From assembly GCA_965217895.1 (NCBI GenBank), contig CBDCJV010000002.1, positions 2,560,001-2,624,000 on the forward strand: DNA of 64,000 bases. The letters run 5' to 3'. Within the stretch, counting starts at the first letter, position 1; each line of letters opens with the position of its first letter. A model generated the notes under the pieces. It was not told the origin of the DNA and made no database searches. It saw only the letters and a list, made by a program, of their open reading frames with translations. This DNA comes from Waterburya sp. (lineage in GTDB: Bacteria; Cyanobacteriota; Cyanobacteriia; Cyanobacteriales; Xenococcaceae). Below are positions 1 through 64,000 of this stretch, piece after piece. Position numbers and translations under genes: made by a program.

Positions 1-2
1 AT

Positions 3-275
3 AACCTTGATGAACTAGAAACGAATTCAGAAGAACAAGAAGCAAACCAACTAGCTCGTGATTGGCTAGTGAACGAACAGGCTTTAAATTCTTTTGTAGC
101 TCAAACCAAGCCAAAATTTTCCAAAAAAGCAGTAACTAATTTTGCTCAATCACAAAATAGGCATCCAGGTATTATTCTCGGTCGTCTTCAGCATGAGGGT
201 TTAGTTCCATATCAAAACTTACGGATATTGCTTAATAAAGTTAAACCGTTTTTGTCTGAGTGGATTTATGATTGA
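3..275 (+). CDS. C-terminal part of a HigA-type HTH / ImmA-IrrE (M78) peptidase-domain protein (runs off window start)
   Basis: Frame is open from position 3: ...EEQEANQLARDWL...HPGIILGRLQHEG..Y..L. The E.EAN.(F/L)A and HPGI..GRLQ motifs are typical of this family. Confidence 0.6.
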   Translation, partial: NLDELETNSEEQEANQLARDWLVNEQALNSFVAQTKPKFSKKAVTNFAQSQNRHPGIILGRLQHEGLVPYQNLRILLNKVKPFLSEWIYD

Positions 276-347
276 GCTTACTTTACCCAATAAATAATTT
301 GGAAATTCACTTGAGATAATTCATCATTCAGCAAACAAGCTCAATTA

Positions 348-2693
348 TTAGGAAGGTTTTTGACTTCGTTCTTTTAATTCTTTCAAATTATAATTAACGC
401 TCGTCACGCCAAAATCAGGCTCTTTTTGAAATGGTTGTCGGAGATAATAAACGTTGGAATTATCTCCTTCAGTTAATTCTTCAGAAGTCGGAACTTCCAC
501 CACTGCCAAAATATAGTTATCTGGTTTATTCAAAGCAGTAATAATTTCATTATTGGTAACTGTAACTGTCTCTGCACCTTCAATTCTGCCTTTTACCTCA
601 ATAAACCTTAACGCTCCTGTTTCGGGAATACGCGACTCAACATCGTAACCACATTTAAAGCTGCTGACATCTTTTGGTTCATAACCTAGTTTTTTCTCTA
701 CTGCCATTACTGCATTCATAGCAAACATTTCTACCCGTTTGGTTTCTCTAGCAAACATCTGAGCTTTGGCTTCGCTTTTGCCCTGTAATTTCTGTAGCAA
801 GCCCATTGGTATAACTAATGCCCCTCCTACTACTACAGGTGGTAGGGGAGATAAGCGTCTTTCTTGCTGTAGTTCGTCGATACGTCGGGCTAATCTAGCC
901 TGTAGTTCATCTGCTCTAACTCTAGCTTTAGCCGAGTTGATTTTAGCGTTGGGTTTTCCCGCTTCTTCCTGATACTTGAGTTCGGCTGCACGATAATCCC
1001 AATAGTTGATTTCCTTGGTCAGTCTGTCTTTAACTGCTACTAGGGTTTTATTAATTAGTTCTTCTTTGTGCTGCTTGACCTCTTGCAGATGTTGGGGAAC
1101 TATCTGGGAAATGGCATATTTGGTTGCTTCGGCTTCAATATCCGTCGGTAAATTAGATTCTTCTAAGAAGGTTTTTATAACTGTTTGTTCGTCTTCAAGT
1201 AAAGGTCGATAGTCGAGATAGGGAGCATAACCAGCATTGCGGATGGTTGTTTGTTTATCGTCAGTCGAGGACTTTAAATCGTCCAAGATAATCTCTACAT
1301 ACTGCATTCGGCGAGAAACAATCCTTCGTTTCCCCGATAGATCGGTTTTAGCATCTTGAATTGAATGCTGGAGCGTAACTAAGATTCTTACTTCTTCGCT
1401 ATAGTCATTTTCATCTATTAAAATACTTCCACGCTTTAGCACATCTCGATGACGCTCTAAAACTAGATCGATGGTAGCATCCAGTAAAGGATGACCAGGA
1501 CAAACAAAAGCAGCTAAGGGCTTACCTGGAACACTAATTAATTCCTTGTCAAAACAAATACGTTCGTAGCGGGTTAAAATTGGCTCTCTAGTACCAATTT
1601 GACGACCGCGATTGCGAATCAAGGCAGGAACATTACTGATTTGATAGCGTTTGGGTTCTCGTTGACGAATTACTCCTCCTAGATGTTGGAAGGCTTCAAT
1701 AAAGAATGAGCCGATAAAATGGGGTTGCAGCTTTCTAGCTTCGGCTCGTTCCATTTCTTCGCGAATGCGCTGAATCTTGGTAATATCCATCGCATTTCGT
1801 GCTAGCACTTTTTCGGAAAGTAAGTCTTGTAACCTTTCTCGATTTAAACGGTTAGAAACTATTTGTTCTAGTTTGGCTCTAGTTTCTGGTAAATCTCCAT
1901 AGCGAATGGCTTCAATTAATAGTTGTCGTAACTCCACACCATCAATCGCTTGACCTAGAACATCAAACACTTTACCTCCCAATGCTTTTTGTTCTACTTC
2001 TAGTTTCTTGAGTAGCTTGAGATATACGTCCCCTTCCCTAGTTTCTGCTGCCAATAAATTCCAGAGGTGACAGACTTCGGTTTGTCCGATACGGTGAATC
2101 CGTCCAAACCTTTGCTCTAGGCGGTTGGGATTCCAGGGTAGGTCATAATTAACCATTAGATGCGCCCGTTGTAGGTTAATTCCTTCCCCCGCAGCATCGG
2201 TGGCAATTAACACCTGAATGTCTGGGTCTTGAGTAAAGGCTTTTTGTGCTTTACGCCGTTCTTCTCTCCCCGAACCGCCACTGATGGTAACTACTGTTTC
2301 TTGTTTGCCGATCAGATTGCGAATGCGATCGGCTAAATAGTTGAGGGTATCCCGATGTTCGGTAAAGATAACCAGTTTGCGCCGATGTCCTCTAACATCA
2401 AATAGTTCGGCTTCATTTTGCAGGATGCGACTGAGTTCTTCCCACTTGCGATCCGTACCACTGAGCTTAACCTGAAGAGCTATTTTCTCCAGCTTTTGTA
2501 GTAAATCTATTTCTACCTTAAGTTCGGCTATGGTTCGCGCAGCAGTGGCTTGGTCAACTAATTCTTCCTCAGTAGTTTCTCGTTCATCATTGAATAGGTC
2601 ATCTTCAAAGTCCTCCCAGTCTTCTTCTTTAACTCCTGGTAAGTTTTGCCAGTTTAACTCTACTTCCTGTCCTCGTTTAACTAATTCTTCTAG
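348..2693 (-). pseudogene. SNF2-family helicase C-terminal half plus DUF3883 (NOV_C) nuclease domain; 5'-truncated
   Basis: Helicase motifs KLVIFTEHRDT, ATDAAGEGINLQ, NYDLPWNPNRLEQRFGRIHRIGQ; C-terminal GYDVES...FIEVKG. Frame stays open upstream of the called start (2213) to 2693 without ATG, then hits TAG. The Walker A/DEAH domain is absent. Confidence 0.85.
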
Positions 2694-3152
2694 CTAAGGC
2701 TGCTTCAATCCTCAAATGCAACTTAGCCACTAGCGTTCTTAAATATCCTGGTTTTGATGCCTTATCTTTAGTTTTATCAATCTTACGAGCGATTGCTTTC
2801 TCTATTGGACTTAGTTCAGACTGATTCATTGCGCGGTTTTTTATTTAGACAATCTATTCATTGTGCCAAATATTTAGCCAGTAAAGCAATTTATTTGAAC
2901 GAAAAAGATTCACTTTCAGTGGAAAAGATTAATTAGAGCATAGCTAGCTGTATACTCATTAAAATTCCACACCTGATGCACCCTTGGTGAGAATAAAATA
3001 AATACAAGCTATTTTTCAAATAAACATAGAAGAGGTATTTTTAGATATTTTGAACATCAACAATAAGATATGTTAACTTGCTTTTTAATAACAGTTATTT
3101 AAGCTCAAAAATGCCAACATAAAATAATAAAAAACAAGCAAAATAATTCAAG

Positions 3153-4891
3153 ATGGTTTGCTCGATTGGTAGACTCTACGCCAAGGTAAACGACTATTTT
3201 CAAGACAATTACTACACTCAAAACCAAGGATTAACCAATAGTCAATGGTATGGACAAGGAGCAGCAATACTCGGTCTTGATAGTCAAGTTGCCACAGAAG
3301 AATATAACAACGCCTATCAGGGACTAGATAGCCAAGGAAATTCTTTACGTCAAAGACAGTCGGGAAAAAAATATAATCCAGGCAGAGATATCACTTTATC
3401 TGCTCCTAAATCAGTAACTCTACTCGGTCTAGTAAAAGAAGATAGAGCAGTAATTAATGCTCATCAACAAGCAGTAAAAACCACTCTTTCTTATGTAGAG
3501 CAGAATTGTATTTTTACCAGAACGGGAAAAGGAGGAGTCAATCATATTCAGACCGACAACGCTTTATTTGCTGTCTTCCAACACGACGATAATCGCAACC
3601 TAGATCCTCAACTCCATAGCCATTGCGTGATTTTTAACCAGACACAAGGCGCAGATGGCAAATGGCGAGCGATGGATAACCGCCAGCTTTACCAGCAGAA
3701 GATGACGATTGGGATGGTTTATCATCATGAGCTTGGTAGAAGACTACAAACTCTAGGATACGGACTGGACTGGAATCGCGATGGCACGTTTGATGTCAGG
3801 GGATACAGCCAATTACAGTTAAAAGAATTTAGTACTCGCCAACAAGAAATAGAACAAGCAGTAGGGCATGAAGCTAATGCAGTAGCTAAGGCTAAAGCTT
3901 GTACCAAGACTCGCCAAGATAAAGTACACCAAGCTGCTGAAGAAAGAGAGGAGCTAAGGCAAATATGGCAGCAGAGATCTGAGTCAATAGGTATCAGCCA
4001 TCCCCAACCCAATTATCAATACAAACATAATCTAAAAGACCAAAGGGAGTTACTAAAAGAAGCTACCGAAGTGGTTGCAGAAAAACAGGTAGCTTTTCCC
4101 AGACATATACTCCTCAAAGAGTCACTAAGACAATCTCAAGGAAAATTTAGTCTGGAAGACTTAGAAAAAGAAATTAACCAAAGTAGGAGCTTAATCCAAG
4201 CCCAGGATGGAAGACTAACAACCCAAGCTGCCATCAACCGAGAAAAACAAACGATCGATCTGGCTATAAGTGGGAAAGATAAATATCTTCCCCTGGCAAG
4301 TTATGAAGCTGCTCATCAGCAAGCCCAGGAGTTAGGACTAAATAAAGCTCAGGCAAATGCTCTGACTCATTTTGTGAATAATCGCGATGGGGTAATACTT
4401 TGTCAGGGAGATGCGGGAGTTGGTAAAACTTACACTGTTAAAGCTTTAAAAGAAACTATCTCTTCTAATACTAAGATGCGTGGTTTAGCCCCTAGTGCTG
4501 CTGCTGCGGGGGAACTAAAAAAAGGCGCAAACATTAACTGTCAAACCCTTGATGCCTATCTAAACATTCCCCTTAAATCTCTACCTCAAAACGAATTAAT
4601 TGTAGTGGATGAAGCGGGGATGATTAGCAGCAGTCAAATGCAAAGTTTATTAAAAAAAGCTCAACAAACCAACTCCCGTATATTGCTAATCGGCGATACA
4701 AAACAGCTTGCTGCGGTACAGGCAGGCTCACCATTTAAATTACTACAAGAGCAAACCAATCTAACCACAGTTGAAATCGATCTCAACGTTAGACAGCAAA
4801 ATTTTCAGCTCAAAGAAGTTGTAGATTTATTGTCGGCAGGAAAAATAAAACAGGGGTATCAAAAGCTTAACGAGCAAGGAGGCGTTACTTA
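3153..4891 (+). pseudogene. MOBF (TrwC/TraI-like) relaxase-helicase, N-terminal part, interrupted by IS982
   Basis: N-terminal DYF..NYY, DITLSAPKSV, HUH motif HDDNRNLDPQLHSH, Walker A QGDAGVGKT, DEAGM, LIGDTKQL. Confidence 0.9.
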
Positions 4892-5900
4892 ACGTGAGTT
4901 CGGGATAAGAGAAGGGACAGGTAGTAAGCTGAAAATAACGACAAATTCAGTAAACCTGCCCTATGTTCAGTTTAGAAGAATTATTTTGTTCTGTTGACGA
5001 TTTTTGCTCTAATTTTGAGCTTGGCTGGAAGCAGCAGCTATTGACACAGGGAAAACGTCGTCTTCGTAATCGCCGATTAAGTTTGAGTGAAATTATGGCG
5101 GTGGGGGACGCTGCTTCGTAAGCAGCTTGTCCAACCACCGCGTTGACTATAGAAATAGCATTTCATTTGTCTGCCTACAAAACTTTCAAGACATTTTACC
5201 TAGAAATTGTTAGCTTCTATTGGCGCGAGGCTTTCCCAAACTTAGTCAGTTATAACCGTTTTGTCGAATGGCAACCAAGCACTCTAATTCCTTTAATGGC
5301 ATATCTTCGCTCCCGTTTAGGAGCAAGTACGGGAATCGGATTTATTGATTCAACGAGTCTAAAAGTCTGTCACAATCGACGTATTAAACAGCATCGAGTT
5401 TTTCAAGCAATCGCTGAAAGAGGAAAAACATCCGTAGATTGGTTTTATGGTTTCAAACTTCATTTGGCAATCAATCACAAAGGAGAATTATTAAATGTAG
5501 CTTTAACAAAAGGAAATATTGACGACCGTAAACCTGTTAAAGAATTACTTCAAGGGCAGTTTGGTCAGTTTTTTGGCGACAAAGGTTACATTTCTGCACC
5601 TTTAGCGCGCGACCTGAGAGCTTCTAACGTCATACTAGTGACTAAATTCAAGAAGAATATGAACAATCGATTGATGACGATGCTGGACAAACAACTATTA
5701 CGAAAAAGAGCAATCGTTGAATCTGTGATTGAACAGTTAAAGCATATCAGCCAGATCGAACACTCTCGTCATCGTTCACCTACTAACTTTGTCGTTAATT
5801 TGCTGGCTGGCTTAGTTGCAAGCTCGCCATCGCTCTAAAAAACCGTCTATTGCCATTGATGACTTCGTTTTATCTGCTTCTGCTTAACCCGAACTCACGT
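4892..5900 (+). mobile_element. IS982-family insertion sequence (1009 bp), degenerate
   Basis: Terminal inverted repeats ACGTGAGTTCGGG (4892) / CCCGAACTCACGT (5900). Removing 4892-5900 rejoins the relaxase in frame (GVTYKQMPID). Confidence 0.85.
4963..5887 (+). pseudogene. IS982-family transposase, broken by a 48-bp insertion with a stop and a 3' frameshift
   Basis: MFSLEELFCSVDDF...LSLSEIM[insertion]TIEIAFH, IDST, WFYGFKLHL, GDKGYIS, RKRAIVESV; the terminal KKPS motif lies in another frame. Confidence 0.85.
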
Positions 5901-6490
5901 TAAACAGATGCCTATCGATAGTTTAAGACTAAAAGCAGTGGTCAATGACTACTTAGCAAGGGATAAAAAAACTCAAACACAAACGTTGATTCTCGCTGGC
6001 ACAAACAAAGAAAAAGATGCCATTACCAAGCAGGTACGTCAAGGACTAGTCGAGCAAGAAAAGCTAAGTCAAGAATCTCGACAGATAGATATTCTCAAAG
6101 CCAAAGATTTAGATAAATTCAGCCTTACCCAAGCTAGTAGCTACGAGGTAGGAGATGTAATTAAATTTGGTTACACTACAGCCAAATTTAAAAAGGATAT
6201 TTACTACCGAGTTGATGCAGTAAATAATAATACAAAAACCCTAACTCTTAGAGATAACCTTGGCAATAAACAGGGTCTAAAGCTCAACTCCTACAAAGAG
6301 CGAACAGTATTTCAATCTCAAGATTTAGAACTGCGTCTAGGAGAACAAATGAAGTTCACTCGCAACCATTATCACAATCAGCAAAAACAAACCAACGCTC
6401 AACAGTTTAGTGTATTGGGCTTCAACACTAATGGACAAATAAAAATACAAACCAAAGGAAAAACTCAAACAGTTAACCCCGATGCCCTTA
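5901..6490 (+). pseudogene. MOBF relaxase-helicase, C-terminal part, truncated
   Basis: TLILAGTNKEK, ELRLGEQMKFTRN helicase-region motifs; ends before the usual T.HSSQG motif. Confidence 0.75.
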
Positions 6491-7198
6491 ACTTCTGTAC
6501 TATCCACTGTCTCAAACTACTGTCAGTTTTACTCTTGTCTAATTCAGCCTCAGAATAAGGCACTAAGTTTTTATGACTGGGGAAGGAGTAATAGTCCTCG
6601 GTGGATCTTTGTCACCTTGAGAGAAGATGAGTCTGAACTATTAAAACCTCTCCACAGTTTGATTTTTGAGTTGATGCTTAAAGGTTTGCTATCAAATGAA
6701 AATCGAACTATCAAGACAGCAATTATTATCGATGAATTAGGGGCGTTAAATCAGTTGCCCAGTTTACATCGTCTACTTAGTGAAAGTCGTAAGTACTTGG
6801 GCTGTCCTATTCTCGGAACTCAAACCGAAGCACAGATTACGAAGGCTTATGGCGCAGAGGATACGCGCATTATTTTGCAGGGGACGAAGACTAAGTTGAT
6901 CCTAAACTGTACTGATCCCCAGACGGCGGAAACAATGGCGAAGATTATCGGCAGACAAGAGTTTATTCACACGAGCGAAAATTATAGTCGCTCTCATCAT
7001 TCTGGTAGGAGTGGAAATGGCAGAACGATTACGAGGAACGAACAATTAAGAGAAAGTTATGCTGTGATGCCCGATGAGTTGGCTAATTTGCCTGACCTTG
7101 AAGGCTATCTAAAGATTGCTGAATATTGCGCTCCTGTTAGATTAAAAAGAAGAAATTTTGCTGTTAGTACTCAAAGATTTATTTCCTTACAGGGTTAA
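6482..7198 (+). pseudogene. Type IV coupling protein (TrwB/TraD-like), C-terminal fragment
   Basis: Walker B IIIDELGAL, ESRKY.G..ILGTQ..AQI...YG, D..TAE.MAK.IG, VMP.EL..LPDLEGYL. No Walker A or N-terminal TM segments. Confidence 0.8.
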
Positions 7199-7520
7199 TC
7201 TACAAATCATCGAAAACAAAGTATTCAAGAACAGTGGAAGGATTTGGAGGAATAAAGAGTTGCCAGCCGTCGGGCTGCGATGGCTCGATCGTAGAATGTT
7301 TAAGATCTTGAAGATCTCTTCGCACGCCCGATTCGCTTTGCCGACTGACTCAAATACTTAATCTCCGTAATGTTCTTCAAAAAGCGATCGCTCAAATTTA
7401 AATTTTTGATTTATTTCGTCTTGCCGAGCAAATCCTCAAAAATCTGCTGAAGAAACAAGCGATGCCTAACGGCTAGCTTCGCAATCGCACCAATAGAGAA
7501 CAAGCTTAATTTTTCTGGTC

Positions 7521-8069
7521 TTACCAGATACCAAATTTACCTTTTTTAGCGATTGTTTCAGCCCAGACTAAATGTTCGGGTTCGCGACAGCGAGAAGCTT
7601 CTTTGATATTCCGACGGGCTTCACCTCTTTCGATCAGCTAGGTGTTGAGATGAATTTCTTGCCCTACTAATTCATTGGGTTTATTAGATACGTGCTTTAC
7701 TAGTTCCACATCGTATCCTGGCTTGAGTGACACCCAAGCTTCATAGCTATTCTTTATTTGTTCGAGTTCTACCGTACCATCTCCCAATCCAATTACAGAC
7801 GTTAGATACTGTTTTGTTACGTTCTCTATAGGTGCAACACCACATAGATTAACGTTTTTAGTTTCATTGTGACTCGTCACAATAAGGCTAGAATCGCTAT
7901 CAATAGTAGTTACTTTCCAGGGAGTCAGATCGATAGTTCTATCTTTAAATTTGAGCCAGTTATCCAAACCAATGATGATTGTAGCTGCGACTATTGAGAA
8001 TATAATTATGGGTTTCTTGAATCTCAAGTAGAACAAGAATAATTTAGCTTGAAGAGTTGATTTTTTCAT
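7521..8069 (-). pseudogene. Thermonuclease (SNase)-like protein with N-terminal TM anchor; internal TAG at 7638-7640
   Basis: Reading through the TAG gives LN..LIERGEA...AE..AKKGKFGIW*, the SNase C-terminal signature. Catalytic DGDT and RL.GID are degenerate (DSDS, NLCGVA). Confidence 0.6.
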
Positions 8070-8124
8070 GGGGTCAAAGATTGGGCAACCTCAAACATCG
8101 CGTCCTTCCCAGTATTCCCAATCC

Positions 8125-8472
8125 TTAAACGGAATCATCTACCCAACCACAGCTAAGACAATCATAGTGAATAATGCGATCGCTTCGATTAAATCTATGT
8201 CTGCATTGAGGACAAACACCAGTAAAAAAAGAATGATTATCTAATATTTCTGTTTGTTCTGACTGGCTATAACGAGAAGGGCGATCGGTAATCAGTTCGT
8301 TACCATATCAAGAATATCCTTGAGGACTCCATTGCTTCTGTACTTCGGCATTAGGGTGTGGTCTAAAGTCCGAACATTTATCAGTCTCCACACCATCTGG
8401 ATGAACGGCACAGACTAAGTGAGGATTGTGAGCATAAAGAGTACAGCGATCGCATTCGGGAATTTTTGACAT
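8125..8472 (-). pseudogene. Cys-rich cyanobacterial hypothetical protein; internal TGA at 8308-8310
   Basis: MSKIPECDRC..YAHNPHLVCAVHP.G; the same frame continues past the TGA as YGNELI...FTGVCPQC...HYDCLSCGWVDDSV*. Confidence 0.65.
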
Positions 8473-8513
8473 AGTATTTTTATCCATAGTTGAGTAGAAG
8501 CGACCGATTTCAA

Positions 8514-9212
8514 TCATAATATAGGTTTAATACAGTCTGGATTATCATTTTTGGGACTGTTGACTGTTTTACTGACTTGGTGCATTTGCAGTTCTACTTC
8601 TGGCAAGGATTCAATTAATTCTTTTCTTCCGTCAAGCTCTCCCAACCAAAGATCGTAATATTGGGCAGAAATAATTACAGGCATTCTGTGATGAATTGCC
8701 GAGGTTGCACCTTTAGCCTCAGAAGTCAAAATTGTACAGGATAAAAGCTTTTCTTCTGTCTCAGAGTCGCTCCAGGTTGACCAGATGCCAGCCAGTGCGA
8801 AAATCCGTTGCGGGGGTTTCCCCCGTTGAGGATATTTCGTAAGACGCGCCAACAATGATTTGTCCTGATAGAAATAGTAAGGCTGTTTGTCCTTCGTCCA
8901 TTCATAAAATCCAGATACGGGAATCAAACAGGGATGCTTCTTAAAACCATCTCTAAAACTAGGCTTTTCTTCAATTGTCTCTACTCGCGCATTAATTAAA
9001 TTGCTTTTCCAAGAATCCAAACTCTTGACCCAACTGGGAATCAAGCCCCAACGCATTAAGACAGCTTCGTTATTCTCGCCAGTATTAATGACAACAGTAA
9101 TGTTTTGAGATGGAGCAACGTTGAATTTAGAGCTATTTAAAGCTACGCTACTACATTTAAACTCTTTTGCTATTTCTGCCTTGGTTGTATCTAGACTAAA
9201 GCGACCGCACAT
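8514..9212 (-). CDS. SOS response-associated peptidase (SRAP/YedK family)
   Basis: MCGRF N-terminus, MRWGLIP, INARVET, GFYEW, IHHRMPVI; carries a 17-aa in-frame insertion. Confidence 0.92.
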   Translation of the reverse strand: MCGRFSLDTTKAEIAKEFKCSSVALNSSKFNVAPSQNITVVINTGENNEAVLMRWGLIPSWVKSLDSWKSNLINARVETIEEKPSFRDGFKKHPCLIPVSGFYEWTKDKQPYYFYQDKSLLARLTKYPQRGKPPQRIFALAGIWSTWSDSETEEKLLSCTILTSEAKGATSAIHHRMPVIISAQYYDLWLGELDGRKELIESLPEVELQMHQVSKTVNSPKNDNPDCIKPIL

Positions 9213-9336
9213 TTATTCAATTCATTAGTAATAACTACAGTATAAATATACTATTAATAACCGATAACTGTTTTGATACTTTCTATCCCTACACTTAAAG
9301 TGCGGAATGCACTGCCGCTTTCCAGCTTGAATACAT

Positions 9337-9495
9337 TCAAGCTGGGTCGGCAGCTTTATCTGCCGTATCGTAGATTTCCTGGGGCTGATATATAGAACCA
9401 TCCCAAAATAAAATCTCATACTGATAGCAAAGGTCGCCAACATAATAAACTACCACGACAGCACCATTAAAACTGATTAAACGTTCGAGCTTCAT
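9337..9495 (-). CDS. Small hypothetical protein, possibly frameshifted at its 3' end
   Basis: ATG-started ORF with protein-like composition, co-oriented upstream of SRAP. Confidence 0.35.
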   Translation of the reverse strand: MKLERLISFNGAVVVVYYVGDLCYQYEILFWDGSIYQPQEIYDTADKAADPA

Positions 9496-9648
9496 AGTTT
9501 TATTTAAGGTTAGACAAGACAAACCGAACCGTTACAAGTATAGTTTTCCCGACCAATTCAATTAATTAGTTGTTAGGGATAAAAGCATTACTATGTATGA
9601 GATGCAAGCCACACTTCTTTATTTTTTACTGGCTGATTAATATATAAA

Positions 9649-9882
9649 TAACGAAAGAAGATAACAGCCCTCAACTTCACGGCAAAGCATCCACAAACAT
9701 CTCTTTGATTAAAAGTTGGGTTATTAACCTACTGAGAGTTCATGGTTTCGATTCTATGACTGAGGCAATCAGTTATTTAAGCCATAATTTGCCATTATTA
9801 CTTTCTTTGTGTCACTGATAGGTGTAGTGAATAGATTTATTCGCGATCGCATCTTCTATTTTGAGAATGAAACAGCCCTACC
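9649..9882 (+). mobile_element. Solo right-end fragment of the ISAs1-family element
   Basis: Near-identical to 16935-17168; ends in the terminal repeat GAATGAAACAGCCCTACC. Confidence 0.85.
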
Positions 9883-10335
9883 AATCTTGGGGGAAACCCC
9901 CCTTCGGGTTCAGCAGTTTGCTTATGCCAGGGAACCCTTTCGACACTTTGCTCAACGGAGGATACCTCCGCAACGCAAGTGTCTCACCACCGCAACTGCT
10001 TCACCACGTCGCCGTCAGGCGCAAGCGTCCGACACGAGGGCATCCCTAAACGGGAAGCCACGCGGACTTGGGAATGCGCGAGATTGGGGTCTGGGGGAAA
10101 GTTCCCCCAGGAACAAATCACGGTTTTCACAGACCAATTTCATTAAGAAATGAGAATAAACATTTTTTCTTGGTTAACATTCCCTTGCTAGAGCAGCGTT
10201 CCTTTGCGAGACAGCGCGTTGTGAAGCCAGTCCTTTGCGGGTGTTCCGCCCGTTGTAGGAACTGGCGCGGGATTCCCCCCATTGTAGCGACTGTCGAGGG
10301 TGCGCCTGACGGCGACGCAGGGTCTGACCGCTAAT
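9883..10335. repeat. Cluster of nested GC-rich short palindromic dispersed repeats
   Basis: Many hairpins (GGGGAAACCCC, CGGAGGATACCTCCG, CTGGGGGAAAGTTCCCCCAG, CGTCGCCGTCAGGCGCA / TGCGCCTGACGGCGACG); sharply higher GC than the flanks. Confidence 0.7.
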
Positions 10336-10362
10336 TCACATTAGGCGTACTAGTATATCTGT

Positions 10363-11787
10363 TTATGAAGTTAATATTTTAAGTTTTTCCTGCTCATCTT
10401 GGGTCAAGTCAGTTGACTGACCAAGAATTTCTTTATACATCTTGATGTATTCCAAAGCCGATTTTACCCAGCTAAAGTTTTGACTCATGGCTCGTTGCTG
10501 TAATTCTTGCCATCTATCTTTATAAACAAATCCTTCGGAAGCTCGAACCATACAGGTAAATAAATCTAGGGGTTCGTAACGATCAAAACAATAGCCAGTA
10601 CCTGCTTTGTTCATTGGCTCGTGATGACTTACCGTATCTACTAAACCACCAGTGCGCCTGACAATCGGAATGCAACCATAGCGCATTGCCAACATCTGAC
10701 TAATACCGCAGGGTTCAAACTTAGAAGGCATTAGAAAGACATCACAACCGCCGTAGATCCTGCGTCCTAATGAGTCGTTGTAAAGTAGCTGTACTGACAC
10801 TCTGCCAGGAAAACGAGTGGCTACCTGCCACAGTTGGGTTTCAATTTGGCGATCGCCCGTACCTAAGACTACTAGCTGAGAATTGCTATATGCCATAAAG
10901 CGATCGATTATCTGCAACAGCAGGTCAATTCCTTTCTGGTCAACTAATCTGGAGACAATTCCCATGAAGAAAACGTTGGGATCTACGCTCAAACCCAATT
11001 CTTTTTGTAAAGCGGATTTATTGATCGCTCTTTTGGCTATAGTATCTTGAGTAAAATTTTGCTCTAGAGCTTTGTCTTGGGCAGGATCGTAACTATCTGT
11101 ATCAATGCCATTTAAAATTCCTCTAGTCTTACCGCTAATAAAGGAAAGTAAACCTTCAAGTTTTTCGCCATATTCAACGGTTTTAATTTGTTGATTGTAG
11201 GTAGGAGAGACAGTATTAACGCGATCGGCAAACTGCACCGCAGCAGCCATTACATTATGTCCCTGCATATACCAAGGACACCAGGTAATCTGCTCTAAAT
11301 ACCATCGCCAAGGACCTTGATAAGCTAAATTATGAATTGTAAAAACGCTAGAAATATCAGGTGACTGATTCAACCACACAGGAAGCATTCCTGTATGCCA
11401 GTCATGACAGTGAACTATTTCTGGCTTCCAGTAATTCCAGCAAAACTCGGCTGCACCATTACTAAAGAAAGTAAACCGCCAAGCCTCATCTTCTCCTGCA
11501 TAAATTCTGGGCGGATCGAAAGCAGGATGACCAAATAAGTAGAGTGGAACATCACTATCTGGTAAAACACTTTCATAAACAGCAAAGCCATTAAACATGG
11601 CATTTCCCCACCAGACGGGATTAGGGGGAATATTTATTTTGTCGTTTAAAAAGCCATAGTAAGGCATAAAAATACGGACATCATGACCTAGCTTTTTTAA
11701 TACTTTAGGTAACGCACCTACCACATCCCCTAGTCCCCCTACCTTGGCAATAGGAGCGACTTCTGCTGCTACAAATAAAATCCGCAT
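10363..11787 (-). CDS. glgA: Glycogen synthase
   Basis: [33 protein letters not shown]. Confidence 0.96.
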
Positions 11788-11918
11788 TTAATTACTATGG
11801 TGCTTATTCCTGCTAACGCTTTCTGTGTGATTATATAGGTCGGAGGGTAAAGGCGATAGGGGATCGAGAAAAAGATTTAGTATAATTTATTTTGAGCCAA
11901 GGTCACAGCAAAGATTTT

Positions 11919-12080
11919 GTAGGGTGGGCAAAAGCTGAAAAATATAAAACCGTTTCGGAAGAAACCCTTTGCCCACCAAATTAAAAATCATAAAATTAAT
12001 AATTTGTGCTTGATTCTGATTTTGGTGGGCATCAAATAAATATTCTTATTTTAATCATGGTTTTTCTCTGCCCGCCCTAC
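11919..12080. repeat. REP/BIME-like palindromic element (GTAG type)
   Basis: GTAGGGTGGGCA...TTTGCCCACCA...TGGTGGGCA...TGCCCGCCCTAC. Confidence 0.7.
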
Positions 12081-12118
12081 GATTCATATCTTTGGTAAAT
12101 ACAAAAAAGGAGTAAGTT

Positions 12119-12598
12119 TTGCTTAATACAAACGAACATAAAGCGTATTTGCAAGGTTTGCCTAGAAAAAGAATGGGTACTGGATGTTTGTTTTTTAACG
12201 ATCAAGGAAAAATGTTGATTCTTAAGCCTACCTATAAAAATAACTGGCTGCTTCCTGGTGGCGTAATTGAAGCCAATGAATCACCGAGACAAGCCTGTAT
12301 TCGAGAAGTAAAAGAAGAAATAGGGATTGACTGTCAACCAAGCAGATTACTTTGCGTTGATTACGTTGGCGATCGCCTTAATAATATAGAATCAGTACAG
12401 TTTGTTTTTCTAGGAGGAATTATTGCGAATGAAACAAAAATCAGTCTTCCTGAACAAGAAATTAGCACCTATCAATTTCTAGAATCTAAAACGGCAGTAT
12501 CAATGCTAGGAGTTCATTCTCAATCAAGGTTAGAAAATTGTTTGCCTTATTTAGCAAGCCAGACAACAGTTTACTTAGAGAATGGCAAGCAACCATAA
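12119..12598 (+). CDS. NUDIX hydrolase
   Basis: Nudix box GGVIEANESPRQACIREVKEEIG. Confidence 0.9.
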   Translation: MLNTNEHKAYLQGLPRKRMGTGCLFFNDQGKMLILKPTYKNNWLLPGGVIEANESPRQACIREVKEEIGIDCQPSRLLCVDYVGDRLNNIESVQFVFLGGIIANETKISLPEQEISTYQFLESKTAVSMLGVHSQSRLENCLPYLASQTTVYLENGKQP

Positions 12599-12745
12599 TA
12601 TCTTGCTTCAGTTATCAAGCTACGTTATTTATTTTTGGAGCAGACAAATAAGAAGTTAACTGTCAAAATCAATTGGTGATGGTATTACTTACAATTGAAT
12701 TAATTTAGATCAAAATTTTTGGCGTTTTTTTCGCGAGATTACTTA

Positions 12746-15007
12746 ATGACTACCAAACCTCCTGCTAAGGGCAATAACTCTCAATCACCCATTAGTAAAG
12801 CTGTCACCCAAGCGGTACAAAAGATTAAAGTTAACTTTAGCCGTGGCAATTTTCAATCAGGCAAAGCGACTCCAGAGTTAAGAATTAAAGAAGCTAATGG
12901 TAAAGAAGAAACTTATCCCTTAATTGGCGATCGCTATACTTTAGGACGTAGTTCAAACTGTGATATCAGTATCCGCAATGCGGTAGTCAGTCAAACTCAT
13001 TTAATCTTAAAAAGAAATCGCAAAAAACCTCGTTCGTTTATAGTTCAAGACGAGCAGTCTACTAATGGTACTTACCGAGGTAAGCGTCGCTTTAAAAATT
13101 TCTCTTTATTTCATGGAGAAAGCTTTACCTTGGGGCCCCCAGAATTGGCTGCTGCCGTTACGGTTAAATACATTAATCCTCCTCCACTGTGGCTCTATAT
13201 TATCCGTTATTCTCTTTATGGCATGGGAGGGCTGTTGGGTTTGATGTTATTGATTTTGGGCATTGAATGGCTCAAAGTCCCTGTATATCCCATACCAAGA
13301 GAATCAACTCTACCTGTAGTGGTTTATGCCCAGGATGGAGTAACGCCGATTAATCCTACGGCACAGAATAACACCCATCGCGAATTAAAAAAACTCTCGG
13401 ATTTTTCGACCTATCTACCCAAGGCGGCGATCGCTTCTGAAGATAGTCGTTACTACTGGCATTTTGGCGTTGACCCTATTGGCATTAGCAGGGCGGTAAT
13501 GATTAATCTTTCTTCTTCCCAATTACGCCAGGGTGCAAGTACCCTTACTCAGCAGTTGGCAAGGAGTCTTTTTCCTGAAGTCGGCAGACAAAATACCGCA
13601 GGGCGTAAAATTCGGGAAATGATCGTGGCTTTGAAGCTAGAAACTTTTTACAGCAAAGATTTTATTCTTAAAACCTATCTCAACCGCGTCTATCTAGGCA
13701 TTGGTAGCTATGGCTTTGAAGATGCTGCCCAATTTTATTTTGAAAAGTCGGCAGCCGATCTTGACCTATCTGAAGCTGCTACTTTGGTGGCGATCTTACC
13801 TGCACCAAATTTATATAACCCTGTCAAAGACTATAATACTGCCGTTGGCTTACGTAACCGTATTATCGACCGTATGCTGGCATTAGGCATGGTAAATGCA
13901 GAAGAGGCAGATCGGGCAAGGCGATCGCGCATTGAAGTTAGCCCTAAAGCCCAAGAAACTCTTAATAGTGCGGTTGCTCCTTACTTTTACAGCTATGTTT
14001 TAGATGAGCTTAAAACTCTATTGGGTGCAGACGTGGCACAGGAAGGCAACTTTATCGTCGAAACAGCGTTAGATCCTCAACTACAACAAGAAGCAGAAGA
14101 ATCTTTGGAGTATTCTGTTGCTAACAACGGCGATCGCTTTGGCTATTCTCAAGGGGCAGTAGTTACCCTCGATAGTCGAAACGGCAATATACTGGCTATG
14201 GTTGGTGGCGTTGACCACGATCAAAGTCAATTTAATCGGGTAGTCCAGGCAAAAAGACAACCAGGTTCAACCTTCAAAATCTTTACCTATGCAGCAGCTA
14301 TTGAAGAAGGCATCGACACGGATACAAAATATTCCTGCGCCCCTTTCTCTTGGAAAGGACAGCAATATCGTGGTTGTGAACGTAGTAGTGGCGATATTGA
14401 TATGTATCAGGGTTTAGCACAGTCAGAAAACGTTATCGCTCTTCGGGTTGCCGAAGAGGTGGGCTTGAAAAAAGTTATGGAGGTAGCTCAACGTCTTGGA
14501 GTCTCGTCCCCGCTTACCGAAGCCCCTGGTTTAGTTATCGGACAAAGTGAAACTAACGTACTGGAAATGACTGGTGCTTATGCCACCATTGCCAATGACG
14601 GCATTTGGAATAAACCCCACGCCATCAATCGAATTTTAGATGGAAATGACTGCAAAAAATCAGGCAAACCTGATACCTGTCGCGAAATTTATGTTTTTGA
14701 CGACGATAAAGCAACCTATCGCGATGTCATCTCTCAAGATGTTACCGACAAACTTACCGATATGCTCAAAGAAGTTGTGGAAAACGGTACGGGCAAAGCT
14801 GCATACATAGATAAAGGGGAAGCAGGGAAAACAGGCACAACAGATAACAATGTCGATCTCTGGTTTATCGGCTATGTACCCAAAGATGATTACGACTACG
14901 TGACGGGGGTTTGGTTGGGCAATGACAACAATTCACCCACCAGTGGTAGTAGTTCGCAAGCAGCAAGTCTTTGGGGCAGATATATGAAACAAGCGGTTAG
15001 TAATTAA
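12746..15007 (+). CDS. Class A penicillin-binding protein with N-terminal FHA domain
   Basis: FHA (LGRSSNCD, VSQTH, STNGT), TM helix, transglycosylase (EDSRYYWH.GVD, GASTLTQQLAR), transpeptidase (STFK, SEN, KTG). Confidence 0.92.
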   Translation: MTTKPPAKGNNSQSPISKAVTQAVQKIKVNFSRGNFQSGKATPELRIKEANGKEETYPLIGDRYTLGRSSNCDISIRNAVVSQTHLILKRNRKKPRSFIVQDEQSTNGTYRGKRRFKNFSLFHGESFTLGPPELAAAVTVKYINPPPLWLYIIRYSLYGMGGLLGLMLLILGIEWLKVPVYPIPRESTLPVVVYAQDGVTPINPTAQNNTHRELKKLSDFSTYLPKAAIASEDSRYYWHFGVDPIGISRAVMINLSSSQLRQGASTLTQQLARSLFPEVGRQNTAGRKIREMIVALKLETFYSKDFILKTYLNRVYLGIGSYGFEDAAQFYFEKSAADLDLSEAATLVAILPAPNLYNPVKDYNTAVGLRNRIIDRMLALGMVNAEEADRARRSRIEVSPKAQETLNSAVAPYFYSYVLDELKTLLGADVAQEGNFIVETALDPQLQQEAEESLEYSVANNGDRFGYSQGAVVTLDSRNGNILAMVGGVDHDQSQFNRVVQAKRQPGSTFKIFTYAAAIEEGIDTDTKYSCAPFSWKGQQYRGCERSSGDIDMYQGLAQSENVIALRVAEEVGLKKVMEVAQRLGVSSPLTEAPGLVIGQSETNVLEMTGAYATIANDGIWNKPHAINRILDGNDCKKSGKPDTCREIYVFDDDKATYRDVISQDVTDKLTDMLKEVVENGTGKAAYIDKGEAGKTGTTDNNVDLWFIGYVPKDDYDYVTGVWLGNDNNSPTSGSSSQAASLWGRYMKQAVSN

Positions 15008-15027
15008 GTGAAGATAATTTTTGGATC

Positions 15028-15489
15028 ATGACTACCAAAATACCAAATCTTAACCAGTTGTATGACCGCGATTATCATTTGTGGCTAGAAGAAACTGCAC
15101 AACTATTGAAAACTAAAAACTTTAGCCAACTAGATATTAAAAATTTAATTGAAGAAATAGAAACCTTGGGCAGAAGTGAACGCAATAAAATAGTATCTAG
15201 CCTCAGATTAATCTATCAGCATCTACTTAAATGGCAATATCAGCCAGAAAAACGTAGTATAAGCTGGACAAACACTATTGATCGCGAACGAGATAATATC
15301 TGTGACTATATAGAAGATATGCCCAGTCTCAAAAAAATATTAGACAATCCAGAAATAATAGCAAAAGCCTATCGACGAGGTAAAAGAGATGCAATTAAAG
15401 AAACAGGAATGATAAATCTGCCAGCAGATTGTCCTTTTACAATTCAGCAAGTTCTTGATTCTAGCTATTTACCATCCTGCGATTTCTAA
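15028..15489 (+). CDS. DUF29 family protein
   Basis: LYDRDYHLW, LIEEIE.LGRSE, HLLKWQYQP, CPFT. Confidence 0.9.
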   Translation: MTTKIPNLNQLYDRDYHLWLEETAQLLKTKNFSQLDIKNLIEEIETLGRSERNKIVSSLRLIYQHLLKWQYQPEKRSISWTNTIDRERDNICDYIEDMPSLKKILDNPEIIAKAYRRGKRDAIKETGMINLPADCPFTIQQVLDSSYLPSCDF

Positions 15490-15496
15490 GAAGATA

Positions 15497-15623
15497 CAGC
15501 CGTTTTCAGTCGGATGAACTACGTTTTCAATTGGGTAGCCTGTAGTTCTAAGCCATAAGCTCTAAGCTTTAAGCGTTTTTTAATTCGAGTTATAATTGTG
15601 GTCTACCAATATGAAAAGCGCAG
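15497..15623. mobile_element. 127-bp MITE with TA target duplication, inserted in the left end of the larger MITE
   Basis: TA|CAGCCGTTTTCA...TGAAAAGCGCAG|TA; internal TAAGCnn heptamers. Confidence 0.55.
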
Positions 15624-15686
15624 TATCTGAAAAGCTATTTTTTACATTCAAGTTCTTGGTTTTGCCCCCCTAGCCCCCCAAGTTTG

Positions 15687-17168
15687 GGTAGGGCTGTTTC
15701 ATTCTAGAGCTAAAGTGCGGTAAATTGATATAAAACCTAATTTAACCGCTCAATGACTTCAAAAGACTGGAATAAAAGCTTAATTGACTATTTGAAACAA
15801 ATACCTGATGAGCGAAAAGCAGGTGAATGAATGAGCATCTCAGTATACTCACAATAGTCAAGGTCAATGGATTGCAATTGATGGCAAAAGTTTGAAAAAT
15901 ACTGTCAACGACTGTTATGGACAACAGCAAAACTTCGTCATGATGGTTTCGGCTTTGACTCATGAAGGCGGGGAAATTTTAGGCATAAAAGTTAGGGAAA
16001 ATAAGAAACAAAGTGAGATTGTCGCCGTGCAAGACTTATTAGAATTGCTGCATTTAAAAGGAGTGGTGTTCACGATGGATGCTCTACATTGTCAAAAAAA
16101 ACAGTCTCAGCAATTATCGACAGTGGTAATAACTACCTAATTGTGGTCAAAAGAAATCAAAAAACATTACATCGACAAATTGAGCGGAGGAAATGCGTGG
16201 GTTTCCCGCGCTTATTCCACTCCGCTGTTGAATTTCAAGCAACAAGTACAAAGGCGATTAGTTGCTTTGAGCAGATCGAGAAGACAAGAAATCGACTAAC
16301 TCATCGAACTGTAGAAGTATTGGCTCCTCCATCAAACATTGATTCTCAATGGGTTGGAGTTCATAGTATCATCAAAATTTTCCGTTCGCGAACAAGAGGT
16401 AATCACGATTACGAATCGGATTCGGCGACTTATTATATTAGTTCTTTACCCAACTCCTTCGGAGTTAAGTAGCAAGTAGCGCGTTCTGGAGAACGCCGAC
16501 ATCGCTTCGCGATGGCGACACGCTCCAGCGTGTGCAAATAGCAGATAGCAATTAAGAAAAACTCCGAAGTTGGATATGCAGCCTCTTCATTGATGAGGAA
16601 AAGATGAAAAAATAATTCAACTCTTGAATACATGCGGGCAAGCCCTTTGTCTGACACAGGAGCTATCGCTCCATGTCGTCGTCTTCGACGACTTTGCAAG
16701 CTTTGCTTGCTGTGGCAGAGGTTGAACTTGCAGACGCGCTTCGCGTCTGGCCGTTGCGGAGCAACGTCGGCAGCCTCCAGGCTGCGCTACTTGTTATCTG
16801 CTACTTGTGAACAGCAACTTCTTGGCTTATTCCCCAAGGTATTGGCCGACATTGGGGTATCGAGAATCGTTGGCATTGGGGAGGCACGGACGGCGAACCT
16901 GCGTCGCCGTATTGAGTGCCGTTTAAGGATGTCGTAACGAAAGAAGATAACAGCCCTCAACTTCACGGCAAAGCATCCACAAACATCTCTTTGATTAAAA
17001 GTTGGGTTATTAACCTACTGAGAGTTCATGGTCTCGATTCTATGACTGAGGCAATCAGTTATTTAAGCTATAATTTGCCATTATTACTTTCTTTGTGTCA
17101 CTAATAGGTGTAGTGAATAGATTTATTCGCGATCGCATCTTCTATTTTGAGAATGAAACAGCTCTACC
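15687..17168 (+). mobile_element. ISAs1-family insertion sequence with fragmented transposase
   Basis: Ends GGTAGGGCTGTTTCATTC / GAATGAAACAGCTCTACC; CCAAGTTTG duplicated on both sides. Motifs IAIDGKSL, FTMDALHCQK, VKRNQ, YYISSL, KDVV.KED are split across frames and insertions. Confidence 0.88.
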
Positions 17169-17539
17169 CCAAGTTTGGGGGGCTGGGGGGGCAAAAGCTA
17201 GTAAAAGTTTAGCAAAAACAGCTTTTCAGATATCCTCTTAGACAAATATAAGAAGGGCAAGTGTAATTGAACTACTTGCTCTTTTTTTACGACTACATAG
17301 CAATAAGATCCAATTGTTAATTGACCATTAGCTAAATATTTCTTCTAAATTTTATACAAGCTTCACCTATAATTCACCTATTTATCTATTTTGTTAGACA
17401 TACTTGGGTAAAAGCACTGAAGCAAATATTACCAAGATAGAAACTGCGAGATTAGTACACGCCATTCTTTTCAATTTTAAAAATCCTTTAAAACTTTTAA
17501 TACTTTTATATTTCACTCATTATTTAGTAACTTTATCCA

Positions 17540-19027
17540 ATGATTAAGTCTTATCTGTTAAACCAAACTTTTAATCTTCAGTCTTTAAGACAGCTTCAAG
17601 TTCTAGGCAATGCTACTAAAAATCCTACGTCTTTACCAGCAACATCTTTATTTGGGACAGACGGTATTCGAGGATGCGTTGGTGCAGATAAACTTTTGAA
17701 CTCTTCTTTAGCTTTGCAAGTTGGCTTTTGGGCAGGACAAGTATTACGAGCAAACAGTATGCAGCTAGCTCCCATTATTCTTGGTCAAGACTCCAGAAAT
17801 TCTAGCAATATGCTATCGATGGCATTGTCTGAGGGCTTAACTGCTGCGGGGGTAGAAGTTTGGAATTTGGGTTTATGTCCGACTCCTGCGGTGGCACACT
17901 TAACTAGCATTAGTGGAGCGATCGCGGGAATCATGATTTCTGCTAGTCATAATCCTCCCGAAGACAACGGCATAAAGTTCTTTGGGGCTGAAGGAACTAA
18001 GCTTTCTGCTTTAGTTCAGGCACAAATTGAGGCAGGAATTCGCGGTAGATGGGAAGGAAATGACATCGTAGTTTCTAGCTCTCAATTTTTGGGTAAACAG
18101 TACTATCGACCAGAATTAGTAACTCAATACATTAAATCAGTGCGTAAACCTTTTGAGTCTAAAATTAATTTGCACCAAATGCGAATTGTCTTAGATCTAG
18201 CCTGGGGGGCTGCGGTCAATACTGCCCCAGCCATATTTAAAGCTATGGGTGCAGAGGTAATTACCCTCCACGATCTTCCTGATGGCGATCGCATTAACGT
18301 TAACTGCGGTTCAACTCATCTGGCTACTTTGCAACAGGCCGTTAAAGAACATCAGGCCGATTTGGGATTTGCCTTTGATGGTGATGCTGACCGAGTTATG
18401 GCGGTCGATTCCCAGGGTCAAGTAGTAGATGGCGACTATATTCTCTATTTTTGGGGTCAAGCATTACGTCAACAGCAGATGTTGCCCAATAACACCATTG
18501 TGGCTACAGTAATGGCAAACTTAGGGTTTGAGAACGCCTGGGTCAAATCGGGAGGCAAACTAATTAGAACTCCTGTAGGCGATCGGCACGTTCATTCAAA
18601 AATGGTTGAACTGAATGCAAAGCTAGGGGGAGAACAGTCTGGACACATACTTTGTCCTCATCATGCTGTTTCTGGAGATGGTGTTTTAACCGCATTGCAC
18701 CTATCAACCTTAGTTAAACAGTCAGGCACGTCTCTGACTCAAATGCTGGCTCAAAGCTTTCAGACTTATCCTCAGCTACTCAAAAATGTCCGAGTTGAAG
18801 ATCCCGAACGTCGTCTGAATTGGCAGGAATGCGAGCCTTTACAAAAAGCGATCGCCCAAGCAGAGACAGCAATGGGCAACGAAGGAAGAATTCTTGTGCG
18901 TCCTTCAGGTACAGAGCCTTTGATTCGCGTCATGGTCGAGGCGGTCAACATGGACTTAGCTCAACACTGGTCTAATGTTTTGGTTGACTGCACAGAAAAA
19001 CATTTATCAATGACCAATGAACAATGA
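17540..19027 (+). CDS. glmM: Phosphoglucosamine mutase
   Basis: [36 protein letters not shown]; true start may be downstream. Confidence 0.95.
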
Positions 19028-19147
19028 TCGATGAGCAGTAAGTAGGGTAGGTAAGACCAAAGATAAGATTCTACAACAAGGCAAGTAAGCTAATTTTGCC
19101 CACCATTTAACGATCACCTATCGGTAATTAGTAATCATCTCCACGTC

Positions 19148-20563
19148 ATGTATATGCAAACCAACGACACATTAAAGCCACCAATGGGACTGCCAAAAAG
19201 AAACATTAAGTATTTCTCTAGCACCCTCAGCGATGACCTGGCTGAAATCGCCACTTGTTTTAAATGGTTAACCCCAGGATTGTCAGTTAAACGCTGGCTA
19301 ATAGTTAACGTCATCGGCATTTTGCTGACTATTATAGGGTTGGCAAGTTTTCTCCCGCTAAATTTGGTTATTAATTTAATTACTTTTATCAGTGGTCTTT
19401 CGACCATAATCACCAATCTTGTTCCTAGCTATGTATGCAGTCTCTTAACTACTCTTCTAGGTTTATGCTTGGTTTTCTTTGGGCAAACCCGTACGATTGA
19501 ATCTATTACTGAAGTTATCAAGCCTCAGGGAAACCAAAGATTAGTCGATCTCTTACTATCCCGTCGCCGTTTACACCGAGGCGCAAAGATCGTTGCTGTC
19601 GGCGGAGGTACAGGTCTTTCTAGCCTGTTAAGAGGTTTAAAACATTACACTAATAACCTTACCGCTATTGTTACCGTTGCTGATGATGGCGGCTCTTCTG
19701 GACGATTAAGAGAAGAATTTGGGGTATTGCCTCCAGGAGATATACGCAACTGTATAGCAGCTTTAGCTAAGGAAGAAAGCTTGTTAACCGAATTGTTTCA
19801 ATATCGCTTTACCTGTGGTGATGGTTTAAAAGGTCACAGCTTTGGTAATTTATTTCTCACTGCTATGAGTGAAATTACAGGGAATTTAGAAAAAGCGATC
19901 GCAGCTAGTTCTAGAGTTTTAGCTATTCAAGGGCAAGTTTTGCCTGCAACCCTTAATGATGTGCGTTTATGGGCAGAATTAGACCAAGGACAACGGGTAG
20001 AAGGTGAATCAAATATTGCAGCAGTCAAAGGAAAAATCAAGAAGATTGGCTGTATTCCCGCTAATCCTACTGCTTTACCTGCAACCATCAAGGCGATCAA
20101 ATCAGCAAACTGTATTGTTTTAGGACCAGGAAGTCTTTACACGAGCATCATTCCCAACTTATTAGTGCCAGAAATTAGAGATGCGATCGCCTTAGCAAAA
20201 GTTCCCCGTATTTATGTCTGCAATATTATGACCCAGCCTGGAGAAACAGATGGCTATAGTGTCTCAGAACATATCAAAGCGATCGATAGGGCTTGTGGTC
20301 AAAAACTATTTGATGCAGTAATTGTTAATAGTCAACCTCTCTCCTCAGCAGCCTTAGCGAAATATGCTCAAGAAGGTTCTTATCCTGTAGTTATCGACCG
20401 AGAAGAAATTGCTTTGTTAGGTCGTCAGGTAATATTAGCTGATGTTTTAGACGAAAACCAAAAAACTCACTGTATTCGCCACAACTCTAATAAATTAGCT
20501 CAAAAAATCTCTGGAAAATCTTTGAAAAAAGAGCTGGTTACTATTGAAGCGCATAATATTTAA
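19148..20563 (+). CDS. YvcK/CofD-family (gluconeogenesis factor) protein with N-terminal TM segments
   Basis: [45 protein letters not shown]. Confidence 0.92.
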
Positions 20564-20846
20564 CATCAAAGCTAGACTCCAAAATTATCCATAACTTTAT
20601 ACATATTTCACCGCTTCTTGATGCAATTGCCTTTTTTATAAGCCACATTAGTAATGAAGAGAGATTCACTTAGTTAAATACCGCAAGATAAAAGAAAATA
20701 TCAGTATTTATCAGGTAGTCAATTGAATTACTAGACTCTTCAAAATAAATAAAATTATCAAAAAAATTTCAGGTTGCTTTGAACACTACAGGCGATCGCT
20801 AATAACTAATAACTAACAACTAATTACTAATAACTTTTTAAAAATC

Positions 20847-22637
20847 ATGATTAGCATTTTAATTGTCGATGATCAAAAAAGTGTTCGCGCTAGACTTGAA
20901 TACTTAATAAATTCAGTTGCCGACTTTAAAGTGGCTGGCGTTGCCAAAAATGGTTTAGAGGCAATTTCTTGTGCTGCTAGCCTATATCCAGATATTATTT
21001 TGCTGGATATGGAAATGCCACAAATCGATGGTTTGACAGCAATTAGACTTATCTCGGCAGAATCTCCTGATAGCAGAATTTTGGTACTCAGCAGCCACGA
21101 TCAACCTGAATATGTAGCCGAATCTATGTCTGTCGGAGCGATGGGCTATTTATTAAAAGGAACTTGTGATCTAGAAATCGAACAGGCAATCAGGTTTGTT
21201 CATAAAGGTCATACTCACATGGGTGCAGGATTGTTTGCCAAAATGTTGCCTATGATGCAAACTAAGGAAAAATTTTTATTGCCAATTAGGGAAGAAGCTG
21301 CCAGTTCGTTGGCAATTATGGATCGCCCTCAGAAAATAACTTTTTATCAACCTAGTATTAATAGCAATACCGATACCAATATTAATACTGGTAGCAATGG
21401 GACAAAAAAACAAATATTAGCTTGGTTAATACTAATGTTAAGTCTGACTGCTGGTATTTACGGTATACGTCAGTGGCTCAGACAGCCTCTTCCTGCTTTG
21501 GGTTATACAGAGCAATCCGCTACTCTAGCAGACACGAAATTTACAGGTAAATTGCAGCCTGCTAAAACTTTTAAGATAGCTGCAATCAACCCTGGTGTAG
21601 TGGAAAACATTGAAGTACAGGTAGGGGACAAGGTAGAAGTTGGTCAAACTTTATTAACCCTCAAAAATTTAGCTGCGGTCGATCAAAAGAAACAGATCGT
21701 CCAAGAAAGGCAGTTAACTAAACAACAGCAACAAGAGGTACTTCAACAGCAGCAAAGTGCCAAACAAAAAATAATTGAGCTAGAGCAAAACATTAATCGC
21801 CTTAAGTATAGTTTAGTTCCCCTGCGGGCTAAAATTGCCGAAGCAAACCTAGATATGTCCCTAGCCAAAAGCCAAGCCGATCAGCTTCCTTTAGGTCAAA
21901 AACAGGATTCTGTACCCAGAACTAAAGCCATCTACCAACGCGCAAACGCCCGCTTCAATCGTCTTCAAAGTCTGCATAACCAGGGAGCGATCGCCCAAGA
22001 ACAGCTAGAACAAGCACAGGCAGATCTAGACGTAGCTAAAGTTGATTATGACATGGCGATCGCAGCCTCGGTTGCTAGTTCAAAACTAGAGCGTAGTCAA
22101 AAAGAACTATCTCACCTCCAAGAAAGGCTAGAGATTCAAGAACAGCAAGAGGCGATCGCCAATCTGGAAAAGCAAAAGCAAACTGCTAACTTAGAATATC
22201 AGCAGGCAACAGATAAATTGGCTTTGTTGAATCAACAGGCTAAACAGCTTAATGAGTATCAAGTTCCTGATGTTCGCAGGGTTGTTACAGCAACTGAAGC
22301 AGGAATTATTGCTGAGTTACCAGTTGCGGTAGGAGATCAAATCTATGCAGGTAATACTGTGGTTGGATTAGCTAAATTAGAACAGATCAGAGTCGCTGTG
22401 GCTGTTAATGCTCGCGTCATTAATGCTTTAGATGAACAGCAGGAGGCGTTGATTCAAATTGGATCGGGAGTGGCTGCACAGAAATTTGCAGGTAAGATTG
22501 CGACTATTAACCCCATACCCAACGAAAACTTGAATTACCTAGTGGAAGTGGAATTTGCCAACCCAACTCGCTCTTTGATTATTGGTCAATTAGCTCAAGT
22601 CCAATTTTTGCCGCAGACAGTTGCTGAAGGTAATTAA
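20847..22637 (+). CDS. NarL-type receiver domain fused to a HlyD/membrane-fusion protein
   Basis: ILIVDD, LLDMEMP, GYLLK; TM ILAWLILMLSLTAGIY; lipoyl half-motifs GVVENIEVQVGDKVEVGQ and GIIAELPVAVGDQI around a long coiled coil. Confidence 0.8.
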   Translation: MISILIVDDQKSVRARLEYLINSVADFKVAGVAKNGLEAISCAASLYPDIILLDMEMPQIDGLTAIRLISAESPDSRILVLSSHDQPEYVAESMSVGAMGYLLKGTCDLEIEQAIRFVHKGHTHMGAGLFAKMLPMMQTKEKFLLPIREEAASSLAIMDRPQKITFYQPSINSNTDTNINTGSNGTKKQILAWLILMLSLTAGIYGIRQWLRQPLPALGYTEQSATLADTKFTGKLQPAKTFKIAAINPGVVENIEVQVGDKVEVGQTLLTLKNLAAVDQKKQIVQERQLTKQQQQEVLQQQQSAKQKIIELEQNINRLKYSLVPLRAKIAEANLDMSLAKSQADQLPLGQKQDSVPRTKAIYQRANARFNRLQSLHNQGAIAQEQLEQAQADLDVAKVDYDMAIAASVASSKLERSQKELSHLQERLEIQEQQEAIANLEKQKQTANLEYQQATDKLALLNQQAKQLNEYQVPDVRRVVTATEAGIIAELPVAVGDQIYAGNTVVGLAKLEQIRVAVAVNARVINALDEQQEALIQIGSGVAAQKFAGKIATINPIPNENLNYLVEVEFANPTRSLIIGQLAQVQFLPQTVAEGN

Positions 22638-22719
22638 TTCCAATGCTCGAAAGTAACAATAAATTTAGTAGAGGTCAGAAGTCAGAAATAAAACTGCCCT
22701 AACTGCTCTAACTGTATAT

Positions 22720-24081
22720 TTACCAAGGATTACCAATAAGAGTAAATCCTGCCCAATAATAAGGGTGATCGAAATTTTGTGATTCAATTTCAGTAACGTT
22801 ATCAGGCAAATCTACCTCCACTTTTGAACCTCTGACTTTAGTTCCTTCGACAAAAACTTTCTTCTGCAACATATTTATTTGAGCCTGTCTTAAAGCTTCG
22901 GCTTTGATTGGGGTTGATTTTAGCTGTTGATAAAACTCACTCATCAAAACAACTGTTCCAGCATCATTGATATTCCACAAACTTGCTAAAGCCGATTTGA
23001 CTCCCGCCTGCATAGCTAATCCTGCAAAACCAAATTCAGCATCTTTATCCCCTAAAGCAGTTTCACAAGCACTAAGAACTAATAAATCTACTGGTGGCAG
23101 TTCTAATTTTAAATCAGCAAGCTGTTCTAAACTTAATTTGCGATCGCTAAACTGTATATATGAATACTCTGGTGAACCTGAGCTAAACCTGGAGTGGGAG
23201 GCAATATGAATAATATCAAAACCTCCTTGCTGATGAGCTTTTTTGAGATTTTGAATAGTAAATTTTTTGTTAATCACCTTTAGTCCAGGCCATAACTTAG
23301 GCACAATGGTATTTAGCTCTACTTCTACTCCTGGCAAAGATGGTAGATCCTTGAACTTTGACGCTCCCATTGCCAGAACCTTTTTATCTGTTTCGGGTTT
23401 ATAGCTGGTATCAGTCAGGTTAAATGCTGGAATAAGAGCCAGATTGTACTTTTCTATCACAAACTTTTCTCCGTCGTGAAGTGCAGCAAAAGGAAGAGAG
23501 CGCAAGCTAGAACCCGTACAAAGTAGTAAGGTATCAATTTTTTCTGCTTCTAAATATGGCTCTAAAGGTTTAAACAGCCATTGGTAAAGTATCCTCGCCG
23601 GGGGTAAATAGTCTAAGGATAGAGTATCGGTAATTTCTGTGTTTAATTCTTCAATTCTTAAAGTTAACCTGTCAAGTTTGGCAGCTCTAATTTCTTTATT
23701 TATAAACTGGCGTTCGGGAGTAATTAACATTAAGTGCAAGAAATCATCTTGAGGCATTATCCAAATAACTGCTGGTTTGATCCCCGTTGACTTGCTGATT
23801 TCATTTAAATGTCCAGCAATTTGCCAGGCAGAGCGAGAACTACTAGCAAAGTTGCGTTTAAAATAGCCTTCGTAATCGTTTTCCCATCTATTTTCTGCAT
23901 TGGCAATCATGTCAGAAAACGCTCCCAAATCTACCAAGTCTTTTGTTGGTGGCTTTTCCTCAGCAACAGTTTGAGATTTTAGTGGCTGGGCATTGGTAAG
24001 AATAATTGCGATCGCAATTAAGCCAAAAATTAAAAAATAGAACCATCTATGGCTTATCTTGATGAATATTTTTCGCAGCAT
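22720..24081 (-). CDS. CHAT (caspase-like) domain protein with N-terminal signal/TM
   Basis: LPFAAL, HIASH, LLVLSACETALG, SLW.I.D, HPYYWAGF.LIG. Confidence 0.9.
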   Translation of the reverse strand: MLRKIFIKISHRWFYFLIFGLIAIAIILTNAQPLKSQTVAEEKPPTKDLVDLGAFSDMIANAENRWENDYEGYFKRNFASSSRSAWQIAGHLNEISKSTGIKPAVIWIMPQDDFLHLMLITPERQFINKEIRAAKLDRLTLRIEELNTEITDTLSLDYLPPARILYQWLFKPLEPYLEAEKIDTLLLCTGSSLRSLPFAALHDGEKFVIEKYNLALIPAFNLTDTSYKPETDKKVLAMGASKFKDLPSLPGVEVELNTIVPKLWPGLKVINKKFTIQNLKKAHQQGGFDIIHIASHSRFSSGSPEYSYIQFSDRKLSLEQLADLKLELPPVDLLVLSACETALGDKDAEFGFAGLAMQAGVKSALASLWNINDAGTVVLMSEFYQQLKSTPIKAEALRQAQINMLQKKVFVEGTKVRGSKVEVDLPDNVTEIESQNFDHPYYWAGFTLIGNPW

Positions 24082-24250
24082 GATAGATACCCCTGGTTTA
24101 GCTTCAAACTATTACGCTACACGATTAACTATCAAATTTCTTAATAGATGTTAGTAAGGATCGGCAGAGTCAAGTCTGATTAAGTAATAATAAACTTACA
24201 ATAAATGATGAGCATTTCCCTAGTCCGACAATATTATAAAAGCGATCGCT

Positions 24251-25366
24251 ATGACATCTGTTAATACTCAAGTTCAAGCACCTTCTGACATGGATATGTC
24301 TAAAAGAGGTTTGCCCGTTACTATTATTACTGGTTTTCTAGGTAGCGGTAAAACCACATTACTTAACCACATTCTGACCAACCAAGCAGGAATTAAAACC
24401 GCAGTCTTAGTCAATGAATTTGGTGAAATTGGCATTGATAATGAGCTAATTGTTACTACCGATGAAAACATGGTCGAGTTGAATAATGGCTGTATCTGCT
24501 GCACTATTAACGAAGACCTAGTTAACGCCGTTTACAAAATACTCGAACGAGAAGAAAAAATTGATTACCTAGTAGTAGAGACAACTGGATTAGCCGATCC
24601 TCTACCTGTGGCGTTAACCTTTTTAGGAACAGAATTGCGGGACATGACTCGCCTTGATTCGATTGTGACTATGGTAGACTGCGCTAACTTTAGCTTAGAT
24701 CTATTTAATAGCGAAGCTGCACAAAGTCAGATTCAATATGGTGATGTGATTGTTCTGAATAAAACTGACTTGGTAGATGAGGCGGATGTAGATGCTTTAG
24801 AAGTCAGACTCAAAGATATGAAAAAAGATGCGCGTATTCTGCGTACTCAAAACTCTCAAGTATCTCTTCCTCTGATTTTGAGCGTTGGTTTGTTTGAGTC
24901 TGACAAATATTATGAACAGACTGAATCAGCAGAACACGATCACGATCATGACCATGAACACCACCACGATCACGATCATGAACACCACGATCATGACCAC
25001 CATCACGATCACAATCATGAAAATCACGAGCATTCCCATCATTTAGAAAATGACGGCTTTTCCTCCATGTCATTTCAGTTTGATAAACCCTTAGCAATTC
25101 GCAAATTTCAGTACTTTCTAGACAATCAGTTACCAGAAAATATTTTTCGCGCTAAAGGTATTTTGTGGTTTGATGAAAGTCCCAAACGCCATATTTTTCA
25201 CCTTAGCGGTAAGCGATTTACTTTAGAGGACGAAGAATGGCAAGGCGAAAAGAAAAATCGGCTAGTTCTAATTGGTCAAAACCTAGATGAAGAAACCCTC
25301 CGCCAACAAATTAATAATTGTGTATGCCTGCCAAAAAGCGATCGCGGTAAAGGCTTTGGAAAGTAA
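24251..25366 (+). CDS. CobW/COG0523 family GTPase (Zn metallochaperone-like) with His-rich linker
   Basis: GFLGSGKTT, NEFGE, GCICC, ETTG, NKTD, (HD)n tract. Confidence 0.93.
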   Translation: MTSVNTQVQAPSDMDMSKRGLPVTIITGFLGSGKTTLLNHILTNQAGIKTAVLVNEFGEIGIDNELIVTTDENMVELNNGCICCTINEDLVNAVYKILEREEKIDYLVVETTGLADPLPVALTFLGTELRDMTRLDSIVTMVDCANFSLDLFNSEAAQSQIQYGDVIVLNKTDLVDEADVDALEVRLKDMKKDARILRTQNSQVSLPLILSVGLFESDKYYEQTESAEHDHDHDHEHHHDHDHEHHDHDHHHDHNHENHEHSHHLENDGFSSMSFQFDKPLAIRKFQYFLDNQLPENIFRAKGILWFDESPKRHIFHLSGKRFTLEDEEWQGEKKNRLVLIGQNLDEETLRQQINNCVCLPKSDRGKGFGK

Positions 25367-25666
25367 TTAAATGCTTGTTGTTCTATACAACAAGTTAAAT
25401 CAATTTCTTTCTTCAGGATTGACTTAAACTATCTCATCGCACCGCCGAAAGCCAGCCCTGCGTCGGCGGTAAGAGGGCAAACCCCCTAAAGGGTTCAGCA
25501 GTTTGAGCTTATTTTCTATTTTAAAAAGCGACATAATCTATAAATTTATTAGAAAACTCTATTGTTGTTATTAAAGAAAATTTACAAAATAATACAAATC
25601 ACTATTGCAGAAGAGTGCGATCGCGCCAATTATAATCAATTAAATAAATTTAAAAATATTAGGATA

Positions 25667-27016
25667 CTATCTAAATTTAGCAACCTTAATGAATTTAGAA
25701 GCTGTAATTTTGAGATGTCCATCAAAACTTTCAACTGTATAAGACCTCGATTCTTTTTGAGTTGAACCGTCTAGCCAAATATAAGTGTTTTGTCCGATGA
25801 AACTGATTGAATTTTGGGTTTTTGAGGTTATACGTAAGTTTTCTACTGTTACTCTTTGAAATTGACTAAAGAAATTGGAGTTAAATTGATATGCCAATTG
25901 AGGATTGTACAATAATTCAGCTTCGGCAAAACTTTTTTGTGAGAGTAAATCATATAATCTTGTAATAATATTGATTGATTCGCTCTCATTAATATCTTCA
26001 TAACTTTCATTATTTATCGAAGAATTTTGAGATGAATAATTATTAACATCTTTATCGAGGTTATAGACTGTTGGTTCGCCAACTTCTCCACTTCCTACTT
26101 TTTCCTGCATTAAGCTGGCAAATTGTTCGGCTTTTGATTCATTAATAAAGGAAGCAACTTGAATCGAGTGAATTTGTTTTTGCTGGCGATATTTACGAAT
26201 CGCATCTTGGCAATAGTAACTACGAATTGTGCTTAAATTTTCTGGCGTGTCATCAACATAAACTGGATACCAAGTATTAGCACCACCAGGATCGTTATCA
26301 CCACAAGAATCTAAAGGAAAGTCATAATTATCAAAAGTTTTTTCTTGAAGTTGAGTAGATACCTTTGCTGAAGAATTAATTATCTTTTCTGTCTCTGGTA
26401 TATTATCTTGTTCAAAAGTCTCTGAAGTGATAGTGTCAGAAGTTTGTTGTTCGATATTGCTTGCTGTTTGATTTGCTATGTAACCATTTATCACTAAGCC
26501 TAAAAAAATAAAAAATCCGATTGTCCCACCAATAATCCAGGCTTTCCCTGATTCTTTAGAGTTATTAGATGGTGAAATAACTGGAGTAAAAACAGGAGTA
26601 ATAATATCAGAATTTTCTTCCTTATGATTTAAATTACCAACTTGGCTATTTCGATTACTTTCTATCTGTTTGTTAAGCTCAATTTTAGGCTCTACTGGAA
26701 TAGAGGTATCGATTATAGAAGCAGTATGTTGTACTTGTTTTTCTTGTTTGATTTCTCTGCGATCAACTAACTCATTATTATTTAAGATAAACTCGGACTT
26801 GAGAGATTCAAGTTCTTGCTGTTCTTGTTCGAGTTGTTCTATCTGACTTTTGGAACGTTTGAGCTTTTTAATTTCCCTTTCTAACTGTTTCTTTTGCTCG
26901 TTACGTTCAATTGGATCGGAAATATTAGCTTCTAATTCATTTAATTGCTGCTCTAGTAATTTAATATCTCTTTTTATTTTTAAAGCTGACATAATATATG
27001 AGTTTATTAAATTCAA
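25667..27016 (-). CDS. Hypothetical coiled-coil / single-TM protein with two extracytoplasmic domains (SPOR-like, NTF2-like)
   Basis: N-terminal heptads, TM WIIGGTIGFFIFLGLVINGYI, FPLDSCGD...IQVASF...AEQF segment; domain names are tentative. Confidence 0.7.
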   Translation of the reverse strand: MNLINSYIMSALKIKRDIKLLEQQLNELEANISDPIERNEQKKQLEREIKKLKRSKSQIEQLEQEQQELESLKSEFILNNNELVDRREIKQEKQVQHTASIIDTSIPVEPKIELNKQIESNRNSQVGNLNHKEENSDIITPVFTPVISPSNNSKESGKAWIIGGTIGFFIFLGLVINGYIANQTASNIEQQTSDTITSETFEQDNIPETEKIINSSAKVSTQLQEKTFDNYDFPLDSCGDNDPGGANTWYPVYVDDTPENLSTIRSYYCQDAIRKYRQQKQIHSIQVASFINESKAEQFASLMQEKVGSGEVGEPTVYNLDKDVNNYSSQNSSINNESYEDINESESINIITRLYDLLSQKSFAEAELLYNPQLAYQFNSNFFSQFQRVTVENLRITSKTQNSISFIGQNTYIWLDGSTQKESRSYTVESFDGHLKITASKFIKVAKFR

Positions 27017-27098
27017 AACTCTATTATCAGTATTTATCAGCTAGTTGAAAAGGATACAAATCACAGTCAGTAAAGATTGCGATCGCTTTACAAATTCC

Positions 27099-28493
27099 TT
27101 AATCTTTTTGAACGGCATAACATAAGCGTCCAATAGTAGAACCAGACTCATTCATGGAATTAAGAGTAATATTTTTTAGGCTATTCATAAAGTCAGATAA
27201 ATTACTGGTTTTTGAGCCATCACTACCACTATTTAGATTCCACTCACTCCACCAATCAGGTTTTTGTAAATCTTTAGCAGTTACATCAACTTTAAAATAG
27301 TAAATGTTAGATTCAGTCAGATTATTCGGGTTTATAGTTGTAACAAAATTAAGTTGATTATTATCAATTTGCCAATCTTTAAAATTTAAAGCTTTGGCAG
27401 CAGCAGGTGCTTGCTTGAACTGTTGTTTATTAAATTTATCAAATTCACTTACGTCTATGGCTACTTTCAAATCGTTAGGATCGGCTGATAAAGTATGATT
27501 GATTTGCTTTAAAGGTATTTGATATTTTACTTCCAAAGCATCAGCATTTTTATTCTTAATTTCTAATAATTCTATCGGTTGATTGTTCTTTTCTACAGAC
27601 ACATCTCCATTATTTAATAAGCTTGGTGCTGCTAAATCTGATGACAGGTTTAGAGGCGAATTGAGATAGGATACATCGGCAACTAAATTATGTGGTGAAA
27701 AAATTAAAAATTTACTGCGATCGCTCAAGTTTCCTTCTTCTTTGGCTAACTTATCAAAGTAATTCGTAATATCTTGATAGTCGCCGAGAAATAATATGTA
27801 AAATGGTCGATACTGCTTGCTTGTTTTTCCGACCGTATTGTAATTAAACTTTTTATTGGCATCACTGGCAGAATAAACAGTACCATTAAATTCGCTTTTT
27901 ACTGCCCAAATACCTACAGCATAGTTGTTATCTTGACTATTAAAATAATTCTCTTTAATTTTGTTAGCAATTAAATTAACATCACCATCATTTTGTTCTA
28001 AATCTGTAATGATTACCGTCAGGCGATCGCTATTTTTTGGTTTAGTAATCAGAGAACCTAAATCGCTAGAAACAGCAGGGAAAGTAGAATTTGTTCCATC
28101 ATAAAAATCTGACTTGTTAGCTTTACGAAATTCTGAACGAGTTAGTCCTTTAGCTTGATGTTGATAATCTCCAGAACGATAATATTTAACAGTAGATGGA
28201 GAACGCCTACTACTTAAATTTAGAGTACTATCTAATAATTTTAATGCTTGGATATAAGAGCTATTTTCTTGATTTATATAGCCCAACATTGATCCAGAAC
28301 CGTCAATATTAACATCGATAGCTAATGGATTTGTAAGTTCAGCCTGTTGGTCTTTTTGCTCTAATTCACAATGTAAATTAGCATAATCTCCATTGACTGG
28401 CGTTCCTTCTGGCTCTCCTTTAGCAACTGCAACACAGCCAGACAACATACCTACAATAGCCAAATAACTAATATTTCTTTTAAATAAAAACAT
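27099..28493 (-). CDS. Lipoprotein with vWA-like domain
   Basis: Lipobox LSGC (Cys20), MIDAS-like IDGSGSM and VIITD. Confidence 0.75.
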   Translation of the reverse strand: MFLFKRNISYLAIVGMLSGCVAVAKGEPEGTPVNGDYANLHCELEQKDQQAELTNPLAIDVNIDGSGSMLGYINQENSSYIQALKLLDSTLNLSSRRSPSTVKYYRSGDYQHQAKGLTRSEFRKANKSDFYDGTNSTFPAVSSDLGSLITKPKNSDRLTVIITDLEQNDGDVNLIANKIKENYFNSQDNNYAVGIWAVKSEFNGTVYSASDANKKFNYNTVGKTSKQYRPFYILFLGDYQDITNYFDKLAKEEGNLSDRSKFLIFSPHNLVADVSYLNSPLNLSSDLAAPSLLNNGDVSVEKNNQPIELLEIKNKNADALEVKYQIPLKQINHTLSADPNDLKVAIDVSEFDKFNKQQFKQAPAAAKALNFKDWQIDNNQLNFVTTINPNNLTESNIYYFKVDVTAKDLQKPDWWSEWNLNSGSDGSKTSNLSDFMNSLKNITLNSMNESGSTIGRLCYAVQKD

Positions 28494-28628
28494 ACTTGTA
28501 GTTAAAAATAAGTTTTAGCAGTTTAGCTAAATTTCAGGGTAAATACCCATAAACATGATGTTTTCAATCAAAAATTTATGAGTTAAATTGTAATTAACTA
28601 ATATTTATTATGACAATAAGCTAAATAT

Positions 28629-29099
28629 ATGAAATCAGGAGAAATAACTAGACTAATAATCTGTTTGATTATTGGTGCGTTAATAATTTTTCTCGGACAG
28701 CCAAAACTTTATGATTTAAGAATAGTTAGAATTACTGATATCCCCGATCTTAAAGAATGGATTGGTAGCTACTATATGAATCAAGCTGCTATTGTTTTTG
28801 TAATCTCTTTAATTTCGGTAATTTTTTGGTCTATTTCTGCTGTTCGCTCAAAAGCTAACGGCAGTGAATTAAAAACCTGGCAAGGCGTTTGGTATGCACT
28901 TTTATTTGTTAACGTTTTGAGTATTTTTATTGCTATTTATCTGAATAAGGTCAGTGATGATGCCCTACTTTCATCAATATTTTTCTTACTATTTGATGTG
29001 ATTTGGGTTTTTTGGCTAGGAACAGCTTTAAGTTCACCTAATTTATTTATGTATTTACCCCCAGGTTCGGGAACAATACGCCGAGTTTTTGGAGATTAA
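28629..29099 (+). CDS. Hypothetical 4-TM membrane protein
   Basis: Four hydrophobic segments; stop codon 4 bp before the next ATG. Confidence 0.75.
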   Translation: MKSGEITRLIICLIIGALIIFLGQPKLYDLRIVRITDIPDLKEWIGSYYMNQAAIVFVISLISVIFWSISAVRSKANGSELKTWQGVWYALLFVNVLSIFIAIYLNKVSDDALLSSIFFLLFDVIWVFWLGTALSSPNLFMYLPPGSGTIRRVFGD

Positions 29100-29103
29100 A
29101 TTA

Positions 29104-30591
29104 ATGACTATATATCTAGTTGGTATTGGTGGCAGTGGGGCAAAATGTGTAGAGTCAGTAGTGCATTTAGCATCAGTAGGATTGTTTCCTCAAGAGCCAA
29201 TCAAAGTATTATTTGTCGATGCCGACGAAAGTAACGGCAATGTTGAAAGAGCGAGAAATAGTTTAAATATTCAAACTGAATGCCAGCGAATATTATCGGC
29301 AATTGATAAACAACAGTGTCCTTGGATGCAGACATCAATTAAATCTTTCGATCTCTGGTCGCCATTTGCCAAAAATAGTTTAAATAAAGAATTAAGTGCG
29401 TTTTTTAATTACAACAACATTAAACAAAGTGAGCCAGCCTTAGCTAATCTCTTTGATGTTCTCTATACAGACACAGAAAAACAAGAAAATTTAGATGTAG
29501 GTTTTCGTGGTAGACCTGCTATCGGTGCTGCGGTGATGAGTCAAGTAGACCTCAATCGCCTAGATGAAGAACCCTGGGGGACTTTTATCGAACAAATTAG
29601 AGCCGATGTCAACGAAGGTAAACAACCAAAAGTGTTGCTGTGTGGCTCGATCTTTGGCGGTACTGGGGCATCGGGACTACCTACTATTGCTCGCTTGATT
29701 GCTAATAAATTAAACGAGATTAAGATTAGAGAACGAGTCAAGATTGGTTCTGTTTTTATTCTGCCTTATTTTGGCTTTACTGCTCCTGCGGGAGAAAGTG
29801 AAAACGGCATTTATGCTCAGTCGGATAAGTTTTTGCTCAACACAGAAGCAGCACTGCGTTACTATGTCACCCAAGCTCAAGGCATTTTTGATACCGTCTA
29901 TTTATTAGGCAACGAGAATTTAGCTAGGGTTAACTTTAGCATTGGTAAAAATACCCAGTGCAATCAGCCTCATTTTATTGAATTATATGCTGGTCTGGCT
30001 GCCAGACATTTCTTAACGGAAACTCATCCCCAAGAAGAAACAATTGTCTTGTTATCTCGTTCACGTTCGCAATATATCAACTGGGATGACATTCCCGATG
30101 GCAATAATGTCCAAAAGATTTTAGGCAGTACCACTAGATTTGCTTATACCTGGCTGGCAGAAATTGCTCCAGAATTAACCAATGCTAAACAAGAAGGATT
30201 TAAAAGCTACATTAGGTTCGCTCCTTGGATGAGTAGATTTTACGATACCGATCCTAAAAAACCGCTTCAGTTTGACAGCAGCCAGCAGCAAAATGCGATC
30301 GTCATAATAAACAACTGGTGCAAAGACTATTTACGCTGGTTACAAGAAATTCATCAATGCGAAAGCGACAGAATTGAACTATTTAAACACAGCATTTTTG
30401 CCCAAGTCGATCAGCTTCAGGGAACTAAATTACAAGATTTGATCCTGGGAGATAACCGCGATGCCAAAACCAGACAACGCAACGATGAACCAACCAGAAT
30501 TAAAAATAATCTTCATCCCAAAAATATTCAAGGCAATAATAACGGCACGGTGGGATTAGCTCAAGCTGTATATCAGGCTTGTCAGCTTTAG
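29104..30591 (+). CDS. Divergent tubulin/FtsZ-like GTPase (Tubulin_2 / FtsZ-like)
   Basis: GIGGSG, FVDAD, GFRGRPAIG, signature GSIFGGTGASG, LPYF, DTVYLLGN; GGAG RBS at 29091. Confidence 0.85.
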   Translation: MTIYLVGIGGSGAKCVESVVHLASVGLFPQEPIKVLFVDADESNGNVERARNSLNIQTECQRILSAIDKQQCPWMQTSIKSFDLWSPFAKNSLNKELSAFFNYNNIKQSEPALANLFDVLYTDTEKQENLDVGFRGRPAIGAAVMSQVDLNRLDEEPWGTFIEQIRADVNEGKQPKVLLCGSIFGGTGASGLPTIARLIANKLNEIKIRERVKIGSVFILPYFGFTAPAGESENGIYAQSDKFLLNTEAALRYYVTQAQGIFDTVYLLGNENLARVNFSIGKNTQCNQPHFIELYAGLAARHFLTETHPQEETIVLLSRSRSQYINWDDIPDGNNVQKILGSTTRFAYTWLAEIAPELTNAKQEGFKSYIRFAPWMSRFYDTDPKKPLQFDSSQQQNAIVIINNWCKDYLRWLQEIHQCESDRIELFKHSIFAQVDQLQGTKLQDLILGDNRDAKTRQRNDEPTRIKNNLHPKNIQGNNNGTVGLAQAVYQACQL

Positions 30592-30660
30592 TAGGGGCGA
30601 TTCGCGAATCGCCCCTACGATTTTCAACTTCTGTACGGGCGAACGGCCGTTCGCCCCTAC
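30591..30660. repeat. Two tandem GTAG-type REP palindromes
   Basis: GTAGGGGCGATTCGCGAATCGCCCCTAC (30591-30618) and GTACGGGCGAACGGCCGTTCGCCCCTAC (30633-30660). Confidence 0.85.
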
Positions 30661-30711
30661 GACTTTTGACTTTTGATGTTATGCCCTTGTGGTGCTTTTA
30701 ACTTAAAAACT

Positions 30712-33700
30712 ATGGCTAATTTAATATTACCGAAACTAAAAACGGGTACAGATGTCAGACCTCCAGAAAGGGAAGGAATTTGGACAAGCTTAGAATCAAG
30801 ATCGGCGTTTCAGAATGTCGCAACCAGTCTCGATTATCAAGCTTCGGGAGAAACTAAAAGCGTAAGTTCCGTCCCGACAATGTGGGCGCGTCCTCTATCG
30901 ATAGAGATGGCGTTACACAATAAAAACTATCCGATTCGTCGGGAAATGATTGCCCAGTGGCAGGGAATGTTAGCTGCCGTGGCTTTAGCCGAAGTAAGAC
31001 GATTTCCTTTAACCGCTCAATTAGTCGATTTGAGCAAATTACGCCAACAGCAGCCTTTTAGTAGAGCTTTATACCAACTGTTACCTCATCCCGTTAATGC
31101 TCTTTACAGTCTCGACGGTAATAATCCCTGGCAGGAAGTTTATGTTTTCCTCTGGAATAATCAACCTGTGGGTATGACTTCCCCTAGTACTATAGTTGCC
31201 AACTCCGAAGAAGGAAATTGGTCTGGTTTACCCTGGTGGAATGAGGAAACAAAATGTTTAGGATCTCCCCTGACTGGTAATCACCTCAACAAGAATGAAA
31301 AAGCTTTATTATGGCGGTGGTTAGAAAATTTAAGTACTCATCTCCATAATCAAAATTATCAAGGTCAACCCAGAGCGATCGATGAAATTAGCGGTTTAAT
31401 TAATCAATTTCGCGATAGTTTGGGTTCTTATCCCGAACAAGCTGTCAGCTTAAGCGATAATCCGCAGTATTTCGGCGTATCTCTCAATCGTGGTGTCCTT
31501 AACGGCATTAACAAGCCTGCTAAAGCCGAGGCGCAACCATCCAATGTGCGCTTGATTGGTAGTCAAGGTTTAAGCCAAGTACAAGACTTACTGATCCTCG
31601 ATCCGCAGATAGCCGAAGCTTGGGGAAAATCACCCCAAAATATTTGGCTACATCAAGACCAAACTTTAGCATCACTAAAAATCGAAGATTTAAAGTCAGG
31701 TAAAGTCATCTGGCAAAATGTACGCTGGATTGAATCAAAGGATTTATTTTTACCAGAATTAACCTTTATTGATATCGAAGATGCCTTACCTGGTGGTTAT
31801 TTACCTCCAGAAACTCAACCTTTAATTTTCAACAAACGCAGAATCACCCCATTACTTCCCCTAAATCAAATCCTGCTGGAATATTTCACTCCTGAAGATC
31901 TGATCCGTCACCTCAATATAACTCCCCTTAATAGTAGCGATGGGACATTTATCAGAATTGAGTTAGATTTACCTCTTTCGGGCAATAATAACCAATCTCA
32001 AAATTATCGCATCTACAAAGATTATCCACTGAAAGAAGAAAATGCTCTAGCTGACGGCGTACCTATCTTAGAAGTGTGGCCCCATTTCCAAGCTGAAGGT
32101 TGGCAAGAGTATTACGGCTTCTACTACGATGCAGGTTTGGGAGAAGATACCTTTCACGTCAGTTTCCCCCAAGCCAAAGAACCTCATGTCTTTCAGGAAG
32201 GTCAAGGCAATTATCAACTAACGCGACTAGACAAGTTTCCTTCTCATATTCAGTGTCAAAATCGCAACAGACAACCACTTGGTTTAATTCCTTTAAAAAC
32301 ACCTCAAAAGATTTCATTGGCTGATAATTGGCGAGTTGGGGTAGACTTCGGTACTTCTTTCACCAATATCTATGTCAATAGAAGAGATAACGTCGAACCT
32401 TTATCTCTTAAGAGTTTACATTTAAAGGTAACGGAAGCAGATATCGAAACTCGTATTCCTGTACTTTTTGAATACTTCGTCCCAGAAAAATTTATTCCTC
32501 TTGATAAACCTTTACCTTTTTCCAGTGTTCTCACTACTAGAGGTAAAACTAACAGTCCCGAAGGAAGAGAACGGGCTTTATTTGATGGTCGGATATATAA
32601 TCCAGACCTTAATTTTCAACCAGATAAAAACTGGATCGAAACCGATCTCAAATGGGATAATTTTGTTCCCAATCGACTGTTTTTAGAACATTTAGCACTG
32701 CACGTTTCCGCCCTGGCTGCTAGCGAAGGAATCACAGAGATTCAATGGTCTTTATCTTATCCTTCCGCTTTTTCCAGGGGAGATCACACTAGATATATGA
32801 GCACTTGGCGCGAATTAACTGAAAAACTGCAAGAAAAAACTGGCATTATTCAAAGTTGTCCAGAACAAAAGAATTTAGAGTGTTTTCGTACTGAAAGTCT
32901 AGCAGTTGCTCAATACTTTTCTGACCAGGAAGGATACGATTTAATTAATAGTGTTTGTATCGATATTGGTGGCGGGACATCAGACATCTCAATATGGGAA
33001 AATAATCAATTAGTTCATCAATGTTCGGTTAGATTAGCAGGTCGTCAGTTATTTTCGCAATTTATAGAATTAAATCCCGACTTTATACGTAACAGTTTAA
33101 AACTCAAACACAGTGGTTACGAACGTTTAAAAAAAGACAAGCTATATGCCAAGTTAGATGTTTTACTCCGTAACAATGGAGAAACATGGCTAAAGGAAAT
33201 AGTTAAAACTATCGATAAAGATGAAAAATCTCAAGGATTGATTCGCTTAATTGCCTTGGGAACGGCTGGACTATACTATTACATCGGTATTTTATTAGGT
33301 GCATTGTATTCGGAAGAAAAATATACTACAGATGAAATTACTCCTGTTTATGTTGGTGGTAATGCTTCTCGATTCTTAAATTGGCTAGATATCGGAGGCA
33401 AGTTTGACAAACATTCTCAAGTCAATGAATTATTTAGCCATATGTTAAGTAAGGGTTCTGGCTTTAAAGATACTGAAGAAGTCACTCGTTTAAGTCAAAA
33501 GCCAAAAGATGAGGTAGCCTGTGGATTGGTTCTTACTGATACCAAGCTCAAAGGCTTAAATAAAAAACAAAAAGATCCTTTAATTGCAGGAGAAAATTGT
33601 GTAATTAATGGAAAAGAAATTTCTTACGAAAATCGCCTAGAATTTGAGGATAGAATTGAAAGTTTTGAAATTCCTGAATTGCATCAGCTATTTGCTTTTG

Positions 33701-33954
33701 TTGATGAGTTTAATTCAGCTATTAAGGAATTAGAACTAGAAGGAATTAAACCAATGTCTCAATTTCAAAGAGGTAAAGGCTTAGAACCTAAATATAAAGA
33801 CAAACTCTACAGTAGTACCAAAAGAGAACTAAAGAATATACTACTCAAAGAATTTGGACAAGGTGATTCTGAAAATATTCGTCCTGATGCTCCTTTTATT
33901 TTAGGATTGAAAGCTTTGTTACTTGCCTTGGGTAGAGAATGGGCAGAGCATTAG
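30712..33954 (+). CDS. Large protein with C-terminal actin/Hsp70-fold (ASKHA) ATPase domain
   Basis: GVDFGTSFT, ESLAVA, IDIGGGTSD, VGGNASR, PKDEVACG in the correct order; ~540-aa unknown N-terminal region; likely start is ATG 30712. Confidence 0.8.
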   Translation: MANLILPKLKTGTDVRPPEREGIWTSLESRSAFQNVATSLDYQASGETKSVSSVPTMWARPLSIEMALHNKNYPIRREMIAQWQGMLAAVALAEVRRFPLTAQLVDLSKLRQQQPFSRALYQLLPHPVNALYSLDGNNPWQEVYVFLWNNQPVGMTSPSTIVANSEEGNWSGLPWWNEETKCLGSPLTGNHLNKNEKALLWRWLENLSTHLHNQNYQGQPRAIDEISGLINQFRDSLGSYPEQAVSLSDNPQYFGVSLNRGVLNGINKPAKAEAQPSNVRLIGSQGLSQVQDLLILDPQIAEAWGKSPQNIWLHQDQTLASLKIEDLKSGKVIWQNVRWIESKDLFLPELTFIDIEDALPGGYLPPETQPLIFNKRRITPLLPLNQILLEYFTPEDLIRHLNITPLNSSDGTFIRIELDLPLSGNNNQSQNYRIYKDYPLKEENALADGVPILEVWPHFQAEGWQEYYGFYYDAGLGEDTFHVSFPQAKEPHVFQEGQGNYQLTRLDKFPSHIQCQNRNRQPLGLIPLKTPQKISLADNWRVGVDFGTSFTNIYVNRRDNVEPLSLKSLHLKVTEADIETRIPVLFEYFVPEKFIPLDKPLPFSSVLTTRGKTNSPEGRERALFDGRIYNPDLNFQPDKNWIETDLKWDNFVPNRLFLEHLALHVSALAASEGITEIQWSLSYPSAFSRGDHTRYMSTWRELTEKLQEKTGIIQSCPEQKNLECFRTESLAVAQYFSDQEGYDLINSVCIDIGGGTSDISIWENNQLVHQCSVRLAGRQLFSQFIELNPDFIRNSLKLKHSGYERLKKDKLYAKLDVLLRNNGETWLKEIVKTIDKDEKSQGLIRLIALGTAGLYYYIGILLGALYSEEKYTTDEITPVYVGGNASRFLNWLDIGGKFDKHSQVNELFSHMLSKGSGFKDTEEVTRLSQKPKDEVACGLVLTDTKLKGLNKKQKDPLIAGENCVINGKEISYENRLEFEDRIESFEIPELHQLFAFVDEFNSAIKELELEGIKPMSQFQRGKGLEPKYKDKLYSSTKRELKNILLKEFGQGDSENIRPDAPFILGLKALLLALGREWAEH

Positions 33955-34055
33955 TAGTAATTAATTATATTTGGCTTAAAGAGTTATGTAAATAAATCAA
34001 TTTTTTTGAAATAACTCTTTGAACATTATTTTTTTGAAATAAATAAATTAATCCT

Positions 34056-34964
34056 ATGGCTTCTTTTGATAATGTACAAGTACATAACTGTCCTGCTTGT
34101 GGAACTAAATATAAGGCTCAACGGGATGATTATATTTGTTGTGAATGTAAGTATCCTGTTAATTCAACAGCAGATTCAAAAGTTATTGATTGGTCGAAAA
34201 AAACTATTCAACAAATACAAGAACAAAATCAAATAAATCAAAAATTAACAGAAGACTTAGACAATCAAAATAAGAAAGAAAGTAATAACTTTAACATTTT
34301 TCAACAAACTATAGGCAGAATATCTCAACCTATAAGTAATTTGGCTCAGGAAATCAATAGTTTAACTCAAGAAATTAAAACCTTAACACAACAACAATAT
34401 AATTCAAATCTCAAGCAAAATAATAATTCTAAAATAGAAGGAAATTTAGAAGCATCACAACAAAATGATAATTCAGATATCGACGATTCTAAAGACTGTC
34501 TAGAAAAAAATAAAAGTGATAATTCGCATTCAGAAAATAATATAGACAATGATTCATTACCAGAAGCATCAAATGATAATAATGCTCTAAATAATATTCC
34601 TCAATTTTTAAGAGATTATAATCATGACAAAAATTTACTACTTGGCAAAGCGATCGCGACAGTTTCAGAAACAGCAGAAAGTATAAGTAATCGTCGCGAT
34701 GCAAGAGATATTCCAGTCCAGTTAGAAGTAAAAGCATCGAGGGGAAGCTATTGGATTATTAATGAAGAAGGTATTAATTATTTAGTTCCTACAATCGATA
34801 TTAAATTTAACGAGTTTAACCTTGACACACTTCAAGCCTTATTTGAATACGATAATTCTTGCAACAACTCTTATGAGTTTCAACTAATTAAACCAGCTAA
34901 AGTATCTCAAATATCATCAAAAACATGGCAAATTGAGAAAAAAGGCAAGCTATATTTTTATTAA
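34056..34964 (+). CDS. Zn-ribbon / coiled-coil protein with one copy of an unnamed C-terminal domain
   Basis: CPAC...CCEC, heptads, C-terminal G.YW..YLVP..LFE..LIKPAKV..WQ..KG domain. Confidence 0.75.
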   Translation: MASFDNVQVHNCPACGTKYKAQRDDYICCECKYPVNSTADSKVIDWSKKTIQQIQEQNQINQKLTEDLDNQNKKESNNFNIFQQTIGRISQPISNLAQEINSLTQEIKTLTQQQYNSNLKQNNNSKIEGNLEASQQNDNSDIDDSKDCLEKNKSDNSHSENNIDNDSLPEASNDNNALNNIPQFLRDYNHDKNLLLGKAIATVSETAESISNRRDARDIPVQLEVKASRGSYWIINEEGINYLVPTIDIKFNEFNLDTLQALFEYDNSCNNSYEFQLIKPAKVSQISSKTWQIEKKGKLYFY

Positions 34965-35020
34965 AGACTAAGAATTAAGCATAATTTAATCAATAATTTG
35001 AAAACAATTAACGAAATCTC

Positions 35021-36802
35021 ATGGCTACAAGTGATAAAAACACAGTTGTCACTCAAGGATTTGTCGATAAACTAATTGACAAAATAGGTAAAATCCTAAA
35101 AGAACAACATACTCTTGTTGAACGAGATGAACAACAAGCAGAATCAATAGAATTATTATTAGAAAAAGTTAGTTCTATTGAAAAAAACTTTGAGGAATTA
35201 ACTAAATCTTTAGCTAAAGGTAGCTATCCGCTGAAGTTAGCGCGATCTATAAAAGTAACACCATCTTCCATAAAACCTCATATCTTACCTGTCGATCTGA
35301 CTAAAGCTCAATTGATTGCCACCTATAACGAATTAGTAGCCGTGTTATCTGGTTATATTATCCCCGTTACCCTTACGCCAGAAAGTTATCGAGGTTCAAA
35401 TTCAGATGGAATAATTCTAGAAACAACTATCAAAGGAAATTATTGGGCGATCGCAACTCTAGAAAACAAACAGCATAAATATTGGCTTGTACCTAATAAT
35501 AATATCAGTTTTAATATTCACAAATTAAAAACAGTTGAAAATTTATTCCAGCTACAAGGAGATTATAATTCATCCGAATGCGAGTTTATCTTACAAGAAC
35601 CCGCAATTCTTTCTTTATTGCCGAATAACAAACAATGGAAGCTACTTCAGCCTGGTATTCTATTTTTTGGTAGCATAAAATCTGCATCACCTCAATTAAA
35701 ACAGCCTGAAAATGTAGTTGACGATAAGCAATCTAAAATTAATCAACAGATTTTGTCTAGCTTGACAGCATTTCAAACAAAAGTAAAGCTACTAGATAAT
35801 AAAATAACGCAGTTTGAAATTCAATCGGAAATATCGGAAAAAGTTTATCAACGAGATAAACAAGATTGGCTTACAGAAAAAAAAATTCTCAATGAACAAA
35901 TACAAAAAACTGATGTCTTACAATCTCAGCTAAATAACTTGATTAATCAAAGCGATCATACTGAAAATTTCAACTCAGACAATAGTGTTCAACAGTTTAC
36001 CGAATTATACAATCAACATAAAAATTCATTTAACGAATTTGTAATAGCTACAGTTATAGAGACACAAGAAAGTATGGAAAATCGTTTAGCAGGTCGTTCT
36101 GAAACAGTTTTTCTTTCAAGTATAAGTAAAGGTAACTATTGGATAGTAGAAGAAAACAACAATTCTTATTTAGTTCCTCATGCAAAAATTAGCATCAATG
36201 AACACAATAAACGATATACTATTGAAAATCTTTTTGAGTGTAATGAATCAAGCTCAGGTGATTATAGTTTTCAATTAATTCAGCCAGCAAAGGTTTTAAA
36301 ACTCAATTCGGAATTATGGCAACTTGAGAGAAAAGGCAAAATAGAGTTCATATCAGATAATCACAACAAAATAGACAATACAGAGATTAAAGATAGTCAG
36401 GATACAAAAATAGATTTAAAAACTAAAATATCTCGATTTAGACAAGACTATACTCAAGACATTAAGCTAATCTCTGATCTGATCGTGGCTAAAGTTACAA
36501 TTAGTGTAGAAACTCTATTACAACTTGTAATCTATAAACCCGATCTAATTAAATTAGAAAATAATGCTGATGGTAAGTATTGGATTATTGATTACTTAGG
36601 TGTTTATTGCTTGATACCAAGCGAAATACATCAGATAACTAACGCTACAGAAAAATCCTTAAACGATGCCAAAATCTTATTCGATCTAGTTGGATACTAT
36701 CCTCAATACTCTAGCTATCATTTAATTAAACCTGCAATAGTAACCAAGCTCTCTACGAATCAATGGAAATTGGAAGAAAAAGGTAAATTTAATTTTTCGT
36801 AG
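35021..36802 (+). CDS. Coiled-coil protein with three copies of the same unnamed domain
   Basis: Three repeats of G.YW / L.P / LF / PA / W.L...G. Confidence 0.78.
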   Translation: MATSDKNTVVTQGFVDKLIDKIGKILKEQHTLVERDEQQAESIELLLEKVSSIEKNFEELTKSLAKGSYPLKLARSIKVTPSSIKPHILPVDLTKAQLIATYNELVAVLSGYIIPVTLTPESYRGSNSDGIILETTIKGNYWAIATLENKQHKYWLVPNNNISFNIHKLKTVENLFQLQGDYNSSECEFILQEPAILSLLPNNKQWKLLQPGILFFGSIKSASPQLKQPENVVDDKQSKINQQILSSLTAFQTKVKLLDNKITQFEIQSEISEKVYQRDKQDWLTEKKILNEQIQKTDVLQSQLNNLINQSDHTENFNSDNSVQQFTELYNQHKNSFNEFVIATVIETQESMENRLAGRSETVFLSSISKGNYWIVEENNNSYLVPHAKISINEHNKRYTIENLFECNESSSGDYSFQLIQPAKVLKLNSELWQLERKGKIEFISDNHNKIDNTEIKDSQDTKIDLKTKISRFRQDYTQDIKLISDLIVAKVTISVETLLQLVIYKPDLIKLENNADGKYWIIDYLGVYCLIPSEIHQITNATEKSLNDAKILFDLVGYYPQYSSYHLIKPAIVTKLSTNQWKLEEKGKFNFS

Positions 36803-36936
36803 ATATTGCTAGGCATAAAGTTTGAGTTTTGCTTTATAGGCTAAAAAGCGATCGCACAAGCGCGAGCAAATCTTTCTAAAAGCTGATAGCTATTGATAAA
36901 AGTTTATTATTTAATTTTATAATAACTCTCTTAATT

Positions 36937-37572
36937 ATGATTTATCTTGATTCGGCTTTAATTGAAGAAGCTCAAGCAGCAGTGGCAATGGGCTGGGTAA
37001 AGGGAATTACAACCAATCCAACTCTACTAAATAAAAGCGATCTAGCTCCTGAAGACTGTCTTCAACAATTGACGGCTATCAGTCCTGGAGAACTATATTA
37101 TCAGCTATGTGCCACAGATTTTGAGGCAATGGTTACAGAAGCAAAAAAAGCCCAAGCAATTATTGGCGATAAGCTGGTCTTAAAAATTCCTGCTACTCCA
37201 TTAGGATTTCAGGTTACAGCTTATTTATCATCAGCAATAAATTGTTCGGTAACAGCTATTTATAGTCCTGCCCAAGCAGCAGTTGCTGCCCAGGCGGGAG
37301 CAAAATATGCGATCGCCTACGTAAACCGTGCTACCAGGCTTTTAGGAGATGGTTTAGCACTAGTCAGAGAAATGTCTGATGTACTCAAACATAGCAATAC
37401 TGAAATTCTGGCAGCCAGCCTTAAGTCGCCTGAAGAAGCTGCTGCTACCCTGCAAGCAGGAGCGCATCACCTCACCGTTCCTATGTCAATCTTAGAGGCA
37501 ATGGCAACACATGATTTATCAGATCAGACCGTAACTGAGTTTTTAGATAAGGGCATTGGCATTAGTATTTAA
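36937..37572 (+). CDS. Transaldolase / fructose-6-phosphate aldolase family protein
   Basis: YLDSA, GITTNPTL, LKIP, ILAAS. Confidence 0.88.
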   Translation: MIYLDSALIEEAQAAVAMGWVKGITTNPTLLNKSDLAPEDCLQQLTAISPGELYYQLCATDFEAMVTEAKKAQAIIGDKLVLKIPATPLGFQVTAYLSSAINCSVTAIYSPAQAAVAAQAGAKYAIAYVNRATRLLGDGLALVREMSDVLKHSNTEILAASLKSPEEAAATLQAGAHHLTVPMSILEAMATHDLSDQTVTEFLDKGIGISI

Positions 37573-37589
37573 GCTGACGTATTTATTTA

Positions 37590-37720
37590 CTGATATTACG
37601 CAGCATGGGGTCATGGAGTAGTGAGTAAGGAGTATAGAGGAGTAGTGGAGATAGTGAAGCCAAACTACCCCAATTACCCCACTACCCAGTCTTCACAGAT
37701 CAATGAGTGCGTAACATCAG
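37590..37720. mobile_element. MITE copy 1
   Basis: Ends CTGATATTACGCA / TGCGTAACATCAG, flanked by TTA on both sides; internal 9-bp repeats; homologous to 41801-41956. Confidence 0.75.
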
Positions 37721-38248
37721 TTATTTAGATAAGGCGATCGCCTGTGCTATCTTATCAAACATATTTGTTACGTCCTGTCCTGTCTTTGCCGAAGTTAGAT
37801 AGGCAGCAATTACTTGTTCACAATCAAAAGAGCTATATGCTTGGCTTAGTTTGTCTAGCTTTTCTTGAGCGACTAAATCAGCCTTGTTTAAACTTATTGC
37901 TATAATGGTTTGAGGATTTACCTCGGAAAAAAGGTTAATATGATTATTTAAATTATTGAGGGTATCTGAGCGAGTCAAATCTCCCACAATAATTGCGGCA
38001 CTTGCACCTTTAAGATAGCTGGGGGTAATTGACTTGAACTTAGTATTACCTTCTAAATCCCAGACCAAAAGATTAATTTGATCGATCTGTGAGTCAGTTT
38101 TGATATTTACTGATTTGCGAGATACCTTAACTCCAACCGTAGACAAATATTGATCGCTAAACTTATCTTCAACAAAGCGTCGAATTAAGCTGGTTTTACC
38201 AACATTAAAATCTCCTATTAAACAAATTTTCTTGGTAATTACTGACAT
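37721..38248 (-). CDS. Rab/Ras-like small GTPase
   Basis: G1 GDFNVGKTS, G2 YLSTVG, G3 WDLEG, G4 NKAD, G5 TSAK. Confidence 0.92.
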   Translation of the reverse strand: MSVITKKICLIGDFNVGKTSLIRRFVEDKFSDQYLSTVGVKVSRKSVNIKTDSQIDQINLLVWDLEGNTKFKSITPSYLKGASAAIIVGDLTRSDTLNNLNNHINLFSEVNPQTIIAISLNKADLVAQEKLDKLSQAYSSFDCEQVIAAYLTSAKTGQDVTNMFDKIAQAIALSK

Positions 38249-38251
38249 TAG

Positions 38252-40585
38252 TTAGTTTTTCTTGATATTGCTCGTAGGAATAAATGGTTCAAAGCTTACA
38301 TAACGATCTAACCACGCTGCTTGGTTGTTTGTATTTTGGGAAACATCTAATTTTGTGCAACGAGCCACAAGCTTAGTTGAATCAACTCCTTTGGCAACTA
38401 AGGCTGCCTGGACATTTTGACAACGCTCTTGGTTTAATTTTTGGTTAATTTTGTCTGTACCTTTTCCATCATTATGAGCTATTAATTTGAGATTTAGTTG
38501 GGGATATTGCTCTAAAAACTGGACTACAGAGTCAAGCTTGGCAGAAGTATCGGTAAATTCTAGCCGATTAGATCCTGAATTGAAGTAAATACGTTGTTTT
38601 ACCTTTGGTAACTGCGTATTTACGTTGAGAATTATTTTGGCAATTCCTGGTACTTGCTCGAACAGCTTAAGCATAAATTCTTGCTTTGATAAACTGCTTA
38701 CAGTTCCTTCTATAGTTAAAGTTTTGGTAGGAGATTCATAATTGGTTTTAATCAAGTTATTTGGCTGTTGATTAAATAAGCGAGTCAACCTTTGAACTTC
38801 ACCAGCAACCACATCAGGACTGGGAGAAATCTGAATAGCGATAATTTGGTTATCGAACTGGAGATTATTTTGACTGGCAATTTTTTGTGTAATTGCCCCT
38901 GCCTGATTTTTGAGGTATTCACTCGGAACTCTGCCACTAATAGTTAGTGTTCGATGATTTACATAGGGTTCTAAGCGATAAATAGATAGTTCTGGTGCAG
39001 CATCTAGTTTTGCTGCTGTTATTTGTTCAATATTGTGAGCTACATTGCCACGGTAGCTAATAATTCCCCAAGGAATAAGAACTAAACCCAGAAGAAAGGC
39101 TATTAGCCACAACAACGTCGACGGAGAAGACTTAAGTTTTGACTGCTGAGGATCTTGTTCGTAAATTAGCTTTCCTAATGCGGCTCTAATTTGTGGAGGA
39201 TTAGTTGTCATGTCTCCCTGATAATTAGCGATCGCCTTTCCATGCTTGAGGACAATTTCCCCTAAAACTCGGCGAATTCTGACTCGAAATTCTTTTGTCG
39301 GTTCTCCCTTAACCACTACGGCTAAATAACAATAGCCAGCTACTTCAATGGGAATCTGCCAGTCACCATAATCAATTGCGTCTAATTCTGAGCCAGAGGT
39401 AATACATTCATTAGCAAAACTACGAATTGCCGTTAACATTCCTGCAATCATGTCCGAATCTAAATGCCGATCTGCTTCCCTTTTAATCTCCTCAATCACA
39501 ATTCCCGAATCTTTAGCAATCAAAAATACGGCTTGAACATAATAGCCAATGGACTCTCGAAAAATTAGTTCGGCTTCAGAAACTCCCTGGATTTTTGCTT
39601 TTACCTTGCGCTTAATTCCCTCTGGGCTTAGGGTATTCTCCACCTTTCTATTGATATCCTGCACCACCTCCACCATATATTTAGAAATAGTGCTGCCAAT
39701 GACGGGGTAGAGTGCATCTACCATGGCATCTTTTTCAAGCTCAATCTGAGTTTTAATTGCCTTGCCCATTTCTGAACCTAAAGCTTCGGAGATTGCATCT
39801 TGGTCTAAACGAATTTGCTCTTTAATACACAGAGCCAATTCTGGAGCGATCGCCTTAGCAATCTCTTCAGGAGTCAGATTAATACCTTCGCTGATGGCAT
39901 GGGGCAAAATTTTAGCGATCGCGGCTGCCATTTTAGGCGAGTCTTCGAGCGATCGCTGTTCGATTATCCGATCTAGTACAGGTGATACTGTTTTTATAAT
40001 TGTCTCTTGAGAATCATCTATTTTATATTTCAGTAGCTCTACCATTAAAGGAATCAGGGCATTTACTGAATCAACAAGATCTAACTCTTGAGCAGAATCT
40101 GCTTGTGTCTGTAGCTCACTGCTATCTTTAGCGACAGACTCGATGGCTTCATCAAAAGTTACTTCCCAAGATGATGAGCGATCTGGTTCTGAGTCAGATG
40201 CTGAATGCTGTTGAGGCTTTACAGTTTGTCGGAGAAATGCTTGATACTCAACGGCTTTTTCGAGAGTGAGATTTTCTATTTCGCTTTCTACATCTATTTC
40301 TAAATCGGCATCTTCAGTATGTTGAAAGCTTGGGCGATCGGCATTAGAGTTTACCTGTTCTGATTTTGGTTTCTCAAAAGTAGAGTCGAAAGCCTTTTCT
40401 TGATAATATGACGGTTGCTTGCTATCTGTATCTCCTACCTCTGCCGTTTCTGCTTGGGATACGCCATTTGCTGATGACTTTTCATCTAATAAAAGATTAA
40501 GTAAATTGTCAATCGGCTCAAGATCTGGTTTTGTTGATTGAGAATTATTATCTTGAGGAGGTAAATTTTCAGAAAAAGAATTCAT
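38252..40585 (-). CDS. Membrane protein: helical repeats, longin/roadblock-like domain, TM, BON domain(s), OmpA-like domain
   Basis: A.AIAP/ALYPVIG repeats; VFLI..SG..D.DMIAGMLTAIRSF; TM LLWLIAFLLGLVLIPW; LTISGRVPS; IYFNSGS...N.KL..ER...V...L...GV. Confidence 0.8.
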   Translation of the reverse strand: MNSFSENLPPQDNNSQSTKPDLEPIDNLLNLLLDEKSSANGVSQAETAEVGDTDSKQPSYYQEKAFDSTFEKPKSEQVNSNADRPSFQHTEDADLEIDVESEIENLTLEKAVEYQAFLRQTVKPQQHSASDSEPDRSSSWEVTFDEAIESVAKDSSELQTQADSAQELDLVDSVNALIPLMVELLKYKIDDSQETIIKTVSPVLDRIIEQRSLEDSPKMAAAIAKILPHAISEGINLTPEEIAKAIAPELALCIKEQIRLDQDAISEALGSEMGKAIKTQIELEKDAMVDALYPVIGSTISKYMVEVVQDINRKVENTLSPEGIKRKVKAKIQGVSEAELIFRESIGYYVQAVFLIAKDSGIVIEEIKREADRHLDSDMIAGMLTAIRSFANECITSGSELDAIDYGDWQIPIEVAGYCYLAVVVKGEPTKEFRVRIRRVLGEIVLKHGKAIANYQGDMTTNPPQIRAALGKLIYEQDPQQSKLKSSPSTLLWLIAFLLGLVLIPWGIISYRGNVAHNIEQITAAKLDAAPELSIYRLEPYVNHRTLTISGRVPSEYLKNQAGAITQKIASQNNLQFDNQIIAIQISPSPDVVAGEVQRLTRLFNQQPNNLIKTNYESPTKTLTIEGTVSSLSKQEFMLKLFEQVPGIAKIILNVNTQLPKVKQRIYFNSGSNRLEFTDTSAKLDSVVQFLEQYPQLNLKLIAHNDGKGTDKINQKLNQERCQNVQAALVAKGVDSTKLVARCTKLDVSQNTNNQAAWLDRYVSFEPFIPTSNIKKN

Positions 40586-40684
40586 AAGCAATTTTACAAT
40601 ATCTGAAGCTTAAAACAGTTAGAGCAGTTTTCTTTGACTACTAACGACTAACTACTAACTACCAACTACCAACTACTAAGATTG

Positions 40685-41548
40685 CTATATAGTCTTTGAG
40701 GTGATCTCGCTGATTTCTAGAGAATCGCTTCTTTTTGCTATGGCCTGTTCTAGGTTTTGCTCTGCCTGCTGAAGAATGCTGCGACTATCTATTACGTCTG
40801 TGGGATCGACAACTACTCCTCCTGCATTCATTTTAAGCGATAATGACGTTCCATCTGCTTTTTGTAAAGGAGTTTGCGTAATTTTCTCTCGTAAATATGC
40901 TCCATATTCTGTTATCTCTGTTCCTCTCAAGCCCAAAATCAAGCTAATAAAACGTTTGCGGTCTGTAGTGCCTAGAAAACTATCAGGAATTACAGCATTG
41001 ACAAACCGATTGGCGATCGCTTTATAAACTGCATTTTCGCTGCCTACATCGGCAAAATTACGCTGAGATTTAGCTGGTTCAACCGTAAATAAGATTACGG
41101 TGAGTGATGAATAGCGCGGATTATTAGGTTGATTTTTCATTTGCTGGAGCAAATGTTCTGTTAGCTGCACTGTGGCATCTTTGGTTAACAAACCCGTTAC
41201 CGTATCAGCTAAATTAAAAGTCTGAAGTAGCTCTTGAGTCGCTTCTTGTTTAGCTAGATCTTGCTGCTGTTGTTGGGTGTTTGTTTTGCTTTGCATTTTT
41301 AGCTGGGTTTGTAGCTCGGCAATTTGCTTTTTTTGTCGCGAATTCTGCCAACCCCGCTTAAAAATTGTGGGAGTTGATAATAGCAAGCTGATTATGATTC
41401 CTAACCCTAAGGTAAGAAGTAAAATAATAGCTAAAGACTCTTTAAATTGCCAGACACCAAAACTAATGGTTACCACCGCAGCATTTTGAAAAGCAAAAAG
41501 CACGGCAACTACCGCCATGATCAAGCCGATAATTACTAGAAAAACCAT
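40685..41548 (-). CDS. LapA-like membrane domain fused to a degenerate GGDEF-like domain
   Basis: FAFQN..V.I.F..W two-TM motif, coiled coil, DTVTGLL; the GGDEF position reads TDRKRF. Confidence 0.7.
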   Translation of the reverse strand: MVFLVIIGLIMAVVAVLFAFQNAAVVTISFGVWQFKESLAIILLLTLGLGIIISLLLSTPTIFKRGWQNSRQKKQIAELQTQLKMQSKTNTQQQQQDLAKQEATQELLQTFNLADTVTGLLTKDATVQLTEHLLQQMKNQPNNPRYSSLTVILFTVEPAKSQRNFADVGSENAVYKAIANRFVNAVIPDSFLGTTDRKRFISLILGLRGTEITEYGAYLREKITQTPLQKADGTSLSLKMNAGGVVVDPTDVIDSRSILQQAEQNLEQAIAKRSDSLEISEITSKTI

Positions 41549-41800
41549 AGGTTTATATTTACTAAAAAACTAATTATATGAGTTATGTTATATTTCTTAT
41601 ATTATTGGCATAATCCCATGATTAGTTGAATTCAAAATTAAATGTAATCTAAGTCCAGATTGTTGATTTAAAGCACATCTTCGTAAATCTCTGACATTGT
41701 TAGGGTTAATTCCACTGAATCCAACTGCAATTTATTATCTTTTATTATGTCTATTTTAATTTTGTATAGTGATATTGTAGTAAGGTGATCGCCTTGATAA

Positions 41801-41956
41801 CTGACGTTACGCATTTATCGATACTGTGAAGACTGGGTAGTGGGGTAATTGGGATGTGGGGTGTTTAGGGTAGTTTGGCTTCACTACTTCACTATCTCCA
41901 CTACTCCTCCATACTCCTTATTCACTACTTCATGACCCCATGCTGCGTAATATCAG
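41801..41956. mobile_element. MITE copy 2 (inverted relative to copy 1)
   Basis: CTGACGTTACGCA...TGCGTAATATCAG flanked by TAA/TAA. Confidence 0.75.
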
Positions 41957-42056
41957 TAATAATAAGAGTCTGTTAAATTGATTAGCAGGTAAAATCGCTA
42001 ATAGCCCATAGAATAGAGATATAATTTAGAGGAAAGCTTTATCTAAACTTTGTCTT

Positions 42057-42419
42057 ATGAGCAACACCAATCCTGTAACTAATGCCTTTTTTTTTGGCAG
42101 AGCTTTAGCCGAAGTCTTTAGCGAAAAGATGGAAGAATCTTTTACCAACGCCATGAGCGATCTAGGCAAGTTTGATGCCGAACAAAGAGAAAATTTAAGA
42201 CAATTTATGGAGGAAGTTCAGTTAAGAGCCGAACAAGCAGCAGGTAGCACCTATTATCCAAATAGCACTACTACGACTACTAGTCGTCCCAACACTGCCT
42301 CTAACTCGATCAATATTGATATTAATACTACTAATTCAAGCGATCTACAGGCAATGCTCGATCAATTAAGAGCCGAAATTGCCACTTTGCGATCAGAGTT
42401 AAAAAAATATCGTGACTAA
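42057..42419 (+). CDS. Conserved cyanobacterial hypothetical protein, adjacent to the ABC1 kinase
   Basis: [10 protein letters not shown]...[17 protein letters not shown]...DLQ...D.LRAEIA.LR.EL. Confidence 0.85.
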
Positions 42420-42609
42420 TTAAATTGCGATCGACTAAATTTTCTATTCTGGTAAGTAGCTTGACGCTTTGGTTTTAATCGATCGGATTCTCAAGCAAAT
42501 AGTAAAGTACTTTTGTACTTACGCTGTTTTTTTGGCGATAAGTCGCTACTATTTAGATTAGTTAATCTTATTTAATCAAACATCACAGTTAAACTTCTGT
42601 AAAAATTTA

Positions 42610-44400
42610 GTGTCTTCTGCTATTCCCAATCAAAAATCAATAGACGATCGGTCTAACCAGTCTGATTCAGCCAAAACCGTCAAAGAAGTTGGAGCAGCAG
42701 TCACTCATAGTCAAGAAGCAGGAGTGATGGTAGCTGCTAAGTCCTACCGTTGGAATCGTGCCAAATATTCACGCAATCGTCGGCGACTAGATATCTGGCG
42801 TTTTGTGCTGACGTTTCTATTTAGAAATTGGTGGGACAAGCGTAAGTGGGCTTATCCAGGGGGAATAACTCCAGAGAAACAGGCGTTGAGACGGAGAGAG
42901 CAAGCTGTTTGGATTCGAGAAAACTTTCTAGAGTTGGGACCTACCTTTATCAAAGTTGGTCAACTATTCTCTACCCGTGGGGATTTGTTTCCCATAGAGT
43001 ATGTTGAAGAGCTTTCTAAGCTGCAAGATCGAGTTCCTGCCTTTCCCTACGAGCAGGTTGAAGAGACTATTAAATCAGATTTTGGCAAGTCAATTAATCA
43101 GTTATTCTCTAGTTTTGAGCCTACTCCCTTGGCAGCAGCAAGTTTAGGGCAGGTACATAAAGCTAAACTTCACAGTGGCGAAGAGGTAGTAGTTAAGGTT
43201 CAACGACCAGGTTTAAAGCAGCTATTTACCGTAGATTTAGTAATTCTGCGCCAAATTGCTCGTTATTTTCAAAATCACCGTGAATGGGGTAATAACCGAG
43301 ATTGGCTGGGTATTTACGACGAATGCTGTCGCATTTTGTGGGAAGAAACTGATTACCTTCATGAAGGACGGAATGCAGATACCTTTCGCCGTAATTTTCA
43401 GAAAGAGAATTGGGTGCGTGTTCCTCGTGTCTACTGGAAATACGCTTCTCCCAAGGTGTTAACCTTGGAATATATGCCAGGAATTAAGATCAGCCACTAC
43501 GAAGCAATTGAAGCTGCTGGTTTAGATCGCAAATTATTAGCCAGATTAGGAGCGAAGGCATATCTTCAGCAAATTTTGAATGGAGGGTTTTTTCATGCCG
43601 ATCCTCACCCAGGTAATATTGCTGTAGCGACAGACGGGTCGCTGATCTTCTATGATTTTGGCATGATGGGACAAATTGAAAGTAACATCCGCGAAGGTTT
43701 GATGGATACTTTAGTCGGTATTGCCCAAAAAAATAGCGAAAAGGTGGTCAACTCCCTAATTAACCTGGGAGCTTTAGTCCCTACAGGAGATATGACTTCG
43801 GTAAGGCGTTCAATTCAGTTTATGCTAGACAATTTTATGGACAAACCTTTTGAGGAACAGTCCGTAGATGCGATTAGCGAAGATCTATATGACATAGCCT
43901 ATGGTCAACCATTCCGTTTTCCGGCAACGTTTACCTTTGTGATGCGGGCTTTTTCTACTTTAGAAGGAGTGGGCAAAGGTTTAGACCCTGAATTTAATTT
44001 TATGGAAGTAGCTCAACCTTATGCAATGAAGCTTATGACTAATACAAGTTCTAATGGCAGTACTATTTTTGATGAGTTAGGTAGACAAGCAGCACAGGTA
44101 GGAACAACTGCCCTGGGGCTGCCTAGACGAATCGACGATACAATAGATAAATTAGAAAGAGGAGATTTACGGGTTCGTGTTCGTTCAATTGAATCAGAGC
44201 GAGTTATACGCCGATTGAGTGCAATTCAGCTTGGTACGAACTATACTATGTTGTTTAGTGCTTTACTTATTTGTGCTACTCTCCTTTTGGTTGGTGGATA
44301 CGAGACAGTAGCAGCGATCGCTGCTATCATTGCTTTAGTCCCTGGTTGGGCATTATTGCGGTTGCTAAGGCGCCTCGATCGCATCGATCGTATGTTCTAA
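42610..44400 (+). CDS. ABC1/UbiB (AarF) atypical kinase
   Basis: LGPTFIKVGQ, AAASLGQVH, VKVQRP, FHADPHPGN, DFGM. Confidence 0.94.
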   Translation: MSSAIPNQKSIDDRSNQSDSAKTVKEVGAAVTHSQEAGVMVAAKSYRWNRAKYSRNRRRLDIWRFVLTFLFRNWWDKRKWAYPGGITPEKQALRRREQAVWIRENFLELGPTFIKVGQLFSTRGDLFPIEYVEELSKLQDRVPAFPYEQVEETIKSDFGKSINQLFSSFEPTPLAAASLGQVHKAKLHSGEEVVVKVQRPGLKQLFTVDLVILRQIARYFQNHREWGNNRDWLGIYDECCRILWEETDYLHEGRNADTFRRNFQKENWVRVPRVYWKYASPKVLTLEYMPGIKISHYEAIEAAGLDRKLLARLGAKAYLQQILNGGFFHADPHPGNIAVATDGSLIFYDFGMMGQIESNIREGLMDTLVGIAQKNSEKVVNSLINLGALVPTGDMTSVRRSIQFMLDNFMDKPFEEQSVDAISEDLYDIAYGQPFRFPATFTFVMRAFSTLEGVGKGLDPEFNFMEVAQPYAMKLMTNTSSNGSTIFDELGRQAAQVGTTALGLPRRIDDTIDKLERGDLRVRVRSIESERVIRRLSAIQLGTNYTMLFSALLICATLLLVGGYETVAAIAAIIALVPGWALLRLLRRLDRIDRMF

Positions 44401-44479
44401 ACAAAGATATTATGTTTCAATCACCAAGCGTAGTATTGACTACATCTTTGGTTTTTATCAGTTTATTGACTAACCTTTT

Positions 44480-45205
44480 ATGAAGCGTCACTTTATAGGT
44501 CTTACGGATACAGGGGTTGTAAGAACAGCCAACCAAGATAATTACTTTGTTGACGATGAATTGGGGCGTTTTTTCATTGTTGCCGACGGTATGGGAGGAC
44601 ACGCTGGAGGACAAGAAGCTAGTAGAATTGCCACAGAAGTAATTCACGCCTACTTAGCAGAAAATTGGGATACTCCTCTCTCTTCAGAGGTATTGCTCAA
44701 AGAAGCAGTAGAAAAAGCCAACTTCAGCATCATTGAAGACCAGCAGACTCATCCTGAACGTCGCGACATGGGTACTACGGTAGTAGTGCTAATTTTTCGC
44801 GAAGACAAGCCTTGGTGCGCTCATGTAGGAGATTCTCGTTTGTATCGCCTCAGAAGTTCTCAACTAGAGCAAATTACAGACGATCATACCTGGGTGGGTA
44901 TGGCTCTAAAAAAAGGTGAAATTAATGCAGAACAGGCAAAATTTCATCCCTGGAGACACGTTTTATCTCAATGTTTAGGTCGTGAAGATCTCCAGCATAT
45001 CGATATTCAAGAATTTGAAATTAAGCCTGGAGATCGATTATTAATTTGTAGCGATGGCTTGACAGAAGAAGTAAGTGACGAACAAATTCAAGCTTCTTTA
45101 GCTAATTTAGAATCTTGTCAGACAACTGCTCAGGAGTTGATTGATACTGCTAAGACCGCAGGAGGCTCTGATAATATTACCGTGGTTATTGTTAAGCAAG
45201 AATGA
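44480..45205 (+). CDS. PP2C-family Ser/Thr phosphatase
   Basis: VADGMGGH, MGTT, HVGDSR, CSDGL, GGSDNIT. Confidence 0.94.
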   Translation: MKRHFIGLTDTGVVRTANQDNYFVDDELGRFFIVADGMGGHAGGQEASRIATEVIHAYLAENWDTPLSSEVLLKEAVEKANFSIIEDQQTHPERRDMGTTVVVLIFREDKPWCAHVGDSRLYRLRSSQLEQITDDHTWVGMALKKGEINAEQAKFHPWRHVLSQCLGREDLQHIDIQEFEIKPGDRLLICSDGLTEEVSDEQIQASLANLESCQTTAQELIDTAKTAGGSDNITVVIVKQE

Positions 45206-45226
45206 AGCTATATTTATAATTAATTA

Positions 45227-46402
45227 ATGCTCTCAGAAATAAAAAACATCGCTCAAGATTTCGCGCCACGACTAATTGAAATTCGTCGTCATATTCATTC
45301 TCATCCTGAATTAAGCGGAGAAGAATATCAAACCTCTGCCTATATCGCGGGGGTGTTGTCTTCTTGTGGTTTAAACGTGCAAGAATCTGTGGGTAAAACT
45401 GGAGTTGTGGGAGAGCTAATCGGTTCAGGCAGCGATCGCCGTACTTTGGCAATTCGTACCGATATGGATGCTCTGCCGATTCAAGAGCATCCCAAATTTG
45501 ATTTTGCTTCTCGCAAGCAAGGAATTATGCACGCCTGCGGACACGATGTTCATTCTACTTTGGGCTTAGGTACAGCCATGGTCTTATCTCAGCTAGTCGA
45601 TAAGCTGCCAGGCAATGTGCGCTTTTTGTTTCAGCCTGCCGAGGAAATCGCCCAAGGAGCGAAATGGATGGTCAAAGACGGAGCAATCGAGGGAGTAAAT
45701 GCAATTTATGGGGTTCATGTATTTCCTTCAATTCCTGTTCGTCGGATAGGGATCCGTTATGGAGCTTTGACTTCGGCTGCCGATGAATTAGAAATAGTCA
45801 TTCAAGGAGAGTCAGGACATGGCGCGCGTCCTCATCAGGCGATCGACGCTATTTGGATTGCTGCTCAGGTCATTACTACTCTGCAACAGGCAATTAGTCG
45901 GACACAAAACCCATTGCATCCGATTGTGCTGTCTATTGGGCAAATAGAAGGAGGTAGAGGGCATAACATAATTGCCGATCGCGTCAGAATGGTTGGCACG
46001 GTGCGATCGCTTCATGCCGATAGCCACGCTAACCTACCTCAGTGGATTGAGAACATCGTTCAAGGAGTCTGTCAAACTTTTGGTGCCAAGTGTCAAGTAG
46101 ATTACCGTAGAGGAGTTCCTTCGGTATACAATGACAAAATTTTGACTCAGATAATTGAATCAGCCACTCGTGAAGCCTGGGGTGATGCGAGCGTTCAAAT
46201 TTTACCTGAGCCTTCATTAGGTGCAGAAGATTTTTCTGTGTACCTAGATCGAGTTCCTGGATGTATGTTCCGTCTAGGAGTAGGACATAATGGTAAAACC
46301 AATTATCCTCTCCATCATCCCAAATTTGAGGTGGATGAAGAGGCAATTATCACAGGAGTGGTAACTATGGCTTATGCTGCTTATAAATATTGGCAACATT
46401 GA
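45227..46402 (+). CDS. M20 family amidohydrolase
   Basis: HPELS, DMDALP, MHACGHD, FQPAEE, EDF, LHHP. Confidence 0.93.
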   Translation: MLSEIKNIAQDFAPRLIEIRRHIHSHPELSGEEYQTSAYIAGVLSSCGLNVQESVGKTGVVGELIGSGSDRRTLAIRTDMDALPIQEHPKFDFASRKQGIMHACGHDVHSTLGLGTAMVLSQLVDKLPGNVRFLFQPAEEIAQGAKWMVKDGAIEGVNAIYGVHVFPSIPVRRIGIRYGALTSAADELEIVIQGESGHGARPHQAIDAIWIAAQVITTLQQAISRTQNPLHPIVLSIGQIEGGRGHNIIADRVRMVGTVRSLHADSHANLPQWIENIVQGVCQTFGAKCQVDYRRGVPSVYNDKILTQIIESATREAWGDASVQILPEPSLGAEDFSVYLDRVPGCMFRLGVGHNGKTNYPLHHPKFEVDEEAIITGVVTMAYAAYKYWQH

Positions 46403-46574
46403 GAGAAAATCAGGGTCAACTAGGGCGATCGCAATCCCGCTCACAAGGGTAGGTTTTTAACAAAAGCAAATCAACGGAGTTACAGAAATTATGGGCAGAT
46501 ACCCATCACTTTTTGAAGCTAGTGCTAACATTACTAAGCAAAGTTCATAATGTCTACTTTATTTAGGTTGAATA

Positions 46575-47834
46575 GTGGCACAGGTAGTAGTAGAAAGCGT
46601 TTATAAAAGCTACTCTCGCGGAAAAGCAGATCGAAATAGTATATCTGAACCAGCAGATATTCAAGAGAAGGGTACTTTATCAACTAAAGCAAAACAAGTT
46701 AGCGTGCTGCGGGACATTAACTTTACGGTAGAAGATGGTGAGTTTTTGGTTTTAGTTGGTCCTTCTGGCTGTGGCAAAAGTACGCTGTTACGTTTGCTAG
46801 CAGGATTAGAAGAATTAACGGGAGGAAATATTAAAATTGGCGATCGCCTAGTGAACAATCTCCCACCCAAAGCTAGAGACATCGCTATGGTGTTTCAAAA
46901 TTATGCTCTTTATCCCCATCTAAATATTTACGACAACATCGCCTTTGGTTTACGACGCAATTATCAAAAAGAAGATCGGGTTAATTCTTTTGCGTTAGAA
47001 AATATTTTGACGGGGACAACTAAATATTTACCTCGCAGTCTGCGGTATATCTCGGCAAAAGAAAAGGTGATTAAAGACAGAGTTAGATATGTGTCGAGTT
47101 TATTGCAGATAGATTCTTTGCTTTACCGTTTACCCAAAGAATTATCAGGAGGACAAAAACAACGGGTAGCATTAGGCAGAGCGATCGCCCGTAACCCCCA
47201 AGTCTTTTTGATGGATGAACCATTATCTAACCTAGATGCCAAACTCCGCACCCAAACCCGCGCTCAAATCGTCCAGCTACAGCGACAGTTAAAGACAACT
47301 ACCATATATGTAACCCACGATCAAATTGAAGCAATGACTATGGGCGATCGCATTGCGGTCATGAACAAGGGTAAAATTCAGCAAATTGCCCCACCTTTAG
47401 AAATATACGAACATCCTGTAAATCGCTTTGTGGCTGAATTTATTGGTTCACCGCCCATGAATTTTTTACCTGTTGATTTAGTTAAACCTTTGAAGTTGGC
47501 ACACCAATACTTTAAGCTTGATTTACCTGATGTCTGGACTCAATCTCTACAGTCTTTTCAGGCAAAATCACTTATTTTAGGTATTCGTCCTCAGCATTTA
47601 TCAATAGACAATCAAAAGGAGTCTAACATACAGATTACGGTAGATTTAGTAGAGGCATTAGGGAGTGAAACCTATATCTCTACCCATTTAACAGCAGATG
47701 CCAAGACGAGATTAACCGTATCTTTGCCTCCGAGTCAGCGACTTGCGATCGGTGATTCTATTTGGTTAGCTATAGATATGAGTAAAATCCATCTTTTTAC
47801 AGTTGATGACGGACGAGCAATAGTTATTAAATAA
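46575..47834 (+). CDS. Sugar ABC transporter ATP-binding subunit (MalK-like)
   Basis: GPSGCGKST, LSGGQ, MDEPLSNLD, YVTHDQ, TOBE-like tail. Confidence 0.93.
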   Translation: MAQVVVESVYKSYSRGKADRNSISEPADIQEKGTLSTKAKQVSVLRDINFTVEDGEFLVLVGPSGCGKSTLLRLLAGLEELTGGNIKIGDRLVNNLPPKARDIAMVFQNYALYPHLNIYDNIAFGLRRNYQKEDRVNSFALENILTGTTKYLPRSLRYISAKEKVIKDRVRYVSSLLQIDSLLYRLPKELSGGQKQRVALGRAIARNPQVFLMDEPLSNLDAKLRTQTRAQIVQLQRQLKTTTIYVTHDQIEAMTMGDRIAVMNKGKIQQIAPPLEIYEHPVNRFVAEFIGSPPMNFLPVDLVKPLKLAHQYFKLDLPDVWTQSLQSFQAKSLILGIRPQHLSIDNQKESNIQITVDLVEALGSETYISTHLTADAKTRLTVSLPPSQRLAIGDSIWLAIDMSKIHLFTVDDGRAIVIK

Positions 47835-47943
47835 CTATAGAGATAAGTATTTATCTTGAGTACGAAATAGAAACAACTAAACTCAAAATCGTTGAACGAC
47901 TACTTACAACTAACTATTAACTCTAGACAATCAATTATTTACA

Positions 47944-49395
<1,452 letters not shown>

Positions 49396-49767
49396 TATTT
49401 TGTCTAGACAGAAGCATCATGATGCTTCTGTCTACATGGTTAAACAGTTTTTTCACAGGCTTGAGGCTCTAGTTTTTAGAAGAGGATTGAAGGTGAGAGA
49501 GAGCAAGCAAGGGTTTTAAACCCAGAAAACGGGACTCGGTTTTCGGTTTAGTTCTCAAGCCTAAAGCCAAGAGCCTCGTCCCGCAAGGATAAATAAATCA
49601 TGTAGAGGCGAATCAATCTTTACCCTTACAATTTATCTTGTCCTAAAGTGTCAATCACTCAGATAATACTAAATAGAGTTTGCTAAAACAACACAGTAGA
49701 ATGACAACATAATTTGTTTTGCCAAACAATTCTAAATTTAAGTTTGTAATCTTTCTGGGAAGAATTT

Positions 49768-50319
49768 ATGAGTCGCCTAAAATTATTACTGTTTATAATA
49801 CTCATCGGCGTATTGACGATTGTATTTGTTCAAAATAGAGAACCTATAGCTCTCAAACTACTTTGTGATGACGTTAATAATCAATATTGCTTCTATCAGA
49901 CTCCTCAATTACCACTTGCGGTCTGGATTGGCTTGTTTGCCTTGGGAGGAATGCTAACTAGCTTATTAAGTCAAGTTTTTAGTCGCTTTAGCTACTCAGG
50001 TTTGAGTAAAAGTAGATCGAGGAAAACTGCCAACGATCTCTATCCCGAAAGAGAAAGTTGGGTCGACCGAGATGGCAAAGAACAATATGGTGTTGATTCA
50101 ACTCCGATTCAAGATACTTCAACTAGATTTACTGACGTTAAGACCTATGAAGCTTCTCAGCAACCAGAAAGCGTAGAGCGATCGGGGTCTAATTATTCTT
50201 ACAAGTATAGTCCAGCAGATAAATCATCTAATATGCGAAATAATTCTAAGAATAACTCAATTGATTTAGACAAAAACACTAACATTACTCCTGATAAGGA
50301 GGATGAGGACTGGATCTAA
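49768..50319 (+). CDS. Hypothetical membrane protein (LapA-like N-terminus, disordered acidic tail)
   Basis: Two TM segments with FVQN, LPLAVW; tail ends EDEDWI. Confidence 0.7.
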   Translation: MSRLKLLLFIILIGVLTIVFVQNREPIALKLLCDDVNNQYCFYQTPQLPLAVWIGLFALGGMLTSLLSQVFSRFSYSGLSKSRSRKTANDLYPERESWVDRDGKEQYGVDSTPIQDTSTRFTDVKTYEASQQPESVERSGSNYSYKYSPADKSSNMRNNSKNNSIDLDKNTNITPDKEDEDWI

Positions 50320-50522
50320 GAACATTTAACTAGAGCAGCAAATAGCTCCCTAGATTCTTGTTTAACTATGCCCAGCATAGTAGCTTGCTGCAAATCTATA
50401 AACGCTTCTAAATCCTCTAGTTCGTATTTATTTCTCAGCATCAGCTTGAGGTTTTCTTCTGCTTCTAGCGTCAAGTAACCTGTATTTAAAGCCTGTTCTG
50501 CAATTTTACTGATCATCCCCAT
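50316..50522 (-). CDS. Small conserved cyanobacterial hypothetical protein
   Basis: QAL.TGYLT.EAE..L...AF..LQ.A...G.V.QESRE. Confidence 0.7.
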   Translation of the reverse strand: MGMISKIAEQALNTGYLTLEAEENLKLMLRNKYELEDLEAFIDLQQATMLGIVKQESRELFAALVKCS

Positions 50523-51038
50523 GACTAGTTTTTAACTCCTAATTTATATTAATCTTATTTAAAAATTACTGAGATATTGTTTGTAAAAAAGTATTATGAT
50601 TGTTTTAGGTTTATACCGTGTTATTTAATAACTTTATTGATTTATTATTAGATTTTAATTAAACTTGAGTGTTTATTCTGTAATCTCGATCACGTTCATC
50701 TAAACACTTATGTAGCAAATATAATAAGTTGGTAAAGCAACCAAGTATTTGATGAAGCAGAGAAGAAATACAGGTTAGTTATCGTTTTTTGATTAATTCA
50801 TAATGATTGTTTGGTCATAAATCAAGGCTGCTTGAAAAACTTCAAACAGGATTGCGCTTATATTAGGTGATTATAAACGTTTGTTATATTATTTTTATCG
50901 GTAATTCTACTTACTATTATGACTTTAAAATTATGGAAATGAAAAATTAAGACATAAAAGATAGTAAAAACCTTTAAATTATTAATAATCTGGTTCACGA
51001 TTAGAAATTAACTAGTAAAAACACTCCTATGGGCAAAA

Positions 51039-51575
51039 ATGAGTAATCTGTTACAGGGTTTAAATGTTTATTTAATAGGCATGATGGGTTCAGGGAAAAC
51101 AACTATTGGTAAATGTTTAGCCAAAGATCTTAAGTACCGTTTTGTAGATACAGACCAAACCATAGAAGCGATCGCTAAAAAGCCAATTTCGGCAATTTTC
51201 CAACAGTCAGGAGAATCATATTTTCGGGAGTTAGAAAAGGCAGTTTTAGCCGAATTTTCGGTATATACACGCACTGTTGTAGCCACTGGCGGGGGAATTA
51301 TTCAACAACAGCTTAACTGGAGTTATCTACGTCACGGTTTAATTATTTGGTTGGACGTAGATGTAGAAATACTAAAAAGAAGATTAGCCAAAGATGAAGC
51401 TAGACCCCTGGCTGACAAACTAGAATCATTGCTAGAGACTCGTCGTCCTCTTTATGCCCAAGCAGACATTCAAATTGCGATCGCCAAAGAGCAGTCCCCC
51501 TCAGAAATATCGGCTCAAATTATAGAAACTATTCCGACTGCTTTAAAGCCACAGGTTAGAAAAATCCAGCTTTAA
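51039..51575 (+). CDS. aroK: Shikimate kinase
   Basis: GMMGSGKTT, DTD, FRELE, ATGGG, RPL. Confidence 0.93.
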   Translation: MSNLLQGLNVYLIGMMGSGKTTIGKCLAKDLKYRFVDTDQTIEAIAKKPISAIFQQSGESYFRELEKAVLAEFSVYTRTVVATGGGIIQQQLNWSYLRHGLIIWLDVDVEILKRRLAKDEARPLADKLESLLETRRPLYAQADIQIAIAKEQSPSEISAQIIETIPTALKPQVRKIQL

Positions 51576-51765
51576 GACGACTATAAATTAATTGACCTAG
51601 GTTTATTTGTACTATAAATAACGAGTAACGAGTAATGAGTGCTAAAAGCGAATTTCATATATTTCCTATTAGGAATGACTATACTTCGTAAAAAATATCA
51701 CTTTGTAAGTGTTGATTAGCCAGTAGCATAACTAAATATCTTTAATCTTGAACAACTAAAACTAT

Positions 51766-52662
51766 ATGGTCTACGAAAGCGAATATTTCCAAGAAGCAGC
51801 AGCAAGCCGTGTTCGTATTCTCAGTGAAGCTCTGCCTTATATTCAGAAATTTGCCAATCGCACTATCGTTATTAAATACGGTGGCGCAGCCATGAAAGAT
51901 AGCAGCTTAAAAGCTCAAGTTATTGGTGACATAGTTTTTCTTGCCTGTGTTGGAGTGCGTCCCGTGGTGGTACATGGAGGAGGACCTGAAATTAATACCT
52001 GGCTGCAAAAATTAAACATAGCATCAGCTTTTAAAGATGGATTGCGCATTACCGATGCAGCAACAATGGATGTGGTAGAAATGGTCTTGGCAGGTAGGGT
52101 AAATAAAGAACTAGTATCTTTAATCAGCCGTGCAGGAGCGTTAGCGGTTGGTTTATGTGGCAAAGATGGCAATCTGATTCAAGCTCGTCCTGTAGGCAAA
52201 GAAGGAGTTGGATTTGTCGGGGAAGTTACCAACGTTAATATAGGCTTGGTTGAATCCTTGGTTGATAATGGTTATGTCCCTGTAATCTCCAGCGTTGCTG
52301 CCGACGAAAACGGACAGGCGTATAACATCAATGCTGATACGGTAGCAGGAGAAATAGCGGCAGCTTTAGATGCTGAGAAGCTAATTTTGTTAACCGATAC
52401 TCCAGGCATTTTGTACGATTATCACGATCCTTCTACCCTAATCAAAATATTGGATATCCAAAAAGCTAGAAACTTAATTGACCAAGAAATTGTTTCAGGC
52501 GGAATGATTCCTAAAGTCAATTGTTGCGTGCGATCGCTTGCTCAAGGGGTTCGTGCTGCCCATATTTTAGATGGTCGTTTACCCCACTCGCTGTTATTAG
52601 AGATTTTGACCGATGAAGGTACTGGCTCAATGATTGTTGCCTCAGAATTACTAAATTATTAG
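51766..52662 (+). CDS. argB: Acetylglutamate kinase
   Basis: [26 protein letters not shown]. Confidence 0.96.
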
Positions 52663-52690
52663 AGTAGTTAAACAAGTAGCCAACTGCAAT

Positions 52691-52836
52691 GGCGTTGCAT
52701 CATTATGGGATGGTTAGGTTTGACTAGTGGAATGGCAAACTAGGAGCGGTAGCCAAGGAACGCGCAAGGGAATGTCTACCGAGAGGGGAATCATTAATCT
52801 TCTTCATTCAGAATCATCCCGCAACTGTGCAATGCC
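52691..52836. mobile_element. MITE-like element
   Basis: Imperfect terminal inverted repeats GGCGTTGCATCATTATGGGATG / CATCCCGCAACTGTGCAATGCC. Confidence 0.5.
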
Positions 52837-52844
52837 TTGACTGC

Positions 52845-53372
52845 TTACTTTCTAATAACTCGGATGTAGTTACTATCACTGCTATAGCTACTCTCAGTGG
52901 CTGGATTAATAATAATTGTAGTCCCACCTCGGTTGTGGTTTCTTTCATAAGAATCATAATCGTGGTGATAATTATAGTCCCGTCCTCTATAATCACTTTC
53001 TCTTGTGCGATCGCTTCTATAGTCTTCATAGCGAATATAATCTCGTGATGAACCTCCTCGATCGCGATAATAGTCCCGATTATTGTAATTGCTTTGGGGA
53101 AGAGGAATATGAGTCCCAGGGGGAGGAGTTATATTTAAAGGAGTTGGCGCATCAATTTGACTACGTACCCCAACCTGAGCTATTTCAAAGCTGCCTTGAA
53201 AGTTATGAGGGTTGGCAACGGCAGAAGACTCAACGATACCCATGGCTCCTAGAGCGATCGCCATAGCACCTAAAGCCTGCTGCCAATAAAATTTATGCTG
53301 AGTTTGAACTCTTAACAGCTTTCTTAATTCATTTAAAGTCTCTTCGATCTCTAGCTGATAAACTCCTGGCAT
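52845..53372 (-). CDS. Hypothetical low-complexity exported protein, apparently fused to an IS630-like N-terminal fragment
   Basis: Signal-like ALGAMAIALGAMG..AVA preceded by MPGVYQLEIEETLNELRKLL. Confidence 0.55.
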   Translation of the reverse strand: MPGVYQLEIEETLNELRKLLRVQTQHKFYWQQALGAMAIALGAMGIVESSAVANPHNFQGSFEIAQVGVRSQIDAPTPLNITPPPGTHIPLPQSNYNNRDYYRDRGGSSRDYIRYEDYRSDRTRESDYRGRDYNYHHDYDSYERNHNRGGTTIIINPATESSYSSDSNYIRVIRK

Positions 53373-53616
53373 CTGTCATCCTCTTTGCTATACAAGATAT
53401 CTGTATCGTGTGTAGTCTTTATTTTGCGACTTGATATTAGTAATGATTGACATATTTTATTGTAATATAAAAAACGACAACAGTGGGCAAAAATAATTTA
53501 GTGTAAAAATCATTTCAAGCATAAATTTTTGTCCACCAAAATCAAATATCTGAGTTAATGTTTTAGGGGGAGAATAGTTAAAGCTCTCCCCAGCTTGGCA
53601 TAAGATTTCCCAAAAA

Positions 53617-55101
53617 TCAAAGCATCTCAAACTGTTTTCCTGTAACAGTGTCCGCATCAGAACCATTAGTGATATTGACATCATCTAAAGTTACCTGTTG
53701 ACCAAAAATATCTGTAACTAGTAGGTCTTGTGCGCCATTTAAAGGATAGTTTCCATCTAAAACAAAACGATTATCAGACTCACGATTAAGCTCTACAGTA
53801 TTATCTTGATCGGTGATAAGTTCAACACTTTCAATTGGATAGCGATGATTGTTTAATCTTACTGCTGCATAATAAGGATTACTCTGAGGGATTCCTTCTA
53901 CAACAATACCTTGACCGATACTATAGCCATAAGCAGTAACATAGTCATCAGCAGGACCAACTAGCTGATATTCGATATTAACCACACCATCAACCGGATC
54001 TGCTACTTCAGCAAATGCTTCAGCACTCATATCAAATCCATCTGCTCGTTCAACGAGATAGTCTACAACTTGAACTGTTATTGGTGCAGCACCTTCTCTT
54101 TGTTTTGGTCCTGATACTTGGAAAAAAGCACCACTGGCTTCTGAACCATTCCACTGCACGTTATTAATCGCTACGACTTTTTCTAGTTCGCTTGACACTG
54201 GCACATCATAACCAGAAGCACCTTTTCCGCCAGCAGGATTAGCTGCATCATAAAATGTAGCTCGTCCTTGATAGCTGCCGTTAAGTTCTAATTCTGGCTC
54301 AAGATTGGGATTATCATAGGTGTAAATGCTCTCGGACGTGCTAGGACTTGCAAAAGTCGATCCTTCTAGCTTAAAATTCCGTGGTTCTGATGTAACCGAA
54401 TTGTCTCCAGTAAAGCCAAAGGTTAGAGTTTCTCCCGCAGCAATTTCCCGATTCCAAGCAGCATTGCCAATTACATAAGTTCCATTTTCTTTTTGTTCGA
54501 TCTCAGCATCCCAAATGTTATCGATCGAATTAGAAAAATCGAATTCTAGAGACCAGCTATCGATGTTGCTACCAGTGGTGTTAGTAATTGATATTTGACC
54601 TTGAAAACCACTACCCCAGTCGCTAATTAGAGAAAAATCAACATCGGCGGATAGGTTGTTGTCTGTTGCTTGAACTGTATCTGAAGTTGAAGTAGTCTCT
54701 GTAGGTAAGTCTTGCGCTATGGTTTCTTCTATTGATTGAGGTGCATCAACTGAAGAACTGTTTTTATAACTAGCATCGTCATTGAAAACAAGGTTGTTGG
54801 GATTAATAATCTGTCCGTCTATTTTGCTAGCGTTAAAAACAATTTCGGTTTTTTGTTGAGAATTGATTGTTTCGTTATAGCCCAATGGTTTTAGAGTATA
54901 GCGATCGCCCTGGTGACTAACAATTTCTGCACCCCAGATTTGATTTGGTTCAATTTCTAAAGGAGATTCAAACTCTATTGTCCAGTCTTTAACTATTTTT
55001 CCCGTATTAAAAATATCAAATTTGCCTGTAAATCCTCGATCCCATTCTGTATCGACGGAAAAATCCGTTCGGATTAAATTATTTGTAGTTAAATTTTCCA
55101 T
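53617..55101 (-). CDS. Expansin-like protein (EXLX type) with two N-terminal CBM2 domains
   Basis: Two W..GF.G...I.N.....W..EF...IW.A repeats; GRATFY, VAIN..QW, V.GPK, D.S..AF, NPYY.AV...NHRYPI..VE, TDIFGQ. Confidence 0.85.
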   Translation of the reverse strand: MENLTTNNLIRTDFSVDTEWDRGFTGKFDIFNTGKIVKDWTIEFESPLEIEPNQIWGAEIVSHQGDRYTLKPLGYNETINSQQKTEIVFNASKIDGQIINPNNLVFNDDASYKNSSSVDAPQSIEETIAQDLPTETTSTSDTVQATDNNLSADVDFSLISDWGSGFQGQISITNTTGSNIDSWSLEFDFSNSIDNIWDAEIEQKENGTYVIGNAAWNREIAAGETLTFGFTGDNSVTSEPRNFKLEGSTFASPSTSESIYTYDNPNLEPELELNGSYQGRATFYDAANPAGGKGASGYDVPVSSELEKVVAINNVQWNGSEASGAFFQVSGPKQREGAAPITVQVVDYLVERADGFDMSAEAFAEVADPVDGVVNIEYQLVGPADDYVTAYGYSIGQGIVVEGIPQSNPYYAAVRLNNHRYPIESVELITDQDNTVELNRESDNRFVLDGNYPLNGAQDLLVTDIFGQQVTLDDVNITNGSDADTVTGKQFEML

Positions 55102-55463
55102 TGATTTAGCTCCTGGTCTTTATCTAAAAAGCAAATTTATAATGTATTGCTTAATAATTCCTTCATAAATCAAAAGAGACAGTGATTCAAATCAAGAAGA
55201 ACTGTGATGCTGCGGTTTGCACATCAATCTGAGACAATAAAGAAAAAAAAATATCTCGCGCCAAGAAATCAAGAGATGTCCTAATTAATGATTCGATTGC
55301 TATATTTCGTTCTCAACCAACGACCGAAATTATTAAAATTTACTTTAACTGCGTAACGTCATTTATTAAAAAAGCCATAGATGCACCTGTTAAACTTTGA
55401 CAATCTAGTTGCCAAGTATAGTGCAATCTACGACCAATATATTTCATAGTCTATTAATCAATA

Positions 55464-56123
55464 CTATTTTTGACCTGTTTGAGCTGCTACTTCGTCAGCA
55501 AAGTTAGATTCTTCTTTTTCGATTCCTTCCCCAAGAACAAAGCGCACAAAACGGCGAACCTGAATGTTTTCTCCCAATTTGGCAATGCTTTGTTTTACTA
55601 GGTCTTCAACGGTCATAGTTTGATCGCGGATATAAGGTTGAGGGAGCAAAGCTATTTCGTTTAAACGCTTATCAATTCTACCAGAAACAATTTTTTCTTT
55701 GATGTTGTCTGGCTTACCTTCTAGGTCGTCTCGACCCATTTCAATTTCTTTTTCCTTGGTAACTGTTGCTTCGGGGATATCTTCTACCCTCACAAATTCT
55801 ACGTTAGGGCAAGCCGCAATCTGCATGGCAATGTTTTTTACCAATTCTTGAAACTCTTCGCGACGAGCTACGAAATCTGTTTCGCAGTTTACCTCAACCA
55901 ACACCCCAATACGCCCACCAGTGTGAATATAGCTTTCAACTAATCCCTCTGCTGCTACTCGACCTTGTTTTTTGTCAGCAGAAATAGTTCCTTTTTGGCG
56001 CAGCCATTCTGTGGCTTTAGTCATGTCGCCATCATTTTCTGTCAAAGCTTTTTTACAATCCATCATCCCCGCGCCAGTTTTTTCGCGGAGTTCCTTGACT
56101 AATTTTGCCGATATACCTGCCAT
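55464..56123 (-). CDS. tsf: Elongation factor Ts (short cyanobacterial form)
   Basis: [28 protein letters not shown]. Confidence 0.97.
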
Positions 56124-56184
56124 ATTATTTTCGTTTTAATTTTGATTAACTTAGTGACGACAAAATAATTTTAAATTATGTTTG

Positions 56185-56208
56185 CGGGGGCTTAAAACTT
56201 TGCCCCCG
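56185..56208. other. Stem-loop in the rpsB-tsf spacer (attenuator or mRNA-stability hairpin)
   Basis: CGGGGGC-N10-GCCCCCG. Confidence 0.45.
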
Positions 56209-56235
56209 ACTTATAGTATCTGTTAAAGCAAGATT

Positions 56236-57048
56236 CTATTCTTCGCTATCGTCTCCAGACTCAGATTCAGGAACTTCTTCGGCTACTGCTTCTTCTTCAG
56301 CAGCAGGATAATCGTCCTCTTCAATGCCTTCATCTAGTTCATCATAGTCATCTTGGTTGTCTGGTTGACCATGACGACCTTCATAGATTGCATCAGCTAG
56401 CTTACCCACAATCAGCTTGATTGAACGAATAGCATCATCATTTGCCGGAATTGGTACATCAGCAACTAAAGGATCGCAATTAGTATCTAAAATAGAAACT
56501 ACAATAATGCCTAGTTTCTGACATTCGGCGATCGCATTATGTTCGCGTTTTTGATCGATAATAACTACAATATCAGGCACTTTACGCATTGATTTAATGC
56601 CACCCAGATATTTTTGCAGCTTACCCATCTCGCGACGTAGTACTGAACCTTCTTTTTTTGGTCTTTTGTCAAGCGCACCACTTTCTTCTAAATGCTCAAG
56701 TTCTTTGAGTCTTTCTACTCTGGTTTTAATGGTTTCCCAGTTGGTTAGCATACCGCCCAACCATCTTTGGTTAACGTAGAAAGCTCCACAGCGAGAGGCT
56801 TCTTGAGCAATAATTCCTGCTGCTTGGCGTTTTGTACCTACAAACAAGACTCTTCTGCCCTGCTCGGAAGAAGAACGCATATATTCATAAGCTTCTTCCA
56901 TTAACTGTGCTGTTTGCACTAGGTCGATGATATGAACACCGTTACGAGCGGTGTAAATGTACTGGGACATTCTGGGATTCCAACGACGGGTTTGGTGTCC
57001 AAAGTGAACCCCAGATTCTAAAAGTTCTGCGAGAGAAACTACTGGCAT
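56236..57048 (-). CDS. rpsB: 30S ribosomal protein S2
   Basis: [31 protein letters not shown]; real start is MPVVSL at 57048, not the 57159 ORF call. Confidence 0.97.
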
Positions 57049-57065
57049 ATTATTTTTACTCCTAT

Positions 57066-57132
57066 TTCGGGTTAATCCTCCATTCAGGGACATTTTCTCG
57101 ATGGGAAAACACCCGAAATCCTGAATGTGTGA
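57066..57132 (-). promoter_or_regulatory. rpsB leader (S2 autoregulatory RNA structure)
   Basis: CACACATTCAGGA.TTTCGGGT...CCTGAATGGAGG.TTAACCCGAAA: outer stem plus CGGGT/ACCCG pairing; extended -10-like TGcTACACT at 57150-57158. Confidence 0.6.
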
Positions 57133-57219
57133 ATTTTTAAAGCCTATATAGTGTAGCACTATTAGCCATTAGGTTTTTTAAGTTTTTGGTCGGTATCTGG
57201 TCGGAAATCACTCTCTTTT

Positions 57220-57813
57220 TTAAAATAGAGAGTTGTCACCTTGATAAAAGTTCAACCTTCCTGCACCAAGATATAAACCTTGTGGCTTTGTGCCAGCGGG
57301 AAAAGCCGTTACTCCAAATAGATATGCTCCAGCAAAGTCAGGATTTTCTTTGGGCTTTAAGCCAATAGTTAGCTTGTTTCCAGGCGGAATAGCCTGCTTC
57401 AATTCTACGGTAATTGCACCAGTTGTTTCGTCCTGGGAAGTAGTCACCTCAAGCTGCTGCTGCTTATCATTATGATTTCCGAGGTAAGCTTTGGTTTTAT
57501 CCAGCCTGAATCTTATCTCATCGCTCCCTGTTCGCTGTTTGATTTCCACCTTTTGCAGCGATTCTCCTACATTCTTGGGCAATTCGAGATCGAAATAGTA
57601 AACTGCCTGTCTAATCCTAACGCCACTAAAGGTAGTATGACTATCCACTAGTAAAACAGCCGAATCAAATCCTACCGTTCCATTAGGAGATTGAGCAGCT
57701 TGAGCTTGAGGATTAATTCTATTGGTAATAGCTATAGTAACTAAGCAAGCTAATAAAAATTGCCACAAATATGCTATTTTTTTGGTTAAAATACTTGGCG
57801 GTCGCTTATACAT
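57220..57813 (-). CDS. DUF2808 family exported protein
   Basis: Signal peptide, YYF...P...GE.L..V.I.Q, NP...G.YLFGVTAFP.G. Confidence 0.8.
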   Translation of the reverse strand: MYKRPPSILTKKIAYLWQFLLACLVTIAITNRINPQAQAAQSPNGTVGFDSAVLLVDSHTTFSGVRIRQAVYYFDLELPKNVGESLQKVEIKQRTGSDEIRFRLDKTKAYLGNHNDKQQQLEVTTSQDETTGAITVELKQAIPPGNKLTIGLKPKENPDFAGAYLFGVTAFPAGTKPQGLYLGAGRLNFYQGDNSLF

Positions 57814-57987
57814 AACTTAATCATGTCAATACAAAAATTTTTAAAAATGTTAGTATAAATGCTGAGAAAAAGATATGAAAGATAGAATTTGTATTCAGTA
57901 TTGCAGGGTTTAGCCACAACGTATTGATTTAGCTCTCTTCTAATTATCGTCTCTCAGCGCAACATCTAACAAGGAGACAATCGATTT

Positions 57988-58275
57988 ATGTCAATTTATG
58001 TGGGCAATTTATCCTACGAAATTAACCAAGAAGACTTGAGTGAAGTCTTTGCAGAGTATGGAACTGTAAAACGAGTTCACATTCCCACTGACCGTGAAAC
58101 AGGACGTGTTCGCGGTTTTGCTTTTGTAGAAATGGAAGTAGAATCAGACGAAGATAAAGCTATTGAAGCTTTAGATGGTGCTGAATGGATGGAAAGAAAT
58201 CTTAAGGTCAACAAAGCAAGACCTCGTGAAAACAGAAATTCTTTTAGCGGTGGCAGCCGTAATAATCGTTTTTAA
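57988..58275 (+). CDS. RRM RNA-binding protein (Rbp family)
   Basis: RNP2 IYVGNL, RNP1 RGFAFVEM. Confidence 0.95.
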   Translation: MSIYVGNLSYEINQEDLSEVFAEYGTVKRVHIPTDRETGRVRGFAFVEMEVESDEDKAIEALDGAEWMERNLKVNKARPRENRNSFSGGSRNNRF

Positions 58276-58392
58276 GCTTTAAATTTAGCATTAGGTCTTA
58301 AGCTGAAATTTAATTACGCTTCTGGGAGAGGATTAATTCCACAGGCTTTTCCCAGAAGCGTTTTTGTTGTTTAAATGGAGATTATTATACAG

Positions 58393-58599
58393 ATGGCAAA
58401 ACGCCGTAACGCTAAGAAAGAAAAAGCTGCTCGTAATAAAATCAACGCTCGCAAGTATCGCAAGCCAACCTCTCGGTACTCTAAAAAAGGCGGCAGAAGA
58501 TGGTCTAATCAGAATAATCAAGATTCTGAGAAAAAGACTGATGAAAATAATTCTAGTCAAACTGGAGCTTCTGACATCAATTCCAGTGGAAGTCAATAG
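58393..58599 (+). CDS. Small basic hypothetical protein
   Basis: MAKRRNAKKEKAARN...ARKYRK; GGAG upstream; polar tail. Confidence 0.6.
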   Translation: MAKRRNAKKEKAARNKINARKYRKPTSRYSKKGGRRWSNQNNQDSEKKTDENNSSQTGASDINSSGSQ

Positions 58600-58646
58600 C
58601 TCTTAGTAGGTTTTAAGCTATAAGCTAGAGTTTAATTATTAAAAAC

Positions 58647-58850
58647 AGTTAGAGCAGCAAAGGCGCGTCGCGCTAACGAACTGCCTCTCTCGCACATTCC
58701 CTTGCGCCTAACAGCGAAGCGGTGAGACAGTTGCGGTGGCCGGTTTCACTGGCATAAGGAGGGCGCGTCGCCTGTGGTTTCCCAGGCGTTTATGCCGCCC
58801 GTCAAACTGTCTCACCCTTTAGGGGGTCGCTCGTCTAACTGCTCTAACTA
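58647..58850. repeat. GC-rich short-repeat cluster bounded by AGTTAGAGCAG / CTGCTCTAACT
   Basis: Inverted ends plus internal inverted pairs GTGAGACAGTT / AACTGTCTCAC and GGCATAA / TTATGCC. Confidence 0.6.
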
Positions 58851-58856
58851 CCCTCA

Positions 58857-59651
58857 ATGAGTTTTTTATTTTTATCTAAATTATTACCTTTATTTATTTA
58901 TCCCTTAGGGTTTTCCTGTCTTTTATTATTAGTATCTTTAGGGCTTTGTTTTAGGCGTTCTCGCTGGACTTTTGTTCCTGTTCTACTAGCTTTTTTAATT
59001 TTAGTTATCGCTAGTAATGTTAGATTTAGCAATAATTTGACTATATCCTTAGAAAGACAGTATCTACCCCAGGAAAATATGCCCTCGGCAGAGGCAATTG
59101 TGGTTTTGGGTGGGGCTACCAGAAACAATGAACCACCGAGGATATTGCCAGATATGAGCGATCGCGGCGATCGCCTGCTCTATGCAGTTAAACTGTATAA
59201 AGATGGAGTCGCCCCTTTGATTATTCTGACTGGAGGACGGATTCAATGGTATGGAGGCGGATCTTCTGAAGCCCAAAGTATGGCGACGATTTTAGAATTA
59301 ATGAGTATTCCTGGCGATGTGATGATCTTAGAGTCAAGGGCATTAAATACCTACGAAAACGCCGTATATACCAAGGAAATTTTAGATCGTCGAAACATCA
59401 AGAAAATTGTCTTGGTTACCTCTGCTGCCCATATGCCACGCTCTATGGGCATTTTTAAAAAACAGGGAATGAATCCCATTGCTGCACCCACAGATTTTTT
59501 AATTAGCGATCGCAATTTAATTGAGCATACATTTACTACTGAATCAAAAATACTTAGTTTTTTTCCCGATACAGAAAGTCTTGACCGCACTACTCAAGCT
59601 TTGAAAGAATATATTGGTATTGCTATTTATCGCTTAAGAGGATGGATGTAG
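58857..59651 (+). CDS. YdcF/DUF218 (ElyC-like) membrane protein
   Basis: IVVLGG, LTGG, SEA..M, NTYENA, LVTSAAHMPRS, KEYIG. Confidence 0.9.
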   Translation: MSFLFLSKLLPLFIYPLGFSCLLLLVSLGLCFRRSRWTFVPVLLAFLILVIASNVRFSNNLTISLERQYLPQENMPSAEAIVVLGGATRNNEPPRILPDMSDRGDRLLYAVKLYKDGVAPLIILTGGRIQWYGGGSSEAQSMATILELMSIPGDVMILESRALNTYENAVYTKEILDRRNIKKIVLVTSAAHMPRSMGIFKKQGMNPIAAPTDFLISDRNLIEHTFTTESKILSFFPDTESLDRTTQALKEYIGIAIYRLRGWM

Positions 59652-59695
59652 AAGTTATTGACATACTCATCTTCGTGAACAGCGGGTAGATTCTT

Positions 59696-59730
59696 AAGTA
59701 GCAAGTAGCAAGTAGCAAGTAGCAAGTAGC
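59696..59730. repeat. Heptamer tandem repeat (AAGTAGC)x5, STRR-like
   Basis: Seen directly; followed by (AACTGTCCT)x3 at ~59763-59793. Confidence 0.85.
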
Positions 59731-59824
59731 AATTAAGAATAATCTTTAGGCTAATCAAAGAAAACTGTCCTAACTGTCCTAACTGTCCTAACTGTTGAAA
59801 TGTTCAATGTTTAATGGTCAATGT

Positions 59825-60055
59825 TTAATCACTTTCCCATTCAAGTTTACCAACCAGATCGATAATGCGATCGCGTAAAAAATAGTCGTGTATTTCCAGT
59901 TCACATTCAATATCTTTCCACTGTTGGATTGGTAAATAATCGTACAAAATTCTTAGGGGCTGATCTTGGGTAATTACCCCATTCTCCATTAAACTATAGG
60001 CCTCTTCTCTGATTGTGTCTATAGAGTAGCGTTTAATTGATGTTGCAAATGCCAT
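59825..60055 (-). CDS. DUF4327 family protein
   Basis: YSI..I.EEA..L...G.....QP...L......W..IE.ELE..D..LRD.I.DL....W..D. Confidence 0.85.
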   Translation of the reverse strand: MAFATSIKRYSIDTIREEAYSLMENGVITQDQPLRILYDYLPIQQWKDIECELEIHDYFLRDRIIDLVGKLEWESD

Positions 60056-60285
60056 GAGCAATATTTCACCTCGTAATACAATTTCACTGAAAATAAAAAT
60101 AAATTGTTTTAAAGGAGTTATTAAAAAGCTAAAACATCAGTTGCTTTGTTAGCAGACAGAATTTTTGCTGACAAAACAAGTAAAAAATTTAAATTATTTG
60201 TTTTTATATAGATCAATCATAATGTTTTTGGCAACGATTGTTAGTTACTAAATGTTAAGAAAATGTCATTGTTGATACATAATCA

Positions 60286-61404
60286 TCAAGATCTCATAAA
60301 CGTTTCAATATTAGGTACGTCTACCCAACTTTGCTGTTGATAAGATTGATGAGTTAGATCCATCAACAATTGAGAATACACTCCTTCCTTTAATGAGGGA
60401 ACAAGAGATGTGCCAGAATCAATAGCTGCCACAAAGCGATCTACAACGCGAATAAAAGGAGCTAATCTACCGTCAGTAAATACCTGAGTAAAATCAAATT
60501 GCTTGGGAATAGATACCTGTTTTAAAGACTCCCCAGCAGGCGCAGCAAACAATTTAAAACCATGAACGTAATCTTTGAGGTTGCTACTGCCTAAGACTAA
60601 TGTTCCTTTTTCACCATATATTTCTACCCAGTGTCCTCTTCCTGCATAAGTAACCGAACTAATAGAAAGCTGTACGGGTGTTCCATCTGCCAACTCCAGC
60701 ATAATTAAGCAAGTATCGTCAGCATCAACGGGCTTCATTTTGCCATCTTCATGAGGATCGCGACGTTCGGGAATTGCACAGTTGAGATAGCCGCTTAGGC
60801 GAGATACTGAACCAAACAGCCAGTTAATATAGTCAAAAGCATGGGAAGCCACCGCACCTAATGCGCCACCCCCAGCCTCTTGTTGCGAATACCAATTCCA
60901 TTCCCGTTGTGGGTCAGCGCGACTAGTTACTAGCCAATCAATTTTAATCAATCTTTTCTTCCCTACATAATCATCTTGCAGATGTTCGGCTAACAGTTGC
61001 CAGGCTGGTACATAACGAAATTCAAAATCGGCGATCGCACAAACCCCTTGAGCTTCTGCTAAGTGATATAGTTCTTTAACTTGAGCAGCATTCATTGCCA
61101 TAGGTTTTTCTAGCAGGAGATGCTTTTTCGCCTCCAATACTTTCTTTGCCATTTCATAATGCAAAAATGGGGGAGTCGAGATACTCACTGCATCTACTTC
61201 TGAAAGAGCGAGAATTTTATCGAGATTGTTGTAGGCATAATAAATTTGGTTCGTGTCAGCAATTTCCTTGGCTTTATTTAAATCGCGATTATATACAGCT
61301 ACCAATTCAGTGCGGGGATGATGTCTAAATCCTGGAGTGTGTATTTTTTGTCCAAACCCCGTCCCAACCACTGCTACGCCAATCTGCTTAGATGTAGATG
61401 TCAT
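60286..61404 (-). CDS. Gfo/Idh/MocA oxidoreductase
   Basis: VVGTGFG, STPP.LH, LEKP, GGGAL...SH..D. Confidence 0.92.
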   Translation of the reverse strand: MTSTSKQIGVAVVGTGFGQKIHTPGFRHHPRTELVAVYNRDLNKAKEIADTNQIYYAYNNLDKILALSEVDAVSISTPPFLHYEMAKKVLEAKKHLLLEKPMAMNAAQVKELYHLAEAQGVCAIADFEFRYVPAWQLLAEHLQDDYVGKKRLIKIDWLVTSRADPQREWNWYSQQEAGGGALGAVASHAFDYINWLFGSVSRLSGYLNCAIPERRDPHEDGKMKPVDADDTCLIMLELADGTPVQLSISSVTYAGRGHWVEIYGEKGTLVLGSSNLKDYVHGFKLFAAPAGESLKQVSIPKQFDFTQVFTDGRLAPFIRVVDRFVAAIDSGTSLVPSLKEGVYSQLLMDLTHQSYQQQSWVDVPNIETFMRS

Positions 61405-61478
61405 ATAAAATTTCTTACTCAAAAATAACTCTACTTAAAAAATATCAAATTTTTGCCAAACTGCCGTTTACCGCCACA

Positions 61479-63422
61479 TCATTTTAAAATCCTAGTAGCA
61501 TTTAGAATTGCTAACAGTGCCACACCTACATCGGCAAACACGGCTGACCACAGAGAAGCTATTCCAATTGCTCCTAATAAAATAAACAAAGCTTTGATTG
61601 TCATTGCTAGGATGATATTCTGCCAGACAATAGAGTGAGTTTTACGACCGATATTTATTGCTTCTGCCACTTTAGAAGGGGCATCGTTCATTAACACCAC
61701 ATCGGCAGTTTCAATGGCTGCATCTGAACCTAATGCACCCATCGCCATACCTACATCGGCTCTAGCTATTACAGGTGCATCATTAATTCCGTCTCCTACA
61801 AAAGCTACCTTGTTCTTTTTACTTGACTTACGAAGATACTGCTCGATCGCTTCTACCTTATCTTCTGGTAGTAATTCGGCTTTGTAGGTATCTAAACCAA
61901 GCTTATCGGCAACACTCTTAGCTACAACTCGGTTATCTCCCGTCAGCATTACAGTTTCGGTAACTCCTGCTTTTTTAAGTCGGGCGATCGCTTCTTGAGC
62001 ATCTTCTTTAATTCTATCGGCGATTAAGATATAGCCAGCATATTTTTTATCTACTGCTAAATGAACTACCGTACCCTCGACATTGCAGGTGTCATGCTGT
62101 ATGTTTTCTCGGTGTAACAGGCGATCGTTTCCTGCTAATACTGACCTTCCCTGAACTTGGGCGCGTATGCCGTGTCCTGGGATTTCTTTGTAGTCGGTGA
62201 CATCAGAATCGGTAATTGCGCCACCGTAAGCTTCTACAATCGATCGCGCTACGGGATGATTGGATTGAGATTCTGCTAAAGCTGCTAAAGTTAGCAATTT
62301 CTTTTCACTGAAGCCGTTATAAGGAGATATTTGAGTAACTTGAAATACACCTTCGGTTAACGTTCCAGTTTTATCAAAAATAACCGTCTTGACATCGGTT
62401 AAAGCATCTAAGAAAGTCGAACCTTTGACTAAGATTCCTCTTTTTGCTGCACCACCAACTCCACCGAAGTAACCTAGGGGAATGCTAATCACTAATCCGC
62501 AGGGACAGGATATTACTAACAAGACTAACGCCCGATAAACCCATAGTTCGCTTGTTGCACCTGGAATAAATAAAGGCGGTAAGATGGCAACGGCTAAAGA
62601 TAAGAAAACCACTACAGGAGTGTAGTAACGGGCAAAGCGAGTAATAAATTGCTCTGTTGGGGCTTTTTTACTGCTAGCATTTTCTACCAAGTCCAAAATC
62701 TTAGCAATGGAAGATTCGGCAAATAGTTTGGTTACTCGAACGGTTAAACTACCCGTTTGGTTAATCGCACCTGCTAAAATCGTTTCTCCTTCTCTTACAG
62801 TTCGAGGTACAGATTCACCCGTAAGTGCCGAGGTATCCACCTGAGAATTACCCGCTAGTATCTCCCCATCTAAAGGAACTTTCTCCCCTGGCTTGATAAT
62901 GATAATATCCCCAACTTCTACTTTTTCTGGCGCAATTTCTCTAATTTCACCATTTATCTTTAGATTCGCCGTGTCGGGGCGTACTTCTAATAATGACTTA
63001 ATCGAACGACGCGATCGCCCGACCGCAAAGCCCTGAAACAGTTCCCCCACCTGGAAAAACAGCATCACAGCTACGGCTTCGGGTATTTGATGAATGGCGA
63101 TTGCACCTATAGTTGCAATAGTCATCAAGAAGTTTTCATCGAAGATTTTACCCCGCAAAATATTACGTCCCGCGCTGGTTAAAACAGTCCAGCCACTTAT
63201 CAGATATGCAGGAATTAAAACTGCGTATTCAGCGATCGCTCCAGGGGTATTGTGCAAAGGCTGGTTAAAAATTAAGCCAATCAGAAATAAAACTACGGCA
63301 ATGCTTAAAGGAATGAGTTCCTTTCGTAAGTCGGCATCATTATGAGCGTGGCTATGGTCATGACCTTTATGACTGTGGCTTTCATCGGTAGAACAGCAAC
63401 CAGAAGAATGTTGATTTGACAT
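61479..63422 (-). CDS. Zn/Cd-exporting P1B-type ATPase (ZiaA/CadA-like) with Cys/His-rich N-terminus
   Basis: TGES, SCPC, DKTGTLT, GDGIND, FADVG; N-terminal CC and H-rich segment. Confidence 0.94.
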   Translation of the reverse strand: MSNQHSSGCCSTDESHSHKGHDHSHAHNDADLRKELIPLSIAVVLFLIGLIFNQPLHNTPGAIAEYAVLIPAYLISGWTVLTSAGRNILRGKIFDENFLMTIATIGAIAIHQIPEAVAVMLFFQVGELFQGFAVGRSRRSIKSLLEVRPDTANLKINGEIREIAPEKVEVGDIIIIKPGEKVPLDGEILAGNSQVDTSALTGESVPRTVREGETILAGAINQTGSLTVRVTKLFAESSIAKILDLVENASSKKAPTEQFITRFARYYTPVVVFLSLAVAILPPLFIPGATSELWVYRALVLLVISCPCGLVISIPLGYFGGVGGAAKRGILVKGSTFLDALTDVKTVIFDKTGTLTEGVFQVTQISPYNGFSEKKLLTLAALAESQSNHPVARSIVEAYGGAITDSDVTDYKEIPGHGIRAQVQGRSVLAGNDRLLHRENIQHDTCNVEGTVVHLAVDKKYAGYILIADRIKEDAQEAIARLKKAGVTETVMLTGDNRVVAKSVADKLGLDTYKAELLPEDKVEAIEQYLRKSSKKNKVAFVGDGINDAPVIARADVGMAMGALGSDAAIETADVVLMNDAPSKVAEAINIGRKTHSIVWQNIILAMTIKALFILLGAIGIASLWSAVFADVGVALLAILNATRILK

Positions 63423-63453
63423 TATCTAAACATTTAAACAGTTTTATTATCTG

Positions 63454-63479
63454 AACAATTGAATACTTGTTCAGATAAT
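63454..63479. promoter_or_regulatory. SmtB/ZiaR-type 12-2-12 operator upstream of the ATPase
   Basis: AACAATTGAATA-CT-TGTTCAGATAAT (TGAA-N6-TTCA core) between repressor and ATPase. Confidence 0.7.
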
Positions 63480-63516
63480 ATCCAAAAAAAAGCAATTAAG
63501 CAATCAATAGGATGAA

Positions 63517-63912
63517 TTAAACCTCGTCCAGATGCTCTGCTACTTCTCGATAAAGATTGCCAATATGTGCATCTGCCAGGCTGTAATAAACATTACGGCC
63601 CTCACGGCGATGTTTAACCAAGCGCAGGTTTCGTAACAGACGTAACTGATGAGAGACAGCAGATTCACTCATCTTTACTACTGCTGCTAAGTCACAGACA
63701 CAAAGTTCAGCTTTGAATAGTGCAGAAAGAAGTTTCAGCCGATGGGGGTCTGCCATTGCGCCAAAAAATTGAGCCATTTGTTGTGCTTTTTCTGTGGTTA
63801 CAATTTGAGACTGCACTCGGCGTACTTGCTCTAAATGAACTAAAGAGGAATCACAAGTCGGTGCGTCGGACTCTGAGGAGGCTTGTTTTTTCGATTGGTC
63901 AACTTTACTCAT
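63517..63912 (-). CDS. ArsR/SmtB metal-sensing repressor (ZiaR/SmtB-like)
   Basis: ELCVCDLA, SESAVSHQLR, alpha5 ligands D.H...H..E, N-terminal C....VH. Confidence 0.93.
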   Translation of the reverse strand: MSKVDQSKKQASSESDAPTCDSSLVHLEQVRRVQSQIVTTEKAQQMAQFFGAMADPHRLKLLSALFKAELCVCDLAAVVKMSESAVSHQLRLLRNLRLVKHRREGRNVYYSLADAHIGNLYREVAEHLDEV

Positions 63913-64000
63913 TTTTCAGACTCTAAAACTTATCAGTCTAGTTATGCAGACAATAATAGGCTTTGCTGATTTGAAGTATCAAACTGCTAATAATACTGCT

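Follow-up and report, generated by a model that had tools for sequence, protein, structure and literature searches.

A patchily distributed cyanobacterial cassette with a tubulin-like GTPase, an actin-fold ATPase and a variable array of rep-domain proteins

The 64,000-nt stretch of Waterburya sp. DNA analyzed here (the window) carries an accessory, mobile, cyanobacterial cassette of five families: a lipoprotein, a four-transmembrane (4-TM) protein, a tubulin-like GTPase (Tub), an actin/MreB/Hsp70-fold ATPase (ASKHA) and a variable array of rep-domain proteins. We tentatively interpret it as an envelope-linked, NTP-driven scaffold for conflict or defence, stopping just short of calling this reading probable. 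Among the three roles offered by the initial annotation, namely envelope remodelling, specialised division and conflict or anti-phage activity, it is the best supported, because iSTAND-MoxR-vWA trios, fusion proteins, plasmid copies and the pairing of a constant core with a variable array all point that way. Membrane remodelling is the main rival, and a housekeeping function is less likely.

Results

The cassette lies in a variable island at a synteny break

Seven genes, rather than the six initially counted, occupy 25667-36802, and every ORF was present at the coordinates given here. As had been described, they form two divergent units sharing a 135-bp spacer (28494..28628), between cobW (24251-25366) and a TAL/FSA gene (36937-37572, 211 aa). 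Comparison by blastn with cassette-less congeners delimited a variable island of about 11.3 kb (25407..36706). On the cobW side, homology to the genomes G020 and G023 stops at window position 25406/25372, and on the TAL side homology to G020 starts at 36707. In both genomes, neither of which has the cassette, cobW and TAL are megabases apart; the island is located at a synteny break. What is left of rep593 in G020 is 95 nt next to TAL. The GC content is 0.28-0.33 at both island ends and about 0.40 in the flanks. The dN/dS values of all genes, measured against two congeners, were 0.04-0.33, indicating purifying selection and therefore real genes, not chance ORFs.

A tubulin-like GTPase gene adjoins the gene of an actin-fold ATPase

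The plus-strand operon begins with TM156 (28629..29099, 156 aa), a 4-TM membrane protein with hydrophobic segments at residues 2-28, 47-74, 84-109 and 110-136. Its gene ends 4 nt before the start of Tub and is upstream of Tub in 59/62 loci; dN/dS is 0.04-0.07 and identity to congeners 96-97%. Tub (29104..30591, plus strand, 495 aa) has its longest ORF from 29089, with ortholog alignment favoring the start at 29104. The tubulin-like assignment was borne out, since Tub scores 29.0-29.1 bits with Pfam Tubulin_2 (PF13809), whose cut-off is 27, and 37 of 38 relatives match that family at E<=1e-3 (7/38 also match PF00091). The motifs GxGGxG (G9, G10, G12) and GGTGASG (G185-G191) are invariant across the 38 sequences, dN/dS is 0.04, and identity to congeners reaches 97-98%. 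Tub is directly upstream of the ASKHA gene in 61/63 loci.

The ASKHA gene (30712..33954, plus strand, 1080 aa; longest ORF from 30673, likely start at 30712 by ortholog alignment) encodes a conserved but unstructured segment (residues 1-55), an alpha/beta region (~56-340), a beta-rich region (~340-535) and an actin/MreB/Hsp70-fold ATPase (537-943) with a helical C-terminal part. The proposed ASKHA identity holds by fold. Foldseek matched the AF2 model (pLDDT 86, pTM 0.75) to MreB and the DnaK nucleotide-binding domain (NBD) with E values of 4e-8 to 8e-7, and comparison of residues 537-943 by VIA gave Z scores of 18.8 for MreB, 17.0 for FtsA and 16.4 each for ParM and PilM. ParM-type actins appear at Z 15-16, cyanobacterial CorM is also among the closest matches, and VIA places MreB and FtsA above Hsp70-type NBDs. 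Across 40 sequences, the phosphate-1 motif DFGTS, the phosphate-2 motif DxGGGTSD and GGNxSR show little or no variation. No ASKHA family member (0/40) matches Pfam HSP70 at E<=1. Identity to congeners is 81%.

The minus-strand unit encodes a vWA-like lipoprotein and a genus-level passenger

The first minus-strand gene, lipo464 (27099..28493), encodes a 464-aa protein with a signal peptide, the lipobox LSGC and a MIDAS-like DGSGSM motif. Seven orthologs all preserve DGSGSM and TDL unchanged. The initial description as a vWA lipoprotein thus stands for the lipoprotein signals and the motif; the protein matched no Pfam or PDB profile, and its hhalign alignments to vWA profiles covered just 17-18 columns, with a probability of 2-5%. 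We regard the vWA identity as motif-level only (DxSxS) and the protein as vWA-like with a putative fold. Its gene is divergently upstream of the operon in 40/54 loci with enough DNA and accompanies Tub and ASKHA in 12/41 relatives; identity to congeners is 87-88%.

CC_TM449 (25667..27016, minus strand, 449 aa), with a charged N-terminus, one transmembrane segment (157-181) and a C-terminal globular part, had been taken for a component of the system, which its distribution contradicts. It is present only in one same-genus locus (75% identity); the 78 wider loci lack it or have fragments of it. It has no Pfam family and the highest dN/dS in the island (0.33). Direct repeats of about 80 nt border it at 25544-25624 and 27006-27086, as expected for a later insertion. 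CC_TM449 is a genus-level island passenger, outside the core.

Rep domains are predicted to dock on the ASKHA ATPase

Two rep genes follow the ASKHA gene on the plus strand. The product of rep302 (34056..34964) has CxxC...CxxC at its N-terminus and, beyond a linker rich in N, Q and S, a single rep domain at the C-terminus (aa 183-302, nt 34602-34961); rep593 (35021..36802) encodes three rep domains (nt 35309-35671, 35993-36352 and 36434-36799) with K/Q/S-rich linkers between them. The domain is about 120 aa long, and the confident model of the rep302 copy (pLDDT 91.5) matched no solved fold (best Z 2.5). Rep genes change fast around a constant core. Their number per locus is 0-6 (in the 38 loci whose downstream DNA extends 9 kb or more), with at least one downstream of ASKHA in 56/58 loci; rep593 is 73-84% identical to its counterparts in congeners, the rep302 slot only about 40% or less, and the dN/dS of rep593 (0.26-0.31) is second in the island to that of CC_TM449. 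In the genome G019 two rep domains are almost the same, although 30-45% identity is usual, suggesting recent conversion or duplication. Rep proteins bear coiled-coil or low-complexity segments and several rep domains, and 4 of 113 end in a C-terminal WD40 propeller.

Complex prediction of the rep302 rep domain with ASKHA residues 281-1080 gave ipSAE values of 0.72, 0.74 and 0.70, against 0.00 for the best control. In calibration that mark was reached by 116/157 solved complexes and 2/215 mismatched pairs, which holds here only roughly because our own alignments were used; the score expresses model confidence in a predicted docking. At least 89% of contacts were common to the runs, and partner pLDDT was at least 82. 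The predicted surface on ASKHA comprises an insert of the ATPase domain and the beta-rich region, where E587, F589 and P591 are invariant and T580 and R581 nearly so; the rep side has the consensus VxxTxES, so that both faces are conserved. The rep domain is therefore predicted by modelling to dock on the ASKHA protein, and this predicted docking and the rep-domain model are new here.

The cassette is patchy, mobile and occasionally linked to conflict genes

That the genes belong together is supported by their co-occurrence: of 41 related genomes, 11 have all four families searched (Tub, ASKHA, lipoprotein and rep domain) and 26 have none, one has three of the four in a fragmented assembly, and one has a decayed remnant only. 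Synteny extends over 78 loci taken from a scan of species-representative genomes, with full-length ASKHA in 66. The cassette is patchy even within the genus, with Tub in 8/24 congeners (one match being a 58-aa fragment and another a probably spurious one of 21 aa) and in 4/16 other genera. Most copies are chromosomal with unrelated flanks, and relatives occur on five cyanobacterial plasmids, two of them typed mobilizable. No ASKHA gene was found in phages, which we counted as neutral.

In 3/78 loci (L031, L044 and L067), a full trio of iSTAND, AAA_5/MoxR and VWA_CoxE genes, known from the MoxR-vWA-iSTAND ternary systems of Kaur et al. (2020), is directly upstream of the ASKHA gene and co-oriented with it, in two of the three between Tub and ASKHA. 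The ASKHA proteins of these loci have a common N-terminal extension of ~240 aa. One relative (P0403) is a Trypsin_2+VMAP-M1+ASKHA fusion in a single gene call, trypsin and VMAP-M1 being likewise features of the ternary systems. In another, a protein kinase is fused to ASKHA residues 277-1078, and trypsin and WD40 genes adjoin. These trios and fusions are new here; the window's own cassette, unlike the ternary systems, lacks genes for MoxR, iSTAND and a CoxE-type vWA. The link thus extends to 3/78 loci and two fusion proteins and is one of guilt by association, because the available text of Kaur et al. (2020, PMC7159879) presents the MoxR-vWA ternary systems and the tubulin/HSP70 systems, too, as no more than computational predictions.

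The expectation that the cassette matches no characterized system was upheld: PADLOC defence models returned only coiled-coil noise, NCBIfam returned nothing, and literature searches found no experimental work on such a cassette. No enzymatic effector (nuclease, protease, TIR) was recognisable in the standard cassette, this copy included, which, like the lack of a real PADLOC match, counts against the defence reading. WD40, kinase and pentapeptide genes also lie near cassettes; such genes are abundant in cyanobacteria and therefore weigh little.

Discussion

Proposed mechanism and rival explanations

We infer a trans-envelope machine in which the lipoprotein and the 4-TM protein would anchor the assembly to the envelope, and the GTPase and ATPase, given their near-invariant adjacency and intact nucleotide motifs, would form a cytoplasmic NTP-driven assembly. 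Modelling predicts that the ATPase recruits the variable proteins via their ~120-aa rep domains, at insert 575-597 of the ATPase domain and the adjoining beta-rich region. Where a protein has 2-4 rep domains, it could bridge several ATPase molecules and so build a lattice, and the fast-changing coiled-coil, low-complexity or WD40 parts of the rep proteins may serve as sensors or assembly elements. The output would most likely be conflict or defence, by containment of an invader or by arrest or death of the infected cell through a macromolecular assemblage, a mode of action proposed for tubulin and HSP70 components in the available text of Kaur et al. (2020, PMC7159879).

The same components could instead build an accessory cytoskeletal or membrane-remodelling machine of the kind that Makarova and Koonin proposed for FtsZl1 operons, with Tub and ASKHA filaments on a 4-TM anchor shaping or moving membrane, thylakoid or envelope structures, and the coiled-coil rep proteins serving as cross-links in the structure. 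Tubulin- and actin-fold NTPases with intact motifs, fold matches to the filament formers MreB, FtsA, ParM and CorM, the membrane and exported partners, the multiple docking domains and coiled-coil or low-complexity segments of the rep proteins, the lack of an enzymatic effector and the strong purifying selection on the core genes all suit such a machine. Patchiness within one genus, plasmid copies, decayed remnants, rapid turnover of the rep array, the nested trios with the trypsin/VMAP-M1 and kinase fusions, and a canonical FtsZ elsewhere in the genome argue against it, and we consider it rather unlikely.

A specialised chaperone or assembly system, whose clients, folded or loaded by the Hsp70-like ATPase, would be the rep proteins or the lipoprotein, with the rep domain as client tag, is very unlikely. 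Foldseek does rate Hsp70 NBDs and actins as similarly good matches, the complex model places the rep domain in contact with the ATPase, and related predicted systems have HSP70 with GrpE and DnaJ in the available text of Kaur et al. (PMC7159879). Against these stand the lack of Pfam HSP70 matches in the ASKHA family, the higher VIA ranks of MreB and FtsA, the lack of a J-domain or GrpE gene in the cassette, and a predicted docking on the insert and beta-rich region rather than on a substrate-binding domain. Least likely of all is TubZ- or ParM-like maintenance of a mobile element, with the NTPases positioning carrier DNA and the rep proteins as adaptors. The copies are mostly chromosomal with unrelated flanks, an exported lipoprotein with a 4-TM protein fits no known partition system, none of the components matched a DNA-binding family, and the island showed no array of centromere-like repeats; the five plasmids, the ParM-type fold matches and the N-terminal CxxC...CxxC of rep302, which could be a zinc ribbon, are what speaks for it.

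Comparison with known systems

The FtsZ-FtsA, MreB-RodZ, PilM-PilN and ParM-ParR pairs offer examples of actin-fold ATPases with partners docked at the membrane. As with FtsZ-FtsA, a tubulin-fold GTPase gene here adjoins an actin-fold ATPase gene beside membrane proteins, FtsA and PilM are among the best ASKHA fold matches, and modelling places the partner on an insert of the ATPase domain. Because a separate canonical FtsZ is encoded elsewhere in the genome, Tub-ASKHA is not the division pair. Unlike FtsA-type actins, ASKHA has ~535 extra N-terminal residues, and its cassette is accessory and mobile.

The initial annotation had pointed to the FtsZl1 operons, whose architecture proved different. 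In the available parts of Makarova and Koonin (2010, PMC2875224), their membrane-remodelling role is a prediction. FtsZl1 proteins have ~760-1210 aa (763-1208 in supplement 5), with a coiled coil and a helical C-terminal domain; the cyanobacterial operons listed are vWA-FtsZl1-B7-MotB-like, and two listed operons (amb2961, Cagg_1315) have a giant DnaK- or GrpE-annotated gene. The cassette resembles them in a divergent Tubulin_2-type GTPase adjoining further membrane proteins and a vWA or vWA-like protein that is exported or membrane-bound, and in a patchy distribution beside canonical FtsZ. It differs in the size of Tub (495 aa) and in its lipoprotein, unrecognised by profile where the FtsZl1 operon vWA is the profile-recognisable COG2304, and the cyanobacterial operons listed have no 4-TM gene, 1080-aa ASKHA or rep array.

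The closer published frame, which the initial annotation had not named, is the GTPase-centric conflict systems with DO-GTPase/GAP1-N2, which have tubulin+vWA or HSP70+GrpE themes in the available text of Kaur, Burroughs, Iyer and Aravind (2020, PMC7159879). As far as that text goes, they and the cassette alike combine tubulin- and HSP70-family NTPases with membrane and vWA components and add non-enzymatic modules that vary greatly to a constant core. Both are enriched in bacteria that are multicellular or colonial, and for both an action via multimeric assemblies is proposed. The DO-GTPases and GAP1 that define those systems are both absent from the cassette. The tubulin and HSP70 themes are described there as separate neighbourhoods, which were reported from Firmicutes and Actinobacteria or were predominant there, whereas here Tub and a giant actin-like ASKHA occur together, in cyanobacteria, and the rep domain replaces FNIII repeats.

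Noncoding features of the island

The 135-bp spacer has one promoter-like site on the minus strand (28616-28587, 10/12 matches), which is not evidence of function because the region has fewer such sites than shuffled sequence (33 vs 42.9). The Tub-ASKHA spacer contains two tandem GC-rich palindromic hairpins (30591..30660, plus strand) in tandem 42-nt units, with a fold z-score of -5.06. They are REP-like and genome-dispersed, their pattern occurring at 18 genomic sites and at 0 in the reversed control.

Gene organization of the island

Seven open reading frames, one more than in the initial annotation, lie between cobW (24251-25366) and a transaldolase/FSA gene encoding 211 aa (TAL, 36937-37572). 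They are arranged in two divergent units separated by a 135-bp spacer, as had been described. The minus strand carries CC_TM449 (25667-27016), encoding a coiled-coil protein with one hydrophobic segment, and lipo464 (27099-28493), whose product has a signal peptide and the lipobox LSGC. The plus strand carries TM156 (28629-29099; four hydrophobic segments), the tubulin-like GTPase gene Tub (ORF 29089-30591), the giant actin-like ATPase gene ASKHA (ORF 30673-33954), and two genes for proteins with a shared repeat domain, rep302 (34056-34964; one rep domain) and rep593 (35021-36802; three rep domains). Ortholog alignment placed the likely start of Tub at 29104 (495 aa), 4 nt past the TM156 stop, and that of ASKHA at 30712 (1080 aa). 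Purifying selection was detected on all seven genes (dN/dS 0.04-0.33 against two congeners).

Comparison with cassette-free congeners set the limits of the island at about 25407-36706. In the genomes of these congeners, cobW and TAL are megabases apart, and in one related genome, G020, the last ~95 nt of rep593 persist beside TAL (G020:C1:1277416-1277514). The coiled-coil/TM protein had been counted as part of the system, but the conservation of CC_TM449 does not track that of the other cassette genes. Because it is flanked by direct repeats of ~80 nt (25544-25624 and 27006-27086; 72-74% identity, 1462 nt apart), both terminating in GCGATCGC, we treated CC_TM449 as a later insertion; the repeat arrangement suggests that it entered downstream of the lipoprotein gene. 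Hereafter, the cassette means lipo464, TM156, Tub, ASKHA, and the variable rep array.

A promoter and terminator scan gave signals no higher than those in shuffled sequences, and an Rfam search returned zero matches. The Tub-ASKHA spacer, 120 nt here, contains two tandem GC-rich palindromic hairpins at 30591-30660. Their pattern recurs across the genome as a dispersed family (18 sites, against none in a reversed control; fold z-score -5.06), possibly a REP-like element that affects mRNA stability or attenuation within the operon.

Tubulin-like GTPase and actin-like ATPase

The assignment of Tub as a tubulin/FtsZ-like GTPase was borne out by Pfam Tubulin_2 (PF13809), which matched residues 5-230 over profile positions 2-215 of 356 (29.0-29.1 bits, gathering cut-off 27, E 8e-7). 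The match ends around residue 230 and does not extend to where a T7 loop and a C-terminal domain, the elements required for hydrolysis coupled to polymerisation, would be expected. PF13809 was recovered at E<=1e-3 in 37 of 38 relatives, and 7 of the 38 also matched PF00091. In the 38 sequences, G9, G10, and G12 of the T1 loop (GxGGxG) and G185-G186-T187-G188-A189-x-G191 of the T4 loop (GGGTG[ST]G-like) were invariant; the loop names follow the accessible text of Makarova and Koonin, 2010 (PMC2875224). A single-sequence search of the PDB with Tub gave no significant match, and a profile search found no tubulin or FtsZ chain. A canonical FtsZ is encoded elsewhere in the genome. Tub relatives are 486-528 aa long, except for two shorter entries of 418 and 424 aa, which are probably partial.

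An AF2 model of ASKHA was built from a 40-sequence alignment (pLDDT 86, pTM 0.75). In this model, residues 537-943 are predicted to adopt the actin/MreB/FtsA/ParM/PilM/Hsp70-NBD fold. The fold-comparison search VIA aligned this region with MreB at Z 18.8 (rmsd 3.7, 284 residues aligned), followed by FtsA (17.0), ParM (16.4), PilM (16.4), and Ssz1 (16.2), and Foldseek matches to the model had E values of 4e-8 to 8e-7. The phosphate-1 (D545-F-G547-T-S), phosphate-2 (D751-x-G-G-G-T-S-D758), and adenosine (G882-G-N-x-S-R887) motifs showed full conservation or conservation of 90% or more across the 40 sequences, truncated paralogs included. The predicted fold and these conserved nucleotide motifs agree with the earlier description of a ~1080-aa ASKHA ATPase.

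A single-sequence PDB search with ASKHA gave no significant match. Hsp70/DnaK proper was ruled out, as the Pfam HSP70 model (PF00012) matched 0 of 40 members at E<=1. SrfB, a lead from the ESM Atlas with a score of 0.83, under the 0.9 mark, was rejected likewise, with PF07520 matching 0/40 at E<=1. Pfam matches at the phosphate-2 region were confined to sub-threshold FtsA (37/40) and MreB (34/40). Outside the ATPase domain, residues 1-55 are conserved and were modelled without structure, and residues 56-535 are predicted to form alpha/beta and beta-rich regions; whole-model fold searches were filled by ATPase-domain matches.

The lipoprotein

The description of lipo464 as a vWA lipoprotein held for the lipoprotein signal and lipobox and for the motif DGSGSM, and found no counterpart in vWA profiles. 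The MIDAS motif DxSxS (D64-G-S66-G-S68-M) and a TDL segment including T163-D164 were invariant in seven orthologs. Pfam matched nothing in the seven members at E<=10, and the lipo464 profile had zero matches in the PDB. When compared by hhalign with a profile of five vWA domains from its own genome and, as a 50-sequence profile, with a profile of 32 vWA domains, lipo464 aligned over 17-18 columns with a probability of 2-5%, covering the MIDAS strand alone. Because the profile tests reached only this strand, we use 'vWA-like' as a motif-level statement. The ESM Atlas returned solely unnamed clusters, mostly from Bacteroidota.

The rep domain and its predicted docking on the ATPase

As first noticed, the two downstream proteins are repeat-domain proteins: rep302 and rep593 share a domain of ~120 aa, present in one and three copies, respectively. 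An AF2 model of the domain from 43 copies (pLDDT 91.5, pTM 0.85) resembled no fold in the PDB by Foldseek (best E 0.49), and VIA over 48,161 chains gave at best a non-significant Z of 2.5, to a GrpE chain; models without a match typically reach 7-8. The rep-domain profile matched 1276 clusters at E<=1e-3, 827 of them at E<=1e-10, among 1.84 billion protein representatives. Pfam found enzymatic domains in none of the best 113 of 150 listed matches; four of the 113 have C-terminal WD40 propellers, and the other Pfam matches were just coiled-coil-type noise.

A second, N-truncated ASKHA paralog was found in 3 of the 9 loci collected first and in 6 of 78 loci. Such paralogs are without the first ~260-350 residues and are usually followed by more rep genes. 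Because these paralogs retain residues ~280-1080 and are nonetheless located ahead of rep genes, this part of ASKHA was chosen for complex prediction with the rep302 domain. The predicted complexes had ipSAE values of 0.72, 0.74, and 0.70, against 0.00 for the best control, with at least 89% of contacts in common among runs and a partner pLDDT of at least 82. Of 157 solved complexes, 116 attained this ipSAE mark, as did 2 of 215 mismatched pairs; the calibration is only rough because the alignments were self-supplied. The predicted interface involves ASKHA residues 575-597 with 355-357, 448-449, 474-475, 497-499, 632-633, and 821-822, and rep residues 22-34, 45-49, and 68-76, and on both partners these residues are some of the best conserved in the respective family. 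These predictions support docking of rep proteins on the ASKHA ATPase. Both the rep domain itself and the putative interface, in which rep 22-34 and 68-76 meet ASKHA 575-597 and which is amenable to mutation, offer concrete handles.

Conservation, variability, and mobility of the cassette

Neighbourhood conservation, which the initial annotation had named as a check, was evident. Gene order was preserved in nine loci from relatives, with Tub identity as low as 37%. Scanning species-representative genomes with the ASKHA alignment gave 273 matching stretches, and the best 78 loci, by their titles 76 cyanobacterial and 2 'uncultured bacterium', were examined. ASKHA was full-length in 66/78 loci, Tub adjoined ASKHA in 61/63, TM156 was found in 59/62, and at least one rep gene lay downstream in 56/58. 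The lipoprotein gene was divergent and upstream in 40 of 54 loci, elsewhere in the locus in one, and absent from the locus in 13. Rep genes numbered 0-6 per locus where 9 kb or more of downstream sequence was available (38 loci).

Among 41 related genomes, Tub, ASKHA, the lipoprotein, and the rep domain occurred together in 11, and 26 had none of them. A fragmented assembly (G033) had three of the four families, and G007 had rep domains alone. G020, which has no Tub, retained a decayed cassette with just a C-terminal 171-aa fragment of ASKHA and rep genes, one broken by TGA (G020:C1:4770209-4774765), and a Tub match of 21 aa in G022 is probably spurious.

Sequence beyond the cassette varied among loci, with no conservation of the flanks; the sole large flank cluster was a single-linkage mixture of WD40, pentapeptide, kinase, and AAA_35 proteins. 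Relatives were found on five cyanobacterial plasmids, and culturable strains with plasmid-borne copies include Gloeothece PCC 7822 and Picosynechococcus PCC 7003, 73109, and 8807. ASKHA relatives were absent from the phage collection searched. The cassette is a conserved accessory element and is mobile.

Its genes differ in divergence from the related genomes G019 and G017. Identity was 97-98% for Tub, 96-97% for TM156, 87-88% for lipo464, 81% for ASKHA, and 73-84% for rep593, and fell to ~40% or less at the rep302 slot, which is occupied by different genes. Against congeners, dS was 0.72-0.83 for ASKHA vs 0.28-0.39 for Tub, an excess that suggests allele exchange within the operon and not mere relaxed selection. 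In G019, two rep domains in adjacent genes are near-identical (L020:3640-3999 and L020:5007-5366; usual identity 30-45%), a sign of recent duplication or gene conversion within the array.

Comparison with known and predicted systems

Tub does not fit the FtsZl1 family of Makarova and Koonin, 2010: it has 495 aa and is not a ~1000-aa coiled-coil protein. According to the accessible parts of that work (PMC2875224), FtsZl1 proteins combine an FtsZ-like domain at the N-terminus, a long coiled-coil, and a helical C-terminal domain, and those among the supplement 5 entries are 763-1208 aa long. The FtsZl1 operons, as described there, resemble the cassette in Pfam family and in vWA theme; the cyanobacterial FtsZl1 operons differ in their partner genes, which encode COG2304 vWA, B7, and MotB-like proteins. 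The FtsZl1 partner is a COG2304-type vWA protein; the lipoprotein adjacent to Tub has the invariant DGSGSM, and the profile searches gave no vWA match for it. DO-GTPase/GAP1 systems, as outlined in the parts of Kaur et al., 2020 available to us, were rejected too, as both defining components are absent here: none of the seven island proteins matched a P-loop GTPase (DO-GTPases are of the TRAFAC P-loop type) or GAP1 in a Pfam copy that may lack GAP1 models.

PADLOC-DB 2.0, consulted for an already known system, matched none of its defence models: six of the seven proteins had no matches, and rep302 gave weak ones to LmuB, JetC, DruC, and ZorA (E 3e-5 to 0.06), limited to its low-complexity/coiled-coil part, that is, coiled-coil noise. 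NCBIfam matched nothing in the seven proteins. A literature search found no experimental study of the cassette, although bioRxiv supplements and the source data of Kaur et al. might list such loci.

Because the FtsZl1 operons differ in architecture and the DO-GTPase/GAP1 components are absent, we place the cassette, as a new variant, in the predicted tubulin/HSP70/vWA class. It is set apart by the short Tub, a giant actin-like ATPase near-always paired with it, the 4-TM protein, the MIDAS-motif lipoprotein, and a predicted docking domain without a detectable fold relative.

Links to predicted conflict systems and possible function

In two of the 78 loci (L044, L067), genes for an iSTAND protein, an AAA_5/MoxR-type ATPase, and VWA_CoxE lie between Tub and an N-extended ASKHA; in L031, the same trio and an extended ASKHA are followed by a complete standard cassette. 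The N-terminal extensions in the three loci are ~240 aa, helical, and homologous (35-64% identity). One ASKHA relative, P0403, is a fusion of Trypsin_2, VMAP-M1, and full ASKHA, known from a single gene call; a metagenome scan for its contig gave 13 loci, none with its first 312 residues. In another locus (L071), a protein kinase takes the place of the first ~276 residues of ASKHA, and the neighbours encode a second kinase, a trypsin, and a trypsin-TPR-WD40 protein. Such partners are hallmarks of MoxR-vWA ternary systems, a computational prediction in the accessible text of Kaur et al., 2020 (PMC7159879) that the same group restated, again as a computational prediction, in what is available of a 2026 preprint. 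Our literature search likewise found no experiments on these ternary systems.

The initial annotation proved largely right, and the genes form a system. We tentatively regard an envelope-linked, NTP-driven scaffold for conflict or defence as the most likely one. The main rival is an accessory cytoskeleton for membrane remodelling, which we consider unlikely. The cytoskeleton has two great engines, NTPases of the tubulin fold and of the actin fold. A conserved, mobile bacterial cassette that joined both with envelope proteins and an exchangeable set of adaptors would represent a novel device of cell biology.

If the cassette serves defence, the 'assembly as effector' idea for tubulin/HSP70 conflict systems would have its first tested case, and the cassette would link immunity to the evolution of the cytoskeleton in multicellular or colonial bacteria. 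A somewhat doubtful proposal is that it is a new prokaryotic immune machine, with a composite tubulin-actin cytoskeleton as the working part and the rep domain as a socket. An envelope signal would pass through the lipoprotein and the 4-TM protein and cause the GTPase to assemble together with the giant ATPase. The rep domain, with its putative new fold, would be a universal socket on the ATPase, which would thereby load polymorphic, rapidly exchanged sensor and cross-linker proteins, and the resulting lattice would cage the invader or shut down the cell. The nested MoxR-vWA-iSTAND trios may be optional add-ons that set the threshold.

Neighbouring genes and divergent copies

Just upstream of cobW, genes at 20847-24081 encode a 596-aa fusion of a response-regulator receiver to an HlyD-type membrane-fusion protein and a CHAT (caspase-like) protein of 453 aa. 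On the other side, the minus strand at 37721-40591 carries a Ras/Roc small GTPase gene (175 aa, 37721-38248), directly downstream of that for a 779-aa BON+OmpA protein. The pair resembles the GTPase and OmpA partners in the described FtsZl1 operons; it was rejected as part of the system, since neither G019 nor G017 has it beside the cassette. The Ras/Roc gene also falls outside the island.

In Phormidium sp. OSCR (L067), the rep array is directly followed by a gene (19099-20868) whose 589-aa product ends in a HicA toxin domain. In several loci (L093:969-6712, L037:3922-7797, and L030:4196-7945), genes for AAA_35 (STAND-like) and large WD40 proteins separate the lipoprotein gene from TM156. The copy in Trichodesmium erythraeum IMS101 (L029, NC_008312.1; 6462-13243) is probably pseudogenised: inserted ORFs cut TM156 in two, ASKHA is broken into ORFs of 706 and 382 aa, and the lipoprotein gene is found beyond the rep array, at its far end. 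A divergent cassette on a plasmid of Picosynechococcus sp. PCC 7003 (L099, 5618-16144; 29% ASKHA identity) has all genes co-directional and adjoins a plasmid-borne F0F1 ATP synthase operon; the annotation of the genes downstream of it names prefoldin-domain and TM2-domain proteins.
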